Below are positions 1 to 64,000 of a DNA stretch of 64,000 bases, piece by piece (the first letter of the stretch is position 1; each line of letters begins with the position of its first letter). Source of the stretch: an uncultured Bacilli bacterium (GTDB lineage: Bacteria; Bacillota_I; Bacilli_A; RFN20; CAG-826); assembly GCA_944358895.1 (NCBI GenBank), contig CALVSB010000003.1:22868-86867 (forward strand), given 5' to 3'. The position numbers and the translations under genes are program-made. The notes under the pieces are model-generated. The model was not told where the DNA came from. It did not search any database and saw only the letters and a list, made by a program, of their open reading frames with translations.

Positions 1-1
1 C

Positions 2-1141
2 GTCTCTTGCTACGATGATAGCGGCAACAAACGCAAGGACTTCAAGGTCATGAAGCTCTATTCCTTCGAAGGGATGAACCGAATCGAGGTGAACGAAGTC
101 CAGGCCGGCGACATCTGCGGCATCGCCGGCTACCCGGAAATCGAGGTCTCGAACACGGTGAACGAAGCCGGGAAGATGGATCTCCTCCCGCCGCTAAGGG
201 TCGACGAGCCGACCCTCCAGATGGAATTCGGGACCAACTCCTCGCCGCTCCGGGGCCAAGACGGGAAGCTCGTCACGGCCCGGGTCATCGAGGAACGCCT
301 CTTTGCCGAGACCCAGCGCGACGTCTCGCTCCGCTACCACCGCATCGAGAACAAGGAAGGCTGGATCGTCTCCGGCCGGGGCGAACTCCACCTCGGTGTC
401 CTCATCGAGACGATGCGGCGCGAAGGCTATGAGCTCGAGGTAAGCAAACCCGAGGTCATCGTCAAGGTGATCGACAGGGTCAAGTGCGAGCCCTACGAAG
501 ACCTCACGATCGATGTCCCGAGCGAATTCGTCGGCGACATGATGACGATCCTCTCCGGCCGGGGCGCCGAGCTGAAGGACATGGACGACAACGGCACCAC
601 CGCCAAGCTCGTCTACGTCATCCCGTCCCGCGGCCTCATCGGCTTCGTGAGCAACTTCCTCACCCTCACCAAGGGGTACGGCATCATCAACCATGTCTAT
701 AGGGAGTACCGGCCGATGTCGGTCCAAAGCTTCGGCGAGCGGCCCCTCGGGGTCCTCGTCTCGGTGGCCAAGGGCGAGGCGACCGGCTACGCTCTCGAGA
801 AGGTCGAGGAGCACGGGACGATGTTCATCGCCCCGGGCGAGACCTGCTACGAGGGGATGATCGTCGGGGAGCACCGCTACCCCAACGACCTGGCGGTCAA
901 CTGCACCGAGACCAAGCCGATGAACAATATCCGGAGCTCCACCAAGGAGCAAGGGGTCGTCCTCAAGACCCCGCGGAAGATGTCGCTCGAGGCCTGCCTC
1001 GACTATATCGACAGCGACGAGCTCGTCGAGATCACCCCGCATGCCATCAGGATGCGGAAGAAAATCCTCAACACTGCCGAGCGGAAGAAGTTCGACGCCC
1101 ATAAGAAGTGGGCCAAGGAAGCCGCTCTCCAAGGCAAGTAA
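2..1141 (+). CDS. typA: Translational GTPase TypA/BipA, C-terminal ~380 aa (5' end outside window)
   Basis: The frame of ORF 50..1141 stays open back to nt 2 (VSCYDDSGNKRKDFKV precedes the first Met). GELHLGVLIETMRREGYELEVSKPEVI, GYGIINHVYREYRP and the basic C-terminal tail fit EF-G-like domains III-V plus the BipA C-terminal domain. Confidence 0.85.
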   Translation, partial: VSCYDDSGNKRKDFKVMKLYSFEGMNRIEVNEVQAGDICGIAGYPEIEVSNTVNEAGKMDLLPPLRVDEPTLQMEFGTNSSPLRGQDGKLVTARVIEERLFAETQRDVSLRYHRIENKEGWIVSGRGELHLGVLIETMRREGYELEVSKPEVIVKVIDRVKCEPYEDLTIDVPSEFVGDMMTILSGRGAELKDMDDNGTTAKLVYVIPSRGLIGFVSNFLTLTKGYGIINHVYREYRPMSVQSFGERPLGVLVSVAKGEATGYALEKVEEHGTMFIAPGETCYEGMIVGEHRYPNDLAVNCTETKPMNNIRSSTKEQGVVLKTPRKMSLEACLDYIDSDELVEITPHAIRMRKKILNTAERKKFDAHKKWAKEAALQGK

Positions 1142-1149
1142 AAGCCATC

Positions 1150-1186
1150 AAAAAAGGCGTCTCCCGCGAAGGGGGACGCCTTTTCC
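1150..1186. terminator. Bidirectional intrinsic terminator between convergent genes
   Basis: GGCGTCTCCC-gcgaa-GGGGGACGCC at 1156-1180 (10-bp stem with one G-U), A-run upstream and T-run downstream. Confidence 0.75.
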
Positions 1187-1206
1187 TTATCCTTTCGGAA
1201 GCCCGC

Positions 1207-2541
1207 TTAGTTGGAAGCGTGCTTGCGGCGACGGACGAAGTAGAAGACGGAGAAGCCGAGAATCGAGACGAGGACGAGAGCCCCAGCCGTGATGCCGGCG
1301 ATGTTGGACGGATCGGAGACAAAGGTCGCGACGTAGCCGGCGTTTTCGTTGCTGTTTGCGGCCTCGAGGGTTTCCATCATCGCAAGCTTTTCAAGAGCAG
1401 TCGTCGTGATGGTGCGCTCACCAGTCACATAATAGTCGTCGTAGTTAGTGCTCGGACCAGCATATGCGTAATCGGAGAGGGTCACATCGGCTAGAGCCTC
1501 GCGTCCGCCAACCATAAGGTCCTCCCCAATCCAAGTTTCCGTAAGCTCGGTAGTGGCAAGATAACCGTTTGCTTCCGACCCAAGGCAAGAATAGTAGGCA
1601 GGAAGGACATAGGTGGCGAAGAAGTAAGGAGTGACCGAATTTGCTTTGAGTTTATAAGGATAAACGGCAGCGTCATCAAGAACGGTGTTCCACTCTCCCT
1701 TTTCGGCATTGTCGCCATTGGGCCAGCTAATGGTATGAATGTTAGCAAAATCCGATGCTGTCAAAACTTTTTTAGTGCTGGTTCCATCAACGTATTCAGC
1801 TAAATCCCAAATGTGAGCGGTCGTTACATAGTACTGAAGCCCTACGTAAGAAAGCGGTACATCAAAGTAGGCAAGATATGTACGGTCTTCGGCGGTCGCA
1901 ATCGTGTCCCCGCCTTCCGAGAGGGAACTCGTTGACGGATAGGCAGTAGCCGGAATTGCAATATCACCCTCAGCCGTCTCAAAGGTCAAGAACGTGAGGC
2001 AATCCGTCCGACCGCCTTGATGAAACCAATAGCGGGCATATTCGCTATTCAATTCAACATGCCTGTCGATCTTCAAACTATTATCTAGAGCCCCAATTTG
2101 ATTATTGTCATCAATGTATGCGTCGTAGTAAGCCGGTGATTCTTCGGTTATGCGGATGCCTTCGCCATCAATGGCAGCCAATTTCTGCGGATAGTTCGGG
2201 AAATTCCACGATTGCATTCCTCCGCTATCCGGCCAAGCTCCGTTGTAGATCAAGAATCCATCACAATTGGTTGGAATTTCAAACTCCGCAATACCAGTTT
2301 CGGCATCGTGGCCAATCATGGTAGCCTCACCATTTGTAATGCCAGTCCCCCACCAATAGCTACGCAAAGTAGCGCTGCCATTATTAGTGAATGTGTTGTA
2401 AACCTCATCGGAAATCTTGAAGTAAACTGAATACATGTCCGGGGAAGCAGCTTTGGTCTCAACGGCATTTCCGCCAATTCCAAAAGACGTCGCTAATAGA
2501 CTTAGTGCAAAAAGCAATGCTGCGGGTCCTGTTTTCTTCAT
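1207..2541 (-). CDS. Surface protein, paralog 1 of 3 (signal peptide plus C-terminal TM anchor)
   Basis: Start moved to the ATG at 2541 (MKKTGPAALLFALSLLATSFG is signal-peptide-like, with AGAGAGG upstream). C-terminus AGITAGALVLVSILGFSVFYFVRRRKHASN is one hydrophobic helix plus a basic tail. Shares the SCLGSEANGY block with the next two genes. Confidence 0.6.
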   Translation of the reverse strand: MKKTGPAALLFALSLLATSFGIGGNAVETKAASPDMYSVYFKISDEVYNTFTNNGSATLRSYWWGTGITNGEATMIGHDAETGIAEFEIPTNCDGFLIYNGAWPDSGGMQSWNFPNYPQKLAAIDGEGIRITEESPAYYDAYIDDNNQIGALDNSLKIDRHVELNSEYARYWFHQGGRTDCLTFLTFETAEGDIAIPATAYPSTSSLSEGGDTIATAEDRTYLAYFDVPLSYVGLQYYVTTAHIWDLAEYVDGTSTKKVLTASDFANIHTISWPNGDNAEKGEWNTVLDDAAVYPYKLKANSVTPYFFATYVLPAYYSCLGSEANGYLATTELTETWIGEDLMVGGREALADVTLSDYAYAGPSTNYDDYYVTGERTITTTALEKLAMMETLEAANSNENAGYVATFVSDPSNIAGITAGALVLVSILGFSVFYFVRRRKHASN

Positions 2542-2744
2542 TTCTGATACCTCTCTTAACATTCCAATTCTAGTGAAAGCGCTTGCATATAACAACAAGG
2601 ATGCAAATTTGGCTTGTTTTTTGAATACATTTTCAGAAAACCATCGAAACAGTTGTGGCAAAAATACATGCCCCCTTTTCTTGATTCGCATACTCATTTC
2701 CAAGCAATTGGCTGGAAAAGCAATGAGATTTTCAAGCAATTAAA

Positions 2745-2771
2745 ACAAAAAAGGCCGCGACAACACGACCT
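2745..2771 (-). terminator. Intrinsic terminator after paralog 2
   Basis: Minus strand GGUCGUG-uugu-CGCGGCC followed by UUUUUUGUUUU (plus-strand 2754-2771, A-run 2745-2753). Confidence 0.6.
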
Positions 2772-2831
2772 TTTGTGTCAACCGAACTTTTACAAAACCT
2801 CTTGATTGCTATATAAGGATTTTTTCTATAC

Positions 2832-3812
2832 TTAGTCAATCGGAAGTTCGACTTCTGGATGGGCTGCCATGTAAAGTTTTGACATGGTAACAAGCTTTTC
2901 ATTGGCATTGACAGTCCAATCCTTTGAAGCCGTCGTCCAAGAACCATCAGCCCCAAGAGAGGGATCATAGTCATGAATAGTTTCGGACGCGATGCCTGCT
3001 CCTGTAACATGTTTGTCCTTCCAGCCGTTGAATACTCCACTATTCTCGTTGTATGTCCACAAGAAGTTCTTTCCGGTGTAAGGAATGGCTTCATACCCGT
3101 TGACTGCACTATTGGAGCACGTGTTCAAGCCTTCAATGGCAAGAGCGGCGATATGAGAATCAATAGAATTTGCATGATTTCCGAAGCCAGCCGTGTGGTA
3201 CTCTTTCATCTCTCTATAGACAAACATCACCGAATTATCCAAATACTCTGTATCATTGTCGGACCGCCGGAATCTGCCGTCTGCTTGCTTTTCGAAACGG
3301 ACGTTAACTCCATTTATAGCCCAGCCGCTCTGATAGGTTCCGTTAAATGTCGAAGCGTTACTATCATAAGACGTGCCGATTTCTTTGTAATACTGGATGG
3401 TTACGTACATGTACGAGTGTTCTTCAAAGACCCATGCCGGAATGTCATAGTACCAGTAAGGACGATATGTGCCCCAACCGTTATTAACATCGGCGTAACC
3501 AAAGTCCGCTTCGCATGAATTCCACACAACCCCACTGGGCTGGGCAACATACTCCCAACTGCCCATATTTTCTTGCGCCTCGTGAATCCAGAGAGCTAAG
3601 TATCCGGCGCCCGACGCCCAAGCATTGTTAGCGTCACCCTTGTCAAGTGTTGTCCACAAGCGAACATTGCCATAGGTCGTTCCCGTGGTCTCCAGTTCAG
3701 CATTAACGCCCAAAAGGCTCCGATCCGCCACCTCGCTAGCCACAACGCCCCCGAGGGTTCCGATTGAGATCACCGCTGCCGCTAGGCAGATTCCAAGCAT
3801 CTTCTTGTTCAT
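2832..3812 (-). CDS. Secreted protein, paralog 2 of 3 (no C-terminal anchor)
   Basis: Start at the ATG at 3812 (MNKKMLGICLAAAVISIGTLGGVVA signal peptide). Contains ALAIEGLNTCSNSAVNGY, which aligns with the neighbouring paralogs. Confidence 0.6.
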   Translation of the reverse strand: MNKKMLGICLAAAVISIGTLGGVVASEVADRSLLGVNAELETTGTTYGNVRLWTTLDKGDANNAWASGAGYLALWIHEAQENMGSWEYVAQPSGVVWNSCEADFGYADVNNGWGTYRPYWYYDIPAWVFEEHSYMYVTIQYYKEIGTSYDSNASTFNGTYQSGWAINGVNVRFEKQADGRFRRSDNDTEYLDNSVMFVYREMKEYHTAGFGNHANSIDSHIAALAIEGLNTCSNSAVNGYEAIPYTGKNFLWTYNENSGVFNGWKDKHVTGAGIASETIHDYDPSLGADGSWTTASKDWTVNANEKLVTMSKLYMAAHPEVELPID

Positions 3813-3989
3813 AGGCAATGCCTCCGCAATGAAAACGAGTAAATTCCTTTTCACTGGTTCCATAAAATAGTGCAAGCGCTTTCAAATAACAAGACATTTG
3901 TTTAACAATTTCTTTAATGTTTTAAGGTTTCGGCCGCTTTGCAAGCTTTTCAGCGAAATAATCGGCGCCATCAAAAATGCAAACCATGC

Positions 3990-4014
3990 AAAAAAAGGAG
4001 CCGCTGATGGCTCC
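3990..4014 (-). terminator. Intrinsic terminator after paralog 3
   Basis: Minus strand GGAGCC-aucagc-GGCUCC followed by UUUUUUU (plus-strand stem arms 3997-4002 and 4009-4014, A-run 3990-3996). Confidence 0.7.
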
Positions 4015-4034
4015 TCTTCTTGCTTCGACTAGGC

Positions 4035-4940
4035 TTAGATGGCCTTCTTTCTCCTTTGCTGGATGAAAGCCCATCCGCCGACGGCCGCTGCCACCGCCAC
4101 CAAAGAAACGGCACCGACGATCCAGTAGTTCCCACTTTCCTGACCGACGAAGGCCGCCGCCTGGGCCGAAGTCCCGGCTTCGTAGGCTTCATAGCTGGCC
4201 TTCATTTGGGCGATTTTGTCGCGGACCGTGTAATGGCTATCGCCTTTCGAGACGTTCTCACCGTACGAATAGCCATTCGAAGCGTAGTCGGAATAGGAGT
4301 ACTCGTCGCTGAGCGGGGCGTTCAAAGCCGCATCGTCCATTTTGCTGAAAAAGTTTTGCTCAAGCGTCGGGTAGGCAAGGAAGCCGTTGACTTCACTAGG
4401 AAGGCAAACGCTGTAGCCTTCGAGGAGAATGGATGCGAATTCGGGAGAAATATAACTGAGGTTCAACTCCTCGTAGGTCCAAGTCCAGTCGTATTCCTTT
4501 ATGGAGCGAACGGTGGAGGACCAGGCGCCAGTCATAACCAAATCGGGAGCGTATCCCCAGTTATTGGTGAGATCAGTCGGGTCCACCCGCACGAACTGGA
4601 GGCCAGAGAGATCGGTAAGCGGAATGTCGGCATATCCGACCCACGCCGGTGCTTCTTCGGTTCCAGCGTTGACCCAGTTGGTATCGTAAACGGTAACCGC
4701 ACCTTCCTGATTCCAGGTGCGGACGGCCGTCTTGGCCCCGGCGGATTGCCACTGGCCGGCATTCGAGTTGTGGATGAAAACCCGGGTCGTTAGATAGGTC
4801 GCGTTCCGCGACGAATCGGCGGTCACCACTTCGTCCGCGGCTTTAACCACTTCGGCTCCGCCTAAAACCAGGGACGAAGAGAGAATGAGGCCGCTTCCGG
4901 CGACCAAGGAAAGAAGAACTGCAGCTTTGCCAAATTTCAT
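4035..4940 (-). CDS. Surface protein, paralog 3 of 3 (signal peptide plus C-terminal TM anchor)
   Basis: MKFGKAAVLLSLVAGSGLILSSS signal peptide. C-terminal WIVGAVSLVAVAAAVGGWAFIQQRRKKAI. SILLEGYSVCLPSEVNGF block shared with the other two. Confidence 0.65.
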   Translation of the reverse strand: MKFGKAAVLLSLVAGSGLILSSSLVLGGAEVVKAADEVVTADSSRNATYLTTRVFIHNSNAGQWQSAGAKTAVRTWNQEGAVTVYDTNWVNAGTEEAPAWVGYADIPLTDLSGLQFVRVDPTDLTNNWGYAPDLVMTGAWSSTVRSIKEYDWTWTYEELNLSYISPEFASILLEGYSVCLPSEVNGFLAYPTLEQNFFSKMDDAALNAPLSDEYSYSDYASNGYSYGENVSKGDSHYTVRDKIAQMKASYEAYEAGTSAQAAAFVGQESGNYWIVGAVSLVAVAAAVGGWAFIQQRRKKAI

Positions 4941-5107
4941 AAGTTACCTCCGAAGGACAGGCAGACTTTTCTATGAATCCGAATTAAGAATATGGCTTCT
5001 CCATGCTATTTTTCAACAATTGTAAAAGTAACAAATGATTTGTAAGGTTTGTAAGGCTTAAATTGAAAAGATAAATGCTTTTACATTGTCATAACTATTT
5101 CTGACGA

Positions 5108-5135
5108 TCAAAAAGCCCCGGCTGTTCCGGAGGCT
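5108..5135 (-). terminator. Intrinsic terminator ending the nuclease gene string
   Basis: Minus strand AGCC-U-CCGG aacag CCGG-GGCU followed by UUUUGAU (plus-strand 5114-5135). Confidence 0.55.
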
Positions 5136-5153
5136 TCTCAAAAGGCTTGGTAT

Positions 5154-6590
5154 TCAGGCGAACACTTCCTCGGCCAGCGTCGGGAAGTCGACATAGGGAT
5201 TCCGGTTCCCCTGCACCCCGAAGACCTTCTCGTTCCGCTCGCGCTCGCGGTCGGAAATCGGGTCTTCCTTGGCCCATTCGAGGAACATGTCGGTCGCCCA
5301 GTCGCTAAGCCCAAGCGGCGATGAATAGTCGAAGAGGGCATACGGCTGCCAGTCCCCAAATCCCATCTGCTGCTCATAGCAAGTAACAAAGTAGAAATGG
5401 ACCCGGGCGATGTCGCCCTTCCATTCGTCTCCCGGCTCGAAAACCGTCTCGGAGGGGCCGCCCGGATAGACGTTCGGTCCGAGCTTCGACCCGTTGGTCG
5501 TCTCGTAGGTCGGATCATCGACCTCGCCATAGGGATTGTCGTTCCGCCTCATGTTCGAGTAAGCATCGGCCGGCATGACCGAGAAGGCATCGGAATACAT
5601 GGGGTGGGCATCGTTGAAATAGGACTTCGGGATCACATGCTCGCGCTGGAGGCCTTGCCCCTCTTCCCCGGCCCCGGCTTTCCAGCCGTCGGCGGGCTTG
5701 TGTTTCTCTTTGTCGCTGTAGATGTCGTAGATGTAGCCATCGGGGTCGACATCAGTCACGGCATAGACGTCCATGAGATTGTTGTAGCTGAGTTGATCAT
5801 GGGACCTGATGGTTTTCCAGAAAGAAGTTTTGAGTTCGCTTCCCTCGAGATAGAGATTCACGTTCTTGTAATATTCCTGGGCTTCTCCGTCCAAGTGGTC
5901 ATATTCGCCGAAAAGCCCATCGGTCGGGCGGGGCAAGGACGAAGATGAAGATTCGCTGGTCGGCTCTTCCACCGAGCTGCCTCCCACAAGAAGGGTGAGA
6001 ACGACCTTGCAAATCATGACACGGCCCTTTACTTCCTGACCCAATGTCAAGGTCGAGGCCGCTAAATCGTCAGGTCCGTCCAAGTCTTCGAAATAGACAC
6101 AATAAGGATCGTCGCTCCCGTCGATGGCTGGCACGTCGGACCACGTGACATTCTTGTATTCGGGGTCGCCGCTCACGTCGGTATAAGCCGAAAAGGAAGC
6201 CGCGACGTCAGCTTCGTAGCGGTAGCAGTAAACACGCGCTTTCGAAATACGAACAGGTTCATAAAAACTAAATGTTATTTTGCCCGGGGTTGTAGAGGTC
6301 CCAAGACGAAGACCGCTGGGACTTTTATCGTAATAAGCCTTATTAGCCGATGCTGACCTGATTTCGATGCCACTATGTTGGATGTTTGCTAGGACCGGAG
6401 TATTGTTCTTAGAAAACTTGGCCGTCCCGAAGACGATATCCGCACACTCGACGGTCGTTAGCTCGGCCCCGTGGAGGCGGGCCGTCTCGGCCGCCTTCGC
6501 TCCCAAGCTAAAAAGCGCCACGGCGACGACCGCCAGGGCGCTGAAGATAAAGAAACGTCTATGCTCGCCTCGAAGGAATTGATCCGCCAT
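5154..6590 (-). CDS. Endonuclease I family (EndA/Bsn-like) extracellular nuclease with N-terminal signal-anchor
   Basis: C-terminal domain: REHVIPKSYF, DAFSVMPADAYSNMRRNDNPYGEV, FEPGDEWKGDIARVHFYFVTCY, QGNRNPYVDFP. N-terminal hydrophobic helix FFIFSALAVVAVALFSLG. Ser-rich linker. GAGGAGG Shine-Dalgarno upstream. Confidence 0.8.
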   Translation of the reverse strand: MADQFLRGEHRRFFIFSALAVVAVALFSLGAKAAETARLHGAELTTVECADIVFGTAKFSKNNTPVLANIQHSGIEIRSASANKAYYDKSPSGLRLGTSTTPGKITFSFYEPVRISKARVYCYRYEADVAASFSAYTDVSGDPEYKNVTWSDVPAIDGSDDPYCVYFEDLDGPDDLAASTLTLGQEVKGRVMICKVVLTLLVGGSSVEEPTSESSSSSLPRPTDGLFGEYDHLDGEAQEYYKNVNLYLEGSELKTSFWKTIRSHDQLSYNNLMDVYAVTDVDPDGYIYDIYSDKEKHKPADGWKAGAGEEGQGLQREHVIPKSYFNDAHPMYSDAFSVMPADAYSNMRRNDNPYGEVDDPTYETTNGSKLGPNVYPGGPSETVFEPGDEWKGDIARVHFYFVTCYEQQMGFGDWQPYALFDYSSPLGLSDWATDMFLEWAKEDPISDRERERNEKVFGVQGNRNPYVDFPTLAEEVFA

Positions 6591-6613
6591 GCAAGCACCT
6601 CCTCTCTACTAGT

Positions 6614-8125
6614 CTAGCCAAAAATAGCTTCAGACAAAGAGGGGAAATCGACGAAGGGGTTGCGGTTCTTCTGATGGGAATAGACGGCGTTGTTGCGCTC
6701 GATTTCCTTTGGGGACACCGGGTCTTCCTCGGCCCAGGAAAGAAGCATCGACTGGGCCCAGCTCGAGAGCCCGAGGGCCGACGAGTAATTGAAGGAGGCG
6801 TACGATCCCCAGCCGCTTTTCATCTCGCTTGCGTAACAAGTGACGAAATAGAAATGGATCCGAGCAAAGTCGCCTTTGTATTCGTCGATCGGCTCGAAGA
6901 CGGTGCCGGAGTAACCGGGATAGGAACACTTCCCGAGCTTGGAACCGTTCCCCGACGTATAGGTGGCCGTTCCGACCTCGCCGAAGGGATAGTTGCTCCG
7001 CCGGTTGTTGACATAGCCGTCGGTCGGGATGACCTGGTGGGCATCCGCCACCATCGGGGAACGCTCGTCGAAGACGCTTTGGGGGATCGTGTGCTCGCGG
7101 TTGACGCAATCCCCTTCCCCGCCGTAATTGCCGCATTTATCGTCGTTGATCCGATGGCGGATGTTGCTATACATGTCCCAGTAGTTGCCCTTCCCGTCGT
7201 CGTCGCTGTCCTCGTAGACATTCCAAAGGCCGTTGTAGCCGACGTTGGTGTGCGAATGGATGATCGAGGTGAATTCGCTCTTAAGGGAAGCCCCGCTCCT
7301 CGAGAGGTCGGCAGAGGCGTAATAGGAACGGACGGAGGAAGGAAGGGCGGCCAGCTCGTCCCCGAGGTCCCCGCTTTCCCCGCCCGCGGGGAAACTCTCG
7401 GAACTCTCTTCCGAAGAAGGAGGGGCCGGCGGCTCGCTCGAAGAGGAGGAATCCCCGCCCGAAGGCGCGCCCTCGAGGTAGTAGCCGATGGCGATTTCGC
7501 AAACGTTGACCCGCTCGCGTCCGTTCTCGTTGTAGAGGGAAAGGGAAGACACTTCCCCTTCGCTTGAGAGGCCATCGAAGGACACGGCATTGCTTCCCTC
7601 ATCCGTTCCGAGGGTCGGAACGCTCGTCCAATCGACCGCGGCCGGGGCGGCATAGACCTCACCGCCGAGCTTTAGCCCGAGGCGGGCGGTATCGTTCCCG
7701 TACTGGTAGCAATAGACGTCGATACTCTCGAGGACATAAGAAGAATCGAAACTAAGAGTCAATTCCCCCGCCTTGCTGCTGCTCCCGAGGCGCAGGGCGT
7801 TGTTCCCGCCTTCTTCCGGGGCATAGGCATTGGTGCCGCTCAGCGAGGCGACGATGCTCTCGCCGCTTTGGAGATACGAATCGGGACCGACGATGGTGCT
7901 CACCGTATTGTCGGACACCGTGCCGAAAGTGATCCGGCAGGTCGCGAGGACCGGTTCGGCCGCTTCGGAAGAGGAGGAACCTGAGCCAGACTCCGAAAGC
8001 GAGCTCCCGGCCGAGCTTTCGAGGACCGGCTCCGAGGAGGAACCGCCGAGCGAGGAGCCAAGGAAGCCGTCGCAGGAAGCGAGAAGCAGGCCGAAAAGGG
8101 CCGTGAGGACCAGTTGTCTTTTCAT
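6614..8125 (-). CDS. Endonuclease I family extracellular nuclease, lipoprotein paralog
   Basis: Lipobox LLLASCDG. REHTIPQSVF, DAHQVIPTDGYVNNRRSNYPFGEV, FEPIDEYKGDFARIHFYFVTCY, QKNRNPFVDFP. The N-terminal domain is homologous to that of 5154..6590. Confidence 0.8.
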   Translation of the reverse strand: MKRQLVLTALFGLLLASCDGFLGSSLGGSSSEPVLESSAGSSLSESGSGSSSSEAAEPVLATCRITFGTVSDNTVSTIVGPDSYLQSGESIVASLSGTNAYAPEEGGNNALRLGSSSKAGELTLSFDSSYVLESIDVYCYQYGNDTARLGLKLGGEVYAAPAAVDWTSVPTLGTDEGSNAVSFDGLSSEGEVSSLSLYNENGRERVNVCEIAIGYYLEGAPSGGDSSSSSEPPAPPSSEESSESFPAGGESGDLGDELAALPSSVRSYYASADLSRSGASLKSEFTSIIHSHTNVGYNGLWNVYEDSDDDGKGNYWDMYSNIRHRINDDKCGNYGGEGDCVNREHTIPQSVFDERSPMVADAHQVIPTDGYVNNRRSNYPFGEVGTATYTSGNGSKLGKCSYPGYSGTVFEPIDEYKGDFARIHFYFVTCYASEMKSGWGSYASFNYSSALGLSSWAQSMLLSWAEEDPVSPKEIERNNAVYSHQKNRNPFVDFPSLSEAIFG

Positions 8126-8184
8126 GAATTAATACCCATTCGTATCGCCAAGTTTACATCCGAAGGCCTGATCAAGGGAAGCCG

Positions 8185-10074
8185 CTAATCCTTCTTGAAG
8201 CCGGGCATCCGCTTTTCCCGCGAGACGCGGTAAGCCTCGCCCGATGGGTCTTGCCAGCTATGGTCGCGAAGGAGGGTCGGGAGGAGGGAGAGGAAGGCTT
8301 CGTCGACGAAGTCGGCGTGGAACGCTTTGTCGTAGGCGACCGGGACCATCGCCGGCAGGAGTTCTTGCTCAAGGTAGAAGAACTCCTTCCTCAGGAGCTG
8401 GTTGGGCGAGCAGACCGAGACGAGGCAGCGGAAGCCGCCGTCGCGGAAAAGGCAGGAGGCGGCATAGCATTCGTCGGCCGAGTTATAGACGCCGGCCTCC
8501 CCCATGTAAAGGGCGTTCGCCCTCTCGCCGTGAAGGCACTTCCGGGGGATTTTCCTTTCCTTGCCGAGGAGATAGGCGATCCCGGCGCTCGAAAGGGAGG
8601 CGCGGTCGGCTTTGCCCTTCCCGTTCGGGCGGAGGTGCTTGCTCCCGGGAACGTAAACGGCGGCCTTTTCCCCGGAATCGACGAGCGACCAGTAGAGTTC
8701 GTACCCCCGGTCGAGGCGGGCCCGGAATTCGCCGCCCGGGGTCCCGTCTTCCCGGAGCGGATGCTGGGCCGCGATCTCGATGAGGGTCCCTTCGTAGCTC
8801 CCTTCTTCGGCGTTCTCCCTACGGTCCTGTTCCTTCCTGGCCTTGGCCCATTTCTCCTCGTAATGGCGGTAAGCCTCCTCGATTGGGAGGGAGGAAGCGT
8901 TCTTTTCGTAGAGGCCCCGCGGGGAGGAAATCACCCGCAAATCGAGGCTATCCCCCGCCTTTTCCGACAGCTCAACGAGGGAAGAGGCGTAAAGAAGAAC
9001 GAGCGATGGCAGGTTTTTCTTCCCTTCGTTTTCCTTCTTTCCCCGGAAGACGAGGGAGGGGGTCCCGTCGGCCGTCCGGGCCGGCGGGAGGGTCAAGGTG
9101 ATCCACCCTTCGAGCAATCCGCCCTCCTTCTCCGCGAGGAAGGCCGTTTGCCGGATCAGGCCGTGGGCCGGATAGGCTTTCACCTTCCCGGCTCCCGGCC
9201 CATCGGCGGCCAGGGCGATTTCGCGGAGGAAGCCGAGAGAGGAGGCGATTTCTCCGTCGAGGCGGACGCGGTTCTGCCTCGCTTCGTCCTCCCCTTTGCC
9301 GAGCGATTCGATGCCGGCTACCCCTTCGAGGTCGCGGCTCGAGGTCGCCCCGAGGACGGCATGGAGGTTCGCTCCCCCTTTCACCGCGGCGGAAAAGAGG
9401 TCGCGGTTCGTCTTGAGGAAGGAGGAACCGGTCGTCGAGACGAAATAGATGTCCTTGGCTCCCTCGAGGGTCGAGCGGAGGGAGGAAAGGGTCGACGGCG
9501 TCCCGTCGTCGAAGCGCTCGATCCCGCTTTTCTCAAGATAAGGGAAAAGGGAAAGGTAGCGTTCCTTGCCCATCCCGAGCGGCGGAAGGAGGGAAAAGGC
9601 CGTCCCCTTGGAAGCGAAGGAAGAAAAGAAGGCATCGGCGGCCGGAGAAGCCTTTCCCTTGAGGTCGAAGGCCGAGAAAAAGCGCTCGGCCGCCCCTTTC
9701 TCCTCGGCATTGACGTAAGTGAGGCCCGGGAAGAGGGGCTCGAGCGGCGTCACGAGGGAAGAGGACGCGGCGATCGGGACGACGAGCTTCTTCCCCTTCG
9801 TCCGGAAATAAGAAGCCAAGGAAGCCTCGTAGAGGCAAAAGGGCTTGCGAAGGTAGTCACTGGTGAGGAAAAGGATGATGCAATCGGCTTCCTCGATGGC
9901 CCTGGCCAAGGAAGAAAGGACCTCGTCGCCCGGCCGGACCCCGACCGCGTAGGCGTTCGAGGAATAGAAAAGGTCCTTTCCCTCGTCGAGGGCGGGGTCG
10001 ATTTCCCTAAGGACCAGGAGGAACGCCCGGAGGAAGGAATCGTCGCTCGAGGCGTGGGAAAGGAAGTATTTCAT
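8185..10074 (-). CDS. Three-module cytosolic protein: N-terminal TIR-like domain, uncharacterised middle region, C-terminal DUF218/YdcF-like domain
   Basis: N-terminus: KYFLSHASSDD ... VRPGDEV ... IEEADCIILFLTSDYLRKPFCLYEASLA (TIR_2-like strand/helix order, Glu in the expected position). C-terminus: IEIAAQHPLREDGTPGGEFRARLDRGYELYW..AAVYVPGS..LSSAGIAYLL..IPRKCLHGE..GVYNSADECY..FRCLVSVCSPNQLLR follows the DUF218 order. ATG overlaps the upstream stop (ATGA at 10071-10074). Confidence 0.55.
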   Translation of the reverse strand: MKYFLSHASSDDSFLRAFLLVLREIDPALDEGKDLFYSSNAYAVGVRPGDEVLSSLARAIEEADCIILFLTSDYLRKPFCLYEASLASYFRTKGKKLVVPIAASSSLVTPLEPLFPGLTYVNAEEKGAAERFFSAFDLKGKASPAADAFFSSFASKGTAFSLLPPLGMGKERYLSLFPYLEKSGIERFDDGTPSTLSSLRSTLEGAKDIYFVSTTGSSFLKTNRDLFSAAVKGGANLHAVLGATSSRDLEGVAGIESLGKGEDEARQNRVRLDGEIASSLGFLREIALAADGPGAGKVKAYPAHGLIRQTAFLAEKEGGLLEGWITLTLPPARTADGTPSLVFRGKKENEGKKNLPSLVLLYASSLVELSEKAGDSLDLRVISSPRGLYEKNASSLPIEEAYRHYEEKWAKARKEQDRRENAEEGSYEGTLIEIAAQHPLREDGTPGGEFRARLDRGYELYWSLVDSGEKAAVYVPGSKHLRPNGKGKADRASLSSAGIAYLLGKERKIPRKCLHGERANALYMGEAGVYNSADECYAASCLFRDGGFRCLVSVCSPNQLLRKEFFYLEQELLPAMVPVAYDKAFHADFVDEAFLSLLPTLLRDHSWQDPSGEAYRVSREKRMPGFKKD

Positions 10075-11360
10075 TGCCTTCCTTCGAATTCGGCCTTGAG
10101 GCGGGAGGTGACTTCCTCGGCCTTGGCCACGATCTCTTCGACCGGGGTGCCGACGTCGAACTGCCCGTCGAGATAAAGGATCTTCCCCTCGACCATCGTC
10201 ATCCGGACGTCGAGCTTGCTCCCGGCGTAGACGAGGTTGTTGGGAATGTCGTTGAGGGGGCGCATATCAGGTTTATCGAGATCGATGAGCACGAGGTCGG
10301 CCCGCTCCCCTTCCTTCACGTAGCGGGCGTCGAGGAGGCCCATCGCGATGGAACCGCCGACCGTCGCGGCATAGAGGGCATCGGTTCCCTTGAAGGCCGA
10401 GGGATCCATCGTCCTTAGTTTCTGGAGGACGGAAGCGAGGCGCATCTCATAGAAGAAGTCGAGGCCGTTGTTGCTGCCCGGGCCGTCGGTCCCGATGGCG
10501 AGGTTGACCCCGGCGTCGAGGACGTCGGTGAGGGGCGCGATGCCGCTGGCGAGCTTGCTATTGGAGCCGGGGCAGGTCACGAGGGAGCAGCCGTGCTTTT
10601 TGTAGATGGCGATGTCGCTCCGCGAGAAGGCGACCCCGTGGAAGCCGCCGCCGCCATAATCGAGAAGGCCGAGCGACTCGGCGTACTCGACCGGGTCGAG
10701 GCCATGGTGGCGGGCCTTGCAGCCCTCGTACTCGCTATAGGTCTCGGAGGTATGGGAATAGATCGGGCACTTCAGCTTGTGACTGGCCTTCGAAAGCTCG
10801 ACGAGGATGTCCTCGGAGCAGGTGTACTCGGCGTGGAAGCCGAGCTGGTAGCTGACCAATGGGTTGCCGTCATTGATCTTGCGGTAGCTTTCGACCATCT
10901 CGGCGACCGACTCCCGCTCCTTCGTCACCGTCCCGAGAAGGACGGCCTTGAAGCCCATTTCCTTGGCGGCTCTCGCCATCTCGAGGGGGTTGTAGTACAT
11001 GTCGAAGCAAGCCGTGATGCCGCTTGTGAGATACTCGAGGATAGCGAGCCGCGAAAGATAGTATTGATCCTCGGGCTTGATGAGGGCCTCGAGGGGGAAG
11101 ATCCGCTTGAAGAGCCAGTCGTGGAGGGGGAGGTCGTCGCTATAGCTCCGGGCGAAGGTCATGGCGCTATGGGTGTGGGCGTTCTTGAAGCCCGGGAGGA
11201 GGAGCCCGCCCCGGCAGTCGACCGTCTTGTCGACGCCCTTGGATGGGAGGTTCTTCCCGATTTTCTTGATGGCCCCGTATTCGACGAGGACGTCGCCTTC
11301 GACGATTGAGAAACCCTTCTCGAGGGAGAGGATCCGCGCGTTCTTGAGTAAAGTCTTCAT
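10071..11360 (-). CDS. mtaD: Amidohydrolase-superfamily deaminase, 5-methylthioadenosine/S-adenosylhomocysteine deaminase-like
   Basis: GFKNAHTHSAMTFARSYSDDLPLHDWLFKRIFPLE, HTSET, AIGTDGPGSNNGLDFFYEM. Start set at the ATG at 11360 (MKTLLKNARIL) behind GGTGG. Confidence 0.7.
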   Translation of the reverse strand: MKTLLKNARILSLEKGFSIVEGDVLVEYGAIKKIGKNLPSKGVDKTVDCRGGLLLPGFKNAHTHSAMTFARSYSDDLPLHDWLFKRIFPLEALIKPEDQYYLSRLAILEYLTSGITACFDMYYNPLEMARAAKEMGFKAVLLGTVTKERESVAEMVESYRKINDGNPLVSYQLGFHAEYTCSEDILVELSKASHKLKCPIYSHTSETYSEYEGCKARHHGLDPVEYAESLGLLDYGGGGFHGVAFSRSDIAIYKKHGCSLVTCPGSNSKLASGIAPLTDVLDAGVNLAIGTDGPGSNNGLDFFYEMRLASVLQKLRTMDPSAFKGTDALYAATVGGSIAMGLLDARYVKEGERADLVLIDLDKPDMRPLNDIPNNLVYAGSKLDVRMTMVEGKILYLDGQFDVGTPVEEIVAKAEEVTSRLKAEFEGRQ

Positions 11361-11400
11361 GAAGTTACCACCTATCAAGGCAAGTTTAGCCGATAGGCGG

Positions 11401-11417
11401 CTTCCCTACTAGGGAAG
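11401..11417. promoter_or_regulatory. Perfect 8-1-8 palindrome upstream of mtaD (candidate operator)
   Basis: CTTCCCTA-C-TAGGGAAG lies 41 nt upstream of the mtaD ATG and just downstream of the ribF terminator. Confidence 0.4.
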
Positions 11418-11464
11418 AGAAGGATGAACGAGAGATATTGTAAAGAAAAGGCCGTTCTTCGACG

Positions 11465-11485
11465 AAAAAAGGCGGTCGCCCCGCC
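11465..11485 (-). terminator. Intrinsic terminator after ribF
   Basis: Minus strand GGCGG-ggcga-CCGCC then UUUUUU, immediately after the ribF stop codon (11487-11489). Confidence 0.7.
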
Positions 11486-11486
11486 T

Positions 11487-12392
11487 CTATTCTTCCTCTT
11501 CCCCGCGGAGGACCGCTTCCTTGTCATGCTCGATCTGCTTTTGGAGTTCCGCGAGGCTACCGAACCTCTTCTCGCCCCGGAGGCGGCGTTCGAAGCTGAC
11601 GTAGAGGGTCTTGCCATAGGCGTCCCCGGAAAAGCCGAGGAGATGGCTTTCGACCTGTGGGGCGGACAGGGCCCCGACCGTCGGGTTGGTCCCGACGTTG
11701 ATGATCGAGCGGTAAGCCATGCCCGAAAGGTAGGAAACCCCTTCGTAAACCCCGTTCAAGGGATAGCAATAAGGGGCGCTCGGGAGGAGGTTCAGGGTCG
11801 GGAAGCCGATCCGGGTGCCGTTATGGAGGCCATGGCGGACGCTTCCCTTCATCTCGTAAGGCCGGCCGAGGAGAGAGGTTGCCGCCCTCACGTCGCCTTC
11901 TTCCATGATGAGGCGGCGAATCCGGGTCGAGGAGACCTTTTCCCCGTCTTTTTGAAGGAGTGGCAGTTCGACCGTCGGGAAGGCTTTCCTTAGAAGGGTC
12001 GGGTTCCCTTCGCAGTTCCTAGCGAAGCGGAAGTCGGTCCCGCAGACGATGAGGGAGGGGTCGATCTTTTCCTTGAGGAAGGAAACGAAGCCTTGGGGAT
12101 CGAGGGCATAGAAGGAAAGATTGGCCCGGAGGACATAGGCCCGCTCGATCCCGTAGCGCGGCAAAATCCTCAGCTTGTCCGCGAGGGAGGTGAGGACCGG
12201 GTGGGGACGCTCGGGGAATAGAAGCGCCTCGGCGCTCGGCTCGAAAAGGAGGATCGAAGGAAGATAATCGCTCTTCCGGGCGGTCAAAAGGAGTTCCTGG
12301 TGGCCGAGGTGAAGGCCGTCGAAATTCCCGAGGCAGAGGGCCACTTTCGTCCCATCGGGCCGGGTTTTGCTATCGATTTCGATGATATCCAT
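11487..12392 (-). CDS. ribF: Bifunctional riboflavin kinase / FAD synthetase
   Basis: ALCLGNFDGLHLGHQ, SSTRIR, GFPTLN, VGTNPT. Start at the ATG at 12392 (MDIIEIDS); the longer ORF prefix is Arg/Ser-rich noise. Confidence 0.85.
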   Translation of the reverse strand: MDIIEIDSKTRPDGTKVALCLGNFDGLHLGHQELLLTARKSDYLPSILLFEPSAEALLFPERPHPVLTSLADKLRILPRYGIERAYVLRANLSFYALDPQGFVSFLKEKIDPSLIVCGTDFRFARNCEGNPTLLRKAFPTVELPLLQKDGEKVSSTRIRRLIMEEGDVRAATSLLGRPYEMKGSVRHGLHNGTRIGFPTLNLLPSAPYCYPLNGVYEGVSYLSGMAYRSIINVGTNPTVGALSAPQVESHLLGFSGDAYGKTLYVSFERRLRGEKRFGSLAELQKQIEHDKEAVLRGEEEE

Positions 12393-12393
12393 C

Positions 12394-13245
12394 TTAAAAG
12401 AGCCCCCTTTCGGACCGGTAGACGTCCCCGTCTTTCTTATAAACGGCCAGGACCGCGCCTTCGTAGGTGATGAAGACTTCCTCCTCATCGCCATAGATGG
12501 AAGGGAGGGCCAAGGGCTTCCCGTCCTTCACCATCTTTGCTTCCTCTTCCTTCGCCTCGTAACGCTTGAATGGTTTGAGATAAGGCGAAGGGTCGAGAAG
12601 GGGCGGGACGTCCCCGAAGCTAACGCGGATGGCCCTATCGACCATCATCTTCCCCATCGATAGCCGCCTTAGTGAGGAGAGGTAGCCAAGAGTCCCGAGT
12701 TTCTTCGCGATGTCTTCCCCGAGGGTCCGGATGTAGGTTCCCTTCGAAACCGAGGCCGTGAAGACGATTTCCCCTTTCTCGCAGGAAACGAGATTGATGG
12801 AACTAACCACGCACTTCCGGGGCTTCAGCTCCACCGCCTCGCCCTTCCGGGCGTAGCTATAGGCGGGGCGGCCGTTGACCTTGAGGGCCGAATAGGCCGG
12901 GGGAAGCTGCTCGATCTCGCCCTGAAAGGAAACAAGGACGGAAGCGACTTCCCGCACATCGAGGAGGGGAACTTCCCTTTCCTCGACGGTCGTCCCGGTG
13001 AGGTCGGCCGTGTCCTTCCTCGCCCCGAGGGTCAATTTGGCGATGTAGCTCTTCGGCTCGTCGAGGAGATAGGGAAGGAACTTGGTAGCCTTCCCGACGG
13101 CGACGACCAGCAACCCCGAGGCGAAGGGGTCGAGGGTCCCGAGGTGCCCGACCCGAAGGCCAGGGTAAGCCTTCGAAAGGATAGCGTCGTAATAACGCGA
13201 GCTCCTTCCCTCTTCCTTGTCGATCAAAACGAGTCCCTGTGCCAT
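12394..13245 (-). CDS. truB: tRNA pseudouridine(55) synthase
   Basis: GLVLIDKEEGRSS, GHLGTLDPFASGLLVVAVGKATK, PPAYSALKVNGRPAY. Start at the ATG at 13245 (MAQGLVLIDK). Confidence 0.85.
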   Translation of the reverse strand: MAQGLVLIDKEEGRSSRYYDAILSKAYPGLRVGHLGTLDPFASGLLVVAVGKATKFLPYLLDEPKSYIAKLTLGARKDTADLTGTTVEEREVPLLDVREVASVLVSFQGEIEQLPPAYSALKVNGRPAYSYARKGEAVELKPRKCVVSSINLVSCEKGEIVFTASVSKGTYIRTLGEDIAKKLGTLGYLSSLRRLSMGKMMVDRAIRVSFGDVPPLLDPSPYLKPFKRYEAKEEEAKMVKDGKPLALPSIYGDEEEVFITYEGAVLAVYKKDGDVYRSERGLF

Positions 13246-13270
13246 TGCTGATGAATTATAGACAAAGCGA

Positions 13271-13304
13271 AAGGAAAAAGGGCAGGGAATGACTTCCCTG
13301 CCCC
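13271..13304 (-). terminator. Intrinsic terminator after the lipoprotein gene, just upstream of truB
   Basis: Minus strand GGGCAGGGAA-guca-UUCCCUGCCC (perfect 10 bp, plus-strand 13280-13303) then UUUUUCCUUU. A TATAAT (plus-strand 13255-13260) follows, 9 nt before the truB ATG. Confidence 0.8.
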
Positions 13305-13318
13305 ATAGGAAACTCTCT

Positions 13319-14170
13319 TCAGCGGAGGGAAGCGAGGTCGAGGCGGATGCGCTGGCCCGAGGGCGCAAACGGCTCGAGGCGGTAGGCGTCCCCGACTTCA
13401 ATCTCGAAGCCCAATTCGGTCGGGACGACGAGCTTGCCTTCGCTCCGGCCGTAGGAGGCTAAGACGAGGGTGCCCGAAGCCGGTTCGCCTTCGCCCTTGA
13501 GCGGCAAGTAAGAAGGATCGAGTTTTAAGCCGAGCATCCAGTCGTAGGAATAGGCCCACGGCTCGCCCGTCAAGACGCTGCTGCCGGAAAGGAGAGGCGC
13601 ATAGTTCCTTCCGAGTTCGCCATCCGCGACATAATCGCTTTGATAGAGTTCCTGCCAATAGTTGACGGCCATGGAACTATAGAGGAGGCAATGCTCGCCG
13701 TCGTAGAGGGTGATGACCTCGAAAGGCAGCTCGTAGGCCGGGGCACCGGAGATTTCGACAGAAGTCCGGCCGGTCGGGCTCAGAACCGTCAAAAGGCATT
13801 CGACCTTCCGCCCGGCAAAGCTCGAAAGGGGCAAAGACTCGTCGTCGGGGAACGTGAAGTAGAAGCAATAGGCCTCGTCGACATAGGCCTCGTCGTAGAC
13901 GTGGGTCGGGGCGCTTTTCACGAGTTGTTCGCCGTATCCGTACCTGCTTAAGGCGAAGACCTCCTCGTAGGAAGAGACCTCGGCCCCCGCTTCCGGGGAC
14001 AGGGACTCCCGCCCCTCGATGAAGCTGGCAACCATTTCGTGGAAGCCGACGGCAAAGCTTTCGACCTTCCCGCCAACCGGGGGAGCGAAAGGGTCGGACG
14101 AGGGCCCGCACGCGGCGAGCGACAGGGCTGCTAGGCCCAAGGCGGCGAGGCTGAGGCGCGTCGTTTTCAT
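13319..14170 (-). CDS. Lipoprotein, unknown function
   Basis: MKTTRLSLAALGLAALSLAACGPSS lipobox. No recognisable domain. Confidence 0.6.
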   Translation of the reverse strand: MKTTRLSLAALGLAALSLAACGPSSDPFAPPVGGKVESFAVGFHEMVASFIEGRESLSPEAGAEVSSYEEVFALSRYGYGEQLVKSAPTHVYDEAYVDEAYCFYFTFPDDESLPLSSFAGRKVECLLTVLSPTGRTSVEISGAPAYELPFEVITLYDGEHCLLYSSMAVNYWQELYQSDYVADGELGRNYAPLLSGSSVLTGEPWAYSYDWMLGLKLDPSYLPLKGEGEPASGTLVLASYGRSEGKLVVPTELGFEIEVGDAYRLEPFAPSGQRIRLDLASLR

Positions 14171-14291
14171 GGAGTTCCTCCTTTTTAGGGGCCGTCACGC
14201 TTATTGATATCTCCTTATATAACAAAAAAATGGCAAATCTCAAGGAAAGGCCGGATGCGGGTTGCTCCCTTCTTTGCTAGAATGCTCCCCG

Positions 14292-15374
14292 ATGCGTACC
14301 ATCCGTAAGATATTGGCCTCCATCAGGAAGGCCGACGAAGCCTTCAACCTCATCGAGAAAGGCGATAAGATCGCCATCGGCTTTTCCGGCGGGAAGGACT
14401 CGATGGCCCTCGTTGCCGCCTTCGAACGCTACAAGCACTTCGCGAAGAAAGACTTCGACTACGTGGCCGTCTACCTCGACCTCGGCTTCCCGGCCGGGCG
14501 CCCGCCTTACCTCGAGGAATTCGCCGCGCGCTACCACGCGAAGCTCGTCATTAAGGACGCCCGCTTCGTCTACGATGCCCTGAAGGCCCACCAGAAGGGC
14601 GAAGGGCACCATCTCCCCTGCTCCCTCTGCTCGAGGATGAAGAAGGCCGCCATCTGCGAGGCCGCCCACGAACTCGGCTGCAACAAGGTCGCCTTCGCCC
14701 ACCACCTCGACGACGCGGTCGAGACCTTCGTCATGAATCTCTTCCACGGGGGCATGGCCCAGACCTTCGCTCCGAAGATGGAACTGACAAGGAACAAGAT
14801 CACCTTCATCCGCCCCCTCGTCTTCGCCCGGGAGAAGGACATCCGCCGCTCGGCCAAGGAAGAAGGCTTCCCAGAGGCCGTCAAGGTCTGCCCGGCCGAC
14901 GGCTTCACCGAACGCCAGAAGGTGAAGGAATTCCTTGCCCACGTTTACGAGGAATTCCCCCAAAGCGAGCATAACCTCGCCCTCGCCCTTCTCGACTTCC
15001 GGCGCCTCGAGCTCTTCTTCAACCAAGGGGAAAGCCTCCCCCACGGCCGCCTCGAGGCCGTCTCGACGAAGGAAAGGGCCCTCCTCTTGCCCCATAAGCC
15101 CCCGAAGGAAAAAGGCGACACCTACCTCGCCTACGACGAAGAGGGCAAGCTCGTTGGGCAAATTAGCCTCATCATGCTCGACGCCCACCGCTACGCCCTC
15201 AAGGGAATCCATCTCCCGAAGGCGATGCGAAAGGAGGCTATCGAGCATTTCGAAGGGGTTTTGCGGATGAAAACCTCGCCGATGACCCTCATGCTCTTCG
15301 GCCTAAGCAAGGAAGAAAAAGAAGCCCTCGGCTACCGAAAAGGGCCGCGCGGCTACTACAAGCGGCTTATCTGA
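14292..15374 (+). CDS. TtcA-family PP-loop tRNA thiolase-like ATPase with ~110-aa C-terminal extension
   Basis: IAIGFSGGKDS PP-loop, PCSLCSRMKK, VAFAHHLDD. Start at the ATG at 14292 (MRTIRKIL). Confidence 0.7.
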   Translation: MRTIRKILASIRKADEAFNLIEKGDKIAIGFSGGKDSMALVAAFERYKHFAKKDFDYVAVYLDLGFPAGRPPYLEEFAARYHAKLVIKDARFVYDALKAHQKGEGHHLPCSLCSRMKKAAICEAAHELGCNKVAFAHHLDDAVETFVMNLFHGGMAQTFAPKMELTRNKITFIRPLVFAREKDIRRSAKEEGFPEAVKVCPADGFTERQKVKEFLAHVYEEFPQSEHNLALALLDFRRLELFFNQGESLPHGRLEAVSTKERALLLPHKPPKEKGDTYLAYDEEGKLVGQISLIMLDAHRYALKGIHLPKAMRKEAIEHFEGVLRMKTSPMTLMLFGLSKEEKEALGYRKGPRGYYKRLI

Positions 15375-15511
15375 ATACGCCAGAGTTCATACTACCAAAC
15401 CAGTAAAAACAAGGTAGGAAAAGCCTCCGTTCTTTGGACTAATACGTAGGCTTTTTTGACGATGCAATAGATCCGAAACGAAGTCAGTTTTAGAAAGAAG
15501 TTTCTCCTAGA

Positions 15512-16894
15512 TTAATCATCAGCATCAACAATTTTCCAATAGCCAGCTTTGTTGGATCCGACTCTGACAATCAAGGACGACTTCCTGAATTTTTTCATTG
15601 CTTTCTGAACAGTCGACAGGGAAACATTGGCAACCTCCGAAATTTCATCTTGGGTCGACCTTGGATTTTCCCGAATCGCAAACAAAATCTTCATCTCGGT
15701 TTTGCTTAGCCGATCAGCAATCTTATCCATCTCATCCTTGAACGAGTGCTTCCAGTTGTAGGGAATCGTAACGACAATGCAGTCTTCGCCAATCTTAAAT
15801 GCCTTCCGGCCGAAATAAGAAACAATAAGCGGATTTCCTTTGCCGGTTCTTTCGCTTAGATGGGTGGCCAGAAAAATAGACGATAGTTCTTCATTGACGG
15901 GAACGCTCCGGCCGTTATAGAAGCCTTCGACCGTTTGGCTCGGGGCCAGGGACGAGAAGGATGTTATTTCGACGCGGTCGTCGAAGAACGTGATCATCGG
16001 GGCCGTCCGCCGGAGCCATGAGTTATGAATGAAGGCATTTTTCACTGCCTCGTTGAAACAATCTTGGTTGAAAAGAGGAACGTCCGTCCGGATGCCGGTA
16101 TGGACGTTCTCCACCGCTTTTGGCATGTTGATGGTGTCGGAGTAATCGATGATGCGGTCAATGACCGAAACAAGGCTTTGATTTCCAAATTCCTTAACCG
16201 AAAACAATTTGCTTGCCTTATCTGATCCCGAAAAGATGGCAACTCGAACGGGGATCTCGCCGTTATCTGCTAGAAAGCAGGCCAGCATGTTGTACTTGCC
16301 GTCCGGGCAAAACAAATGCATGTTCACCTTGAAAGTGGCGTCGTTGAAAAGAAGGCCTTTCCCAAGGTAATAGGTTTTGAGTTGGTTGAACGTGAGATCT
16401 TGGACGGGCGACTCGGTATTCACCATCGTCGGATAGCCCCGGAGCAAAACGTTCCAGAGGAGTCCTTCCCTTTCCGGATATTTCTCGAGGGAAGCGATGC
16501 TCGAGCCAATGCGCGAATACCTTATTTTGTTAAAGGCCGTCGGGACCGTTTTGGCGCTCGGAATAACCAAGGCGACCACACGTTTGCCATTCATGGTAAC
16601 TTCTTGGAAACGAAAGGCAATCGATGGCTTTAGATTTCGGGCCAAGTAGTTCTGAAGCGGTTCGCTTTTATAATGTCCAAACGGGTTTACGGATGTGCCT
16701 ACGACCTCATGCGTTTTATCGTCGATGCCCCAAACGAGGTAGCCGTAATCTTTGCCTACGATGGCCGCCGAGTTCGACAAAGCCGAAATGTAGTGGCCGA
16801 TTCTCTCTTCTTCGAACCAATCGACCTTAAATTCAAACCACTCCTCTTCGTCTGTTCTGCTGAGGAGGTCAGAAATTACATCAACCAAATTCAT
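15512..16894 (-). CDS. AlbA_2 (divergent AAA / Schlafen-type) domain protein with C-terminal winged-helix HTH; putative transcriptional regulator
   Basis: N-terminus: EEEWFEFKVDW..IGHYISALSNSAAIVGKDYGYLVWGIDDKTHEVVGT. C-terminus: LSKTEMKILFAIRENPRSTQDEISEVANVSLSTVQKAMKKF. The gene is AT-richer than its surroundings. Confidence 0.65.
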   Translation of the reverse strand: MNLVDVISDLLSRTDEEEWFEFKVDWFEEERIGHYISALSNSAAIVGKDYGYLVWGIDDKTHEVVGTSVNPFGHYKSEPLQNYLARNLKPSIAFRFQEVTMNGKRVVALVIPSAKTVPTAFNKIRYSRIGSSIASLEKYPEREGLLWNVLLRGYPTMVNTESPVQDLTFNQLKTYYLGKGLLFNDATFKVNMHLFCPDGKYNMLACFLADNGEIPVRVAIFSGSDKASKLFSVKEFGNQSLVSVIDRIIDYSDTINMPKAVENVHTGIRTDVPLFNQDCFNEAVKNAFIHNSWLRRTAPMITFFDDRVEITSFSSLAPSQTVEGFYNGRSVPVNEELSSIFLATHLSERTGKGNPLIVSYFGRKAFKIGEDCIVVTIPYNWKHSFKDEMDKIADRLSKTEMKILFAIRENPRSTQDEISEVANVSLSTVQKAMKKFRKSSLIVRVGSNKAGYWKIVDADD

Positions 16895-16944
16895 ACCATA
16901 CCGCCTACAAACATGATAAGAGAATAGTTATAGGATTGCCAGAA

Positions 16945-16992
16945 AAATTACGGGATAAATTACGGGATAAATTACGGGATAAATTACGGGAT
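16945..16992. repeat. Tandem array 1: four perfect head-to-tail copies of the 12-bp unit AAATTACGGGAT
   Basis: Read directly: units at 16945, 16957, 16969 and 16981. Array starts 51 nt upstream of the AlbA_2/wHTH gene start. Confidence 0.95.
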
Positions 16993-17070
16993 AAACATTC
17001 ATGGAATATTCGATGGATACTGAAGAATTATATATGGATGGTTACCAAGTTTAGAAAATTTAGAGCCGAA

Positions 17071-17118
17071 AAATTACGGGATAAATTACGGGATAAATTA
17101 CGGGATAAATTACGGGAT
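17071..17118. repeat. Tandem array 2: four perfect copies of the same 12-bp unit, same orientation
   Basis: Units at 17071, 17083, 17095 and 17107. Array starts are 126 bp apart, separated by a 78-bp AT-rich spacer. Confidence 0.95.
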
Positions 17119-17200
17119 AAAATTCCCCGCTTGTTTTTGGGATTTTGTCCCTTGCTGCCCCCCTGCTCTCTCAAAGGCAAATTGGACCGTCAAGGCATAG

Positions 17201-17230
17201 AAAAACGGGCCAGGCCTAGGGCCTAGCCCG
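17201..17230 (-). terminator. Intrinsic terminator ending the rimP-to-rbfA operon
   Basis: Minus strand CGGGCUAGGCC-cua-GGCCUGGCCCG (11 bp, one U-G; plus-strand 17206-17230) followed by UUUUU. Confidence 0.8.
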
Positions 17231-17243
17231 TCGAAAGACTGAG

Positions 17244-17627
17244 TCAGTCCTGCTTGTCGTTCTTTTCGCCGAGGGAGGCGAGATCGCTTTCCTCCTTTTT
17301 GAGCGCTTCTTCGAGGCTTTCGGCCACGTCGAAGCTCTCGTCGAGGACGAAGACGATGTCCGGGGCCTTGTAGACCCCGAGTTTCTTGCTCAGGCGGCTC
17401 CTCACCAGCCCCTTGAGGGAACAAAGTTCCTCGAAGTTCTGCTTCGGGTACTTGGCCCCGAGGAAGGAGACGTAGACCTTGGCGAGCGAATGGTCGGAGT
17501 TGACCCGCACCTCGTTCACCGAGACGAGCCCCACGTGGGGGTTCTTGATGTCCCGGAGGATGATTTCCGGGATGAGGCGGGCGATGAGGGAGGAAAGGCG
17601 GGCTCCGCTATTGGGATTCTTCTTCAC
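17244..17627 (-). CDS. rbfA: Ribosome-binding factor A
   Basis: RLSSLIARLIPEIILRDIKNPHVGLVSVNEVRVNSDHSLAKVYVSFLG. GTG start at 17627 overlaps the infB TGA (GTGA). Confidence 0.8.
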   Translation of the reverse strand: MKKNPNSGARLSSLIARLIPEIILRDIKNPHVGLVSVNEVRVNSDHSLAKVYVSFLGAKYPKQNFEELCSLKGLVRSRLSKKLGVYKAPDIVFVLDESFDVAESLEEALKKEESDLASLGEKNDKQD

Positions 17628-19489
17628 GCTTCCTCCTTCGCGACCATCTCGTAGCCTTCGACGATGTCGCCTTCCTTCACGTCGTTGTAGCCGGCGATCC
17701 GGAGGCCGCATTCATAGCCCTGGCGGACTTCCTTCACGTCGTCCTTGAAGCGCTTGAGCGATTCGAGGCTTCCTTCGTAGACGATGGCGCCGTTCCTAAG
17801 GAGGCGGACCTTTTCCCCGGCCTTGATCTCGCCCGAGGTGACGTAGGAACCGGCGACGGTCCCGACATGGGTGATCTTGTAGATGTGGCGCACTTCGGCC
17901 TGGCCGGTGACTTTCTCCACCACTTCGGCCTTGTACTTGCCCTTGATGGCATTCTTCATCTCGTCGAGCAGTTCGTAGATGATCCGGTGGAGCCGGATTT
18001 CGACGCCCTGCTCCTCGGCGAGGGTCTTGATCCGGGCATCCGGGCGGATGTTGAAGCCGTAGATGAGGGCATGGGAGGCGCTGGCCAGGAGGACGTCGTT
18101 GTCGGAGATGGCCCCGGCCGCGGCGCTGATGACCTTGACCCGGACCTTGTCCTCGCTCAGCTTCTCGAGGGAAGCCTTGAGGGCCTCGGCCGAACCGTCG
18201 GTATCGGCCTTGACGATGACGTTGATGTCCTCAACTTGCCCGGCCGTGACGAGGTTATTGAGGTCGGATAGCGACATGGCCGAGGTCTTCGAACGGGTCT
18301 TCTCGAGCTTTTCGAGGGCCCGCTTCTCGGCGATTTCCTTGGCTTGCCGCTCGGTCGGGAAGGCCATGAAGCGGTCGCCGGCCGCCGGGACCGAACTGAG
18401 GCCGGTGACGGCCACCGGGGTCGATGGCCCAGCCGTTTTCAAGACCTGGCCGTTTTCGTTGGTCATCCGCCGGATCTTGCCGTAGATATCGCCGACGACC
18501 ACGAAGTCGGCCGCGCTCAGGGTGCCGTTTTGGACGAGGAGGGTCGCCTTCGGGCCTTCGCCCTTGTCGAGGTTGGCCTCGAGGACCGTGCCGATGGCGT
18601 AGCGGTTCGGGTTGGCCTTGAGCTCCATCATCTCCGCCTTGAGGAGGATGGCGTCGAGGAGGTCGTCAAGCCCTTGCTTCGTCTTGGCGCTCACCTCGAC
18701 CATGATGACGTCGCCGCCGTAATCCTCGGCGATGACGTCGTGGGCCATGAGTTCTTCCTTGACCTTGCGGGAGTTGGCGCCCGGCTTGTCCATCTTGTTG
18801 ATGGCGACGATGATCTGGCTATTGGCCGCCTTCGCGTGGTCGATGGCCTCGATCGTCTGGGGCATGACGCCGTCGTCGGCCGCGACGACGAGGACGACGA
18901 TGTCGGTCACCGAAGCCCCGCGGGCCCGCATCGCCGTGAAGGCCGCGTGCCCCGGCGTGTCGATGATGGTGATCTTCTTGCCATTATGCTCTTTCTGGTA
19001 GGCGCCGATGGCCTGGGAGATGCCGCCGGCTTCCTTCCCGGCGACGTTGGAATGGCGGATGGCGTCGATGATCGAGGTCTTGCCGTGGTCGACGTGGCCC
19101 ATGACGGTGACGACCGGGGGCCGCTCGACGAGGGAAGAGGGATCGTCTTCGATCTCGATTTCCTCGAAGTGGGCCTCGTCCACCACCTTTTCCTTCTTGA
19201 AGTCGTAGCCGAACTCGAGGCAGATGGTCCCGATCATCTCGTCGTCGAGCACCTGGTTGATGGTGACGGCCTTCCCTTGGAGGAAGAGGAACTTGATGAT
19301 ATTGGGAACCGGGATGTTGATGGCTTCGCTCAGCTCGCCAACGGAAAGGGGCTTCGAGTAGATGAAAACGCCGCCGTTGACCTTGGCAAAGGTTTTCTTC
19401 TTTTCGCTCGGGGCATGCTCGACGTTGTTGATCCGCGCCTTCTGGGCTTGGTTCTTCTTCGAGAAATGGCGGTTGTTGTTCTTCTTCAT
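17624..19489 (-). CDS. infB: Translation initiation factor IF-2 (short-N-terminus form, 621 aa)
   Basis: [34 protein letters not shown], plus the C-terminal IF2 domains. Confidence 0.95.
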
Positions 19490-19782
19490 ACTTTCTCCTT
19501 CCCAAGGCCCTTGAGGGCCTTTTTGTCGGTAAGCAGGGCCAGCGAGACCTCGTCCCGCCCGAGGGCGTGGCCGAGTTCTTCCTTGCTATAGGGGGCCTCG
19601 TAGACGGGTATGCCGCGGCTTTCGGCCTTGGCAACCAGGCGTTTGGCCTCGCCGCTACTCGCGTCTTTGGCTTTGATGAGGAGGACCCCATGGCGGAATG
19701 AGGCCTCGATGCGGCTGCCGATCGTCAGCTTGTCGGCCCGGAAGAGGATGCCGAGGAAGCCGAGCTCACGCGCGTAGTCCAT
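19486..19782 (-). CDS. ylxQ: L7Ae-family RNA-binding protein YlxQ
   Basis: Conserved position between ylxR and infB. LGILFRADKLTIG..GVLLIKAKDAS pattern. ATGA overlap with infB. Confidence 0.7.
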   Translation of the reverse strand: MDYARELGFLGILFRADKLTIGSRIEASFRHGVLLIKAKDASSGEAKRLVAKAESRGIPVYEAPYSKEELGHALGRDEVSLALLTDKKALKGLGKEKV

Positions 19783-19999
19783 CTTTCTCCTCCTCGCTAA
19801 GTTCCCGGCGGAGGATCCGCCGGAAGGCCTTTTCGGCTTTGACGGGATCGCTCCCCTTCGAAAGGTAGTAGCCGCGGCCGGGTAGCCGCTGCTCCGGATC
19901 GTAGAGGAGCTTTCCCTCCTTCACCACGAAGCGGCGAAGCTCGGCCTTCGGGTAGCGTTTCCCGTCGGACACGTCCTTTCGAAAGGGTGTTTTCTCCAT
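19766..19999 (-). CDS. ylxR: YlxR/RnpM (DUF448) RNA-binding protein
   Basis: PKAELRRFVVKEGKLLYDPEQRLPGRGYYL. Conserved position after nusA. Confidence 0.75.
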   Translation of the reverse strand: MEKTPFRKDVSDGKRYPKAELRRFVVKEGKLLYDPEQRLPGRGYYLSKGSDPVKAEKAFRRILRRELSEEEKDGLRA

Positions 20000-20002
20000 T
20001 GG

Positions 20003-21817
20003 TTACTTCCCGTCGTCGTCGTAGTAGCTGTCGTACTGGTCGTAGTCGCTTTCGTCGATGTCGTCGTCGAGCGATTCCTCGCTCTCCTCGGCCTCGATCT
20101 CGGCGAGTTCTTCGTCGCTATAGATCGGAAGGACGTTGGCCGGCATCTCGCTCGGCTTGACGCGCTCGACTTCCTCTTCGGAAATGCGGCGCGGACGGCG
20201 CTTTTTCTCGCCGCCGCGGCGGATCGGCTCGTCTTTCTTCTCGGAAAGTTCCTTCTCGAGGTCCTCGAGGGTAGTCGTCGTCTTGACTTCGGTGTGGACA
20301 ACCGGCTTGGCCGGCTTTTCGACGGCCGGGGCGGCCGGGGTTTCCGCGGCCTTCGGGGCTTCTTCGGCCTTCGTTTCGACCGCCGGTTCGGCCTTCGGGG
20401 CCTCGGCCTTTTCTTCGGCCGGGGCGGCCGGGGTTTCCGCTGCCTTCGGGGCTTCTTCCGCCGGAACTTCCTCCGGCTTCTCTTCTTCGGCCTTCATCGT
20501 GGCCTTTTCGGCCGCGGCCTTGAGGGAAGAGGCAAGGTATTCGGCCTTGTCCTTCTCTTTCTTGGCCTTGGCGGCTTCTTCCTTGATCTCTTCGATCGGG
20601 GTGTAGACGAGGCCGTCTTCGGTCGCCTCGCTGAGCGGAACGATGTCGATGTCCCAGCCGGTGAGCTTCTTGGCCAGGCGGACGTTGGCCCCGCGGCGGC
20701 CGATGGCGAGCCGCGTGTCGCCGTCATTGACGATGACGGTCGCGACCGGGCGGGCATTCTCGTCGTCGCCCTCCCCTTCCATCGCGACGCCGAGGACCTG
20801 GGCCGGGCGGAGCGATTCGGCAATGTAAAGGGGCATGTAATCGCTATAGGCGATGATGTCGATCTTTTCTTTGTCCTTGCCGTTGCCGAGTTGTTGGACG
20901 ATTTTCTGGATGCGGCTCCCCTTGGGGCCGATGCAAGCGCCGGTCGGGTCGATGTCGTCGTCCTTGCTATAAACGGCGACCTTGCTGCGGATGCCGGCAT
21001 CCCGGGCAATGCCCTTGATGACGACGGTGCCGTCGTAAATTTCGTGGATTTCCTCTTCGAAGAGGCGCTTGAGGAAGCCGCTAGAGGCCCGGGTCACCTC
21101 GATCTGGGGCCCGCGGATGAGTTTGCCTTCCGGAGTGCGCTGCTCCTTGACTTCCTGAAGGTAGACCTTGATCGGGTCGCCGACCTTGAAAATCTCATCG
21201 CCGATCAGCTCCTTGGCCGTCAGTTCCACGACGGTGTGGCTGCCGATGTTGACGGAAACGCTCCGGTCGCCGGCCTTTTCGACCGTGCCGGTGAGCATCT
21301 CGCCGATATGGTCCTTGTACACTTCGTAAAGGGCGGTCTGCTCGGCCACCCGGATGTTGCTGCGAAGAGCGCTCTGGATGCCGTTGACCGTGATCTTGCG
21401 GAGGCTTTCGATCGGGCAATAGATCGGGAAACGGTCGCCCGGCTTGAGATTCTTGACGCTGCTTTCAACAAGGGTAAGGAGGTACTTGAGCTGATTGCGC
21501 TCGTCCTTGTCTTTGGTCTCGGCGATCTTCTCTTCGATGTCAGCGCGTTCCTCGTCGGCCGTGTCGATCGCGTCTTCGACGGTGATTTCGAGATAGTCAT
21601 CCTCGACTTCCTCGACGACGTCCTTGATCTGGGCAATCACGATGGTTCCGTGCTCCTCGTCGAGGGTGACGTCGACGACGGCGTCGTCGCCGCCGCCGAG
21701 GCTTCGTACGTAGCCGCGGGCGATGGCTTCCTTGATGGCGGCAAGGACGTTGTCGACTTCAATGCCTTTGCTTTCGGCGACCAGTTTGGCCGCGTTTAGG
21801 AATTCTTGGTAATTCAT
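20003..21817 (-). CDS. nusA: Transcription termination/antitermination factor NusA with ~200-aa low-complexity C-terminal extension
   Basis: N-terminal, S1 and KH region (GPKGSRIQKIVQQLG, IGRRGANVRLAKKLTGWDIDI), then an Ala/Glu/Lys/Pro-rich repeat and an acidic tail. Confidence 0.9.
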   Translation of the reverse strand: MNYQEFLNAAKLVAESKGIEVDNVLAAIKEAIARGYVRSLGGGDDAVVDVTLDEEHGTIVIAQIKDVVEEVEDDYLEITVEDAIDTADEERADIEEKIAETKDKDERNQLKYLLTLVESSVKNLKPGDRFPIYCPIESLRKITVNGIQSALRSNIRVAEQTALYEVYKDHIGEMLTGTVEKAGDRSVSVNIGSHTVVELTAKELIGDEIFKVGDPIKVYLQEVKEQRTPEGKLIRGPQIEVTRASSGFLKRLFEEEIHEIYDGTVVIKGIARDAGIRSKVAVYSKDDDIDPTGACIGPKGSRIQKIVQQLGNGKDKEKIDIIAYSDYMPLYIAESLRPAQVLGVAMEGEGDDENARPVATVIVNDGDTRLAIGRRGANVRLAKKLTGWDIDIVPLSEATEDGLVYTPIEEIKEEAAKAKKEKDKAEYLASSLKAAAEKATMKAEEEKPEEVPAEEAPKAAETPAAPAEEKAEAPKAEPAVETKAEEAPKAAETPAAPAVEKPAKPVVHTEVKTTTTLEDLEKELSEKKDEPIRRGGEKKRRPRRISEEEVERVKPSEMPANVLPIYSDEELAEIEAEESEESLDDDIDESDYDQYDSYYDDDGK

Positions 21818-21836
21818 CTTTCTATCCTCTTTAGAA

Positions 21837-22286
21837 TCAGACCGCGAGGTGGGCGCGATCGACGTAACGACGTTCCAATTCGACTTTCTTCTTTTTCCCT
21901 TTGATGACTAGAGCCAGCTTCACGCTTTCCCCGTCGGCATCCTCGAGGAGGCCAATCAATTCGTTTTCCCCTTCGAAGGGGTGGCTCAAGTGAAGATAGC
22001 ATTTCTTTCCGATGGCCCTTTCGAGCTTCTCGACGGGAATCGGCTTCTCGGCCCCAAGGGAGCTGACGTCCAACGTGTAAGGGCCATCGAAAGGATCGAT
22101 CGGATCGACGATGGCATCGACGAGGCCGCTGGCCTCTACGATGTTTTCGAGGGAAATGGGCTCCTCGCGATCGATGACGACCTCGAGGGTGGCGGGATTT
22201 TTCTTCAGGCAGAGCGAATAAAGCTCATAGCCTTTTTCCCGGAGGGCCGAAGCAAGTTTCGACCGCAGTTCTTCTTCCTTTTCGAT
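21837..22286 (-). CDS. rimP: Ribosome maturation factor RimP (non-canonical ATC start proposed)
   Basis: My translation upstream of the listed TTG-start ORF gives IEKEEELRSKLASALREKGYELYSLCLKKNPATLEVVIDREEPISLENIVEASGLVDAIVDPIDPFDGPYTLDVSSLGAEKP, a full RimP N-domain. AGGAGG at 22294-22299 lies 7 nt before the ATC at 22284-22286. Confidence 0.7.
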   Translation of the reverse strand: MEKEEELRSKLASALREKGYELYSLCLKKNPATLEVVIDREEPISLENIVEASGLVDAIVDPIDPFDGPYTLDVSSLGAEKPIPVEKLERAIGKKCYLHLSHPFEGENELIGLLEDADGESVKLALVIKGKKKKVELERRYVDRAHLAV

Positions 22287-22590
22287 AGCCTTTCCTCCTA
22301 AGAAAAGGCGGCCGCTTTCGCGGTCGCCTGACCTTTAAAAGCATGTAGCAGAGCCCTTCCGGGATCTTCTGCCGTCGTTATCTTAGCAACCGCCTGCCCA
22401 TCTTACAAGGGCCAAGCAACGCAAACACCGGCCGTTTTATCGAACCCTGCGATGAGAAAAACGTCGGTCGCTGCTTGAATATTTCTTCTTTGATTGGATA
22501 AACGCGCTTTCCAAAGCCCCTCTTTCCAAGGGGCAAGGCCGCCCAGGGGCACGGAAAGAGGGGGTTTCGCATACGGTGATTATGCCTGGT
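22287..22590 (-). promoter_or_regulatory. Long structured 5' leader of the rimP operon with terminator-like hairpin abutting the Shine-Dalgarno (candidate attenuator / rimP-leader-type element)
   Basis: Minus strand GGCGACCGC-GAAA-GCGGCCGCC (plus-strand 22307-22328) then UUUUCUU (22300-22306) then AGGAGG. Further upstream an 11-bp perfect inverted repeat CCCCTCTTTCC / GGAAAGAGGGG (22517-22527 / 22553-22563). Confidence 0.5.
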
Positions 22591-22623
22591 CGGCCCATTT
22601 GTAACTAACGTCAATGAATGGGT

Positions 22624-23880
22624 CTATCGATATGTGGACAGCCATCGCGGATCAACCGGGTTTTCCTTGATGAACTCCTCGAAGGCGGTCCTCAGGAGGT
22701 AAGGCTCGCGCCTGAGCCTCGCGGCAAGTTTGAGAAGGATGGGCCGATTGGCCACGAGGAACCTCCTCACGTTTGCGGAGATGGGAAGAAGAAGCTCGCC
22801 GAAGGGTTGCTTGGTCTGCCTCACGAAGTCGTCGCTGACATCGTTGCCGTTGAAGGTCATTCCGACGCCCAAGGAACCGGTATGGAGATAACCATCTGTC
22901 GCGGATTCGAGGGCGATGGCGTAATCTACCGCATAGTTGCCGTTGGCCATCCCGAGGGCAAGTTCGGCCCCAAGGGGCCCGGCAAGGAGGGTCGCGATGG
23001 CTCCCGGCCGCCGCCGGGGATGGAAGCGTAGGCAATCGAGGGAACGGATCGAGAGAAAGCCGACCGTACCTTCCTCCACCGTCTCGGAAACCAAGGCTTT
23101 CGCAGCAGCGGCCGCGGCTTTTTCAAGGAGGACGGCCTCGCTTTCCTTCTCATCATCGATTTTCGAACGAAGGCCATAGAAGGCTTCGACGAAATCGTCG
23201 ATGGTCACTTCCTTCCCACCTCTATCGACCGCGGCCATCACGGCTTCGTTGGCAAAGGAACGCGCCTTCGCGCAGGTCGAGACGAGGCCAAGGCCGGCCA
23301 GGTCTTTTTTGTTGAGGCCATCCCCTCCCGGGAGCCCCCGGGCGATCTTCAAAATGATCTCGGCCCCGGTCGAGCGGTCCGGGGGTTCGATGTTGAGGAA
23401 ATGGTCGACCCGCCCTTTGCGGTAGAAGCTTTCGGGAATGTCATCGAGGCTATCGGCCGTCATGATGAAATAGATCCCCCGCCCCGCGCTCGCGTCGAGA
23501 ATCCCCTGGATGGCCCCGATGTTCTCCTGTTCGTCGCTTTCGTCGCTGACCTTGTCGAAATCGTCGAGGAGAAGGCAAGAAGGGGCCGCGGCCGCGGCCT
23601 CCTCGACCGCTTGCTGCAGCTTTTCGATGTAGTCCTCCGACGGGCCAAGGACAAAGGAGGGGCGGAGGCTCGCTTTCATGAAAGCTTTCGCAAAGGCCGT
23701 CTTCCCGTTCCCCGGGGCCCCGTAGAGGAAGAGGCCGGAAGGGACTTTCGCCCCCAGTTCCGCCGCTTGTTTATCCTTTCCCATCGTGCAAAGGATGGCC
23801 TTCAGCTCCCGCTTGACCTCTTCGTAGCCGAGGAGATCGTCGAAGGCATGTTCGTAGTTGTCCATGTTTTCTCCTTTCAT
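22624..23880 (-). CDS. Soluble FtsH-like AAA+ protein with degenerate (zinc-site-less) M41-like C-terminal domain
   Basis: FDDLLGYEEVKRELK..GLFLYGAPGNGKTAFAKAF (Walker A), CLLLDDFD (Walker B with D for E), RKGRVD. The HEAGH-equivalent position reads AAAAK (EKAAAAAAKALVSE). No TM segment. ATGA overlap with the upstream gene. Confidence 0.65.
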   Translation of the reverse strand: MKGENMDNYEHAFDDLLGYEEVKRELKAILCTMGKDKQAAELGAKVPSGLFLYGAPGNGKTAFAKAFMKASLRPSFVLGPSEDYIEKLQQAVEEAAAAAPSCLLLDDFDKVSDESDEQENIGAIQGILDASAGRGIYFIMTADSLDDIPESFYRKGRVDHFLNIEPPDRSTGAEIILKIARGLPGGDGLNKKDLAGLGLVSTCAKARSFANEAVMAAVDRGGKEVTIDDFVEAFYGLRSKIDDEKESEAVLLEKAAAAAAKALVSETVEEGTVGFLSIRSLDCLRFHPRRRPGAIATLLAGPLGAELALGMANGNYAVDYAIALESATDGYLHTGSLGVGMTFNGNDVSDDFVRQTKQPFGELLLPISANVRRFLVANRPILLKLAARLRREPYLLRTAFEEFIKENPVDPRWLSTYR

Positions 23881-25160
23881 AGTTTGTTCCCGTTAAGGAT
23901 GGGTTCCTCCAAGAGGGCGAAGGACGAGACGGCCGCCCGGTTGATTTCCAACCGGTGCCCGAGGGCCTCGATTTCGCTTCTTAAGAGGTAATGATTCTTG
24001 TTTAGAAGGGCCGCTGCCTCTTCTAGGTAAGGGGCGTTCTCCACAAAGAGCCGCCGGACGAAGGAGGAGGCCGCTTCGAGGAAGCTGCCCAGGCGGAGGC
24101 GGGCGGGCACGACCTTCAATTCCTCCTCGATATGGAAATCGAGGTTGGCCAGGCCCATCGCGCCCCGCTCGAAATAGAGCTTCTCGAGGAGGTCATAGGC
24201 CCTTTCAAGGTCATTGCCGGCCCCGCTGGCCGTTTTCGGGAGGAAGGTCTCGACGGCGATTTTCCCGCCGAGGAGGACGAGGATGCGGCCAAAGGGAGAA
24301 AGGGCCTCGGGCCTTAGGAGGCGGACGTTCCCATACTCCTTCCAGGTGGAGGCAAAACCCACGATCCCCGGGGCGAGGGCCTCGGCGACGAGGAGGTGGC
24401 CCGCCTCGTGGTAGCTGACCTCAAGCCGGCGTTCCTCCCCGTCAGGCGCATCCTCCTCATCGAGGTTTTTTTCGTTGATGGCTTCAACCAAATATCGCAT
24501 CGCAACTTCCTTCGCATTGGAAAGGAGAGCGCGCCTGGCCGCTTCATTGACGGCCTCTTTGGCCTCGGCCGGGGTAAGGGAATAGACGAGTCCCTCAAGG
24601 TCGCTGATCTTCACGTCTTTTCCGCATTTGACCGTCGCGGCAAAGGCCTTTATGAGAGCGGCTCCGTCCTCGTGGGAGACCTCCTCGAGCCGGAAAAAGA
24701 AGTCGAACCGCCCTTTTCGGATGAGGCTACGGGGAACCTTGTAGGTCGAATTCATGGTAGCGACGACAAAGACGTCCTCCGGCGAGGAGGCGTCGATCAA
24801 GGACTGGAGGTGGCCGTACCTCGTGTTCCGGCCTTCCGAGCCATAGGCCTTGTCGAGATCGTCAAAGAGGATGACGCTCGGGGCCTTTTCCTTGGCCTCG
24901 GCAAAGAGGGCGGCGAGGTCATCGAGCCGAGGGTCGCCCGGCCGGACGAGAAAGGAAGTACGTCCGCTCGCCTCCATAAAGGCCTTCGCGAAGGAAGTCT
25001 TCCCGGTTCCGGGACGGCCGAGGAAGAGAAGGCCCTTAGGCGGGATCCCGCCCATGGCCCGGTAGAGATCCCCTTCCTTCAATGTTCGGAGGATTTTCCC
25101 CATTTGCTTCTTGAGGGAGGCACGGCCCACCAGGCCGTTGAAAGCATCCATCGTATCCAT
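23877..25160 (-). CDS. Soluble FtsH-like AAA+ / M41 metalloprotease homolog with intact HEAGH
   Basis: FNGLVGRASLKKQ..GLLFLGRPGTGKTSFAKAF, VILFDDLD, VATMNSTYKVPRSLIRKGRFD, SYHEAGHLLVAEAL, LLGGKIAVE, GAGNDLERA. Start at the ATG at 25160 (MDTMDAF) behind GGAAAGGA. No N-terminal TM region. Confidence 0.7.
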   Translation of the reverse strand: MDTMDAFNGLVGRASLKKQMGKILRTLKEGDLYRAMGGIPPKGLLFLGRPGTGKTSFAKAFMEASGRTSFLVRPGDPRLDDLAALFAEAKEKAPSVILFDDLDKAYGSEGRNTRYGHLQSLIDASSPEDVFVVATMNSTYKVPRSLIRKGRFDFFFRLEEVSHEDGAALIKAFAATVKCGKDVKISDLEGLVYSLTPAEAKEAVNEAARRALLSNAKEVAMRYLVEAINEKNLDEEDAPDGEERRLEVSYHEAGHLLVAEALAPGIVGFASTWKEYGNVRLLRPEALSPFGRILVLLGGKIAVETFLPKTASGAGNDLERAYDLLEKLYFERGAMGLANLDFHIEEELKVVPARLRLGSFLEAASSFVRRLFVENAPYLEEAAALLNKNHYLLRSEIEALGHRLEINRAAVSSFALLEEPILNGNKL

Positions 25161-25298
25161 CTGCGTCCTTTCCGGGCCTCGGGAAACGCCCAACGCCCTT
25201 TTCCCAAGCCTTTCGGGTCTTGGCCATCGGATTTTAAAGAGGGCAGGCCACAAGAAAAAAGCGCTTTACACGAAAGGTGGATTTATTCAACAAATCGT

Positions 25299-25856
25299 TT
25301 ATTTGGCCGGGCTTTTGCCAAGGGAAACGAAGCAATCCTCGTCGTGGGAGAAGACGATGCCGATGGCTTGAAGATAGGAATAGACGATCGTCGGCCCGAC
25401 GAACTTCATGCCGCGCTTTTTTAAGTCGGAAGAGATCTTTTCCGCGAGGGGCGAAGTAGTCTTTCCCCGCTCGATGATCGGACGAGGCGCAAAAGAGGAA
25501 AGATAGGCGGCAAAGCTTCCCCATTCCCTTTCGATCGAGAGGTAGGCCCGGGCGTTAATGACGGCCGCCCGGATCTTGGCCTCGCTTCTTACGATGCGGG
25601 GATTGGAAAGGAGGGAGGCGATCTTCGCTTCGTCATAACGTGCGACAGTCTCCGGGTCGAAGCCGTCGAAGGCCTCTTCGAAGGCCTTTCGCTTATGGAG
25701 GATCGTCCGCCAGCTTAGTCCGGCCTGGAAGCCTTCGAGGATAAGCATTTCGAAAAGCTTCTTCTCTTCTTTGAGAGGGCGGCCCCACTCCTCGTCGTGA
25801 TATTCGACATAGAGAGGGTCGTCGAGGGGCACCCAGCGGCAGCGTTTTTGATCCAT
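25299..25856 (-). CDS. tag: DNA-3-methyladenine glycosylase I
   Basis: RCRWVPLDDPLYVEYHDEEWGRP, LILEGFQAGLSW, FVGPTIVYSYLQAIG. Confidence 0.9.
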   Translation of the reverse strand: MDQKRCRWVPLDDPLYVEYHDEEWGRPLKEEKKLFEMLILEGFQAGLSWRTILHKRKAFEEAFDGFDPETVARYDEAKIASLLSNPRIVRSEAKIRAAVINARAYLSIEREWGSFAAYLSSFAPRPIIERGKTTSPLAEKISSDLKKRGMKFVGPTIVYSYLQAIGIVFSHDEDCFVSLGKSPAK

Positions 25857-25950
25857 GCCCCGATTATGGAAGCGCTCTTATTTCAATCAAGCCTTCATTT
25901 TTGACAATTCCCTTATTCCGACCCCTGGAATGGGGTTATTATGAGATGAA

Positions 25951-27393
25951 ATGACTTCCTATCTCGATGCAGCCCGAAAAGCCGCCCCGCTTGTGCAAGT
26001 CCGGGGCAAATCCTACTTCCAAAACGGACAGGTCCGCCTCGTATCCTTCGACGGCGCCCATGCCGAGCTCGAGTCCTACGGGACCGAGACTTATCACGTA
26101 AATCTTTACTTCGAGGGCAAGAAGCTGACGAGCTATTCCTGCACCTGCCCCTTCGACCGGGGAATGTGCAAGCACGTCGTCGCTTCCCTTTACCTCCTCG
26201 AAATGCAATCTAAGGCCGAGCCTGCTTCCATGGTCGTCGAGGCCCCGCGGCCCGGCACCTCGACCCTCCAGGCTTACCTGGCCTATTTCGAGGAACTCGG
26301 CAAATCCCACCGGGAGCCGATGGCCTACGATGTCCGGCGGCTCGGGACGCGGAATCTCTCGCCCGAGGATACGGAAACGATTCTCACGAAGACGCTAGAG
26401 CTCACGATCGAGAATTCTTCCTCCTACGGCGGGGAGATCGGCTTCTATGACAATCTCGTCCGTCTTCTAGCCGTCGACGAGGCGACCACTGGGGCAAAAT
26501 GCCTCGCAAAAGCCCTGCCAAATCTCCAAAAAGCGGCTTTTAGGCCCCTTTTCCGCCTCTTCCTACGGGATAACCAGGCAGCCGCGACGGCCTACCAAAA
26601 GGCGGCTCTTCCCTTCCTGAAGGACCTCGAGATCCAGACGACCGGGGTCTATGGAAGGATGTCCCTCGAGCTCGGGGAACTCCGCCGCCTCGTCGGTGGT
26701 ATTTTGCCCTTCGCGGCCAAGTGCTACCCGGGAAGCGCCATCCTCACGATGAAGGAAGCGAGGAAGCGGGGACTGGTCGAAGAGACGAAGGCCATCTTCC
26801 TCGAGGTCCTTCGAAGCGGGACCTTCGACTACGACGCCTTCTGCTTCGTCCTCCCGAGCCTCGAGAAGGAGGAACGCTCCGCTATCCTCCGGGAGGCCAT
26901 TCTGGCCCAGGACGATTTCAAGGGGTATCTAAGGATCCGCTCGCTCCTAAGCAAAGACGAGGTGAAGGACATCCTCCCCCGCCTCTCCGCCACGGCCGAA
27001 GCCAAGGGCTATGCCCCCTCCTTCGACTTCTATGAGTTTGGGGCCTCGCCGCGGGGAACTTTGGCCTCGGTCGAGGTCGACGATCTCGTCTATATTCTCC
27101 CGGCCCTCGCTCCCGACGTCCACGAGCGGGCCTTGAAACGGATCATCACCCGGATCGAGAGCGAGCTTAACAAGAAATCTGACGTCAAGGAAAAGCTGGT
27201 TCCCGTCGTCCGGGCCCTCTCTCTCAGCCATTCCCCGCTCCTCACCCACTACCTCAAAGACCCCCGCCTTCTCAAGGCAGCCGAGCGCTATCCGCAGATC
27301 GAGGGGGCTTTGGCCTATACCTACGTCAGCCTCGGCCATCTAGACGAGCACGGCGTTCATCCTTACGGAGGAAAGAGCGATGTTTCTAACTAA
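25951..27393 (+). CDS. SWIM zinc-finger protein (YwqB-like partner of the SNF2 helicase)
   Basis: SYSCTCPFDRGMCKHVVASLYLL is a CxC..CxH SWIM motif. 14-nt overlap with the downstream SNF2 gene. Confidence 0.75.
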   Translation: MTSYLDAARKAAPLVQVRGKSYFQNGQVRLVSFDGAHAELESYGTETYHVNLYFEGKKLTSYSCTCPFDRGMCKHVVASLYLLEMQSKAEPASMVVEAPRPGTSTLQAYLAYFEELGKSHREPMAYDVRRLGTRNLSPEDTETILTKTLELTIENSSSYGGEIGFYDNLVRLLAVDEATTGAKCLAKALPNLQKAAFRPLFRLFLRDNQAAATAYQKAALPFLKDLEIQTTGVYGRMSLELGELRRLVGGILPFAAKCYPGSAILTMKEARKRGLVEETKAIFLEVLRSGTFDYDAFCFVLPSLEKEERSAILREAILAQDDFKGYLRIRSLLSKDEVKDILPRLSATAEAKGYAPSFDFYEFGASPRGTLASVEVDDLVYILPALAPDVHERALKRIITRIESELNKKSDVKEKLVPVVRALSLSHSPLLTHYLKDPRLLKAAERYPQIEGALAYTYVSLGHLDEHGVHPYGGKSDVSN

Positions 27394-30300
27394 CGCGACG
27401 TCCCTCAACCTGCTCGACGAGGCAGGCAGAAGCGTCTACGAAGCTTTGAACGAAGGTCTTTACGACCTTTATTTCCGCTACGACAAGGAACGGGAAACCC
27501 TTTCCTATTATGCTTTCGTGAAGCACGATACCCCATCGCTCCCGCCTATCTTGGTCGTCCGCCTCTCGCCCGAGGGGCCGCTTCAGGATTCCTACGATCA
27601 GGACTATCCCTATGCCTCGAGCTACGTCCGGGGCTTCCTCAGCTACCTTTTCCTCCACGAAAAGGAGCTTTCGCCCGAAGACGTGAAGGAACTATATGGA
27701 AGCGAATATGAGGAACTAGACCGTCTCTCCAAGCTCGACCCGGCCTCCTACAAGGCTCATAGAGAACTCCGGGATGCCTTCCTTTCCTTGACCGACCAGA
27801 TGGCCGCCCCCTCGGTCTCCTCCATCGCCGACCAGGCGAAGGAAAGCCAGAAAGGGCTTGCCACCGCCGTCGTCTCCTTTTCCTATTACGACGAGGGACG
27901 CTATGCCGTCACCCTCTCGATTTACCAAGACGGGAAGAAACTCGCCACGCCATCGACTAGGCCCTTCCTTCGGAAGGTCCTCCTCGACGGCACCTATTTC
28001 TCCCGCGACCGCCGGGTCCCTACGAAGAAGGACGAATACGAACCCCCTTATGGAGACGTTCTCGCCCTCCTCGCCAAAAGCGACGAGCAGCTCTACCAAA
28101 GCGACACCAACCTCTATGGCTATAGCGCCTCCTACTACCTCGTCGACGACGAGGCGTTCATCGAATGCCTCTTCCTCCTCGAGGGGCATGGAGTCGCCAT
28201 CGAAGGGCGGGTCTACCAAGTCCCTTCCCCGATCGAAGGTTACGTCAGCTTCGACGAGGACGGGCAGCTCCTCCTATCGCCCTCCCTCCCCCGGAAAGGG
28301 ACGAAGTGCGAGATCGCCGGCGACAAGCTGGCCTATTGGGCCGACGGCAAGATGGTTCTCGCCTCCTTCCCGAGCCCCAATAGCGCCTCCCTCTACGCCT
28401 TCTTCCTGAAGCACGGGAAAAAGGCCTACATGGAAGTGGCCGACCTCTTCCCGAAGCGGGTTGTACCGAAGCTTGGGAAGGACCTATTGACCGCGGAGAA
28501 GGCGAATGGCAGCAAGAGGACCCTATCCATTTCCCTCTATGTTTCCCTCATGGACGACCAAAGTCTAGGTTTCCAGACCCTGTATCTCTTGAACCGCGAG
28601 AGCGTCGCCCCGGCCCTCTTCGACGAGAACCCCCTCGGGGCCAGCCTCCGCCAGGCGTATCTCGAAGCCCTCAAGGCGGCCGGCGGCCTCGAAAACGGCA
28701 CGGCCGAGGATCCTTTGCCGTTCCTTCAGGCCAATCTCACCGAGCTCGGGAAACTCTCCGACCTCCATATCGACGAGGCCCTCATGGGGGTCAAGGTCGT
28801 CAAGAGCATCTCCCTCCGGGTCCAAGGCCGCTACGAGAACGACTGGCTCTCCCTCAGCATGCACGCGAACGACTTCACGAGCGACGAGCTAAGGGCCGTC
28901 TTCGAGGCCTGCCGGAAGAAAAAGAAGTTCGTCCTTCTAGGCGGCAAGGCCGTCATCATGAGCGACGAAGTCAAGAAAGCGGCCGAGCTGGCCGCCTCCT
29001 TCGGGCTCGACGAAAGCTTAGAAAACGCCGAGCTCCCCCTCTACGACGCCTTCTCGCTCCCGGCCCGGGGCGAAGGCTTCGTCGACTTCCAGTTCGACTC
29101 GAAGCTCGGCGAGGCTCTCGAAGCCGTCGCCTCCTACAAGAACAGCCAGGTCGATCTAGATCCTGAAATCCGTTCTTCGATGCGGGACTACCAGTACGAA
29201 GCCGTCCAGTGGCTCACCGTCCTCGACCGCTACGGCCTTTCGGGCATCCTGGCCGACGACATGGGCTTAGGCAAGACGCTCGAGACGATCGCCTATATCT
29301 CGACCCTCCACGATGAGCGGCCGATCCTCGTCGTCTCCCCGAAGAGCCTCGTCTACAACTGGGCCGTCGAGTTCCGGAGGTGGTTCCCTTCCTGCTACGT
29401 CGAGACGATCGACGGGCCGAGGAAGAACCGGGAGGGGGTCATCGCGAAGATCTATCCCCGGAGCATTCCCTCGGTCTATCTCATCTCCTACGACACCCTT
29501 CGGATCGACATCGACCTCCTGAAGGACAAGAAGTTCGCCCTGGCCGTCCTCGACGAGGGGCAGTTCATCAAGAACAGCTCGACGAAGAAGGCCCACGCGG
29601 CCAAGGGGATCGAGGCCGCGAGGCGCCTCGTCCTCACCGGCACCCCGATCGAGAACGACGTGACCGACCTCTGGTCGATCTTCGACTTCCTGATGCCGGG
29701 GTATCTCGGTACTGAAAGTAGCTTCGAGCGCTCATACGTTGACGATGGCCCGGACTCCAAGATGAAGAAGATCGAGCTCTTGGTCCGGCCCTTCATTCTT
29801 AGGAGGACCAAGGAAGACGTCCTTTCCTCCCTGCCGCCGAAAACGACGATCCAGGTCCCGGTCGAGATGGAAGAGGACGAACGGGCTCTCTACGAGTCCT
29901 GGCTCGAGAAGACCAGGGAGTTGGTAAGCGGAGGCGAAGGCCCGATGGCCCTCCTCAAGATGCTGACGCGCCTAAGGCAGATCTGCATCGACCCCTCGAC
30001 CTTCTTAGAGGGGATGGAGACGGTCTCGAGCAAGCTGCAGCTGGCCATCATGATGATCGAGAATGCGGTTCAAAACGGCCACAAGGCTCTCGTCTTCTCT
30101 TCCTTCGTCAAGGTCCTCGACCACCTCGAGGCCCTCCTCGCAGAGAAGGGGATCCGCTCGATGAAGATCACCGGGCAGACCGACGGGAAGGAACGGATTG
30201 CCATCGCTTCCTCCTTTAACGAAAGTGAGGACACCAAGGTTCTTCTCATCTCCCTCAAGGCCGGGGGAACCGGGCTTAACCTCCAAGGGGCCGATACGGT

Positions 30301-30538
30301 CATCCACCTCGATCCTTGGTGGAACGTCGCGGCCGAGGAACAGGCCAGCGACCGGGCCCACCGCCTCGGCCAGCTCCGCCCGGTCACCGTCTACAAGCTC
30401 ATCGACCACGACACGGTCGAGGAGAAGGTCGTGGCCCTCCAGGAAAAAAAGAAGAGCCTCTACGAGGCCTTCATCAAGTCGGGCGAGGAAGGTGTCTCTT
30501 CCCTCACGGTCGAGGACATCAAGTTCATCCTTTCTTGA
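27380..30538 (+). CDS. SNF2-family helicase/translocase (YwqA/RapA-like)
   Basis: LADDMGLGKTLETIA, AVLDEGQFIKN, LTGTPIENDVTDLWSIFDFLMPG, LISLKAGGTGLNLQGADTVIHLDPWWNVAAEEQASDRAHRLGQ. Confidence 0.9.
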   Translation: MFLTNATSLNLLDEAGRSVYEALNEGLYDLYFRYDKERETLSYYAFVKHDTPSLPPILVVRLSPEGPLQDSYDQDYPYASSYVRGFLSYLFLHEKELSPEDVKELYGSEYEELDRLSKLDPASYKAHRELRDAFLSLTDQMAAPSVSSIADQAKESQKGLATAVVSFSYYDEGRYAVTLSIYQDGKKLATPSTRPFLRKVLLDGTYFSRDRRVPTKKDEYEPPYGDVLALLAKSDEQLYQSDTNLYGYSASYYLVDDEAFIECLFLLEGHGVAIEGRVYQVPSPIEGYVSFDEDGQLLLSPSLPRKGTKCEIAGDKLAYWADGKMVLASFPSPNSASLYAFFLKHGKKAYMEVADLFPKRVVPKLGKDLLTAEKANGSKRTLSISLYVSLMDDQSLGFQTLYLLNRESVAPALFDENPLGASLRQAYLEALKAAGGLENGTAEDPLPFLQANLTELGKLSDLHIDEALMGVKVVKSISLRVQGRYENDWLSLSMHANDFTSDELRAVFEACRKKKKFVLLGGKAVIMSDEVKKAAELAASFGLDESLENAELPLYDAFSLPARGEGFVDFQFDSKLGEALEAVASYKNSQVDLDPEIRSSMRDYQYEAVQWLTVLDRYGLSGILADDMGLGKTLETIAYISTLHDERPILVVSPKSLVYNWAVEFRRWFPSCYVETIDGPRKNREGVIAKIYPRSIPSVYLISYDTLRIDIDLLKDKKFALAVLDEGQFIKNSSTKKAHAAKGIEAARRLVLTGTPIENDVTDLWSIFDFLMPGYLGTESSFERSYVDDGPDSKMKKIELLVRPFILRRTKEDVLSSLPPKTTIQVPVEMEEDERALYESWLEKTRELVSGGEGPMALLKMLTRLRQICIDPSTFLEGMETVSSKLQLAIMMIENAVQNGHKALVFSSFVKVLDHLEALLAEKGIRSMKITGQTDGKERIAIASSFNESEDTKVLLISLKAGGTGLNLQGADTVIHLDPWWNVAAEEQASDRAHRLGQLRPVTVYKLIDHDTVEEKVVALQEKKKSLYEAFIKSGEEGVSSLTVEDIKFILS

Positions 30539-30544
30539 ACGATG

Positions 30545-30564
30545 AAAAAAGGCCCCGAAGGGCC
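30545..30564 (-). terminator. Terminator between convergent SNF2 and degV genes
   Basis: GGCCC-cgaa-GGGCC (30551-30564); the U-run is on the minus-strand side (A-run 30545-30550 on plus). Confidence 0.65.
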
Positions 30565-30580
30565 TAAGCCGTTATTAAGC

Positions 30581-31447
30581 TCAGTCGACCGGATGGGGGC
30601 CGTCCGCGAAGTAGAGAACCCCAAGGCAATGAGGTCCGCAGTGGCAGGAAATGGTCCCGCCGGCCTTGGTGACGTAAACCGTCTTGAAGCCGGCGTCGAG
30701 CATCATCTTCTTGGCCGTCTCGATGATCGAGGGGTCGGCCGAGGAATAGGTGACGAAGCCGATTTCCGGATCGATGTTCGGGAACTCCTCGAGGGTGGTC
30801 CTGATGTAATCGACGACCCACTTTTCCATCCTCCCCTTGAACTTCCGCCCGGCGCTCATGGTGCCGCTGTCGGGATGCATGATGATCTGAGGACGGAGGT
30901 GAAGGAGGTTGGCCCCAAGGCGGGCAAGGGCCGAGCAACGGCCGCCTTTGTAAAGGTACTCAACGCTTTCGAGGGCAAAGGATGTCTGGTCGTAAGGAAG
31001 GCGCTCCATGACTTTCTTCACGATTTCCTCGGCGCTTTCGCCTTTCTTTGCCAGCCGCGAGGCATAGATGGCCTGGAGGGCGATGCCGGTCGAAAGGCTA
31101 TGGGTATCGATCACGATGACGCGGCCGCCGAATTCCTGGCTGGCCATGATGGCGTTTTGGGTAGCCGAGGTGATGCCGCTTGAAAGGGAAAAATGAATAA
31201 CTTTCTCGGCATCTTCCAATAGGGAGGCGAAGTAATCGTGGTAGTTCTTCTCGTTGATGGCCGAAGTATGGGGGAGCTTCCCCGTCTTTTCGACATAAGC
31301 GAAGAGATCGTCGCCGTCGACTTCCCCGTCGGTCGCTTCTTTCTCCCCGAGGACGAGGATGAAGGGGATGGTCTTGATGTCGTAGGCGGATAAGAGATCC
31401 TTCGGCAGGTCGATGGTCGATTCAGCGCTGATCTGGATAGGTTTCAT
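30581..31447 (-). CDS. degV: DegV family fatty-acid-binding protein
   Basis: ISAESTIDLPKDLL..YDIKTIPF, TSAINEKNY, HFSLSSGITS, VIDTHSLSTG. Confidence 0.85.
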   Translation of the reverse strand: MKPIQISAESTIDLPKDLLSAYDIKTIPFILVLGEKEATDGEVDGDDLFAYVEKTGKLPHTSAINEKNYHDYFASLLEDAEKVIHFSLSSGITSATQNAIMASQEFGGRVIVIDTHSLSTGIALQAIYASRLAKKGESAEEIVKKVMERLPYDQTSFALESVEYLYKGGRCSALARLGANLLHLRPQIIMHPDSGTMSAGRKFKGRMEKWVVDYIRTTLEEFPNIDPEIGFVTYSSADPSIIETAKKMMLDAGFKTVYVTKAGGTISCHCGPHCLGVLYFADGPHPVD

Positions 31448-31543
31448 CTTCTAATAAACACTCCAAGGGGAATTATAGGGATTGACCGCCTCAAGGGAAG
31501 AGGAGAGAAGGTATACTAACGGAGTCAAGAAAAGGAGAGTCGC

Positions 31544-32056
31544 ATGGAAACCCTAAAAGCCATCGCCAGCCGTTTCAGCTGCCGGAAGTTCGTCAAAGGA
31601 ACGATGAAGGAAGAGGATAAGCGTGCCATCCTCGAAGCCGGGATGAGCGCCCCTTCGGCCATGAACCGCCGCCCATACGACCTCATCGTCATCGAGGATC
31701 CGGAGGTCCTTCGCCCCCTTGAAGGGTCCAAGCCGACCCTCGGCCTCTTCTACGACAACCCCCTGAGCGTCCTCATCGTCGTCGACGAGGAAAAGAACCC
31801 GAAGATGGAGTTCCAGGAACAGGATGCCGCGGCCGTTGCCGAGAACATGCTTTTGGCCGCGACCGACCTCGGATACGGGTCGCTTTGGGCCGGAATCACC
31901 GAAAAGAGCGATTTCCAAGCGGGTCTTGCGAAGATTTTCGGGATTCCGGCGGGCCATCGCCCGGCCATCCTCCTATCCTTCGGGATCAAAGGGGAGCACA
32001 AGGAAGAGCGCCCGAGCCGCTACGAGGAAGCAAAGATCCACCACGGCCGCTGGTAA
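31544..32056 (+). CDS. Nitroreductase family protein
   Basis: IASRFSCRKF, SAPSAMNRRPYDLIVI, AAVAENMLLAATDLGYGSLW. Confidence 0.8.
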   Translation: METLKAIASRFSCRKFVKGTMKEEDKRAILEAGMSAPSAMNRRPYDLIVIEDPEVLRPLEGSKPTLGLFYDNPLSVLIVVDEEKNPKMEFQEQDAAAVAENMLLAATDLGYGSLWAGITEKSDFQAGLAKIFGIPAGHRPAILLSFGIKGEHKEERPSRYEEAKIHHGRW

Positions 32057-32058
32057 GC

Positions 32059-32775
32059 ATGGAACTGAGCGAAAATAGCCGCCTCCTGCCCTATCTCCTC
32101 GCGGACGGGAAGGAACATCCTTTCGTCATTGTCTGCCCGGGCGGCGGCTTCCGGATGGTGTCCGTCGAAAAAGAAGGCACGCCGGTCGCCCGCTTCCTGA
32201 ACGGGCAAGGCTGCCATGCCTTCGTTCTCGAATACACGACCGGAGAAGGCGGGATTTATCCAAAGCCCCTCATAGACCTCGAAAAGGCCATCCGGGCCAT
32301 TTTAGCTATGGGCAAGGAGCATAAGATCCTCCCCTCCTATGATCTTTGGGGCTTCTCGATCGGCGGGTGGCTCGCTTCGTGTTTTGCCGCCACCTATCCC
32401 TTCGAGAAGGAAAAGCTCCCCCGCCCGAAGGCTCTCGTCCTCGCCTACCCCGTCATCACGATGGGCGAGAAGAGCCATCCCTGGTCGAAGGAGCGGCTCC
32501 TTGGAAAGGAACCCGATCCCCGGCTCATTGATCTGCTAAGCGTCGAAAAACACGTCGGGCCGGGCTTCCCGCCGACCTTCTTCTTCCGGGGCGACGCCGA
32601 CGAGGCGGTCCTCCCGGAGAACTGCGCCCTCCTAAAGGAAGCGCTCGAAAAAGAAGGAGTCCCCTACGTCTTCCGTTCCTATCCCGGGGTCCATCATAGC
32701 GTCGGCCTTGCCGAAGGCACATCCGCCGAAGGCTGGGCGGAGGAAGCCGCTAACTTCGCCAAGAGGTTCAGCTAA
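32059..32775 (+). CDS. Alpha/beta hydrolase (esterase/lipase-like)
   Basis: FVIVCPGGGF, nucleophile elbow GFSIGGW, GDADEAV, PGVHHS. Start at the ATG at 32059 (MELSENS). Confidence 0.7.
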   Translation: MELSENSRLLPYLLADGKEHPFVIVCPGGGFRMVSVEKEGTPVARFLNGQGCHAFVLEYTTGEGGIYPKPLIDLEKAIRAILAMGKEHKILPSYDLWGFSIGGWLASCFAATYPFEKEKLPRPKALVLAYPVITMGEKSHPWSKERLLGKEPDPRLIDLLSVEKHVGPGFPPTFFFRGDADEAVLPENCALLKEALEKEGVPYVFRSYPGVHHSVGLAEGTSAEGWAEEAANFAKRFS

Positions 32776-34051
32776 GGAACAAATAGCCGTCTTCCTTCAC
32801 TTCGAAGGGGTCGGAATAGAAAGCCTTGACAAAAGCGGCCATCGCGTCGATATCCTTCACCGCGCATAGCTCGTAGGACGAGTGCATGGCCAGCTGCGGG
32901 ATCCCGATGTCCGCGGTAAGAAGCGGCACTTCGGCCGTCGATAGATTCCCTAAGGTCGATCCGCCCCGGAGGTCGCTCCGGTTGGTGAACTCCTGATAGG
33001 GAATCTTTTCCTTTTGGGCCAGGGCTTTCAGTAGAGCCGAGGAGAAGGCGTTGGTCGTGTAGGTCTCGGAGGCCGCGCTCTTGATGGCAATCCCCTTCCC
33101 CAAGATGACCCGGCTCGTCGGATCGGCCAATTGGGCGTAGTTAGGGTGGGTCGCATGGGCATTGTCGATGCTTAAGGCGAAGGAAGAGGCCACCGCTGAA
33201 CGGTAGTCAAAGCCAAGCGAAGAGGCAATCCGCTTCAAGGTGTCCTGGAGGAAGGTCGATGCCGCCCCCTGGCGGGTCAAAGAGCCGACTTCCTCGTTAT
33301 CCGCGGCATAGTAGACCTGGATTTCCCCTTCCTTCCGAGCCTCGAGGAAGGAAAAGAAGGAAGAATAGGCCGAGGCGAGGTCATCGAGGCGGGGAGAAAG
33401 CAAAAACTCGTCGTTCAGGCCGCTTTTGCAGGGTTTTAGGCGGCTGGCCAAGAACAAATCGAAGCTGAGGACGTCTTCTTTCTTGACCCCGAGTTCCTTC
33501 CCGAGGAAAGCCTCGAAATCGACCCGCCCGAGGGAAAGGAGTGGGAAGGTCTCGCCCTTCCGGTCGAAGTGGGCGCTCTCGTTCACCCCGCGGTTGAGAT
33601 GGATGGCGAGGGAGGGAATGGATAGAAGGTCGCGGTCGACATAGAGGAGCTTTGAAGAGACTTTGTTCCCGTCTCTCACCATGACCCGGCCGGCGATCGT
33701 AAGAGGCCGGTCGAACCACGAATAGTCGATGAGTCCCCCGTAGGGCTCAACGTCGAGGACGGTCCCTTCTTCCTTCTCGATGACCGGATGGGGCTTGAGC
33801 TTCCAGGTCGGGCTGTCGAGATGGACCATCGATAGGCGGAAGGCCGCCTTTTTCTTTTCGGGCAGGTAAAAAGCGATGAGTGAGGAGCCGTTCCTCGTGT
33901 AGAAATAGCCCTGCCCTTCCTTGAGGAGCGGGACTTCGCGCTCGCTCAGTTCCTCGTAGCCTTCCATGAGGAGACGCTCTTTAAGAAGAGAGGTCGCGTG
34001 GAAGGGCGAAGGAGAAGCAGCGAGCCATTCGATGACGTTATCGGAAACCAT
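32768..34051 (-). CDS. M18 family aminopeptidase
   Basis: SPSPFHA, MVHLDSPTWKLKP, DNEEVGS, ADIGIPQLAMHS. Confidence 0.8.
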   Translation of the reverse strand: MVSDNVIEWLAASPSPFHATSLLKERLLMEGYEELSEREVPLLKEGQGYFYTRNGSSLIAFYLPEKKKAAFRLSMVHLDSPTWKLKPHPVIEKEEGTVLDVEPYGGLIDYSWFDRPLTIAGRVMVRDGNKVSSKLLYVDRDLLSIPSLAIHLNRGVNESAHFDRKGETFPLLSLGRVDFEAFLGKELGVKKEDVLSFDLFLASRLKPCKSGLNDEFLLSPRLDDLASAYSSFFSFLEARKEGEIQVYYAADNEEVGSLTRQGAASTFLQDTLKRIASSLGFDYRSAVASSFALSIDNAHATHPNYAQLADPTSRVILGKGIAIKSAASETYTTNAFSSALLKALAQKEKIPYQEFTNRSDLRGGSTLGNLSTAEVPLLTADIGIPQLAMHSSYELCAVKDIDAMAAFVKAFYSDPFEVKEDGYLFLS

Positions 34052-34091
34052 GTTAATTACCTCGAGGCAATGCTAGGCCTTGCCCGCAGAT

Positions 34092-34124
34092 AAGAAAAGC
34101 CCCCAGCGTGTCCAAGCCGGGGGC
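34092..34124 (-). terminator. Intrinsic terminator after the large lipoprotein gene
   Basis: Minus strand GCCCCCGG-10 nt-CUGGGGGC then UUUUCUUAU (plus-strand arms 34099-34106 and 34117-34124). Confidence 0.7.
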
Positions 34125-34138
34125 AAGAGGAATGTAGT

Positions 34139-36637
34139 TTAGGCCTTGTAGAGCATGAGCCACCCGCCATCCGGGATCCCGAGGGTGAAGAAGGGGTCGC
34201 CGGAATAGGAGACGTAGCCGATGTCGTAGCTAACGCCTCCGACCGTCAAGGTGTACTCGTCCGTCCCGACGGCGACGAAGGCTTCGGCCGCCGTCCCGTC
34301 GTAGATGATCGTCCCCTCCGCGGTGAACTCGAGGGTGTGAGAGCCGTCTTTCGTCGCCCATTGGCCGATGAATTCTTCGGGGAATTCGAAGGTCGGGGCG
34401 GCCTCCGGGGTCTCTTGGAGGGTCAGCACGACGTCGATGTCGTAATTCTCGTCGTAGAGGCGGATCGTGCCCTTGGCTTCCGAGTACTCGAGGGTGTATT
34501 CGAGGCCTTCAAGCGTCGTCGTGGCCTTCATGTTGATGAAAACCTGCCGGAACTCAAGCGGTTCCTCGAAGGCTTTTCCGTCGAGGGTGGCCGTCGCATC
34601 GGCATTGATCACGAGGGTGTGGCTAAGGCCGCTATCTTCGTCGACCCCGGTCCAGGTTCCGACGTATTTCGGATCGATGGCCGGTTCGACCGGCTCTTCG
34701 ACGGCCTTCTGGAGGTCGACGTAGAGGGCGCCGGTTTCGTCGGTCAGGCGGAAGGTTCCGGTCCCGGGGCGGTAAGTGAGGAGGTAGACATTCTCCCCGA
34801 CCGTCGCTTCGACGCGGTAGCCGCCGGGCGGGGCCACCGTTTCTTCCCAAGCCCCGAGGACGGCTTCGACCCCGTTGATGGTGATCTTGCCGTCTTCGGT
34901 CACGACCACCTTGTAAGGGTCGCCGGTTCCTTCGTCGTTTCCTTCCCAGGAGCCGACGATTTCCGCCGGCATCGCGACTGGCGCCTCGATCTTGAGATTC
35001 GCGTAGACATCGTCGTTCGAGAGGTTTATCTGCTCGGGGCCGTAGCTATCCGCCGGCATGTAGGTCAGATCGTAGGAGGCGGCCCCGACCTTGAGGGTTC
35101 CGTGGTAGTCGCCCCAGTCGTCGACGGTGAGGCCGAGGAGCTCGGCCGCTTCCCCGTTCAGGGTGATGCCGTCGTCCCCGATGACGAGGGTATAGGCATC
35201 GAGGGTGTAGGTGTCGACCCCCGTCCAGGTATTCTTCATCGCCTCCGGCATCGGGACGGTCGGGATGGTGAACGTATAGTCGATGGTCGCCGTGTCGAAG
35301 TCGACGATGTCGACGCTGACACGCTCGCTATAGAAGGTGCCGGCCGTGTCGAACATCCGCGTCGTGTAGGCAAAGTTGTCGACTTTTCCCGCCTCGTCGA
35401 GGTGGATGGTCAAATCCTTGACCGAGCCGTAATAGGCGAGGAAGGCAACGACACTTTCGTCCTCGAGGAAGAGGGAGGCCGCGCTAAGGGAAGAAGGGCC
35501 ATCCCGGTAGACATAGGTTCCTGCCTCGTCGGTCGGGACGAACATTTCCGGAGCCACGATGTTCGGGAAAGGCATCGGGTAGTATTCCCCGTCGTAGGCC
35601 TCGCCTCTGACCGGTTCCCCGTCAACGATCTCGAACTCGTAGTACTTGCCGTCGTCATAGAGGGCATAGCCCCAGTCGTTGATGCTCGTGATGCCGCCGT
35701 CATTGGCAAAGAGGGTGGCATTGTAGGTGACGGTGCTCCGGCTATGGGCCACTTCGATGTCGTCCCGGCCAAGCGGGGTCATCGTCTTCTCGTAGACGAA
35801 GCCGGTGGTGTCGCTAGGCCCGGAAAGGGCCAAAGTCCACGTATCGAGGGCTTTGCCGATGGCGTCATGGTACGCTTCGGTTTCGAAGGGGGCAGGTACT
35901 TCCCGGTCCCCGGTCGTGACCGCGAGCTCGAGTTTCATCTCCATCGGGTCGCCTCGTTCGTCGGTCGCCCCGAGGGTAATGCTCAAGGTATCGCCGAGCC
36001 GGGCGACCGTCGCCGTATCGAAGGTCCCGACCGCGTAGTGCATGAGGGGAATCGAGAAAGCCTGGACCTTGGCCGCGGAGACCGCATAGCCGTTCTCCCC
36101 AAGGGTCAAATCGGCGGCTTCGAGCTTGCCGAAGGGATTGTAGAAATAAGTGTCCCACGGGGCTTCGACCGTCTGGCTTTCGTTGACGTAAAGGGGTGAG
36201 GACAGGATCTTGTTGTCGACGTCCCGCATGTAGGCGGTCGTCGTCCCGTCTTCGTCTTTCCGGTAAAGATCGGCCGCGTAATAGATCCCGTATTCGTCGT
36301 AGTCGTAGAAATCAAGGGAGCTCGGGCCGAGGAAAATCTCGATGTTCGTCGTGACCCCGTAGCTAGTAAGCGTCCCCTTCCCTTCGAATGAGGACGAGGC
36401 GAGCGTCGCGAGGTAAGCCTCGTCGATGGCCGTCGCCGGAAGAGGCGGCTCGCTTACAGAAGAAGAGGAAGAAGATTCGCTTGAGGAACTGCTTCCAGGG
36501 ATTTCCCCTTGGCTCGAGGAAGAACCGGTCTCCTCTGCAGCCGAGGATGATGGCAGGCTCGAGGTCGTGGTACCACCGCAGCTACCGAGCAAAAAAGCGG
36601 CTCCGATCAAGGGGAGCGCTAGGGTCTTTCGTTTCAT
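34139..36637 (-). CDS. Large surface lipoprotein (832 aa) with four ~85-aa C-terminal repeats
   Basis: Start at the ATG at 36637 behind AGGAGGG. MKRKTLALPLIGAAFLLGSCGG lipobox, Ser-rich linker. Repeated module G-x-W-x-G..D....L.I..DG.I.L.G (e.g. TINGVEAVL, TLNGEAAEL, TLDGKAFEE, IIYDGTAAE). Confidence 0.65.
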   Translation of the reverse strand: MKRKTLALPLIGAAFLLGSCGGTTTSSLPSSSAAEETGSSSSQGEIPGSSSSSESSSSSSVSEPPLPATAIDEAYLATLASSSFEGKGTLTSYGVTTNIEIFLGPSSLDFYDYDEYGIYYAADLYRKDEDGTTTAYMRDVDNKILSSPLYVNESQTVEAPWDTYFYNPFGKLEAADLTLGENGYAVSAAKVQAFSIPLMHYAVGTFDTATVARLGDTLSITLGATDERGDPMEMKLELAVTTGDREVPAPFETEAYHDAIGKALDTWTLALSGPSDTTGFVYEKTMTPLGRDDIEVAHSRSTVTYNATLFANDGGITSINDWGYALYDDGKYYEFEIVDGEPVRGEAYDGEYYPMPFPNIVAPEMFVPTDEAGTYVYRDGPSSLSAASLFLEDESVVAFLAYYGSVKDLTIHLDEAGKVDNFAYTTRMFDTAGTFYSERVSVDIVDFDTATIDYTFTIPTVPMPEAMKNTWTGVDTYTLDAYTLVIGDDGITLNGEAAELLGLTVDDWGDYHGTLKVGAASYDLTYMPADSYGPEQINLSNDDVYANLKIEAPVAMPAEIVGSWEGNDEGTGDPYKVVVTEDGKITINGVEAVLGAWEETVAPPGGYRVEATVGENVYLLTYRPGTGTFRLTDETGALYVDLQKAVEEPVEPAIDPKYVGTWTGVDEDSGLSHTLVINADATATLDGKAFEEPLEFRQVFINMKATTTLEGLEYTLEYSEAKGTIRLYDENYDIDVVLTLQETPEAAPTFEFPEEFIGQWATKDGSHTLEFTAEGTIIYDGTAAEAFVAVGTDEYTLTVGGVSYDIGYVSYSGDPFFTLGIPDGGWLMLYKA

Positions 36638-36808
36638 GGACAACCCTCCTTTGCCCGGAAAGATACATGAGTTCAGCAAATTGGCAAGCATTAGTTTGTT
36701 ATAGAAACGAATCGTCAACGAAAGCGGCCATCCAAGAAGCAGCTGATAACTAACTGTCAAAATGGAAAAACATTCGGCCTTGCCTAGCCAAACGGCTATT
36801 CGCTTTTT

Positions 36809-37948
36809 TTACTCGTCTGCATCGAAAGTCGATGAAAGGTACATCTTCTCAATATCATTAACTTCCATGATGTTGGGATAGATATCGGATAGCCGGCGAT
36901 ACGAGGAATAGCCCTTAGACCAAGAAGCAAAGTAAATCTGGTCGGGCCGGAGTTCTTTCATCGCAAAGGTGTTATGCATCTCCATGACGACCTGGATGCC
37001 CCTGCCCCGAATGGCTTTGAGGAACCCTTTGATTGAGGATGGGGGCAGGCCTAGATCGGCTCCGTCGACGAAGAAGACGGCTCCCGATGGGAGAGATAAA
37101 AGAAGGGCAAGAATCAGGCTTTGGCTCTTCATTCCAAGGGAAATCTCCGCAAAAGGGAGCTTTCCTTCAAAATTTCCGTCCTCGAGGACAACGTAATACT
37201 GCTCTTCAAGAGGACCATTGGTCATGACCGATGGATCTTTCTTAACCATGAAAGACGGCATATCGGAATAACCATCGAGGGCCTTTTTCACTTCTTCCGG
37301 GCGGCTGGCCAAGAGGTCCATCAGGTTCGCGTTTAGGAAATAGCCGGATGTCAGGAAGTTCCCATGAGCGACCGACGAAACGTCAGCATAGGCAAAAGAA
37401 CGGAAAAAGCGGAAGGTATCCTGAATGATTTCGTCAGTCACTTCCCTCGAGGCGAGAACTCGAAGAAGAGGGACGAGGCTAGACCTCGTCTCCTCAATGT
37501 CATAACGAGATCCTTTGAGAAGGTCTTTCCCTTCATGGCTTTCCAAATAAGTTTCTCCGTCGATTTTCAGATATTCCTCGGAAATACCGCCATCGGCTCT
37601 CGTCTCGAGAAAATAGTCGCGTCTCCGTCCATCGATGTCGAAAAATAACTCGATGCTCCCCTCGATCAGACAATGGTCCGAGCGGCCATCTGAAATATAT
37701 TGGTTGACCGAAAACCAGTTTGCCGGAAAGGGAGAAAGGATCTCGGGCGGAAGACACATAAGGCTGATAAAAGAACGCACGGCCTTAAGAAGAGAGCTCT
37801 TGCCGCTGCCGTTGGGCCCATAGAGAGCAATTGGATTCACGACCGGGCCCAAAAGATTCTCTTTCAGGTAGCGGTACTCACCCTTAGTCAAATCCAGTTC
37901 GCAGCAGCCGATCGAATTGACATTCCGGATAACAATCTTTTTCAGCAT
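36809..37948 (-). CDS. AAA_21/ABC-like ATPase (orphan, defence-island type)
   Basis: IRNVNSIG..LDL..NPIALYGPNGSGKSSLLKAV (Walker A). VFFVDGADLGLPPSS corresponds to hhhhDEPE..LHP. QVVMEMHNTF corresponds to the tTHs motif. AT-rich gene. Confidence 0.6.
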   Translation of the reverse strand: MLKKIVIRNVNSIGCCELDLTKGEYRYLKENLLGPVVNPIALYGPNGSGKSSLLKAVRSFISLMCLPPEILSPFPANWFSVNQYISDGRSDHCLIEGSIELFFDIDGRRRDYFLETRADGGISEEYLKIDGETYLESHEGKDLLKGSRYDIEETRSSLVPLLRVLASREVTDEIIQDTFRFFRSFAYADVSSVAHGNFLTSGYFLNANLMDLLASRPEEVKKALDGYSDMPSFMVKKDPSVMTNGPLEEQYYVVLEDGNFEGKLPFAEISLGMKSQSLILALLLSLPSGAVFFVDGADLGLPPSSIKGFLKAIRGRGIQVVMEMHNTFAMKELRPDQIYFASWSKGYSSYRRLSDIYPNIMEVNDIEKMYLSSTFDADE

Positions 37949-38003
37949 GAGCCTTCCTCGAACAAACGTATTTTAAAGGTATGATCCTTCACTGGGGATA
38001 TTG

Positions 38004-38039
38004 AAAAAAAAGACCCGGCAACCGTCATGGCTCCGGGTC
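38004..38039 (-). terminator. Intrinsic terminator after the lipoprotein gene
   Basis: Minus strand GACCCGG-14 nt-CCGGGUC followed by UUUUUUUU (plus-strand arms 38012-38018 and 38033-38039). Confidence 0.7.
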
Positions 38040-38056
38040 CTTCATTCGCTCAACAA

Positions 38057-38809
38057 CTAGGCGTTAGCCGCCGCTTTGCTCACGACGATCCGCCCAAGGG
38101 CCAAATTGCACCCCTGGCCGTTGAATTCGATCTTGTCGTCCATCCGGACCAGAATCCGGCTGGCCCCGTCGGCATCGAGATAAGCCACGATCGGCTCGGA
38201 TGAGAAATCGGAGGTATAAGGCGGGATCTCGGGAAGGGCTTTGTTCGTGACATCCTCATCGGTCACCGTGTGGCTATAGCTATAGGTATCGACCGGGTCC
38301 GAGACCGAGAACCCATCCTCGTCGATGCTGTAGGCAATGGTCGAGAGGCTGAAGGCGAAAGTTTCCCCAACCGCGGCCACGGTGAGGTTGTTCAAGTTGG
38401 TGACGTGGCAATAGAGTTCCACTTTTACTTCCCCGGATAGTCCCTCGATGTCGGGAGTCCGCATGTAGCCTTCAGGGTCGATGAGGTTCAGGTAGTTGCT
38501 CCCGAATTTCGAATTGACCGTCGAATAGCCTTCTTCGAAGAAGGCCAGTTCGTTGCCCTCGTACCCGGCGAAGGACTTTTCGAAGAGGGTCTCCCATTCC
38601 CCGTCGGCATCCTCAAGGGAGGAAGAGGAAGCGCTCCCGAGGGAATCGCTGTCGGTAATCCCTTCTGAGGAGGAACTGCCCTCGAGGGAGGAAGAGGAGG
38701 CCGGAATCTCAACCTCTATTTCCGAAGAAGAGGAAAGGGAAGAAGCAAGGGGCGAGGAGCAGGAAGCGAGCAAGGCTAGGGCAAGCGGGAACAAACATTT
38801 CTTTGTCAT
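38057..38809 (-). CDS. Lipoprotein, unknown function
   Basis: Start at the ATG at 38809 (MTKKCLFPLALALLASCSS lipobox), Ser-rich linker. No Shine-Dalgarno; TATAGT lies 6 nt before the ATG. Confidence 0.55.
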   Translation of the reverse strand: MTKKCLFPLALALLASCSSPLASSLSSSSEIEVEIPASSSSLEGSSSSEGITDSDSLGSASSSSLEDADGEWETLFEKSFAGYEGNELAFFEEGYSTVNSKFGSNYLNLIDPEGYMRTPDIEGLSGEVKVELYCHVTNLNNLTVAAVGETFAFSLSTIAYSIDEDGFSVSDPVDTYSYSHTVTDEDVTNKALPEIPPYTSDFSSEPIVAYLDADGASRILVRMDDKIEFNGQGCNLALGRIVVSKAAANA

Positions 38810-38829
38810 GGCCAAACTATACACGAAAA

Positions 38830-39200
38830 GGAGGGGCGTGCGGGGGTTTCTCCGGGTGGCCGCCCTTACCTTATAGCTGCCCCCAAGGATGCAATGCCAT
38901 CCGCGGAGGGTTAATTGTTAGCTTCCCAATGGCCTATGCCGGCCACCTTGCTCCTTTTTTCCAGGTAGCCGCCCGGGAACGGGAGAGCCTAGAGTCAACC
39001 GCTTGGTCCTGGAAAAGAAAACAGGCCGGATGGGGAATCAGCCTTAGATATGCCCTGCCCTGTCGGTTTCGATGCATTGCACGCCCCTCCAGGGTTACTC
39101 GGAACTCTTGAAGAAAAAATATCTTCGGTCTTTTCAACCCTCTATGCATTTCTGGTTTCCTTTCTTCCGGCCGCCCATTGAAAGCAGACCAGTGACAGGA
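38830..39200. ncRNA. Candidate structured RNA or degraded element (unclassified, strand unresolved)
   Basis: GC-rich noncoding stretch with nested complementarity: GGTGGCCG 38855-38862 / CGGCCACC 38940-38947; GGATG 38887-38891 / CATCC 38898-38902; CCAGG 38961-38965 / CCTGG 39008-39012; CCCG-GGAA-CGGG 38972-38983; ACAGG 39021-39025 / CCTGT 39059-39063. Confidence 0.3.
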
Positions 39201-39201
39201 T

Positions 39202-40056
39202 TCAGAGGCCGTCATCGTTAAAAACAACATCCAATAAGGCCAGAATGGAAGAAATCGTTTCTCCAAAGCCAACATCGAACGCAAAGCTGTTCCTTTTGCG
39301 GTATAAGTCCCACCTCTTAGCCATCTCGGCATCGCATTTGATCTTTTGCGCGATAGCGTAGGCCTCGTTTCTGTCAATTGCAGTGCCCCTGTAATCGCAC
39401 GTGCGAAAAAACGCCTTTCTCAGAATCGAGGAATCGATATCCCCCCATCTCAGCTTATGAATGATGTATATGTCGTAAAAATCCTTGCTCCGACTGTTCG
39501 CGATTCCCCTAAACAAAACGGTTTGGAGTTTCTCCGCGAGTATCGTTTCGAAGTTATAGGCCCTCAAATGAAAGACCGTGTCCTCGAAAAGGGATTTGTA
39601 TTGATAATCGACCGCTTCCGGCGTAATCGGATCGCCGGTGGCGATATCGATGCTGACCGCTTCTTTAATGTTTTCCAATCCTGCCGAAAGTCTGACATTG
39701 AATCCGCCGTATTCATCGTCTCGCCTGATTTCATCGATGCCGCACAACTCGAAACGCACGTCGTCGCCTCCATTGGCGGAAACGACTTCCCTGAATACGC
39801 CCGCTATGTTTTTTCGTTCCAACTTGACTTTCTGGGCCAAGATGTCGATGTCCATGGTCGATCGGAGTCGTATCCCCAGGCACGTCGAAAGTAAAAATCC
39901 GCCTTTGAAAACAAAACGGTCCGCGTATTTGGAAAGCGAAAGGCGCTTTAGGAAAGCCTCAAAGAAAAAGGATTTCAAAAGGATGTTCTGATGTACGCCC
40001 GTTTCCTGGGAAAGCCTGTTGATTCTTGACTGGAGGGAAGCCTTGTTAATCGCCAT
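39202..40056 (-). CDS. abiEii: AbiEii/AbiGii-family nucleotidyltransferase toxin (type IV TA)
   Basis: LQSRINRLSQETGVHQNILLKSFFFEAFLKRLSLSKYADRFVFKGGFLL..RSTMDIDIL. 11-nt overlap with the upstream antitoxin gene. Confidence 0.85.
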   Translation of the reverse strand: MAINKASLQSRINRLSQETGVHQNILLKSFFFEAFLKRLSLSKYADRFVFKGGFLLSTCLGIRLRSTMDIDILAQKVKLERKNIAGVFREVVSANGGDDVRFELCGIDEIRRDDEYGGFNVRLSAGLENIKEAVSIDIATGDPITPEAVDYQYKSLFEDTVFHLRAYNFETILAEKLQTVLFRGIANSRSKDFYDIYIIHKLRWGDIDSSILRKAFFRTCDYRGTAIDRNEAYAIAQKIKCDAEMAKRWDLYRKRNSFAFDVGFGETISSILALLDVVFNDDGL

Positions 40057-40651
40057 TGAGCATTACCTCCATTTGTTCTCGCACTTTTCGCTCGATGCCT
40101 AGGGCTCGGGCATAATTCATTAGCTTGTTGATGTTCCTGTCTTTTGATCTCGAATATATGAGCAATGCTTTCGCATAGGTCTCGAATTCCACAATGTCAT
40201 TATGCTTGATAAGGTCGCAGATGGTCTTTTCCTTGTCGTAAACGCTCACCATATTGCCAAGGCTTGTCTTTAGCCTGACCAGGCCAAGCGAATATGATCG
40301 GCCAACCGTGTCGGTGTGCGTGATAATATCGCTCCTTTTTTGGGGGAAGGGCCGGTAATTTATTGGCCCCGTCACCTCCAAATAGTTTGGGATGATGTCG
40401 CCTAGGCCGTGAAGATAGATGGCCGAGCTGAACGAATATACGTATCGGGGGTACGTATATTGGAAAACAAGATAGGGATCGACAATCCAATCCTCGAGGG
40501 CATAGAACCCCCTTGCGATTCGCCTTAGGCCGTGCTTCTTGGAAAATCTCGTCAGGGCGATTGACGGAATCCCCAAGTCGTCGATTTCCTTTCTTGTTAG
40601 ATAACCATTATTGGATTCCAGCAGCCGGTTAATCTTTTGTTCGTTTGTCAT
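40046..40651 (-). CDS. abiEi: AbiEi-family antitoxin / transcriptional regulator (type IV TA)
   Basis: NNGYLTRKEIDDLGIPSIALTRFSKKHGLRRIARGFYAL is the AbiEi N-terminal wHTH pattern. Confidence 0.8.
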   Translation of the reverse strand: MTNEQKINRLLESNNGYLTRKEIDDLGIPSIALTRFSKKHGLRRIARGFYALEDWIVDPYLVFQYTYPRYVYSFSSAIYLHGLGDIIPNYLEVTGPINYRPFPQKRSDIITHTDTVGRSYSLGLVRLKTSLGNMVSVYDKEKTICDLIKHNDIVEFETYAKALLIYSRSKDRNINKLMNYARALGIERKVREQMEVMLNGD

Positions 40652-40663
40652 TGTGTTCCATTT

Positions 40664-40700
40664 CCAACCACAATATACATTCTTATGGTTGTATTTGCAA
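40664..40700 (-). promoter_or_regulatory. Sigma-70-type promoter of abiEi-abiEii with an inverted repeat spanning the -10 box
   Basis: Minus strand TTGCAA (40695-40700), 17 nt, TATATT (40672-40677). Inverted repeat CAACCA 40665-40670 / TGGTTG 40686-40691 brackets the -10. Confidence 0.5.
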
Positions 40701-40812
40701 CGGCAAACCAGGAAAGGGGAGGATAAGTCAAAAACGCTAGCCTTTGGAGAAGTCGCACAGGCATGTTCCCCGAAGATTTGTCAAAGCACCCAGTCTTAAG
40801 GCATCGTTGGGT

Positions 40813-41076
40813 CTAAGGCATATGGAAGGCGAGGTAATCATCTAACGACAAATCGTTCCTTCGATAGGCATGGAAAAGGCCCGAGCACCCTTTCGAGCAA
40901 CAGACGCGTTGTTTCGAGATTTCCATGGCATCCGCATCCCCGTCTTCCTTTTCCGAATCGGTGATGTCGACGCCTTCGACGGAGCCCGCCGCAACGGCGA
41001 TGGCGACTCGGCATTCGCGGCCGTAGATGTAGCGTTCCATCAGTTCGGAACCGAGGCTGACCTTGCGGCAAGCCAT
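40813..41076 (-). pseudogene. Small Cys-containing ORF, possibly the 3' part of a frameshifted gene
   Basis: The 87-aa ORF has no Shine-Dalgarno of its own. An AAGGAGG-cctt-ATG at about 41125-41140 opens a 29-codon ORF (MGPKLKIGILPFVPTRP...) in another frame that runs into it. Confidence 0.25.
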
Positions 41077-41488
41077 GACGGTCTCGTAGGGACGAAGGGC
41101 AAGATGCCAATCTTCAGCTTGGGTCCCATAAGGCCTCCTTGTGAATAGAGAAGGGAATCCATGCCCCCTCGCTCGATGGAAAAGGGAGGGTTTGACAGGG
41201 GCAAGTTGCAGATACGGAAAGATGCGGTCTACCCATTCAACGACAAGCGGCCATAGAGGCCGATGCCAAAAAAGAGGTTATAGATAGATGAAATGGATCT
41301 GGTGGGGTGTGCAAGCTTCCGTGCAAGCATCGGGTTTTCGGTCGGGTCTGAGCCATTGAAAATCCTCGAACAACCCCTTCCGGATTGAAGATCAGGCATT
41401 CGAAAAGGCCAATCGCATCGGCAAAAAAAGAAAAATGCCGGCGCACCCCGGGAATTTCCCGAAATGCTCCAGACATGTCGATTCGATG

Positions 41489-41562
41489 TGGTGCCCCGCC
41501 GCAGAGTCGAACTACGAATTGATCCTTACCATGGATCCGTTATACCGCTTAACTAGCGGGGC
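41489..41562 (-). tRNA. tRNA-Thr (anticodon GGU), CCA encoded
   Basis: Folded by hand: acceptor GCCCCGC/GCGGGGC, D arm GTTA-AGCGGTA-TAAC, anticodon arm GATCC-AUGGUAA-GGATC, T arm CGTAG-TTCGACT-CTGCG, discriminator A, CCA. Confidence 0.9.
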
Positions 41563-41677
41563 ATTGCCTTGCGGCGATAGAAATCATAATTAAGAAGGGG
41601 GTGCCGTTCAAGAGTAATCTTCGCGTAAGCTGATGATCAACGGAAAATCGCCGCAAAAAGGGCCTCTTTTCCCGGCT

Positions 41678-42682
41678 TTATTTGTCATAACGCGTCGAAG
41701 ATCGCTCATTTAAGCGGGGAAAGGCGATGTAAGTCTCGCTCACCTGCTCGGGATGGCGCATCTGCTCGACGATGGCCCGCCCGGCCGATAGGCCGAGGGA
41801 ATGGACGTCGATCGAGACGCTCGAGAGCTTCGGCTTGGTGTAGAGGGCCAACGGGTAATCGTCGAAGGTAATGATCGAGACTTCGCTCGGGACCTTCTTC
41901 TTGGCATCCTGGAGAGCCCGTAGCGCCCCGAGGGCCAGGAAGTTGTTGGCCGCCACCACCGCGTCGATCTCGAAAGAAGATAGAGCGGTCCTCACTGCCT
42001 TCTCGGCCTGAATGGCCACCGGCTCGAGGGAAAGGATCCTCCTCTCTTCCAGTTCGATGCCCTTTTTGGCTAGGGCCCGCTTCACCCCGTGGAGGCGCGA
42101 AAGGGAAATGTTGTCGGCTTCCTCGCCCCCGACAAAGAGGAAATGCGTGCGGCCATGGGAAAGGAGGCAATTGGCCGCCACTTCCCCGCACACCTCGTTG
42201 TTGTTGTCGATCCAGGACAATGAGCACTTCTCCTTCGGCTCCCCGATGAGGAGGGTCGGGATGGCGAATTCATGGACGATGTCGAGGAGGAACGGGGTGA
42301 TCTCGATGCCGTGGACGACAAGGCCGTCCATCTCCTTCTGGGAGGCCATCTTCCTTAAAGGCGCGAGGTCGCCCCGCTCGACCTGGAGGAAATAGACCCG
42401 GTACTTGTAGCGGGCCAGGCTATGCTCGATCCCCGAGAGGATGGCGAACTTGTGGGGATCCTCGAAGAGGGTCTCGTAGGAGGTTAGGAAAACGACCGAC
42501 CCCGTCTTCCCGGTCGCGAGGCTTTTGGCCTTGCGGTCGGGGACGAAGCGGAGCTTCTTCATGGCCCGCTCGACTTTCTCGCGGACCTCCGGGGAGACGC
42601 TCGGGAAGGAATTGACGACCCGGGAAACACTCGCCGTCGAAACCCCGGCCTCTTTCGCCACGTCCTTGATGGTGCTCGACAT
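41678..42682 (-). CDS. LacI-family transcriptional regulator (maltodextrin locus)
   Basis: TIKDVAKEAGVSTASVSRVVN HTH plus a periplasmic-binding-protein-like sugar-binding domain. Confidence 0.9.
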   Translation of the reverse strand: MSSTIKDVAKEAGVSTASVSRVVNSFPSVSPEVREKVERAMKKLRFVPDRKAKSLATGKTGSVVFLTSYETLFEDPHKFAILSGIEHSLARYKYRVYFLQVERGDLAPLRKMASQKEMDGLVVHGIEITPFLLDIVHEFAIPTLLIGEPKEKCSLSWIDNNNEVCGEVAANCLLSHGRTHFLFVGGEEADNISLSRLHGVKRALAKKGIELEERRILSLEPVAIQAEKAVRTALSSFEIDAVVAANNFLALGALRALQDAKKKVPSEVSIITFDDYPLALYTKPKLSSVSIDVHSLGLSAGRAIVEQMRHPEQVSETYIAFPRLNERSSTRYDK

Positions 42683-42686
42683 ATCA

Positions 42687-44372
42687 CTATTCTACCGGTT
42701 CGAGGAGGAGATAGCCCTTGCTGGCCAGTTTTCCTTCCGCGTAGCCTTTCGAAAGGAGGACCTTTCCCGGAAGGGGTTCGACCGTCCGGCTCTCCTCCGA
42801 GGCATTGAGATAGACGGCCACCGCTTTCCCTTCGCCCGAGCGGAGATAGGCGAAAAGGCCGCCGCTTTCGCTATGGAGGGCCTTGAAGCCTTTCCCCCGG
42901 AGGGAGGGATAAGCCTTCCTAAGGGACGAAAGAGAATGGAGAAGTTCCTTGAACTTGACTTCCCCGCCCCACTCCATCGGCCGGCGGTACTCATTCTCGT
43001 GGAGGCCGGTAAAGCCCCGCTCGTCGCCATAGAGGAGGTTGACCGGGCCGGGATAGGTGAATTGGAGGACGTAGGCGAGCTGCATCCGCCCTTCGTCTTC
43101 GCCCATGAGGGTGAGGAAGCGCGGGACGTCGTGGGTCGAGAGGAGAGAAAGCATCCCGCCGTAGTAGGCGGAGGGTATCCGGTTGAAGAGATAGGCCGTC
43201 CTTTCGAGGAGGTCGTCGCTTTTCCCACCGGGCGAAAGATAGGCGAGGACGGCCCGGCGGAAGTCGTAGTCCATCGCCCCGTCGAAGCCTTCCTCAAGGA
43301 GCATCGGGCGGGGGTTTTGCCACGTCTCGGCCAATAGGCAGGCCTCGGGGTTCAGCTTCTTCAGGGCCGAGGAGAAAAACCGCCAGAAAGAGGGCGAGCA
43401 TTCGTCGGCCGTGTCCATCCGGAAGCCGTCGACCTTGAACTCCCCGACCCACTTCGCCATGACCTTGAGGAAGTAGGCGCGGACTTCTTCGCTATCGAGA
43501 TCGAGCTTCGGCATGTGGGCTTCGTATCCGAAGGTCGCGTAAGAGGGGCGCTTTCCTTTCTCCGGCGGGTACTTGACCGGGAAGGAGAGGGAATAGAACC
43601 AGTCCCGATAAGGCGAGGCTTCCTGCCGTTCGAGGAGGTCCACGAAAGCAAAGAAGGAGGGTCCGCAGTGGTTGAAAACCCCGTCGAGGATGATATGCAT
43701 CCCCCGCGCGTGGGCTTTTCCGACGAGCCGGGCGAAGTCCTCCTCGCTCCCGAAGGAAGGGTCGATTTGGAGATAGTCCTCGGTATCGTAACGGTGATAG
43801 CTCATCGCCTTGAAGATCGGGTTGAGGTAGATGGCGTTGCAGCCCAAAGAGAGGATGTAGTCGAGGCTTTGCTCGATGGCTAGGAGCGTCCCACCATGGT
43901 GGGCGTTCCGCTTGTTTGAAGGTTCGACCCCCGGAGCGAGGAAACTATCGGGGAAGATGTTGTAGAAAACGGCTTCCGAAAGCCATTTCGGGGTCTCGTG
44001 TCCGAGGGAGCGGAACCGGTACGGGAACTTGAAAAGGTCGTTCCGTTCCGTCGAAAGTTCCTCATGGAAACCTTCCCCGTAGTAGTAAATCCGCCCGCCG
44101 TCCTTGAAGAGCAGTTCAAAAGCGTAGACGAGGCGGACGAGGGGCGTCGATACCTCGGCTTCGAAGTAATCGTAGAGGCGCGTCGCGAAGGTCTTTTCCA
44201 TCTTCGCCCGCTCCATCTTGACGACCGGGGCCGGGTAGGCGGTGTCGCCATAGAGGAAATAGGCTTCCTTGAGGTCGCCCGCCTTGGCCCGGAGGCGGAA
44301 GGCAAAATGCCCCGGGCGGGGGCTATAGGCCATTTCGGAAAGGGAACGGTGAAGGATCGAGCTGAGGTCCAT
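42687..44372 (-). CDS. GH13 alpha-glucosidase (neopullulanase/cyclomaltodextrinase-like)
   Basis: LGCNAIYLNPIF, HRYDTEDY, AHARGMHIILDGVFNH, GFRMDTADE, LAETW, LLSTHD. Confidence 0.85.
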   Translation of the reverse strand: MDLSSILHRSLSEMAYSPRPGHFAFRLRAKAGDLKEAYFLYGDTAYPAPVVKMERAKMEKTFATRLYDYFEAEVSTPLVRLVYAFELLFKDGGRIYYYGEGFHEELSTERNDLFKFPYRFRSLGHETPKWLSEAVFYNIFPDSFLAPGVEPSNKRNAHHGGTLLAIEQSLDYILSLGCNAIYLNPIFKAMSYHRYDTEDYLQIDPSFGSEEDFARLVGKAHARGMHIILDGVFNHCGPSFFAFVDLLERQEASPYRDWFYSLSFPVKYPPEKGKRPSYATFGYEAHMPKLDLDSEEVRAYFLKVMAKWVGEFKVDGFRMDTADECSPSFWRFFSSALKKLNPEACLLAETWQNPRPMLLEEGFDGAMDYDFRRAVLAYLSPGGKSDDLLERTAYLFNRIPSAYYGGMLSLLSTHDVPRFLTLMGEDEGRMQLAYVLQFTYPGPVNLLYGDERGFTGLHENEYRRPMEWGGEVKFKELLHSLSSLRKAYPSLRGKGFKALHSESGGLFAYLRSGEGKAVAVYLNASEESRTVEPLPGKVLLSKGYAEGKLASKGYLLLEPVE

Positions 44373-44376
44373 GGCA

Positions 44377-45264
44377 TTACTCCTTGACCCCGCCGGAGGA
44401 GAGCCCGCTCACCATGTGGCGCTGGGCGAGCATGAAGACGGCGAGGATCGGCGCGCTGACGAGGAGGGAGGCAGCGAAGAAGACGGGCCAGCTCCCGGTC
44501 GATTCCTGGGCTTGGAGGCCATAAAGGCCGCTGGCCAGGGTATAGAAGTCGGGGTTCGAGACGAAGGTCGTCGCGAAGATGTACTCGTTCCAGACGTAGA
44601 TGAGGACCATGACCCCGGTCACGGCCAGGGCCGGCCGGGCCAAGGGCAAGAGAATCCGGGTGATGACCTGGAAGGTCGAGCAGCCGTCCATCCGGGCCGC
44701 TTCCTCAATTTCGTAGGGAATCGTGTCGAAGTAGCCCTTCAGGTTGTAGAGGCCGAAGATGGCCATCGTCCCGACGTAGACGAGGAGGAGGCCGTAGATG
44801 CTATTGGAAAGGCGAAGCTCCCGGATCAAGGTATAAATCGAGTAAAGGGAGAGGACGCTCGGGAAGGCGTTGAGGATGATGAGGAAGCGGATGGCCGCCC
44901 CTTTGAAACGGAAGCGGAAGCGCGAGAAGGCATAGGCCGCCGGAATCGAGATGGTCAGCACCAAGACGACGGTCGAAACGGCAAGAAGGATGGTGTTCCC
45001 GAACCAGGTCAGGATGTCGTAGTCGGTGAAAAGCTTCACGTAATTGTCGACCGTCCAAGTCTCGGGAAAAAGGGAAAGCGAAGAGGAAAGGAGGGAATTG
45101 CTCTCCCCGAAGCTCACCCCGAGGGCATAGAGGATCGGGAGGAGGGTCAGGAAGCAAAGGACGATGAAGAAGACTTGCAGTCCCGCGACCTTGGAGACCG
45201 TTTTCGCTTTTTTGATGGCCTTTCGGCGGGCGATTTCGGGGCTGATGGCCTTATTTGGCTCCAT
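44377..45264 (-). CDS. Sugar ABC transporter permease (MalG-like)
   Basis: Six hydrophobic segments; EAA-type loop EEAARMDGCSTFQVITRILLPLARPAL. Confidence 0.85.
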   Translation of the reverse strand: MEPNKAISPEIARRKAIKKAKTVSKVAGLQVFFIVLCFLTLLPILYALGVSFGESNSLLSSSLSLFPETWTVDNYVKLFTDYDILTWFGNTILLAVSTVVLVLTISIPAAYAFSRFRFRFKGAAIRFLIILNAFPSVLSLYSIYTLIRELRLSNSIYGLLLVYVGTMAIFGLYNLKGYFDTIPYEIEEAARMDGCSTFQVITRILLPLARPALAVTGVMVLIYVWNEYIFATTFVSNPDFYTLASGLYGLQAQESTGSWPVFFAASLLVSAPILAVFMLAQRHMVSGLSSGGVKE

Positions 45265-46168
45265 GCTTCGCTCCTTTCTTCCGGAAGGACGGGTCGAAGA
45301 AGACGGTCGAGAGGACGACGAGGACGAAGATGATGGTCGCGACCGCCCCGCTATAGCCGTAATTGCCGGTGATGAAGGCCTGCTGGTAGGCGTAGACGAT
45401 GACCGTCTCGATGTGGGCCCCGGTCCCGACCGGGGAAATGGTCATGAGGTTGATGATGTCGAACTGCTTGAAAGTCGTGAAGAGGGTGATGAGGACGGCC
45501 GGGGCAATGATCGGCACGATCGAGGGAATCGAGACGAAGAGGTGCTTTTCGAAGGCGTTGCAGCCGTCGAGGGAGGCGCTTTCGAAAAGCTCCTTGTTCA
45601 CGCTTTGGAGGGCCCCGTCGATGATCATGATCATGAAGGGGAGGGCCAGCCACAGGTTCACGATGGTGCAGGAAACGAAGGCGAGGACGTCGTTCGAGAG
45701 GAAATCGGCCTTCGCCCCGAAGAGGGAAAGGATCTTGTTCAAATAGCCGAACTGGCCGTTGAACATGCCGTTCTTCCATAGAAGGATGCTCACGTAGCCG
45801 GGCATCGCCCACGGGATCATGAGGAGGGCTTTGTAGACCTTCCTTCCCTTGAGGTGGGGCGAGTTGAGGAGGACGGCCAGGACGTAGGCGATCACCAGCT
45901 GGAGGACCATGTTGACGGCCGTCCAAAGGAGAGTGATCCCGAGGCTACGAAGGAAGCTGGCGCTCCCTAGCGAGAAGGCATCGACGTAGTTCTCGATCCC
46001 GATAAGGGTGTAATCGTAGTAGTTGTAGATCCCCATGTTGGTGAACGATAGGTAGACCGTGTGGCCGATGGGGAAGACGACCACGAGGAAAATGGTAAGA
46101 AGGGAAAGCGAAGAGAAGAGCCAGGGCCTCGCTTCCCGCTCGATTTTCCGCAGGGCCGCCTTTTTCAT
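45251..46168 (-). CDS. Sugar ABC transporter permease (MalF-like)
   Basis: Start at the ATG at 46168 (ATGA overlap with the binding-protein stop). FESASLDGCNAFEKHLFVSIPSIVPI EAA loop. Confidence 0.85.
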   Translation of the reverse strand: MKKAALRKIEREARPWLFSSLSLLTIFLVVVFPIGHTVYLSFTNMGIYNYYDYTLIGIENYVDAFSLGSASFLRSLGITLLWTAVNMVLQLVIAYVLAVLLNSPHLKGRKVYKALLMIPWAMPGYVSILLWKNGMFNGQFGYLNKILSLFGAKADFLSNDVLAFVSCTIVNLWLALPFMIMIIDGALQSVNKELFESASLDGCNAFEKHLFVSIPSIVPIIAPAVLITLFTTFKQFDIINLMTISPVGTGAHIETVIVYAYQQAFITGNYGYSGAVATIIFVLVVLSTVFFDPSFRKKGAKHGAK

Positions 46169-47382
46169 TGCATCTGCTCGATGAGGCGGAGGGCTTCTGC
46201 TTGGTATTTGTCGGCTGTTTCCTCCACGTCGGCCCCGTTCATGTTGACGTCGGTGAGGAGGTAGCCGAGCTCGCTCCACATGATGTCCATTTCCGGGCGG
46301 GAAGGCATCGGGATGGCCGTCGCGGCCTGCTCTTGGATGGCCTTCACGATGGTATTGTCCTTGACGCCTTCGACCTCGTAGGCCGCCTCGAGGGCCGGGG
46401 CGCAGCCGCTAACGAGGGCGAGCTCCCCTTGGACCGCCGGATCGAGGAAGCACTCCATCACGGCCTTGATCCGTTCCTTCCGGCCGCTATCCTGGCACTT
46501 GATCTTGAGGGCTTGGATGCCCTGGACGCCGCTATAGGGCGAAAGGGGCTTCCCATTGGGAAGGGTCGGCATCGGGGCCACCCCGATGTCGATGCCGGCC
46601 TCGAGGGCCGAGGGAATCATCCATGGACCCCCGATCACCATGTCGGCGCTCTCTTCGAGGAAGAGAGTGTTGACCGTCGCGTAGTCGGCGCTCGTCCGCG
46701 GCATGTAGTCGATGAACTTCTTGTGGTACTCCAGCGATTCGACCACCGCTTCGTCACTAAGTCCCGGGGTGCCGTCCTCGTGGAGGATTTCCCCGCCGTA
46801 GCCGTTGATCCAGGCCGAGGCGTAATAAGGGGTCGAATGCTGCTCGACGAAGCCGTATCGACGCCCGTCGGTATATTCCTGCATGTAGGCATATAGCTCT
46901 TCCGTCGTCGACGGAAGGGCGGGAAGGGAGGGATCCTTGTCTCCGACGAGGTCGCGGTTATAGAGGAAGAGGGTCGTCTCGTAGTAAAGCGGGAGCCCGT
47001 AGTTCGTCCCTTCGTATTCCATGGCCTCGAGGGTGAGGGGCACGCTTTCCTCGTAACTGGAAGGATCGATGAGGCTATCGAGGTCCTCGAGAATCCCAAG
47101 CGTCGCGAAAAGGCCGATCTTGTCGTGGGCGAAGATGTACATGTCGGGGCAGCTCGAGGGGTCGTTCCCGACGAGCTTCAGCTGGTCGGTCATCGAGTCG
47201 CGGCGGACGAACTCGACCTTCTCCTCGGGCAGTTTTTCCGCGATGGCTTTTTGCAAAACTTCGACCACCGCATCCGTCTTGTCGTGCCAGATGACGAGGG
47301 TCGAGTCGTCGCTCCCCCCGCAGGAAGAAAGGCCGGCGACGGCCAGAAGCCCGGCCAGGGTGAGGGCAATGCGCTTTTTCAT
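46165..47382 (-). CDS. Sugar ABC transporter substrate-binding lipoprotein (maltodextrin-type)
   Basis: MKKRIALTLAGLLAVAGLSSCGGS lipobox; family-1 solute-binding protein pattern. Confidence 0.85.
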   Translation of the reverse strand: MKKRIALTLAGLLAVAGLSSCGGSDDSTLVIWHDKTDAVVEVLQKAIAEKLPEEKVEFVRRDSMTDQLKLVGNDPSSCPDMYIFAHDKIGLFATLGILEDLDSLIDPSSYEESVPLTLEAMEYEGTNYGLPLYYETTLFLYNRDLVGDKDPSLPALPSTTEELYAYMQEYTDGRRYGFVEQHSTPYYASAWINGYGGEILHEDGTPGLSDEAVVESLEYHKKFIDYMPRTSADYATVNTLFLEESADMVIGGPWMIPSALEAGIDIGVAPMPTLPNGKPLSPYSGVQGIQALKIKCQDSGRKERIKAVMECFLDPAVQGELALVSGCAPALEAAYEVEGVKDNTIVKAIQEQAATAIPMPSRPEMDIMWSELGYLLTDVNMNGADVEETADKYQAEALRLIEQMQ

Positions 47383-47440
47383 GGGTTACCTCCAAGGGAA
47401 GAGGGGGCCCGAAGGCCCCCGGATCGTCTATTGAGAACGA

Positions 47441-48658
47441 TTAGTAGGAGATGGTGAGGAGATACTTGCCGGTGGCGTCGGTTTCCCCGCTCACCGTCGC
47501 GTAGACCGTCTCCTTGCTCGTGTCGATGTTTTCGGGAAGGTCGGCCGTCTGGAGGCGGGCATCCTCTTTATCGCTATTCGGGTCGTCGATCGAGATGATG
47601 ATCTGGTCGCAGGTCGTCGAGACGTCGTAGGCGAACTTCCCGTCGCTTATCTTCTCGAGGGCCTCGCCCGGCCAGGTCGAGAACATCCCGACCCCGCTTT
47701 CCTTGTTCCAGGCCCAGAGGTAGGGCTCGGTCCAGGTCTCGGGGACGCTCACCTCGAGGCGGTAGGTGTCGCTCGGGGGCATCGGCTTGGTATCGTAAGC
47801 CACGATGCCGGCTTCGTTCTTGCCGTCGATCAGGTACTCCCCGACGTCGGCGAACCAGGCCGAGTTGCCGTTGTTCTTCCGGAGGGTGAAGTTCACCGAG
47901 GTCCGGCTTCCGCCGTCGGTCACGTAGTAGGAAGCGTACTTGCTCGAGGCGAAGCCCATGAAGCGGTAGCCGTCGCTGTCGAGCTCGGTCGGGATGAGGG
48001 TCGCTTTCCCTTCGGCGTCGACCCCGTAGACATTGGCCGTCCGCCAGGCGTTGGGGACGTGGACCCCGAAGTAGGCCTCGCTTTCGTAGGCCTTGGCCGC
48101 CGGGGCACCGGCGGGAGCCTCGTAAAGGGCCGTCAGGTTATGGGTGGGGCGGGTCGTTCCATCTTCGTTATTCGCCGTGCCGTCCGTCACGCCGTCGAAC
48201 CAGACGTCTTTCCCTTCGATGAGAAGGCCTTCGCTTTGAATGGCCGTCTCCGTTCCCTGGTTGGCCGCGATGATCACCATGTCGACCCGGGTCGGGACCG
48301 CAAGCTGATACCAGCCGCCCGCGGCTTCTTCCATCGCCCGGCCCGGCCACGCCATGCCCGGGAAGGCATTGGCACCGCCGTCGTTCGTCCAGGCCCAGAG
48401 ATAGGGATCGTTCCACCCTTCGGGGGCTTTGAACGAAATGGAGTAGCCGGTCGTGTCGGGCTCGGTTTCGAGATCGTCGAAGGTCGGGTAGTCGGTCGGC
48501 TCACCCGTGGATTCGGCTTCCGAGGAAGAAGAGGAGACGGCTATTTCTTCCGAGCTTCCCTCGGAAGGGGCCGCCGATGAGGAAGTCCCGGTTTCGCCGC
48601 ATCCAGCCAAGATCAAAAGGGCCGCGGCGCCGAGAACAGGGAACAAAGACTTTTTCAT
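47441..48658 (-). CDS. Surface lipoprotein with two starch-binding (CBM25/26-like) modules
   Basis: Start at the ATG at 48658 (LILAGCGETG lipobox). EGWNDPYLWAWTNDGGANAFPGMAWPGRAME and ETWTEPYLWAWNKESGVGMFSTWPGEALE. Confidence 0.65.
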   Translation of the reverse strand: MKKSLFPVLGAAALLILAGCGETGTSSSAAPSEGSSEEIAVSSSSSEAESTGEPTDYPTFDDLETEPDTTGYSISFKAPEGWNDPYLWAWTNDGGANAFPGMAWPGRAMEEAAGGWYQLAVPTRVDMVIIAANQGTETAIQSEGLLIEGKDVWFDGVTDGTANNEDGTTRPTHNLTALYEAPAGAPAAKAYESEAYFGVHVPNAWRTANVYGVDAEGKATLIPTELDSDGYRFMGFASSKYASYYVTDGGSRTSVNFTLRKNNGNSAWFADVGEYLIDGKNEAGIVAYDTKPMPPSDTYRLEVSVPETWTEPYLWAWNKESGVGMFSTWPGEALEKISDGKFAYDVSTTCDQIIISIDDPNSDKEDARLQTADLPENIDTSKETVYATVSGETDATGKYLLTISY

Positions 48659-48724
48659 TGATGGTCCTCCTAATGTTCCTACGGCCATTATCAGGGGGCT
48701 AAGAAGCGTTTTCACACACAAAGT

Positions 48725-48738
48725 TGAAAGCGGTTACA
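48725..48738. promoter_or_regulatory. cre / LacI-type operator upstream of the maltodextrin operon
   Basis: TGAAAGCGGTTACA fits TGWAANCGNTNWCA at every constrained position. Confidence 0.5.
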
Positions 48739-48773
48739 TTACTATTAAATTCGATGGTGCCTACCTTTTTCCT

Positions 48774-48788
48774 ATGTAACGCTTACAT
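48774..48788. promoter_or_regulatory. Second LacI-type palindromic operator candidate
   Basis: ATGTAA-CGC-TTACAT: perfect 6-bp arms around CGC, 49 bp from the first site. Confidence 0.45.
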
Positions 48789-48841
48789 TTGAAAACGACT
48801 TTTCGAAAAACGAATCCCCGATAAAGCCGCTTTTACGTAAG

Positions 48842-48864
48842 AAAAGCCCCGCGGGCGGCGGGAC
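48842..48864 (-). terminator. Intrinsic terminator after rimO
   Basis: Minus strand GUCCCGC-cgccc-GCGGGGC then UUUUCUUACG. Confidence 0.65.
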
Positions 48865-48871
48865 TCTGTTT

Positions 48872-50170
48872 TCAAAGAACGGCGAGCAGCTTCGCGTGGA
48901 GGTCGTAGACAAAGGAGGAGTCGATCTCGACTCTCACCCGGTCGCCGCGCTTAAGTTCGACGTCGGTATCGAGGAAGATCTTCCCGTCGATGTCGTCGGG
49001 AGCGTTCCAATAGGACCGGAGGGAGTACTTCCCCTTCTCCCCGGCCAGGACATAGGCGTCCATCGTCTCCCCGACCCGCTTCTTGAGGAGGCCGACCGAG
49101 ATCTTCCGCTGGGCGTCCATGATTTCCTGGGCCCGGCGTTCGCGCTCGGGATGGGGAATGACGGGGCGGATGGCATAGCCCATCGTCCCTTCTTCCCGGG
49201 AATAAGGGAAGACGCCAAGGTGATCGAAGCCGATTTCCTGAATAAAGGAGAGGGTTTCGCGGTGGTTTTCCAGGGTTTCCCCCGAGAAGCCGGCAATGAG
49301 GGTCGTCCGGAGGGCCGCCTTCGGCATGAGCTCGCGGATGCGGGCGAAAAGCTTCCGCATGCTCTCCCGGGTATCCTTCCGGTTCATCTTCTTAAGCACC
49401 TCGTCGCTCCCCGACTGGATCGGGATGTCGAAGTACTTCTCAACGGCCGGGTTGTCCTTCACGTAGAGGAGGAACTCGTCGTCGATCTCGTCCGGATAGA
49501 GATAGAGGAGGCGGATCGAGGGGAAGCCGATGGCCGTGAGTTCCTTAAGGAGGTCGACCATCTTCGGCCGCCCGGGGAGATCGACCCCGTAATGCATCGG
49601 GTCCTGGCTCACGAGGGCCAATTCCCGGACTCCCTTCTCATAGAGGATTTTTCCTTCTTCGAAGAGTTCTTCCATCGTCCGGGAGCGATAGGGCCCCCGG
49701 ATGTAGGGAATGGCGCAGAAGGCGCAATAGTTGCTGCAGCCTTCCGAGATTTTCATGTAGGCAAAGGGAAGGGCGGTCGAAAGTTCCCGTTTCAGGGGAT
49801 CGATTTCCTTCACCGGTTCCTCGAGAAGCTTCCCGACCAGTTCCCCGAAGCGGGGATAGTCGGAAAGAGGGACGAAGAGGTCGACTTCCGGGAGGCTCTT
49901 CCTAATCTCGTCGAGGTCCTTGTAGAGGAGGCAGCCGGTCACGACGAGCTTGGCCGGGTAGTTGCCCATCTCGAGGATCGTCTCCACCGCTTCCTTCTTG
50001 GCCGCGTCGATGAAGCCGCAGGTATTGACGACGATGACGTCGGCCTCGTCGGGCCGGAGGGTGATCTCGAACTCGTCCTTCGGGAAGCAGGCCAAAAGGT
50101 TCTCGCTGTCGACGAGGTTCTTGGCGCAGCCGAGGGAAACGAGGCCGATCTTCTTCTTAGAGGCGGCCAT
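48872..50170 (-). CDS. rimO: Ribosomal protein S12 methylthiotransferase
   Basis: KKIGLVSLGCAKNLVDSE, radical-SAM CSNYCAFCAIP, C-terminal TRAM-like domain. Confidence 0.85.
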   Translation of the reverse strand: MAASKKKIGLVSLGCAKNLVDSENLLACFPKDEFEITLRPDEADVIVVNTCGFIDAAKKEAVETILEMGNYPAKLVVTGCLLYKDLDEIRKSLPEVDLFVPLSDYPRFGELVGKLLEEPVKEIDPLKRELSTALPFAYMKISEGCSNYCAFCAIPYIRGPYRSRTMEELFEEGKILYEKGVRELALVSQDPMHYGVDLPGRPKMVDLLKELTAIGFPSIRLLYLYPDEIDDEFLLYVKDNPAVEKYFDIPIQSGSDEVLKKMNRKDTRESMRKLFARIRELMPKAALRTTLIAGFSGETLENHRETLSFIQEIGFDHLGVFPYSREEGTMGYAIRPVIPHPERERRAQEIMDAQRKISVGLLKKRVGETMDAYVLAGEKGKYSLRSYWNAPDDIDGKIFLDTDVELKRGDRVRVEIDSSFVYDLHAKLLAVL

Positions 50171-51635
50171 AGCGTTCGACCAAGGACCGGATATAGGGCG
50201 CCTTGGCCTTCAGCCCGTCGAGGGAGGCGAGGCGGAAGGTCCAGTTGACGCTATCGACGACGCCGGGGACGTTGAGGCGGCTTTCCTTCCCGAGCCCGAG
50301 ATAGTCCTGGGCAGCGATGATCGTGTATTTGGCCTCGAGCGAGAGAGCGTAGGCAACGAAGCAGTCGACGTCGGTCGGCTCGTTATAGCCTTTGGCGTGG
50401 ATCTGCTCCATCCAATAGCGGCAATGGTCGGGACGGAGGGACTCGAGGTAGGCCTTCATCGGGTCGTTGTCGTGGGTGCCGAGGTAAGCGACCATGTTGT
50501 TCTGGTCGACTTTCTTGCCCTTGAGGACGTCGTCGAAGGTGAATTCCACGACGTTCATCCCCGGGAAGGCATAGTGGTCGCGGAGGACGAGGACCTCCGG
50601 GCGGAGGTCGCCGAGGTCCTCGGCGATGATCTCGATATTCGGGCACTTCTTGAGGAAGAGGTCGAAGAAGGAGGTCGCGGGGCCGAGAATCCACTCGCCC
50701 TCGACGGCCGTCGGGCAGGAAGAGGGGATCTTCCAATAGGTATCGAAGGCCCGGAAATGGTCGAGCCGGATGATGTCGTAGAGCTCGCCGTTCCTCCGGA
50801 GGCGGTTGACGACGAGTTCATAGTCTTCCTTCTTCAGCTTGTCCCAGTCGTAGATCGGGTTCCCCCACCGCTGGCCGGTCGCCGAGAAGTAATCGGGCGG
50901 TACCCCGGCGACGAAGGTCGGCTCGAGGGTAACCGGGTCAAGGAGGAACTTGTCGCGGTTCTCATAGACGTCGGCCGAGTCGTAGCCGACGTAGAAAGGT
51001 ACGTCCCCGACGATCTTGATGCCCTTGCCGTGGGCGTATTCCCGGAGGAGATCCCATTCGCGGTAAAGCTCGTACTGGATCCAGGTCTCGAATAGGCGGC
51101 CCGTCCGCTCGGCGGTGTTCTTGTAAGCCAAAGACGAAATCCGGTCTTTCTTTTCCTTCGGCCACTCGGCCCAAGAACGCATCCCCTCGCCCTTCTTGAG
51201 GTACATGAAGAGGGCATAGACCTTGCACCAGGGATGCTCCCTCATGAAGGCATTGAGGGTGGCGGCTGCCCCCTCTTTCTTCATGAACGCCTTGTAGGCC
51301 TTCTCAATGTAGGGGGCCTTGAAGGCTTTCGTCTTCTCGTAATCGACCTTGCCCGGCTCGACGCCAAGCTCGTCGGGAGCCGGTTCGGCGAGGAGCCCTT
51401 CCTCGTAGAGGGCATCGAGATCCATGTAAAGATCGTCGATGGCAAAGCTCGAGAAGGGCTGGTAGGGCGAGTGCCCGTAGCCGAGCGGGTTGAGCGGCAA
51501 TATCTGCCAGAGCTTCATGCCCATCTCGGCGGCGAGATCGACGAACGCCCGGGAGCTCTTCCCGAAATCCCCGATCCCGAAGCGGGAGGGGAGCATGCTG
51601 ACGGGGCAAAGGACCCCGGCGACGCGTTGTTCCAT
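50157..51635 (-). CDS. malQ: 4-alpha-glucanotransferase (amylomaltase, GH77)
   Basis: GVLCPVSMLPSRFGIGDFG, WQILPLNP, SPYQPFSSFA, RLDHFRAF, IIAEDLG, YLGTHDN. Confidence 0.9.
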   Translation of the reverse strand: MEQRVAGVLCPVSMLPSRFGIGDFGKSSRAFVDLAAEMGMKLWQILPLNPLGYGHSPYQPFSSFAIDDLYMDLDALYEEGLLAEPAPDELGVEPGKVDYEKTKAFKAPYIEKAYKAFMKKEGAAATLNAFMREHPWCKVYALFMYLKKGEGMRSWAEWPKEKKDRISSLAYKNTAERTGRLFETWIQYELYREWDLLREYAHGKGIKIVGDVPFYVGYDSADVYENRDKFLLDPVTLEPTFVAGVPPDYFSATGQRWGNPIYDWDKLKKEDYELVVNRLRRNGELYDIIRLDHFRAFDTYWKIPSSCPTAVEGEWILGPATSFFDLFLKKCPNIEIIAEDLGDLRPEVLVLRDHYAFPGMNVVEFTFDDVLKGKKVDQNNMVAYLGTHDNDPMKAYLESLRPDHCRYWMEQIHAKGYNEPTDVDCFVAYALSLEAKYTIIAAQDYLGLGKESRLNVPGVVDSVNWTFRLASLDGLKAKAPYIRSLVERYGRL

Positions 51636-51653
51636 AGTCTTATCTTTCTCCTT

Positions 51654-52847
51654 TCAGATTGTTTCCTTTTCGACTTCGGTCGCACCGAGGGGCGAGATCC
51701 CGACTTCGATGACGGAGTCCTCGCCATAGCGGCTGCCGATGGCCTTCTTGAAGGCTTCCTCTTCTTCCTTCACCACGAAGTTGATGGTGTTCCCGGCGAG
51801 GCCCCCGCCCATGACCCGGTGGGCCGAGCGGAGGGTGGCGCTTCTAGCGACCTCCACCGCCTCGAGGGGCGAGGAGGCGTAGCGCGAGGGCTCGATCATG
51901 ACGTTCCGGAGGAGCTTTTCCTGGCTCAGCTCCGTCATCCGCTCGAGGGTGAGGAAGAAGTCGAGGTTTTTTTCCTCAAGCGCCCGCTTGGCGAGCTTCA
52001 CCTGTCGTTCCTCGTAGAAGAAATGGCGGGCCCGGTCGACGACTTTCTCCGGGAGGGCGAGGCCATTGGCTTTCTCATAGAAGGCCGCCTCGTCGACTTC
52101 CGAGAGGACCTTCTTCCCGAAGAGGGCGGCCACCTTCTTCATGTCGCCCGGCATGGCGTCGTAGAGCGAGCCGAGCCCGGCATGGGAGGAATGCGGGTTG
52201 ACGAGGTAGATCTTCACCTCGTCCTCGAAGGGCCAGACGATGCTCGTGACCTCGGGCTCGCCTTTCGTTAGATCCATGTAGGAAAGGCCGCCGAAGGCGC
52301 TCCCGGTCTGGTCCAGGATGCCGCTCGCCTTGCCGAAATAGACGTTTTCGGCGAATTGCCCAGCCTTGGCCATGACGAGGGGCGGGATCTTCCCGTCGTT
52401 ATAGAGGGCGTTCATCGCCTCGGCCACGAAGAGCTCGTAGGCAGCCGAGGACGAAACCCCGGACCCGGAGGCGACGTTCCCGATGAGGGCGGCCCGGAAG
52501 CCGCCGACCTTGTAGCCGGCTTCATTAAGATAATGCATGACCCCGCGGGTGAGGCCGATCGGCCGCCCGGCCTCGCTTTCCTTCTTGGCGAGGTCGTTGC
52601 TCGGGAAGGTGAAGGGCGGATAGCCCTCGCTCAAGATGGAGACGAGGACGGGATCGGGCCCGATGGCGGCCCGGAGCGACAGGGTGGCCGAGGCCACGAG
52701 GCAATGCCCTAACTGGTGGTCGGTATGATTGCCGATGATCTCGAGGCGGCCGTTGCTTTTGATCCACTTCGCGCTCGGCTTCCCGCCGAACTGGCGGGCG
52801 TAGGCCGCCTCGGCCTTCGAAAAGAAATAGCGGTCGGTCTCGTTCAT
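51654..52847 (-). CDS. galK: Galactokinase
   Basis: GRLEIIGNHTDHQLGHCL, GNVASGSGVSSSAAYE (GHMP motif), MGGGLAG. Confidence 0.85.
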   Translation of the reverse strand: MNETDRYFFSKAEAAYARQFGGKPSAKWIKSNGRLEIIGNHTDHQLGHCLVASATLSLRAAIGPDPVLVSILSEGYPPFTFPSNDLAKKESEAGRPIGLTRGVMHYLNEAGYKVGGFRAALIGNVASGSGVSSSAAYELFVAEAMNALYNDGKIPPLVMAKAGQFAENVYFGKASGILDQTGSAFGGLSYMDLTKGEPEVTSIVWPFEDEVKIYLVNPHSSHAGLGSLYDAMPGDMKKVAALFGKKVLSEVDEAAFYEKANGLALPEKVVDRARHFFYEERQVKLAKRALEEKNLDFFLTLERMTELSQEKLLRNVMIEPSRYASSPLEAVEVARSATLRSAHRVMGGGLAGNTINFVVKEEEEAFKKAIGSRYGEDSVIEVGISPLGATEVEKETI

Positions 52848-54319
52848 CGTAGGTTCTCCTTCACGAAGGCCTCGAAAGCCTCTTGGTCTTCCTTGCTGTT
52901 CTTGTAGACGGCGACGTCGTCGAGGATGGCGCGGCAGATGGCGTTGACGTAGTGCTCGACGCTTTCGCCTTTCTTTAGATGGGCGTAGCAGTCGGAAAAC
53001 TCCTGCAAATCCGGGTTATCTTTCGCGAGTTCCGCGAATTCGAGGCTTTTTTGCGCACCTTCTTCGAGAAGGGCCAATTGACGCTTCAGCCGGGCCGGGA
53101 GGACGAAGAGGCCGGCCGCTTCGATGAGGCCGATCCCTTCCTTCTTGATGGCCCACTTGTCTTCGTGGGCATGGTAGATGCCGCCCGGGTGCTCCTCGTT
53201 CACGCTGTTGCAGCGGAAGATCAAATAGAAGCGGTAAAGATCCCCTTCCTTGCTCGCGAAGGGAGTGAAGGTCTGGTGGCAGGTGCCGTCTTTTTCGATA
53301 GGGGCGAAATGTCTCTTTCCGTCTTCGTGGTCCCGCCAGGCGGCGAGAAGGCGTTCGGCCAAAGCGGCGATCGCCGCCTTGTCCTTCCCTTCGAGGAGGA
53401 GGACCGAGTCGTAGAAATCGAGGATCAAGATTTCGACCCCGTTCTCGTGAGCGACCGTTTTCCGTTTCTTGGCCTTGAAGAGGGGGAGTTCCTTGTCCCC
53501 GCCCTGGAAGTGCTCGTGGGTGAGAATCGAGCCCCCGACGATCGGGAGGTCGCTATTGGAGCCGATGAAGAAGCGAGGGAAAAGGTCGACGAAGTCGAGG
53601 AGCGAGCGGAAGCAATGAGCGTCGATCTTCATCGGGCTATGCTCGTCCTGGAAGGCGATGCAATGCCTTGAGAAATAGCCATAGGGGCTGTACTGGAGGT
53701 ACCACGGGCCGCCATCGAGCGTGATCGAGACGAAGCGGAGGGTTCCCCGGGGCGGGATCTTGCCCCCGCCCTCATAGCCGAGGTTTTCCTTGCAGAGGGC
53801 GCAGGAAGGATAGGCGACGCTTTTGGCCTTGAGGGCGGCCGCGATATCCTTGTTGTTCTTCTCCGGCTTCGAAAGGTTGATCGTCACGACGAGGGGCGAG
53901 GCCCCGTCTTCGTAAGTCGCGTCCCAGCGGAGGTTTTTCTTGATGGCCGTCTCGGCGTAGTAGCCGCTGGCCCGCCCGACCTCGAGGAGGTATTCGGTCG
54001 CCTTGAAGGGATCCTCCTTCATGAGCGAGTGGAAGGTTTCGTCCACGGCGTCGGGCCGCGGGGTAATGATCCCGAAGATGGCCACCGCTTCCTTGTGCGG
54101 GTCCTTCGAGCCGAGCTCGGAAAGAGCCGTCTCGAGTTCCTCGTAGAGGCTGTCGGGCAGCTCTGGGGCCTCGTAGGCGAGCTCGCCCTCGTAGGGCGAA
54201 GGCTCGTGGAGCCAGGCGAGAATCACGTTCTCGGCGTAGATGGAGTCGAGTTTCCCGAGGCCCAGCCTTTCCTTGGCGAAAAGCACGAGCTTCCGGGCCA
54301 GTTTCTTGCGGTCGGTCAT
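52844..54319 (-). CDS. galT: Galactose-1-phosphate uridylyltransferase (long Firmicute-type GalT)
   Basis: About 490 aa, with CALCKENLGYEG, GGSILTHEHFQGG, WAIKKEGIGLIE. Located between galM and galK with 4-nt overlaps. Confidence 0.8.
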   Translation of the reverse strand: MTDRKKLARKLVLFAKERLGLGKLDSIYAENVILAWLHEPSPYEGELAYEAPELPDSLYEELETALSELGSKDPHKEAVAIFGIITPRPDAVDETFHSLMKEDPFKATEYLLEVGRASGYYAETAIKKNLRWDATYEDGASPLVVTINLSKPEKNNKDIAAALKAKSVAYPSCALCKENLGYEGGGKIPPRGTLRFVSITLDGGPWYLQYSPYGYFSRHCIAFQDEHSPMKIDAHCFRSLLDFVDLFPRFFIGSNSDLPIVGGSILTHEHFQGGDKELPLFKAKKRKTVAHENGVEILILDFYDSVLLLEGKDKAAIAALAERLLAAWRDHEDGKRHFAPIEKDGTCHQTFTPFASKEGDLYRFYLIFRCNSVNEEHPGGIYHAHEDKWAIKKEGIGLIEAAGLFVLPARLKRQLALLEEGAQKSLEFAELAKDNPDLQEFSDCYAHLKKGESVEHYVNAICRAILDDVAVYKNSKEDQEAFEAFVKENLR

Positions 54320-55311
54320 TTCACTTCCTCCAGGCGGTATTCGATAAAGGTGCGCTGGGTCGCGCCGTCCCTGATCGCGTAGTCATTGACGTCAAGGGGC
54401 GAGAAACTCGGCTCGAGGGCCACCGCCCCGAAGCGTTCCCAGCTTCCCCCGCGGTTGAGGGGCAGTCCGGCCACCCCGAAATTGTCCGTGTAGACCTGGA
54501 CGCCGGGGAAGGAGGTCGAGATGTGGAGCTCGAGGTCCTGGCCCTTCAAGACGACGCGGTCCCGCTCGTCCTTGGTGTCGAACTTATAGCTATGGTCGTA
54601 GCCGCCGGTCACCCCGTCGAGGATCTCCGGATCGTGGAGGTCCTTGCCGATCTTCTTGCCTTCCTGGAAGTCGAGGGCCGGGCTCACGTCGGCATAGCCG
54701 AGGGGAATGAGCCCTTCCCCGTACATCATGGCTTCGTGGGAGCGGATCGCTAGTTCGTGCTCCTCGATCGTTCCTTCGCCATTGAGATTCCAGTAGCTGT
54801 GGTTGGTAAAGCTGAGGAGGCTGTCGCCCTTGGCCACCGCCTTCGTCTCGATTCGGAAGGTCGGCTCGACGTCGCTAAGAAGGTAACGGACCCGGACGGT
54901 GAGTTCGCCGGGGAAGCCGCCTTCCCCGTCGGGGGAAGTGAGGTAGAAGTCAACGCGGCACGTCCCCTTCTCGAGAAGCTCGATGTCGCTCCGCCACTTC
55001 TTGAAGGCAAAGCCGGAAGTTCCGCCGTGCAGGCAGTTATTCCCGTTGTTCTGCTCGAGCAGGTATTCCTTCCCCTCGAAGGAAAGGATCCCGCCCTTGA
55101 GGCGGCCGGCCACCCGGCCGACGCTCTTCCCGTAATAGCCGGTCGAGCGCTCGTAGACGTCATGGTCGCGCGGGGTCTCGACGAGGTGCCTCCCCTTGTA
55201 GAGGCAATCGTAGATGCCAGCCCCAACCTCGCTCAGGATGAGGGTGAGCCCGGAACGGCTTTCAACGACGAAGTAGGCGCTTCCGCCATGGACGGCTTGG
55301 GTGATTTTCAT
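54316..55311 (-). CDS. galM: Aldose 1-epimerase (galactose mutarotase)
   Basis: NNGNNCLHGG, FKKW, SFTNHSYWNL, GGYDHSY, VQVYTDNF. Confidence 0.85.
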   Translation of the reverse strand: MKITQAVHGGSAYFVVESRSGLTLILSEVGAGIYDCLYKGRHLVETPRDHDVYERSTGYYGKSVGRVAGRLKGGILSFEGKEYLLEQNNGNNCLHGGTSGFAFKKWRSDIELLEKGTCRVDFYLTSPDGEGGFPGELTVRVRYLLSDVEPTFRIETKAVAKGDSLLSFTNHSYWNLNGEGTIEEHELAIRSHEAMMYGEGLIPLGYADVSPALDFQEGKKIGKDLHDPEILDGVTGGYDHSYKFDTKDERDRVVLKGQDLELHISTSFPGVQVYTDNFGVAGLPLNRGGSWERFGAVALEPSFSPLDVNDYAIRDGATQRTFIEYRLEEVK

Positions 55312-56525
55312 ACGCTAGTGACGGCCGATTTCAGGATCAAGGCCAGTTCCTCCTCGCTTAAGATCTTGGGGACGTGGTACAGGGGGTTGGCTTCCTTGGC
55401 CGCTTCGTGGGCCAAGGAAGAGGCCGCTTCCTCCCCAAAGGAAGGAAGAGGCAGTTTTTGGTCGATATGGAGATCCCGCTCGAGGGAATTGACCCGGGCG
55501 ATGAAGGCCTCGGCCTTCTTGGCCATCGAGAGGTCATTGCTCCCGCCGATCGCCTCTTCAAGGCGGGCGAGGGCCGGGTAGGCCTTGCTCCCGTAGGCGC
55601 GGAGGACATAGGGCAAGAGGACGGCGTTGAGATAGCCATGGGGCAAGTGGTAGCGCCCGCCGATGGCGTGGCTGAGGGCATGGGAATAGCCGACATAGCC
55701 GCGGGCAAAGGCCCGCCCGGCGAGGTAGGAAGCCTTGAGCATCTCGAGGTTGAGCGAAAGATCGTTTCTATTTTGAGCGAAAAGCCGCCCCTTTTCCAAG
55801 ATGGTGCGCGTCGCGGCGATGGCATCGCGCGCCACTTGACTGTCCTTCGGGCGGTTGAGGAAGCTCTCGAGGGCATGGGTCAAGGCATCGAGGATGCCGT
55901 AGACGGCCGGCCGCTCGGGCAGGCTCTTGAGGTATACCGGGTCGAGGACGGCGAGGCTCGGGGTGAGCCGCGGCGACATGATAGCCACCTTCCCTTCCCC
56001 ATGGGGAAGCGAAAGGACGGCCACCGGGGTGATTTCGCTCCCGGTCCCGGCCGTCGTCGGGACGAAGGCCATGAACGGAAGCTTCCGGTGGACCTTGAGG
56101 AGGCCGCGGAAGGAGGCAATGTCCTTGCCCTTATAGGCGAAGATGACGCCGGCGCTTTTGGCCACGTCCATGGCCGAGCCGCCGCCGATGGCGACGATGG
56201 CGTCGCAGTTGGCCCGCTTCATCTCGAGGTAGCAGGCGTTGGCCGTGTCGAAGCCCGGCTCCCCGCTCGGGAGGACGTAAAGGGTCGGCTCGATGCCCTT
56301 TTCCTTCAGTCCATCGAGGAGAGGGGCGTCGGCCCCCGAGCGATGGACCGAGTCGGAAAGGACGAAAAGGGGGCGGACGTAGCCGCGGCTGCTCAGTTCG
56401 CCGACGAGGCGGAGGGAACTCCCCTCCCCTTCGAGGAGGCGGTGCTCCGGATAAGAGACGAAACGCGCGAGGACCCTAAGGATCCACTGGTAGCTCCGGG
56501 CATAAGCCGAATAAAGGAAAAACAT
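55308..56525 (-). CDS. Iron-containing alcohol dehydrogenase family protein
   Basis: AIGGGSAMDVAK, PTTAGTGSE, HALSHAIGGRYHLPHG. Confidence 0.8.
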   Translation of the reverse strand: MFFLYSAYARSYQWILRVLARFVSYPEHRLLEGEGSSLRLVGELSSRGYVRPLFVLSDSVHRSGADAPLLDGLKEKGIEPTLYVLPSGEPGFDTANACYLEMKRANCDAIVAIGGGSAMDVAKSAGVIFAYKGKDIASFRGLLKVHRKLPFMAFVPTTAGTGSEITPVAVLSLPHGEGKVAIMSPRLTPSLAVLDPVYLKSLPERPAVYGILDALTHALESFLNRPKDSQVARDAIAATRTILEKGRLFAQNRNDLSLNLEMLKASYLAGRAFARGYVGYSHALSHAIGGRYHLPHGYLNAVLLPYVLRAYGSKAYPALARLEEAIGGSNDLSMAKKAEAFIARVNSLERDLHIDQKLPLPSFGEEAASSLAHEAAKEANPLYHVPKILSEEELALILKSAVTSV

Positions 56526-56552
56526 ATCGCTATGGTCCTATTCTTTAATATC

Positions 56553-58115
56553 CTACAACAAAGGAGCGACGAGGCGGAGAAGGGCCCATAGAAACTTCTT
56601 CTTGGCCCTCATTTTCCGATATTCCTCGGAGGTCACCTGCCGGCTCTTCTCGATCGTCAGGAGGAAATCGTCCTTCATGTCCTTCACCGCCCGGCTCCCG
56701 ACGATGAAGGTCCCGTTTTCGAGGTGGAGGTAAAGGGAACGGTAGTCGAGGTTGATCGTCCCCTCGGTCGCCCATTTGTCGTCGGAGACGAACATTTTCT
56801 GGTGGACGAAGCCCGGTGTGTACTCGTAGATCTTGACCCCGGCCTTCAGGAGGGGCCCGTATTCGCTCCGCGTGAGCTCGTAGACGGCCTTCTTGTCCGG
56901 GATGCCCGGGGTGAGGAGGCGGACGTCGACCCCACTTTCAGCCGCCAGGCAGATGGAGTCGCGGAGCCGGGCGTTCAAAACGAGGTAAGGAGTCGAGATA
57001 TAGACATAGTCCTTGGCCCGGGCGAGAATGGCCTGGTAGACCCCGACACCGACGGCCGTGTCGCTATAAGGGAGCTCGCCATAGGGCTGGACGAAGCCGT
57101 CGGAGACGGGGAAGCCGCCGGCTTCGTCGATGAAGCGTTCCGAGCGGTAATACTCGTAGTCGATCGCCTCGTCGGGGGCAAACTCGCTCTTCCAGAGGGC
57201 AAGGAAGAGGAGGACGTATCCATGGACGGCCTTGCCCCTCACCATGATGGAGGAATCCTTCCAGTGGCCGAAGCGCTCCTCGGCATTGATGTACTCGTCG
57301 GCCAGATTGATGCCCCCGGTGAAGGCCGTGTGGCCGTCGATGACCATGATCTTCCGGTGGTCGCGGTTGTTCATCCGGATGTCGAGGAGGGGCTTGATCT
57401 TCCGGAAAACCCGGGCCTTGATTCCCATTTCGCAGAGTTTTTTGTCATACCCCACCGGCGTGGCTCCGAGGTTCCCGACGTCGTCGTAGACGACCCGGAC
57501 GTCGACCCCGGCTTTGGCTTTGCGGACGAGGATCTCGAGAATCTCGTCCCACATCTTCCCGGGCTTGATGATGAAGAACTCGATGAAAATGTAATGCCGT
57601 GCCTTCTCCAACTGCTTCTTCATCTCGGGGAAGGCATCGTCGCCGAGGGGGAAATAAGTCACGGCGCTATTGAGATAGCAATCCCCTTCCGAGCCGTGCT
57701 CGATGAAGCGGGAAATCCGGTAGGAGTCCTCGTCGTAGGCCTTGAGCTTCCGGAGGGTTTCCTCCCGGCTCGACTCGACTTTGAGGACCGAGTAATAGCG
57801 ACGGAGGTAGGCCTTCTGCTTCTTCGTCCGGAGCTTGTGGGCGAACATGAGGTAGAAAAGGGCCCCGACGACCGGGACGGCGACGAGGAAGAAGAGCCAG
57901 GCCGTTTTGTACTCCTCCTCGGCCGCGGAGTTGACGATGAAAACCCCGATGCCGAAGTTGACGAGGAAGAGGGAAACGACGACGTAGAGGGCCGCGTTCC
58001 CGTTCAAGGAACCGGCCGTGAGGAAATAGACGATGGCGATGACGAGGGCGAACTCGAGGAGGACGCAGATCATCGTGACCGCTTTTTGCCAGAAGCCGTT
58101 CCGCCAGAATTTCAT
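56553..58115 (-). CDS. cls: Cardiolipin synthase (PLD family)
   Basis: Two HKD motifs (NNRDHRKIMVIDG, GFVHQKMFVSDD) and N-terminal TM helices. Start at the ATG at 58115 (MKFWRNGFW). Confidence 0.9.
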   Translation of the reverse strand: MKFWRNGFWQKAVTMICVLLEFALVIAIVYFLTAGSLNGNAALYVVVSLFLVNFGIGVFIVNSAAEEEYKTAWLFFLVAVPVVGALFYLMFAHKLRTKKQKAYLRRYYSVLKVESSREETLRKLKAYDEDSYRISRFIEHGSEGDCYLNSAVTYFPLGDDAFPEMKKQLEKARHYIFIEFFIIKPGKMWDEILEILVRKAKAGVDVRVVYDDVGNLGATPVGYDKKLCEMGIKARVFRKIKPLLDIRMNNRDHRKIMVIDGHTAFTGGINLADEYINAEERFGHWKDSSIMVRGKAVHGYVLLFLALWKSEFAPDEAIDYEYYRSERFIDEAGGFPVSDGFVQPYGELPYSDTAVGVGVYQAILARAKDYVYISTPYLVLNARLRDSICLAAESGVDVRLLTPGIPDKKAVYELTRSEYGPLLKAGVKIYEYTPGFVHQKMFVSDDKWATEGTINLDYRSLYLHLENGTFIVGSRAVKDMKDDFLLTIEKSRQVTSEEYRKMRAKKKFLWALLRLVAPLL

Positions 58116-58222
58116 TCTGACCCGATTGTAGCCGATTTCCGCCGCTTTGAAAGCCGCAGGAGGAAGCAAAACGGGCAAATCGGCAAAAAAAGAAGCCGCT
58201 TTTGCGGCCTCTTTTGCCTAGA

Positions 58223-59203
58223 TTACTGTTTAAGGGGGCGGAAGATCGACTCGAAGTGGGCCATTCTTTCGCCAACGTGCCCGCCGTCGTGGGTCAACCC
58301 GGCGGTGAAGGAGGGAAGGTCGGGCTTTTCCCCGGCGAGGGCCCGGTCGAAGAGGCCGAAGAGGACCTCGGCATCGGAAGCCGCCTTCTCGTAGAGGTCG
58401 AGGAAGGATTCGTTCCGCTCCTTCCCCGTGAAGGGGTCGGGCCAGGGGAAATGTTCTTCGTTCAAAAGGTCGAAGTCGTTCTTCGAGAGCTCGATCTCGA
58501 GACCTTCCCGGGCCGCTTTCGAGGGGTAATGGAGGGCCGCGACCTGGCTCTCTTTGCCCATGGCGAGATCGACGAAGACCTTCGAGAACCACCGCGGCTT
58601 GTTGGTGATCTTGAGGACCGCTCGGTAATCATCGAGGGCCGCGGCCAGGGACGAAGGCCCGAGCCCGGGGATCTTCCGGTCACCGAGATAGGCCGCGGTC
58701 GCCTGGTAGAGATGGGCGGATATGCCCGCGGCTTCCTTTTCGTCGAGATCGATGTAGCGGTAAGCGTACGGGGTATAGGTATCGTCCCCCGTCGCGATGG
58801 CCTCGTCGATGAGGACCTCGAGGAGGGTGTGGTCATGGGCAAGCTTGCCGTTCAGCTTCCTATCGTCGCTGAAGCCGGTCCGCCCGAAGACGAAGAGATG
58901 GGCCGCCCGGTCGAGGCAATAATGGGCCCCGAGGCCGTAGACGTAGGAGGTGAAGCTTTTGGATTTGGCTTCCCCCGCTTCTTTGAGAAGGGAGGCGAAA
59001 TAGGCAGCCGGGTCGATATGGTGGAGGTCGCTTCCGAAGGCCGCCACTTCCTTCCCGCCTTCCCGCTTCTTCCACGGGAGCTGGCCGTAGAAGAAATAGG
59101 GATCGGGGCCTTGGCTCCCGAGGAGGAAGGCCTTCTCTGCGAAATCAGGATGATTACCAAGAAGCCGGAGGGCGAACGACCGGTGGGTCAAAAAGGCCGG
59201 CAT
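58223..59203 (-). CDS. Zinc-dependent phospholipase C-like family protein
   Basis: N-terminal MPAFLTHRSFA...FLLGSQGPDPYFFY and GSDLHH, GLGAHYCLDRAAH resemble the His-rich PLC/P1-nuclease-fold family. Motif-level only. Confidence 0.5.
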   Translation of the reverse strand: MPAFLTHRSFALRLLGNHPDFAEKAFLLGSQGPDPYFFYGQLPWKKREGGKEVAAFGSDLHHIDPAAYFASLLKEAGEAKSKSFTSYVYGLGAHYCLDRAAHLFVFGRTGFSDDRKLNGKLAHDHTLLEVLIDEAIATGDDTYTPYAYRYIDLDEKEAAGISAHLYQATAAYLGDRKIPGLGPSSLAAALDDYRAVLKITNKPRWFSKVFVDLAMGKESQVAALHYPSKAAREGLEIELSKNDFDLLNEEHFPWPDPFTGKERNESFLDLYEKAASDAEVLFGLFDRALAGEKPDLPSFTAGLTHDGGHVGERMAHFESIFRPLKQ

Positions 59204-60627
59204 CAGTCGAGGTCCCCCATCGCTTCGAGGCCCTTCGGGGTATCGACGTTATGGATCTTGACGTTTTTGACGAACATGAAGATGGCGATCGAGATGGCCA
59301 TCATGACGGTCGCGTAGATCGGGAGCATCCGCCAGCCGAAGTCGGGGACGAGGTAGATGACGAGGCCGACGATGACCGGAGTCACCGTCTGGGCACCCAT
59401 CGAGGCGGCATAGTAGTAGCCGGTGAATTGCCCCACTTTCTTCCCGGTCGCGAGTTCGACAACCATCGGGAAGGAACAGGTATTGACGAGGCTCATGCCG
59501 AGGCCCTTGAGGATGTAGACGAGATAGAGATGCCACGGGAAGGCGGCATACTCGTCTTCTCCGGCCGGATGGCCTTCGAGGGTGAAGCACATGATGAAGT
59601 AGCCGGCGATGGCAAGGCCAAGGCCGATGAGCATCGTGTACTTCCGGCCGATCTTGTCGGCGATGAAGCCGGCCGTGGCAAAGCCTATAACCGAGGCGAC
59701 GCCCATGAGGATCGTCGTGATCATCGTCGACTGGGAGGAGGCATGGACGTAATAGATGACGTAATTCCCGAAATAAGTCCCGACCGCGTTGTCGGCCATG
59801 AACCAGAAGACCTCGGCCGCCAGGATGAGGAGGAGCATTCTCCGATTGGCTTTGCTGAGGGGCCGGTCTTCCTCGACCCGGTCGACCGATTGGGCTTCCT
59901 TCTCCCCGAGTTCCATTTCGGGGCGGAGTTCCCTTTCGAGCTTATTCTCCTTGATGGTGAAGAAGAGGACGAGGGCCGAGACGAGCATGAGGACCGAGGC
60001 GATGAGGAAGGGAGCCTCGATGGCCCAGATGTTCCCGGTCGCCCAGGTGATGTCGCCGGTTCCGAGGTAGTCGCTCAAGACGAAGACGATCCCGGCCAGG
60101 GTCGCGAAGGCCCCGCCGAGGTAGCCCATGATGTTGATGATGCCGTTGGCTTTGCTCCGAAGGGGCTTCGGGGTGATGTCCGGCATGAGGGCGACGGCCG
60201 GCGAGCGGTACATCATCATGAAGAAGATGACGATGGCCATGAGGGCGATGACCCCGGCCACGTTGTTATAGTGGAAGCAAACCGGGATGAATGGGAAGGC
60301 GATGGCCGAGACGACGGTCCCGAGGAGGATGAAGGGCATCCGCTTCCCAATCGGGGTCTTCGTCTTGTCGCTCATCCGCCCGAAGATCGGGAGCATGATA
60401 AGGGCCGCGAGGTTATCGAGGGCCATGACGATGCCGACGAGGTACTGGACCTCAGTCTCGTTATCAGTATGAAGGGCTTCCTTGAAGATCTCGGTGAGGA
60501 AGGTCGGGCACCAACTGTCGTAGACCTGCCAGAGGAGGAGGATGCCGAAGAAGGCAAAGCCGATCAGCATCGTGCGCTTGACGTTCAGCTTGAGCTTCGG
60601 GGTCGACCCGCTTTGTGTGCTTTCCAT
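59203..60627 (-). CDS. MFS transporter (GPH/SLC45-like sugar:cation symporter)
   Basis: Twelve hydrophobic segments; SDKTKTPIGKRMPFILLG loop. Start at the ATG at 60627 or 60636; the 115-codon N-terminal ORF extension overlaps the upstream gene and its terminator and is rejected. Confidence 0.65.
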   Translation of the reverse strand: MESTQSGSTPKLKLNVKRTMLIGFAFFGILLLWQVYDSWCPTFLTEIFKEALHTDNETEVQYLVGIVMALDNLAALIMLPIFGRMSDKTKTPIGKRMPFILLGTVVSAIAFPFIPVCFHYNNVAGVIALMAIVIFFMMMYRSPAVALMPDITPKPLRSKANGIINIMGYLGGAFATLAGIVFVLSDYLGTGDITWATGNIWAIEAPFLIASVLMLVSALVLFFTIKENKLERELRPEMELGEKEAQSVDRVEEDRPLSKANRRMLLLILAAEVFWFMADNAVGTYFGNYVIYYVHASSQSTMITTILMGVASVIGFATAGFIADKIGRKYTMLIGLGLAIAGYFIMCFTLEGHPAGEDEYAAFPWHLYLVYILKGLGMSLVNTCSFPMVVELATGKKVGQFTGYYYAASMGAQTVTPVIVGLVIYLVPDFGWRMLPIYATVMMAISIAIFMFVKNVKIHNVDTPKGLEAMGDLD

Positions 60628-60750
60628 GCCTACCATTCTAGGTGTTAAGGGCGGGAAAGGGCAAAAGGCATTTTCCCTTTTTGCCGCGAAAATCCGACTT
60701 TTTGGATATCCATTCCAGCAAAAAGCCCGCAAAAGGCCCTTCCTTTTCCC

Positions 60751-60785
60751 AAAAACGAAAAAAGGAAGGGAGTGGTTCCCTTCCT
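60751..60785 (-). terminator. Intrinsic terminator after the M6 protease gene
   Basis: Minus strand AGGAAGGGA-accac-UCCCUUCCU (9 bp, plus-strand 60763-60785) then UUUUUCGUUUUU. Confidence 0.8.
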
Positions 60786-60796
60786 TGAAAGCCGTC

Positions 60797-63361
60797 TTAC
60801 CGGCGGCTGACGGTGACTCTTGCCTCCTCGGGCGAGACCTCTTCGAAGGAGATTTCGTAAGGGAAGGAGTCGCCCTTGTTGAGGGTCGTTTCCTCGTAGA
60901 AGGAGTTCGCGTAGCCTTCGAGGGTGAAGACGTCGCCCGTCTGGAAGAGGTCATCCTCTTCAAGGAGGGCACTCGCGCCGCCGCCGACCCGGGCGAAGGA
61001 GTTGCTCCCGTCGGCCTGGATCAGATGGATGAGGTTGTACTTGGAGATGGCATAGCCGTTTTCGTTCGGCACGGTGGCGACGGCCGGGGCGGCGTAAGCC
61101 TGGTCGAAATAGGTGTTGTTGTTGCCCGGGAGATACACCTCGTCGGTCCCCGGTCCCTCTGGCAGTTCGTCGACGAAGCCGATGGCCGAGTAGTAGCCGT
61201 CGGAACGGGGACGGAAGCGGCCGAGCCGGGCATCGACGTGATAGAGGCGGATCCCGCCCTCCCCGAGGGAAGAAAAGTAAGTACTCTCGTAGGCGTCCCA
61301 CTGGCAGGCGCTATTGCCGACCTTCGCGAACAGCTCGATGAGGATGTACTCGTCGAAGGCCGTCCCGTTCCAGTTCGTCCCGACGAGGAGGGGGCTCCCG
61401 CCAAGGGAGGCGGGTTTTAAGACGACGCTTCCTTCTTCCCCGCTTCCGAGGTCGAGGCAGATCGGGTCGACCCAGCCGAGCGACATCTTCGAGAAGGAGT
61501 TCCAATCCCCGAGGCCGATGTCCTGCATGTCGTAGCCGCCGAGGAGGTCGTAGGCGCCAGAATAGTCGTAGTAGTCCTCGATCCCGTAGATGTGGCCCTG
61601 CTCGTGGATGGTCGTGAGGGCGTCGGTCAGGTGGCCGAGGTTGCTGAGGGAGTAGGACATGATGGTCGGGGCCTCGAGGGAGCCCTGATCCATCGCGAGC
61701 GTCCCCATGTGGGGCCAGATGCCCGAGGAGCCGTCCTCGTGGTCGGAGCCGTCGACGATGAAATGAATGGAATCGATGTGCCCGTCGTCGTCGCTATCGT
61801 AGCTGTCGAGATCGAGGTCCTCCTGCTCGGAGAGCCAGGCCACGCAGTCCTCCAGCATCGCGTAAAGGCGGCTTCCGCTCGGGTCGGAGTTGAGCTGCGA
61901 CTCGGTGTAGGAGGCCTGATACATCGATTCGAGGCTCCCGTAGACTTCCCCGCTCACGCTGAGGCGGCCGTTGGAGGCGCGCTCGTAGTAGTTGACGAGC
62001 GACCACTCGTTGTCTTCCCCGAAGATGTTGTACTCGACCTGGGCGAGTTCCTCGTTCGTCCAGCTGTAGGTCGGATTGCCGGCGAGGGCAATCGGGACGA
62101 TGAGGACCTTCTGCTCGCCGCTCGAGGGAGCGAAGTTCGCCGAGTAGTCGCTGGCCGTGTAGGAAATCGGGGCAACGCTCGCGTAAGGGGAGGAAAGGAC
62201 CTCGACGGCGATGCTCGCCACCTTCTCCCCGGCGGCGATGAGGACATTCGCCGTCCCGGAACGGAGGGCGGTTACCCGGGTTCCTTCGACTTTAAGGACC
62301 TCGGGGTCGCTCGAAGACGTCTCCACGAGGGAGGGATCGTAGCTCATCGGCTCCGTTTCGTAGGAGAAAGAGTAGCTTTCGCCCGGGTAGAGGCTGAGAC
62401 GCTCGACGCTTGGTAGCACCGCCTCCGCGCTCGGGGGATTGTCGAAGTCGTAGACGTAGACGCTTTGGCTGGCGGTCGCAAGGCCCTGGTAGGCGAGATG
62501 GAAGGTAAGAAGGCCCTCGTCATCTTCCCCGAAGACGGTATCGAGGGCAACGTCCTTCCCGTTCAGGGTCCCCACCGCTTCGTAGCCGCTTTGTAGGAGG
62601 AGGCTCCGATGCTCGCTCGTCTCGAGGTAGACCCCGCCGAGGAGGTCGGAAAGGCGGCTCCCGATGTCGGCCCGCTTCTCGAGGAGGCTCATGCTCAGGG
62701 AAACATTGAAGGGCTCCTCTTCCTCCTTGAAGGAGATGTGGACCTCCTTGAGGGCGAGGGTCCCGCTTGAAAGGAGGAGGCGGAAATGGGAATAGCCGGG
62801 CCCAAAGTCGCTCCCGGCCGCGATGTCGATGCTACCCGAAGAGGGAAGCTCGAAGCTTACGTAGGCGCTTTCCCCGTCCCCGAAGGCGAGGCTCGCCTCA
62901 GCTCCCGCGGAAAGCTCGTAGACGAGGCGGAAGGAAGAAATGTTCACGAGGTCGGTCGCGTTTTGGAAGAAGGCTCCCTCTTCCATGAGGAGGATCGAGC
63001 CTTCTTCCGAGCGCGAGGAGCTCGCGGAAAGGTAATAGATGTCGGTCCCGATGATCTCCATGAGGGAGAAGTCCCCTTTGAGACCGGCTCCGGGACGGGA
63101 GGCGTATTCGTCGCTTTCCCCGGTCAGGTCGATGGCCTTTTCCGCTCCGATGGGCTCGCTCGAGCTCGAGGAGGAACCATCCGAAGAGGAATCCGGGCGT
63201 GAGGAGGAAGAGACCTCGGACGAGGAGCTTCCGCCCTCGCCCGCGGAAGAAGAGCCCTCCGCAGACGAGAGGATGGAGGAAGAGGATGAAGCGCCCGTCC
63301 CCCCGCAGGAAAGAAGGGCCAATAGGAGGCCGAGGGAAAGTGGCAGCCAAGTCTTTTTCAT
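60797..63361 (-). CDS. Surface lipoprotein, M6 (immune inhibitor A-like) metalloprotease with Ig-like (Big_2-type) domain
   Basis: Start at the ATG at 63361 (LLLALLSCGG lipobox). TIHEQGHIYGIEDYYDY corresponds to HExxHxxGxxDxYD. SSSDPEVLKVEGTRVTALRSGTANVLIAAGEK is Big_2-like. Confidence 0.65.
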   Translation of the reverse strand: MKKTWLPLSLGLLLALLSCGGTGASSSSSILSSAEGSSSAGEGGSSSSEVSSSSRPDSSSDGSSSSSSEPIGAEKAIDLTGESDEYASRPGAGLKGDFSLMEIIGTDIYYLSASSSRSEEGSILLMEEGAFFQNATDLVNISSFRLVYELSAGAEASLAFGDGESAYVSFELPSSGSIDIAAGSDFGPGYSHFRLLLSSGTLALKEVHISFKEEEEPFNVSLSMSLLEKRADIGSRLSDLLGGVYLETSEHRSLLLQSGYEAVGTLNGKDVALDTVFGEDDEGLLTFHLAYQGLATASQSVYVYDFDNPPSAEAVLPSVERLSLYPGESYSFSYETEPMSYDPSLVETSSSDPEVLKVEGTRVTALRSGTANVLIAAGEKVASIAVEVLSSPYASVAPISYTASDYSANFAPSSGEQKVLIVPIALAGNPTYSWTNEELAQVEYNIFGEDNEWSLVNYYERASNGRLSVSGEVYGSLESMYQASYTESQLNSDPSGSRLYAMLEDCVAWLSEQEDLDLDSYDSDDDGHIDSIHFIVDGSDHEDGSSGIWPHMGTLAMDQGSLEAPTIMSYSLSNLGHLTDALTTIHEQGHIYGIEDYYDYSGAYDLLGGYDMQDIGLGDWNSFSKMSLGWVDPICLDLGSGEEGSVVLKPASLGGSPLLVGTNWNGTAFDEYILIELFAKVGNSACQWDAYESTYFSSLGEGGIRLYHVDARLGRFRPRSDGYYSAIGFVDELPEGPGTDEVYLPGNNNTYFDQAYAAPAVATVPNENGYAISKYNLIHLIQADGSNSFARVGGGASALLEEDDLFQTGDVFTLEGYANSFYEETTLNKGDSFPYEISFEEVSPEEARVTVSRR

Positions 63362-63455
63362 GTTTTGCTCCTGCGGCCGGGCCAGGGCCCAAGCCGGCTT
63401 TTTCAACGAAAAGAGGGGGAAACGGCAAGCGTTCCCCCTCGCATGAGCTTAGAGA

Positions 63456-64000
63456 TTAGGCGTTCGGGTAATCGGCGCTCGCCGGGATCGAGGTCGTCCC
63501 GATGTCCGAGAGCGTGAAGGTGAGCTTCTGCTCGACGCCTAGGATGGTGAAGCCGGTCTCGATGCTCTTGATGGTCGGGGTCGCCGCCTCGGGATCGAGG
63601 TGGATGACGACTTCCGTCGTCGAGGTGGTCAGGGCCTCGCTATGGCAACCAGCCATCTGGTTGTCGAAGTAGGTGCCCATCCCCGAGACGGCGGCCATCG
63701 CCGTGTAGGTATAGGGGTCTTCCTCGTCCTGGGCGAAGAGCTCGGGGCTCACGAGGTACATCGTCGGGCCGAGGTCGGAGAAGTCCTCGACCGTGTAAAG
63801 GGTGGACGAGGAGAGGCTGACCGGGCTCCAGCCCCAGCCGAGGCGGTCGTTGTAGGTGAAGGTGTAGATGTAGAAGAGGTCGTCTTCTTCCTCATAGTCG
63901 GCGAGATAATGGGTCTCGATCGAGACGGCGGTCGTCCCGTCGGCCGCGGAAAGATCCTCGCCGTTGTAGTTGTAGTAGGCCCGGGTCGGGGTGTAATAGC
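63456..64000 (-). CDS. Hypothetical secreted/surface protein, C-terminal part (5' end outside window)
   Basis: The frame of ORF 63456..63761 remains open upstream to the window edge by my translation (...YYNYNGEDLSAADGTTAVSIETHYLADYEEEDDLFYIYTFTYNDRLGWGW...). No recognisable domain. Confidence 0.5.
   Translation of the reverse strand, partial: YYTPTRAYYNYNGEDLSAADGTTAVSIETHYLADYEEEDDLFYIYTFTYNDRLGWGWSPVSLSSSTLYTVEDFSDLGPTMYLVSPELFAQDEEDPYTYTAMAAVSGMGTYFDNQMAGCHSEALTTSTTEVVIHLDPEAATPTIKSIETGFTILGVEQKLTFTLSDIGTTSIPASADYPNA

What the first reader, a model, noticed from the sequence alone, without database searches (positions are those of the whole stretch)
22624..25160. ATGA-coupled pair of membrane-less FtsH-like proteins: one with HEAGH, one with the zinc site erased, both lacking Walker-B Glu and pore-1 loop
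Both proteins begin exactly where the cytosolic AAA module of FtsH begins (F-x-x-L/V-x-G ... GLLFLGRPGTGKT / GLFLYGAPGNGKT). They have no TM or periplasmic region. The upstream protein keeps M41 signatures (SYHEAGHLLVAE, LLGGKIAVE, GAGNDLERA). In the downstream protein the equivalent segment is EKAAAAAAKALVSE, so both His and the Glu are lost. In both, Walker B reads hhhhDD(F/L)D instead of hhhhDE. The stretch between Walker A and Walker B is about 7 residues shorter than in E. coli FtsH. It lacks the (E)MFVGVGA pore-1 loop (RPGDPRLDDLAALF / GPSEDYIEKLQQAV instead). The downstream protein also has D for the sensor-1 Asn (MTAD vs ATMN). This is therefore a probable active/pseudo-protease heteromer whose ATPase rings look unfit for processive threading. 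It recalls FtsH/FtsHi pairs of plastids but is soluble and bacterial. I know of no described bacterial system with this layout. It could be a nucleotide-gated site-specific protease or a regulatory switch.
Basis: partly seen in the sequence, partly recalled or inferred. Interest (0 to 1): 0.7.

Follow-up and report, generated by a model that had tools for sequence, protein, structure and literature searches.

The report
Soluble FtsH-like protease and pseudoprotease pair
Two adjacent genes in an uncultured gut bacterium encode membrane-free relatives of the FtsH protease, one with an intact zinc site and one without; both lack the parts needed to thread proteins, and they belong to a large undescribed family found mostly in mobile-element and defence-type gene neighbourhoods.

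Summary
A (window 23880-25160, minus strand, 427 aa) and B (22624-23865, 413 aa) are paralogues (32% identity). Both model as the whole cytosolic part of FtsH. Neither has a membrane segment.

- Both have Walker B DD instead of DE.
- Both have a 4-residue stump where pore loop 1 should be, a shortened pore-2 region, and no DGF motif.
- Both keep Walker A and both arginine fingers.
- A keeps HEAGH and the Asp ligand. B has AAAAK there.

New context:
- A and B belong to a large unnamed family of about 420-aa soluble "mini-FtsH" proteins: 131 of 137 have DD and 134 of 137 have HExxH.
- These are usually single genes in prophage ends, a plasmid and defence-type islands. A wHTH-WYL-WCX (CapW/BrxR-like) regulator lies nearby in 20 of 33 well-flanked loci.
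- Active plus zinc-site-less pairs arose independently at least twice.
- The A-B cassette is absent from a sister species.
- It exists as two alleles about 60% identical on a 91-99% identical backbone.

Best reading (confidence about 0.45): a non-threading, nucleotide-gated heteromeric zinc protease acting in a genetic-conflict or defence role. Heteromer formation, ATP handling and target are untested.

One correction: B most likely starts at the SD-preceded ATG at 23865, not at the ATGA.

The parts
23880..25160 (-). Gene A: soluble FtsH-like protein, 427 aa, AAA module plus intact M41-type zinc protease domain (stop codon at 23877-23879)
   Evidence: ORF. An AAAGGA ribosome-binding site lies 5 nt before the ATG at 25160, and the exact 427-aa product is on record. 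Pfam gives AAA at 5e-17 and Peptidase_M41 at 1.3e-7. The AF2 model has pLDDT 86.6. Foldseek gives TM 0.77 to FtsH 3kds_F.
22624..23865 (-). Gene B: paralogue of A, 413 aa, AAA module plus M41-like fold with the zinc site erased (an alternative start at 23880 gives 418 aa)
   Evidence: ORF. An AAAGGAG ribosome-binding site precedes the ATG at 23865, and orthologues are called at 413 aa. B is 32% identical to A, E = 6e-48. Pfam finds AAA only. The AF2 model has pLDDT 84.3. Foldseek gives TM 0.72 to 3kds_F.
24996..25019 (-). A Walker A, GRPGTGKT
24924..24944 (-). A stump of pore loop 1 (RPGDPRL): 4 residues between strand beta2 and helix alpha2, where FtsH has about 12 including MFVGVGA
   Evidence: Alignment and secondary structure of the model.
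24852..24875 (-). A Walker B, VILFDDLD (Asp where the catalytic Glu should be)
24708..24761 (-). A sensor-1 Asn (ATMN, 24750-24761) and both arginine fingers (RKGR, 24708-24719)
   Evidence: The residues equivalent to R148 and R151 are invariant across the alignment.
24396..24410 (-). A zinc-binding and catalytic motif HEAGH. The third ligand, Asp317 in GAGNDLERA, is at 24210-24212.
23698..23721 (-). B Walker A, GAPGNGKT
23626..23643 (-). B stump of pore loop 1 (PSEDYI). The Tyr aligns with the FtsH pore Phe.
23554..23577 (-). B Walker B, CLLLDDFD
23410..23463 (-). B sensor-1 position MTAD (Asp in this allele, Asn in the other allele class) and arginine fingers RKGR
23098..23112 (-). B erased zinc site: AAAAK aligned to the HEAGH of A (H to A, E to A, H to K)
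23863..23884 (-). A-B junction: ctATGAAAGGAGAAAACATGG. It holds the stop of A, the Shine-Dalgarno site of B and the probable start of B.
   Evidence: same layout in orthologous locus L001.
22470..25434 (-). Extent of the hypervariable cassette. It is 60-71% nucleotide-identical to the other allele class, while the flanks are 82-99% identical. It includes the region upstream of A and a hairpin (22513-22567) after B.
   Evidence: Sliding identity and hairpin I13.

Best explanation
A and B are a lineage-specific tandem duplicate of a "mini-FtsH". This is a soluble protein of about 420 aa made only of the cytosolic AAA and M41 domains of FtsH.

Shown:
- Both have the FtsH fold.
- Both keep the nucleotide-binding and inter-subunit residues: Walker A, the Walker B Asp and two arginine fingers.
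- Both have lost the elements needed for ATP-driven threading: the catalytic Glu, pore loop 1, part of pore loop 2 and the DGF signalling motif.
- A keeps all zinc-site residues. B has none of the HExxH residues.
- The cassette is accessory and fast-evolving, and it exists as two deep alleles.
- Its single-gene relatives sit in prophage ends, a plasmid and nuclease- and restriction-rich islands, very often next to a CapW/BrxR-type WYL regulator.

Inferred:
- A and B co-assemble into an FtsH-like ring through their protease and AAA domains.
- Nucleotide binding, rather than processive hydrolysis, controls assembly or opening of the ring.
- A cuts a specific accessible target rather than unfolding substrates.
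- B is a non-catalytic sensing or regulatory subunit.
- The most likely role is in genetic conflict, that is, phage or mobile-element defence, possibly by abortive infection.
For: Fold and motifs.

Family-wide signature:
- Walker B is DD in 131 of 137 members and HExxH is present in 134 of 137.
- GVGA is deleted in 125 of 125.
- More than 120 representatives (50%-identity clusters) of 400-450 aa appear among the top 150 hits.

Co-expression: a 12-nt gap, with the Shine-Dalgarno site of B overlapping the end of A, conserved in both allele classes.

Retained function:
- ORFs are intact in four loci. dN/dS is 0.18-0.39 for A and 0.24-0.39 for B between diverged pairs.
- A and B were replaced together as one cassette.

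Accessory and conflict-like behaviour:
- The cassette is absent between tag and rimP in a sister species whose IF-2 is 88% identical.
- IF-2, NusA and SNF2 are 99, 96 and 94% identical where A and B are 62 and 59%.
- The allele tree disagrees with the flanks. Window versus L110 has flanks 98% identical but A at 61% and B at 57%. L001 versus L110 has flanks 91-96% identical but A at 86% and B at 81%.

Context of relatives:
- Neighbouring genes include holin and endolysin, GmrSD, Mrr, a KAP NTPase, RNase_T, DUF2779 (Cas4-like), PD-(D/E)XK nucleases and serine recombinases.
- The same WYL-WCX family is present in 41 of 91 loci, and in 20 of 33 loci with at least 3 kb on both sides. It is often within about 100 nt on the same strand.
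- Such regulators are reported to accompany many anti-phage systems (PMC9122601, PMC11662680).

Recurrent pairs: active plus zinc-site-less copies occur in L114, L115 and L150. In bootstrap trees, A+B of the window lineage are monophyletic in 98 of 100 replicates, the L115 pair are sisters in 90 of 100, and all pseudo copies together are monophyletic in 0 of 100.

Ring formation: cytosolic FtsH fragments form hexamers on their own, and the protease domain selects partners (review PMC9020784).
Against: - No experiment and no multimer model was available. Heteromer formation is inferred from paralogy, gene coupling and joint replacement only.
- Asp in place of the Walker B Glu may still allow slow hydrolysis.
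- Most family members keep the pore Phe-Val, and B keeps Tyr, so some substrate contact in a central channel is not excluded.
- The window cassette has no WYL regulator, DUF2779 or other known defence gene beside it.
- PADLOC gives only weak, AAA-limited hits to IetA.
- Defence-island context is circumstantial. One relative lies among plasmid replication genes.
- dN/dS in the closest pair is high (A 0.54, B 0.82 at dS 0.03-0.06). A truncated B variant (P0124, 244 aa) exists. Relaxed constraint in some strains is therefore possible.
Confidence: 0.45

Rival explanations
1. A true soluble quality-control protease. The ring still hydrolyses ATP, with Asp acting as a weak catalytic base, and threads substrates through a narrowed pore using the retained aromatic residue. 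B is simply a second ATPase subunit, as in heteromeric m-AAA or thylakoid FtsH.
For: Walker A, the Walker B Asp, the sensor-1 Asn (in A and in the other B allele) and both arginine fingers are conserved. Phe is conserved at the pore position in 109 of 125 family members, and B has Tyr there. The zinc site of A is intact.
Against: - Four separate translocation elements are lost together across the family: the catalytic Glu, the GVGA of pore loop 1, part of pore loop 2 and the GF of the DGF motif.
- In A the aromatic residue itself is gone: Arg in the window and in P0003, Trp in P0002.
- In the model the loop is only 4 residues long.
- An accessory, hypervariable distribution centred on mobile elements is not what a housekeeping protease shows.
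Confidence: 0.15
2. A regulator-cleaving protease of mobile elements, working like ImmA, IrrE or CapP. It would cut a repressor, for example the neighbouring WYL protein, in response to a signal, so its role would be control of element induction or of defence-gene expression rather than defence itself. The window pair would be a stranded copy.
For: There is strong linkage to one WYL-WCX regulator family, often immediately adjacent on the same strand. In L003 the gene lies near HTH and S24 repressor-type genes. CapH/CapP-type protease and repressor pairs are known (PMC11662680).
Against: The window cassette and about 40% of well-flanked loci have no WYL gene. The distance and side of the WYL gene vary from 12 nt to 6 kb, upstream or downstream. 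Known CapW/BrxR regulators are released by ssDNA binding and are not reported to need a protease.
Confidence: 0.15
3. Remnant of an old insertion that is drifting towards loss. The unusual motifs would reflect decay rather than a new mechanism.
For: dN/dS is raised relative to the flanks, up to 0.82 for B in the closest comparison. A truncated B variant, P0124, exists. The catalytic residues of B are lost.
Against: - The ORFs are full length in four loci spanning both allele classes, and dN/dS is 0.18-0.39 over larger distances.
- The same "defects" (DD, loop deletion) are conserved in more than 120 diverse family members together with an intact HExxH. They are a family signature and not decay.
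- Both models are confident.
Confidence: 0.12
4. A housekeeping regulatory protease tied to the neighbouring rimP-nusA-infB-rbfA operon, for example turnover of a ribosome-maturation or transcription factor.
For: The pair lies directly upstream of rimP on the same strand, with no strong terminator-like site called.
Against: The sister species has tag next to rimP with no cassette. The cassette is 60-71% identical where the operon is 88-99% identical. A hairpin and a conserved leader of about 180 nt separate B from rimP. Relatives elsewhere are never next to this operon.
Confidence: 0.06

Closest known systems
FtsH (MEROPS M41, classical AAA clade; e.g. T. maritima 3kds, A. aeolicus 4ww0)
   Same: The AAA large and lid domains plus the M41 protease fold match over the whole length (TM 0.72-0.77). 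Walker A, the arginine fingers and, in A, HExxH plus the Asp ligand are shared.
   Different: There are no transmembrane helices and no periplasmic domain. Walker B is DD. Pore loop 1 is reduced to a stump, pore loop 2 is shortened and the DGF motif is lost. The score against the NCBIfam FtsH model is 108 (A) and 63 (B) bits against a cut-off of 600. The genes are accessory and hypervariable and are not essential housekeeping genes.
Plastid FtsH12/FtsHi/Ycf2 import motor and other FtsH heteromers (yeast Yta10/12, thylakoid type A/B)
   Same: They combine paralogous FtsH-type subunits, some with an erased zinc site. FtsHi chains appear among the structural hits.
   Different: Those complexes are membrane-anchored, eukaryotic-organellar and working ATP-driven motors. 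Here the proteins are soluble and bacterial, and the motor elements are missing. The pseudo-protease copy arose independently, by a local duplication.
Single-gene soluble mini-FtsH family (e.g. WP_042258768.1 'AAA family ATPase' on Butyrivibrio proteoclasticus plasmid pCY186; PHROG 30773, function unknown)
   Same: Same length, DD Walker B, GVGA deletion, shortened pore-2 region and, for A, an intact HEAGH. Identity to A is 28-36%.
   Different: They are usually single genes, most keep Phe-Val at the pore position, and they are commonly linked to a WYL-WCX regulator. The window lineage has a duplicated pair, 3 further residues deleted, no aromatic residue in A and no WYL gene.
IetAS anti-phage system (AAA ATPase IetA plus serine protease IetS)
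   Same: It combines a classical-clade AAA ATPase with a protease in a defence setting. There are weak PADLOC and NCBIfam hits to IetA/IteA.
   Different: The hits cover only the AAA module (E = 1e-8 to 1e-11, far below the NCBIfam cut-off of 510 bits). The protease here is a fused M41 zinc domain, not a separate subtilisin-like protein.
AAA modules that bind but hardly hydrolyse ATP and act as assembly scaffolds (NSF D2; recalled from memory, not tested here)
   Same: Walker A and inter-subunit contacts are kept while the catalytic Glu is absent.
   Different: NSF D2 is one tier of a two-tier motor. Here the only AAA tier has this make-up.

Membership tests
FtsH (TIGR01241 / M41 AAA protease) | N-terminal transmembrane helices and periplasmic (FtsH_ext) domain | tested here: not met
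   Both proteins start at the AAA module. The maximum hydropathy is 1.36 (A) and 1.54 (B), against 2.55 for FtsH. There is no PF06480 hit.
FtsH (TIGR01241 / M41 AAA protease) | Score above the curated family cut-off | tested here: not met
   TIGR01241 gives 107.6 bits (A) and 63.1 bits (B) against a cut-off of 600.
FtsH (TIGR01241 / M41 AAA protease) | Walker B hhhhDE with catalytic Glu | tested here: not met
   A has VILFDD and B has CLLLDD, aligned to the IFIDE of FtsH, p97 and VAT.
FtsH (TIGR01241 / M41 AAA protease) | Pore loop 1 aromatic-hydrophobic-Gly (MFVG) | tested here: not met
   A has DPRL and B has EDYI, with GVGA deleted. The loop is 4 residues long in the model.
FtsH (TIGR01241 / M41 AAA protease) | Second region of homology with two arginine fingers, and Walker A | tested here: met
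   Both have RKGR and GxPGxGKT, invariant in the alignment.
FtsH (TIGR01241 / M41 AAA protease) | HExxH plus downstream Asp zinc ligand | tested here: inconclusive
   Met in A (HEAGH, D317). Not met in B (AAAAK; the Asp is kept in this allele and lost in the other).
FtsH (TIGR01241 / M41 AAA protease) | AAA plus M41 fold | tested here: met
   Foldseek against 3kds_F gives TM 0.77 (A) and 0.72 (B) over about 425 columns.
Soluble mini-FtsH family (defined here) | About 400-450 aa, no membrane part, Walker B DD, GVGA deletion, shortened pore-2 region | tested here: met
   A and B share all of these with 125-137 family members. NJ trees place A+B inside the family in 83 of 100 replicates, next to P0004 and P0185.
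Soluble mini-FtsH family (defined here) | Intact HExxH | tested here: inconclusive
   Met in A and not met in B. 134 of 137 family members have it.
FtsH/FtsHi-type heteromeric ring | Physical co-assembly of active and inactive paralogues | not testable with these tools
   Only single-chain prediction was available. Gene coupling and joint allele replacement are indirect support.
IetAS defence system | IetA-type ATPase above cut-off with adjacent IetS serine protease | tested here: not met
   NF042959 gives 38 and 33 bits against a cut-off of 510. The PADLOC IetA hits are weak and limited to the AAA module. There is no serine protease gene nearby.
CapW/BrxR-regulated defence gene | Adjacent wHTH-WYL-WCX regulator | tested here: not met
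   There is no WYL homologue in the window or in L001. It is met for many single-gene relatives: 41 of 91 loci.
Anti-phage defence system (any) | Protection against phage when expressed | not testable with these tools
   No experiment was possible. Only context and evolutionary behaviour are available.

The most novel reading that the evidence does not exclude
Mini-FtsH proteins are a new class of anti-phage or anti-mobile-element immune effector: soluble FtsH-derived rings that do not thread substrates. They would use bound nucleotide as an assembly or licensing signal, and on infection they would cleave a specific host or phage protein. In lineages where the gene duplicated, the zinc-site-less copy would have become the sensing subunit of a heteromeric ring, a solution reached independently several times. 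The two deep alleles at this locus would be kept by selection from different phages.
Probability: 0.3. Interest if true: 0.8.

Novelty: new variant of a known kind. Interest (0 to 1): 0.66.

Why it matters
FtsH is described as the one membrane-anchored AAA+ protease, and it works by ATP-driven threading. This family keeps the FtsH ring architecture and zinc site. It has dropped the membrane anchor and every element of the threading motor, yet it is conserved and diverse.

If it is active, it shows what an AAA-protease ring can do without translocation: nucleotide-licensed, site-specific cleavage.

Three further observations raise its interest:
- its linkage to CapW/BrxR-type regulators and nuclease-rich islands, which makes it a candidate for an unrecognised immune gene family in gut and rumen Firmicutes;
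- the repeated, independent appearance of active plus pseudo-protease pairs, a bacterial parallel to plastid FtsH/FtsHi and a natural experiment on why asymmetric rings are favoured;
- the two-allele structure on a nearly identical backbone, which gives a direct handle for population-genetic tests of balancing selection.

Tried and rejected
- **Known AAA families.** I tested SpoVK, EccA, CdvC, PAN, Cdc48 and IteA with NCBIfam. All scored far below their cut-offs and matched only the AAA module.
- **PADLOC.** Only weak IetA hits.
- **PHROGs.** Only phrog_30773, of unknown function.
- **Rfam.** Nothing in the 64-kb window.
- **GTDB genome scan with the B alignment.** No orthologue was found, only distant Comamonadaceae AAA proteins. 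The scan therefore gave neither the taxonomic spread of the pair nor a species name.
- **Cultured-phage records.** No close mini-FtsH. The hits are host FtsH or jumbo-phage and giant-virus FtsH.
- **Flanking repeats or mobile-element scars around the cassette.** None convincing.
- **Domain-localised hypervariability between the alleles.** Divergence is spread evenly.
- **Functional link to the neighbouring SWIM and SNF2 genes.** They are 91-98% conserved where A and B are about 60%, and they are not homologous to the helicase of the L114 and L115 systems. PADLOC hits to DpdE and ZorD reflect the generic SNF2 core.
- **Literature.** Searches for soluble or truncated bacterial FtsH, M41 in defence and DUF2779 returned nothing relevant.
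- **Taxonomy.** A look-up of Candidatus Enteromonas failed.


Full report
**What is there**

On the minus strand lie two ORFs.
- Gene A runs from the ATG at 25160 to the TGA at 23877-23879. An AAAGGA ribosome-binding site lies 5 nt upstream of the start, and the exact 427-aa product is on record.
- Gene B ends at 22624.
However, the sequence reads ctATGAAAGGAGAAAACATGG: a consensus Shine-Dalgarno site precedes a second in-frame ATG at 23865 (MDNYEHAF).
- The orthologous locus L001 has the same arrangement, and gene callers give 413 aa.
- The two genes are therefore tightly coupled, with B most likely starting 12 nt after the stop of A.

**Checking the observation**

Domain and membrane content:
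- Pfam finds AAA in both proteins. It finds a marginal Peptidase_M41 match only in A (32.1 bits, cut-off 29.9).
- Against NCBIfam, the best model is FtsH for A and CDC48 or FtsH (nearly tied) for B, but all scores are far below the cut-offs (108 and 63 bits against 600 for FtsH).
- Neither protein has a hydrophobic segment: the maximum 19-residue hydropathy is 1.36 and 1.54, against 2.55 for a real FtsH.
- Both N-termini align with the first residues of the FtsH AAA module.

ATPase motifs:
- phmmer alignments to p97 and VAT, and MAFFT alignments with three FtsH sequences, place VILFDDLD (A) and CLLLDDFD (B) on the Walker B IFIDEID. The catalytic Glu is therefore Asp in both.
- Spacing from Walker A to Walker B is 44 residues, against 51 in FtsH.
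- The loop between strand beta2 and helix alpha2 carries MFVGVGA in FtsH. It is PGDP in A and PSED in B, followed directly by the helix.
The pore-2 region is 7 residues shorter. The MDGF motif is reduced to a lone Asp. I know this motif, from memory, as the inter-subunit signalling motif of classical AAA proteases.
- Walker A and both arginine fingers (RKGR) are retained in A and B. The sensor-1 Asn is retained in A.
- B has Asp at sensor 1 in this allele, but Asn in the other allele class.

Zinc site:
- A has HEAGH and the Asp of GAGNDLERA.
- B has AAAAK at the aligned positions.

Paralogy and fold:
- A and B are 32% identical over 402 residues, E = 6e-48.
- AlphaFold2 models are confident (pLDDT 86.6 and 84.3).
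- Foldseek matches both over their whole length to the cytosolic part of FtsH: 3kds_F with TM 0.77 and 0.72. Chains of the plastid Ycf2-FtsHi motor are also among the hits.

**A family, not an oddity**

- Protein searches with A find three close groups (93%, 62% and 60% identity). Next come about thirty proteins of 410-446 aa at 27-36% identity, and only after that true FtsH, at E around 1e-26.
- An exhaustive search with B finds 42 proteins at E ≤ 1e-30. Among the best 150 cluster representatives, most are 400-450 aa.
- Of 137 family-sized members, 131 have Walker B DD, 2 have DE, and 134 have HExxH.
- All 125 members aligned lack GVGA, though 109 keep Phe at the pore position.
- I could not find this family named. 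A member on a Butyrivibrio plasmid is annotated only as "AAA family ATPase". The best PHROG has unknown function. PADLOC has only weak AAA-limited hits to IetA. Reviews of FtsH and of pseudo-metallopeptidases mention only membrane-anchored forms and plant FtsHi.

**Where the relatives live**

The relatives are nearly always single genes. Individual contexts include:
- the end of a prophage, between the holin and endolysin genes and a serine recombinase, together with a WYL-WCX regulator, an Mrr-type nuclease, RNase_T and a KAP NTPase (L028);
- a similar island with GmrSD, an HD protein, WYL, a KAP NTPase and two serine recombinases (L030);
- GmrSD, a metallophosphatase and DUF2779 (L009);
- HTH, S24, DnaB_C, WYL, PIF1 and transposase genes (L003);
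- plasmid replication genes together with WYL (L111).

In 91 loci clustered by all-against-all BLAST:
- One wHTH-WYL-WCX family occurs in 41 loci. It occurs in 20 of the 33 loci that have at least 3 kb on both sides. It is mostly on the same strand and often within about 100 nt.
- DUF2779 (Cas4-like) occurs in 11 loci.
- RNase_T, metallophosphatase, PD-(D/E)XK nuclease and serine recombinase families each occur in 6-7 loci.

Regulators of the CapW/BrxR type are reported to accompany many anti-phage systems and to respond to single-stranded DNA (PMC9122601, PMC11662680). This is circumstantial, but it points consistently to mobile-element accessory or defence regions.

**The window cassette is accessory and hypervariable**

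The host is an uncultured member of the Bacilli. Its nearest named IF-2 relatives are "Bacilli bacterium" and Candidatus Enteromonas genomes, at 74-78% identity.

Closely related contigs keep the gene order SNF2, SWIM, tag, A, B, rimP, nusA, ylxR, L7Ae, infB, rbfA. A sister species with 88% identical IF-2 has tag directly next to rimP, with no A-B cassette and no SWIM-SNF2 pair there.

| Gene (window vs L001) | Amino-acid identity |
|---|---|
| IF-2 | 99.4% |
| NusA | 95.9% |
| SNF2 | 93.5% |
| SWIM | 91% |
| Tag | 85% |
| A | 62% |
| B | 59% |

- Nucleotide identity falls from 82-99% to 60-71% sharply between about 25434 and 22470.
- The allele tree disagrees with the flanks:

| Comparison | Flank identity (SWIM, SNF2, NusA) | A | B |
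|---|---|---|---|
| Window vs L110 | 98% | 61% | 57% |
| L001 vs L110 | 91-96% | 86% | 81% |

- Two old allele classes are thus exchanged by recombination on a common backbone, and A and B move together.
- dN/dS is 0.18-0.39 for both genes over larger distances, against 0.04-0.24 for the flanks. In the closest pair it is higher (A 0.54, B 0.82 at dS 0.03-0.06).
- Both genes are therefore constrained, but less than their neighbours. One truncated B variant exists (P0124).
- No repeats or element scars flank the cassette. A hairpin (22513-22567) follows B.

**Pairs arose more than once**

Family members without HExxH are rare, but three were traced.
- P0311 (SYFNAGT in place of HEAGH) lies directly after an intact mini-FtsH in L114.
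- P0259 (AYYQAGK) overlaps the end of an intact copy by 8 nt in L115.
- Both pairs follow MoxR-like AAA_3 and DUF2201 genes and a large helicase. In L114 a WYL gene lies directly upstream.
- In L150 a third zinc-site-less copy, which also lacks the arginine-finger motif (not examined further), lies 1.2 kb after an intact one, with a WYL gene nearby.
- In neighbour-joining bootstraps, A and B of the window lineage form a clade in 98 of 100 replicates. The two L115 copies are sisters in 90 of 100. The pseudo copies never group together (0 of 100).
- The active plus pseudo arrangement therefore evolved independently at least twice. This argues that an asymmetric assembly is useful to this family.

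**How it most likely works**

Shown:
- the FtsH fold;
- retained nucleotide-binding and inter-subunit residues;
- loss of the threading apparatus;
- an intact zinc site in A only;
- gene coupling;
- joint replacement of A and B;
- accessory status.

Established knowledge:
- The Walker B Glu is the catalytic base of AAA ATPases.
- Pore-loop aromatic residues grip substrates.
- Cytosolic FtsH fragments hexamerise by themselves.
- The protease domain chooses partners in heteromeric FtsH (PMC9020784).

Inferred:
- A and B form a mixed ring.
- Nucleotide binding, not processive hydrolysis, controls assembly or gating.
- A makes limited, specific cuts.
- B serves as a non-catalytic sensor or regulator.
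- The biological role is in conflict with phages or other mobile elements.

I put about 0.45 on this package. Within it, the non-threading protease reading is more secure than the defence role.

**Rivals**

- A weakly hydrolysing quality-control protease (0.15).
- A regulator-cleaving protease of mobile elements, in the manner of CapP, ImmA or IrrE (0.15).
- A decaying remnant (0.12).
- A protease tied to the rimP-nusA-infB operon (0.06).

**Comparison and novelty**

It works like, and descends from, FtsH. It fails the membership tests that define FtsH: membrane anchor, DE, pore loop and family score. It resembles the FtsH/FtsHi idea, but it is soluble, bacterial, motor-less and independently derived. 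It is best filed as a new variant of a known kind. The family-level findings (an undescribed mini-FtsH family, the WYL linkage, convergent pseudo-protease partners and allelic hypervariability) go beyond the original finding.

Noticed in passing
L003, L007, L028, L030, L111, L114 and 35 further loci among L116-L195: One family of wHTH-WYL-WCX (CapW/BrxR-like) proteins of about 335 aa accompanies single-gene mini-FtsH genes. It is present in 41 of 91 loci, and in 20 of 33 loci with at least 3 kb on both sides. It is often within about 100 nt on the same strand, either upstream or downstream.
   Followed up: partly
L114 1-7287 and L115 2-6906: A conserved gene set: a large helicase, a MoxR-like AAA_3 ATPase, a DUF2201_N/DUF2201 protein, then an intact mini-FtsH followed by a zinc-site-less mini-FtsH. 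The MoxR and DUF2201 proteins are 54% and 48% identical between the two loci. This looks like a multi-gene system of unknown function.
   Followed up: partly
L150 6460-11764: A WYL gene and an intact mini-FtsH are followed, after one opposite-strand gene, by a second mini-FtsH copy. That copy has YTAGQ in place of HEAGH and also lacks the arginine-finger motif.
   Followed up: no
window 25951-30538: A SWIM zinc-finger protein (480 aa) and an SNF2 helicase with an SNF2_assoc domain (1052 aa) lie between DegV and tag. The sister species (L112) has DegV directly next to tag, so this pair is a second accessory insertion at the same spot. PADLOC hits to DpdE and ZorD cover the generic SNF2 core.
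   Followed up: partly
window 15512-16894: A Schlafen AlbA_2, HATPase_c_4 and winged-helix protein (460 aa) lies downstream of rbfA. It is also present in L001. In the sister species this position holds a tilS-like gene and truB. There is a weak PADLOC hit to candidate system PDC-S50.
   Followed up: no
window about 21830-22290: The rimP gene has no ATG start in frame. Gene callers in related contigs give only a 100-aa RimP_C product, although the reading frame continues upstream after an AGGAGG site. A non-canonical start is likely.
   Followed up: no
window 22513-22567: A hairpin with 15-nt arms and a 25-nt loop lies just after the stop of B, inside the hypervariable cassette. The conserved backbone resumes at about 22470, with a leader of about 180 nt before rimP.
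   Followed up: no
P0124 (a 244-aa protein on a contig of 57,270 bases): A truncated and partly frameshifted B variant of the second allele class. This suggests that the cassette is decaying in some strains.
   Followed up: no
window 2001-4000 and 36001-42000: G+C content drops to 0.45 and to about 0.52, against about 0.59-0.62 elsewhere. This may be foreign DNA.
   Followed up: no
L006, L009/L010, the P0005 contig and 8 further loci: A DUF2779 protein (Cas4-like nuclease, about 495 aa) is a recurrent neighbour of mini-FtsH. It occurs in 11 of 91 loci and is 42% identical between L006 and L009.
   Followed up: partly
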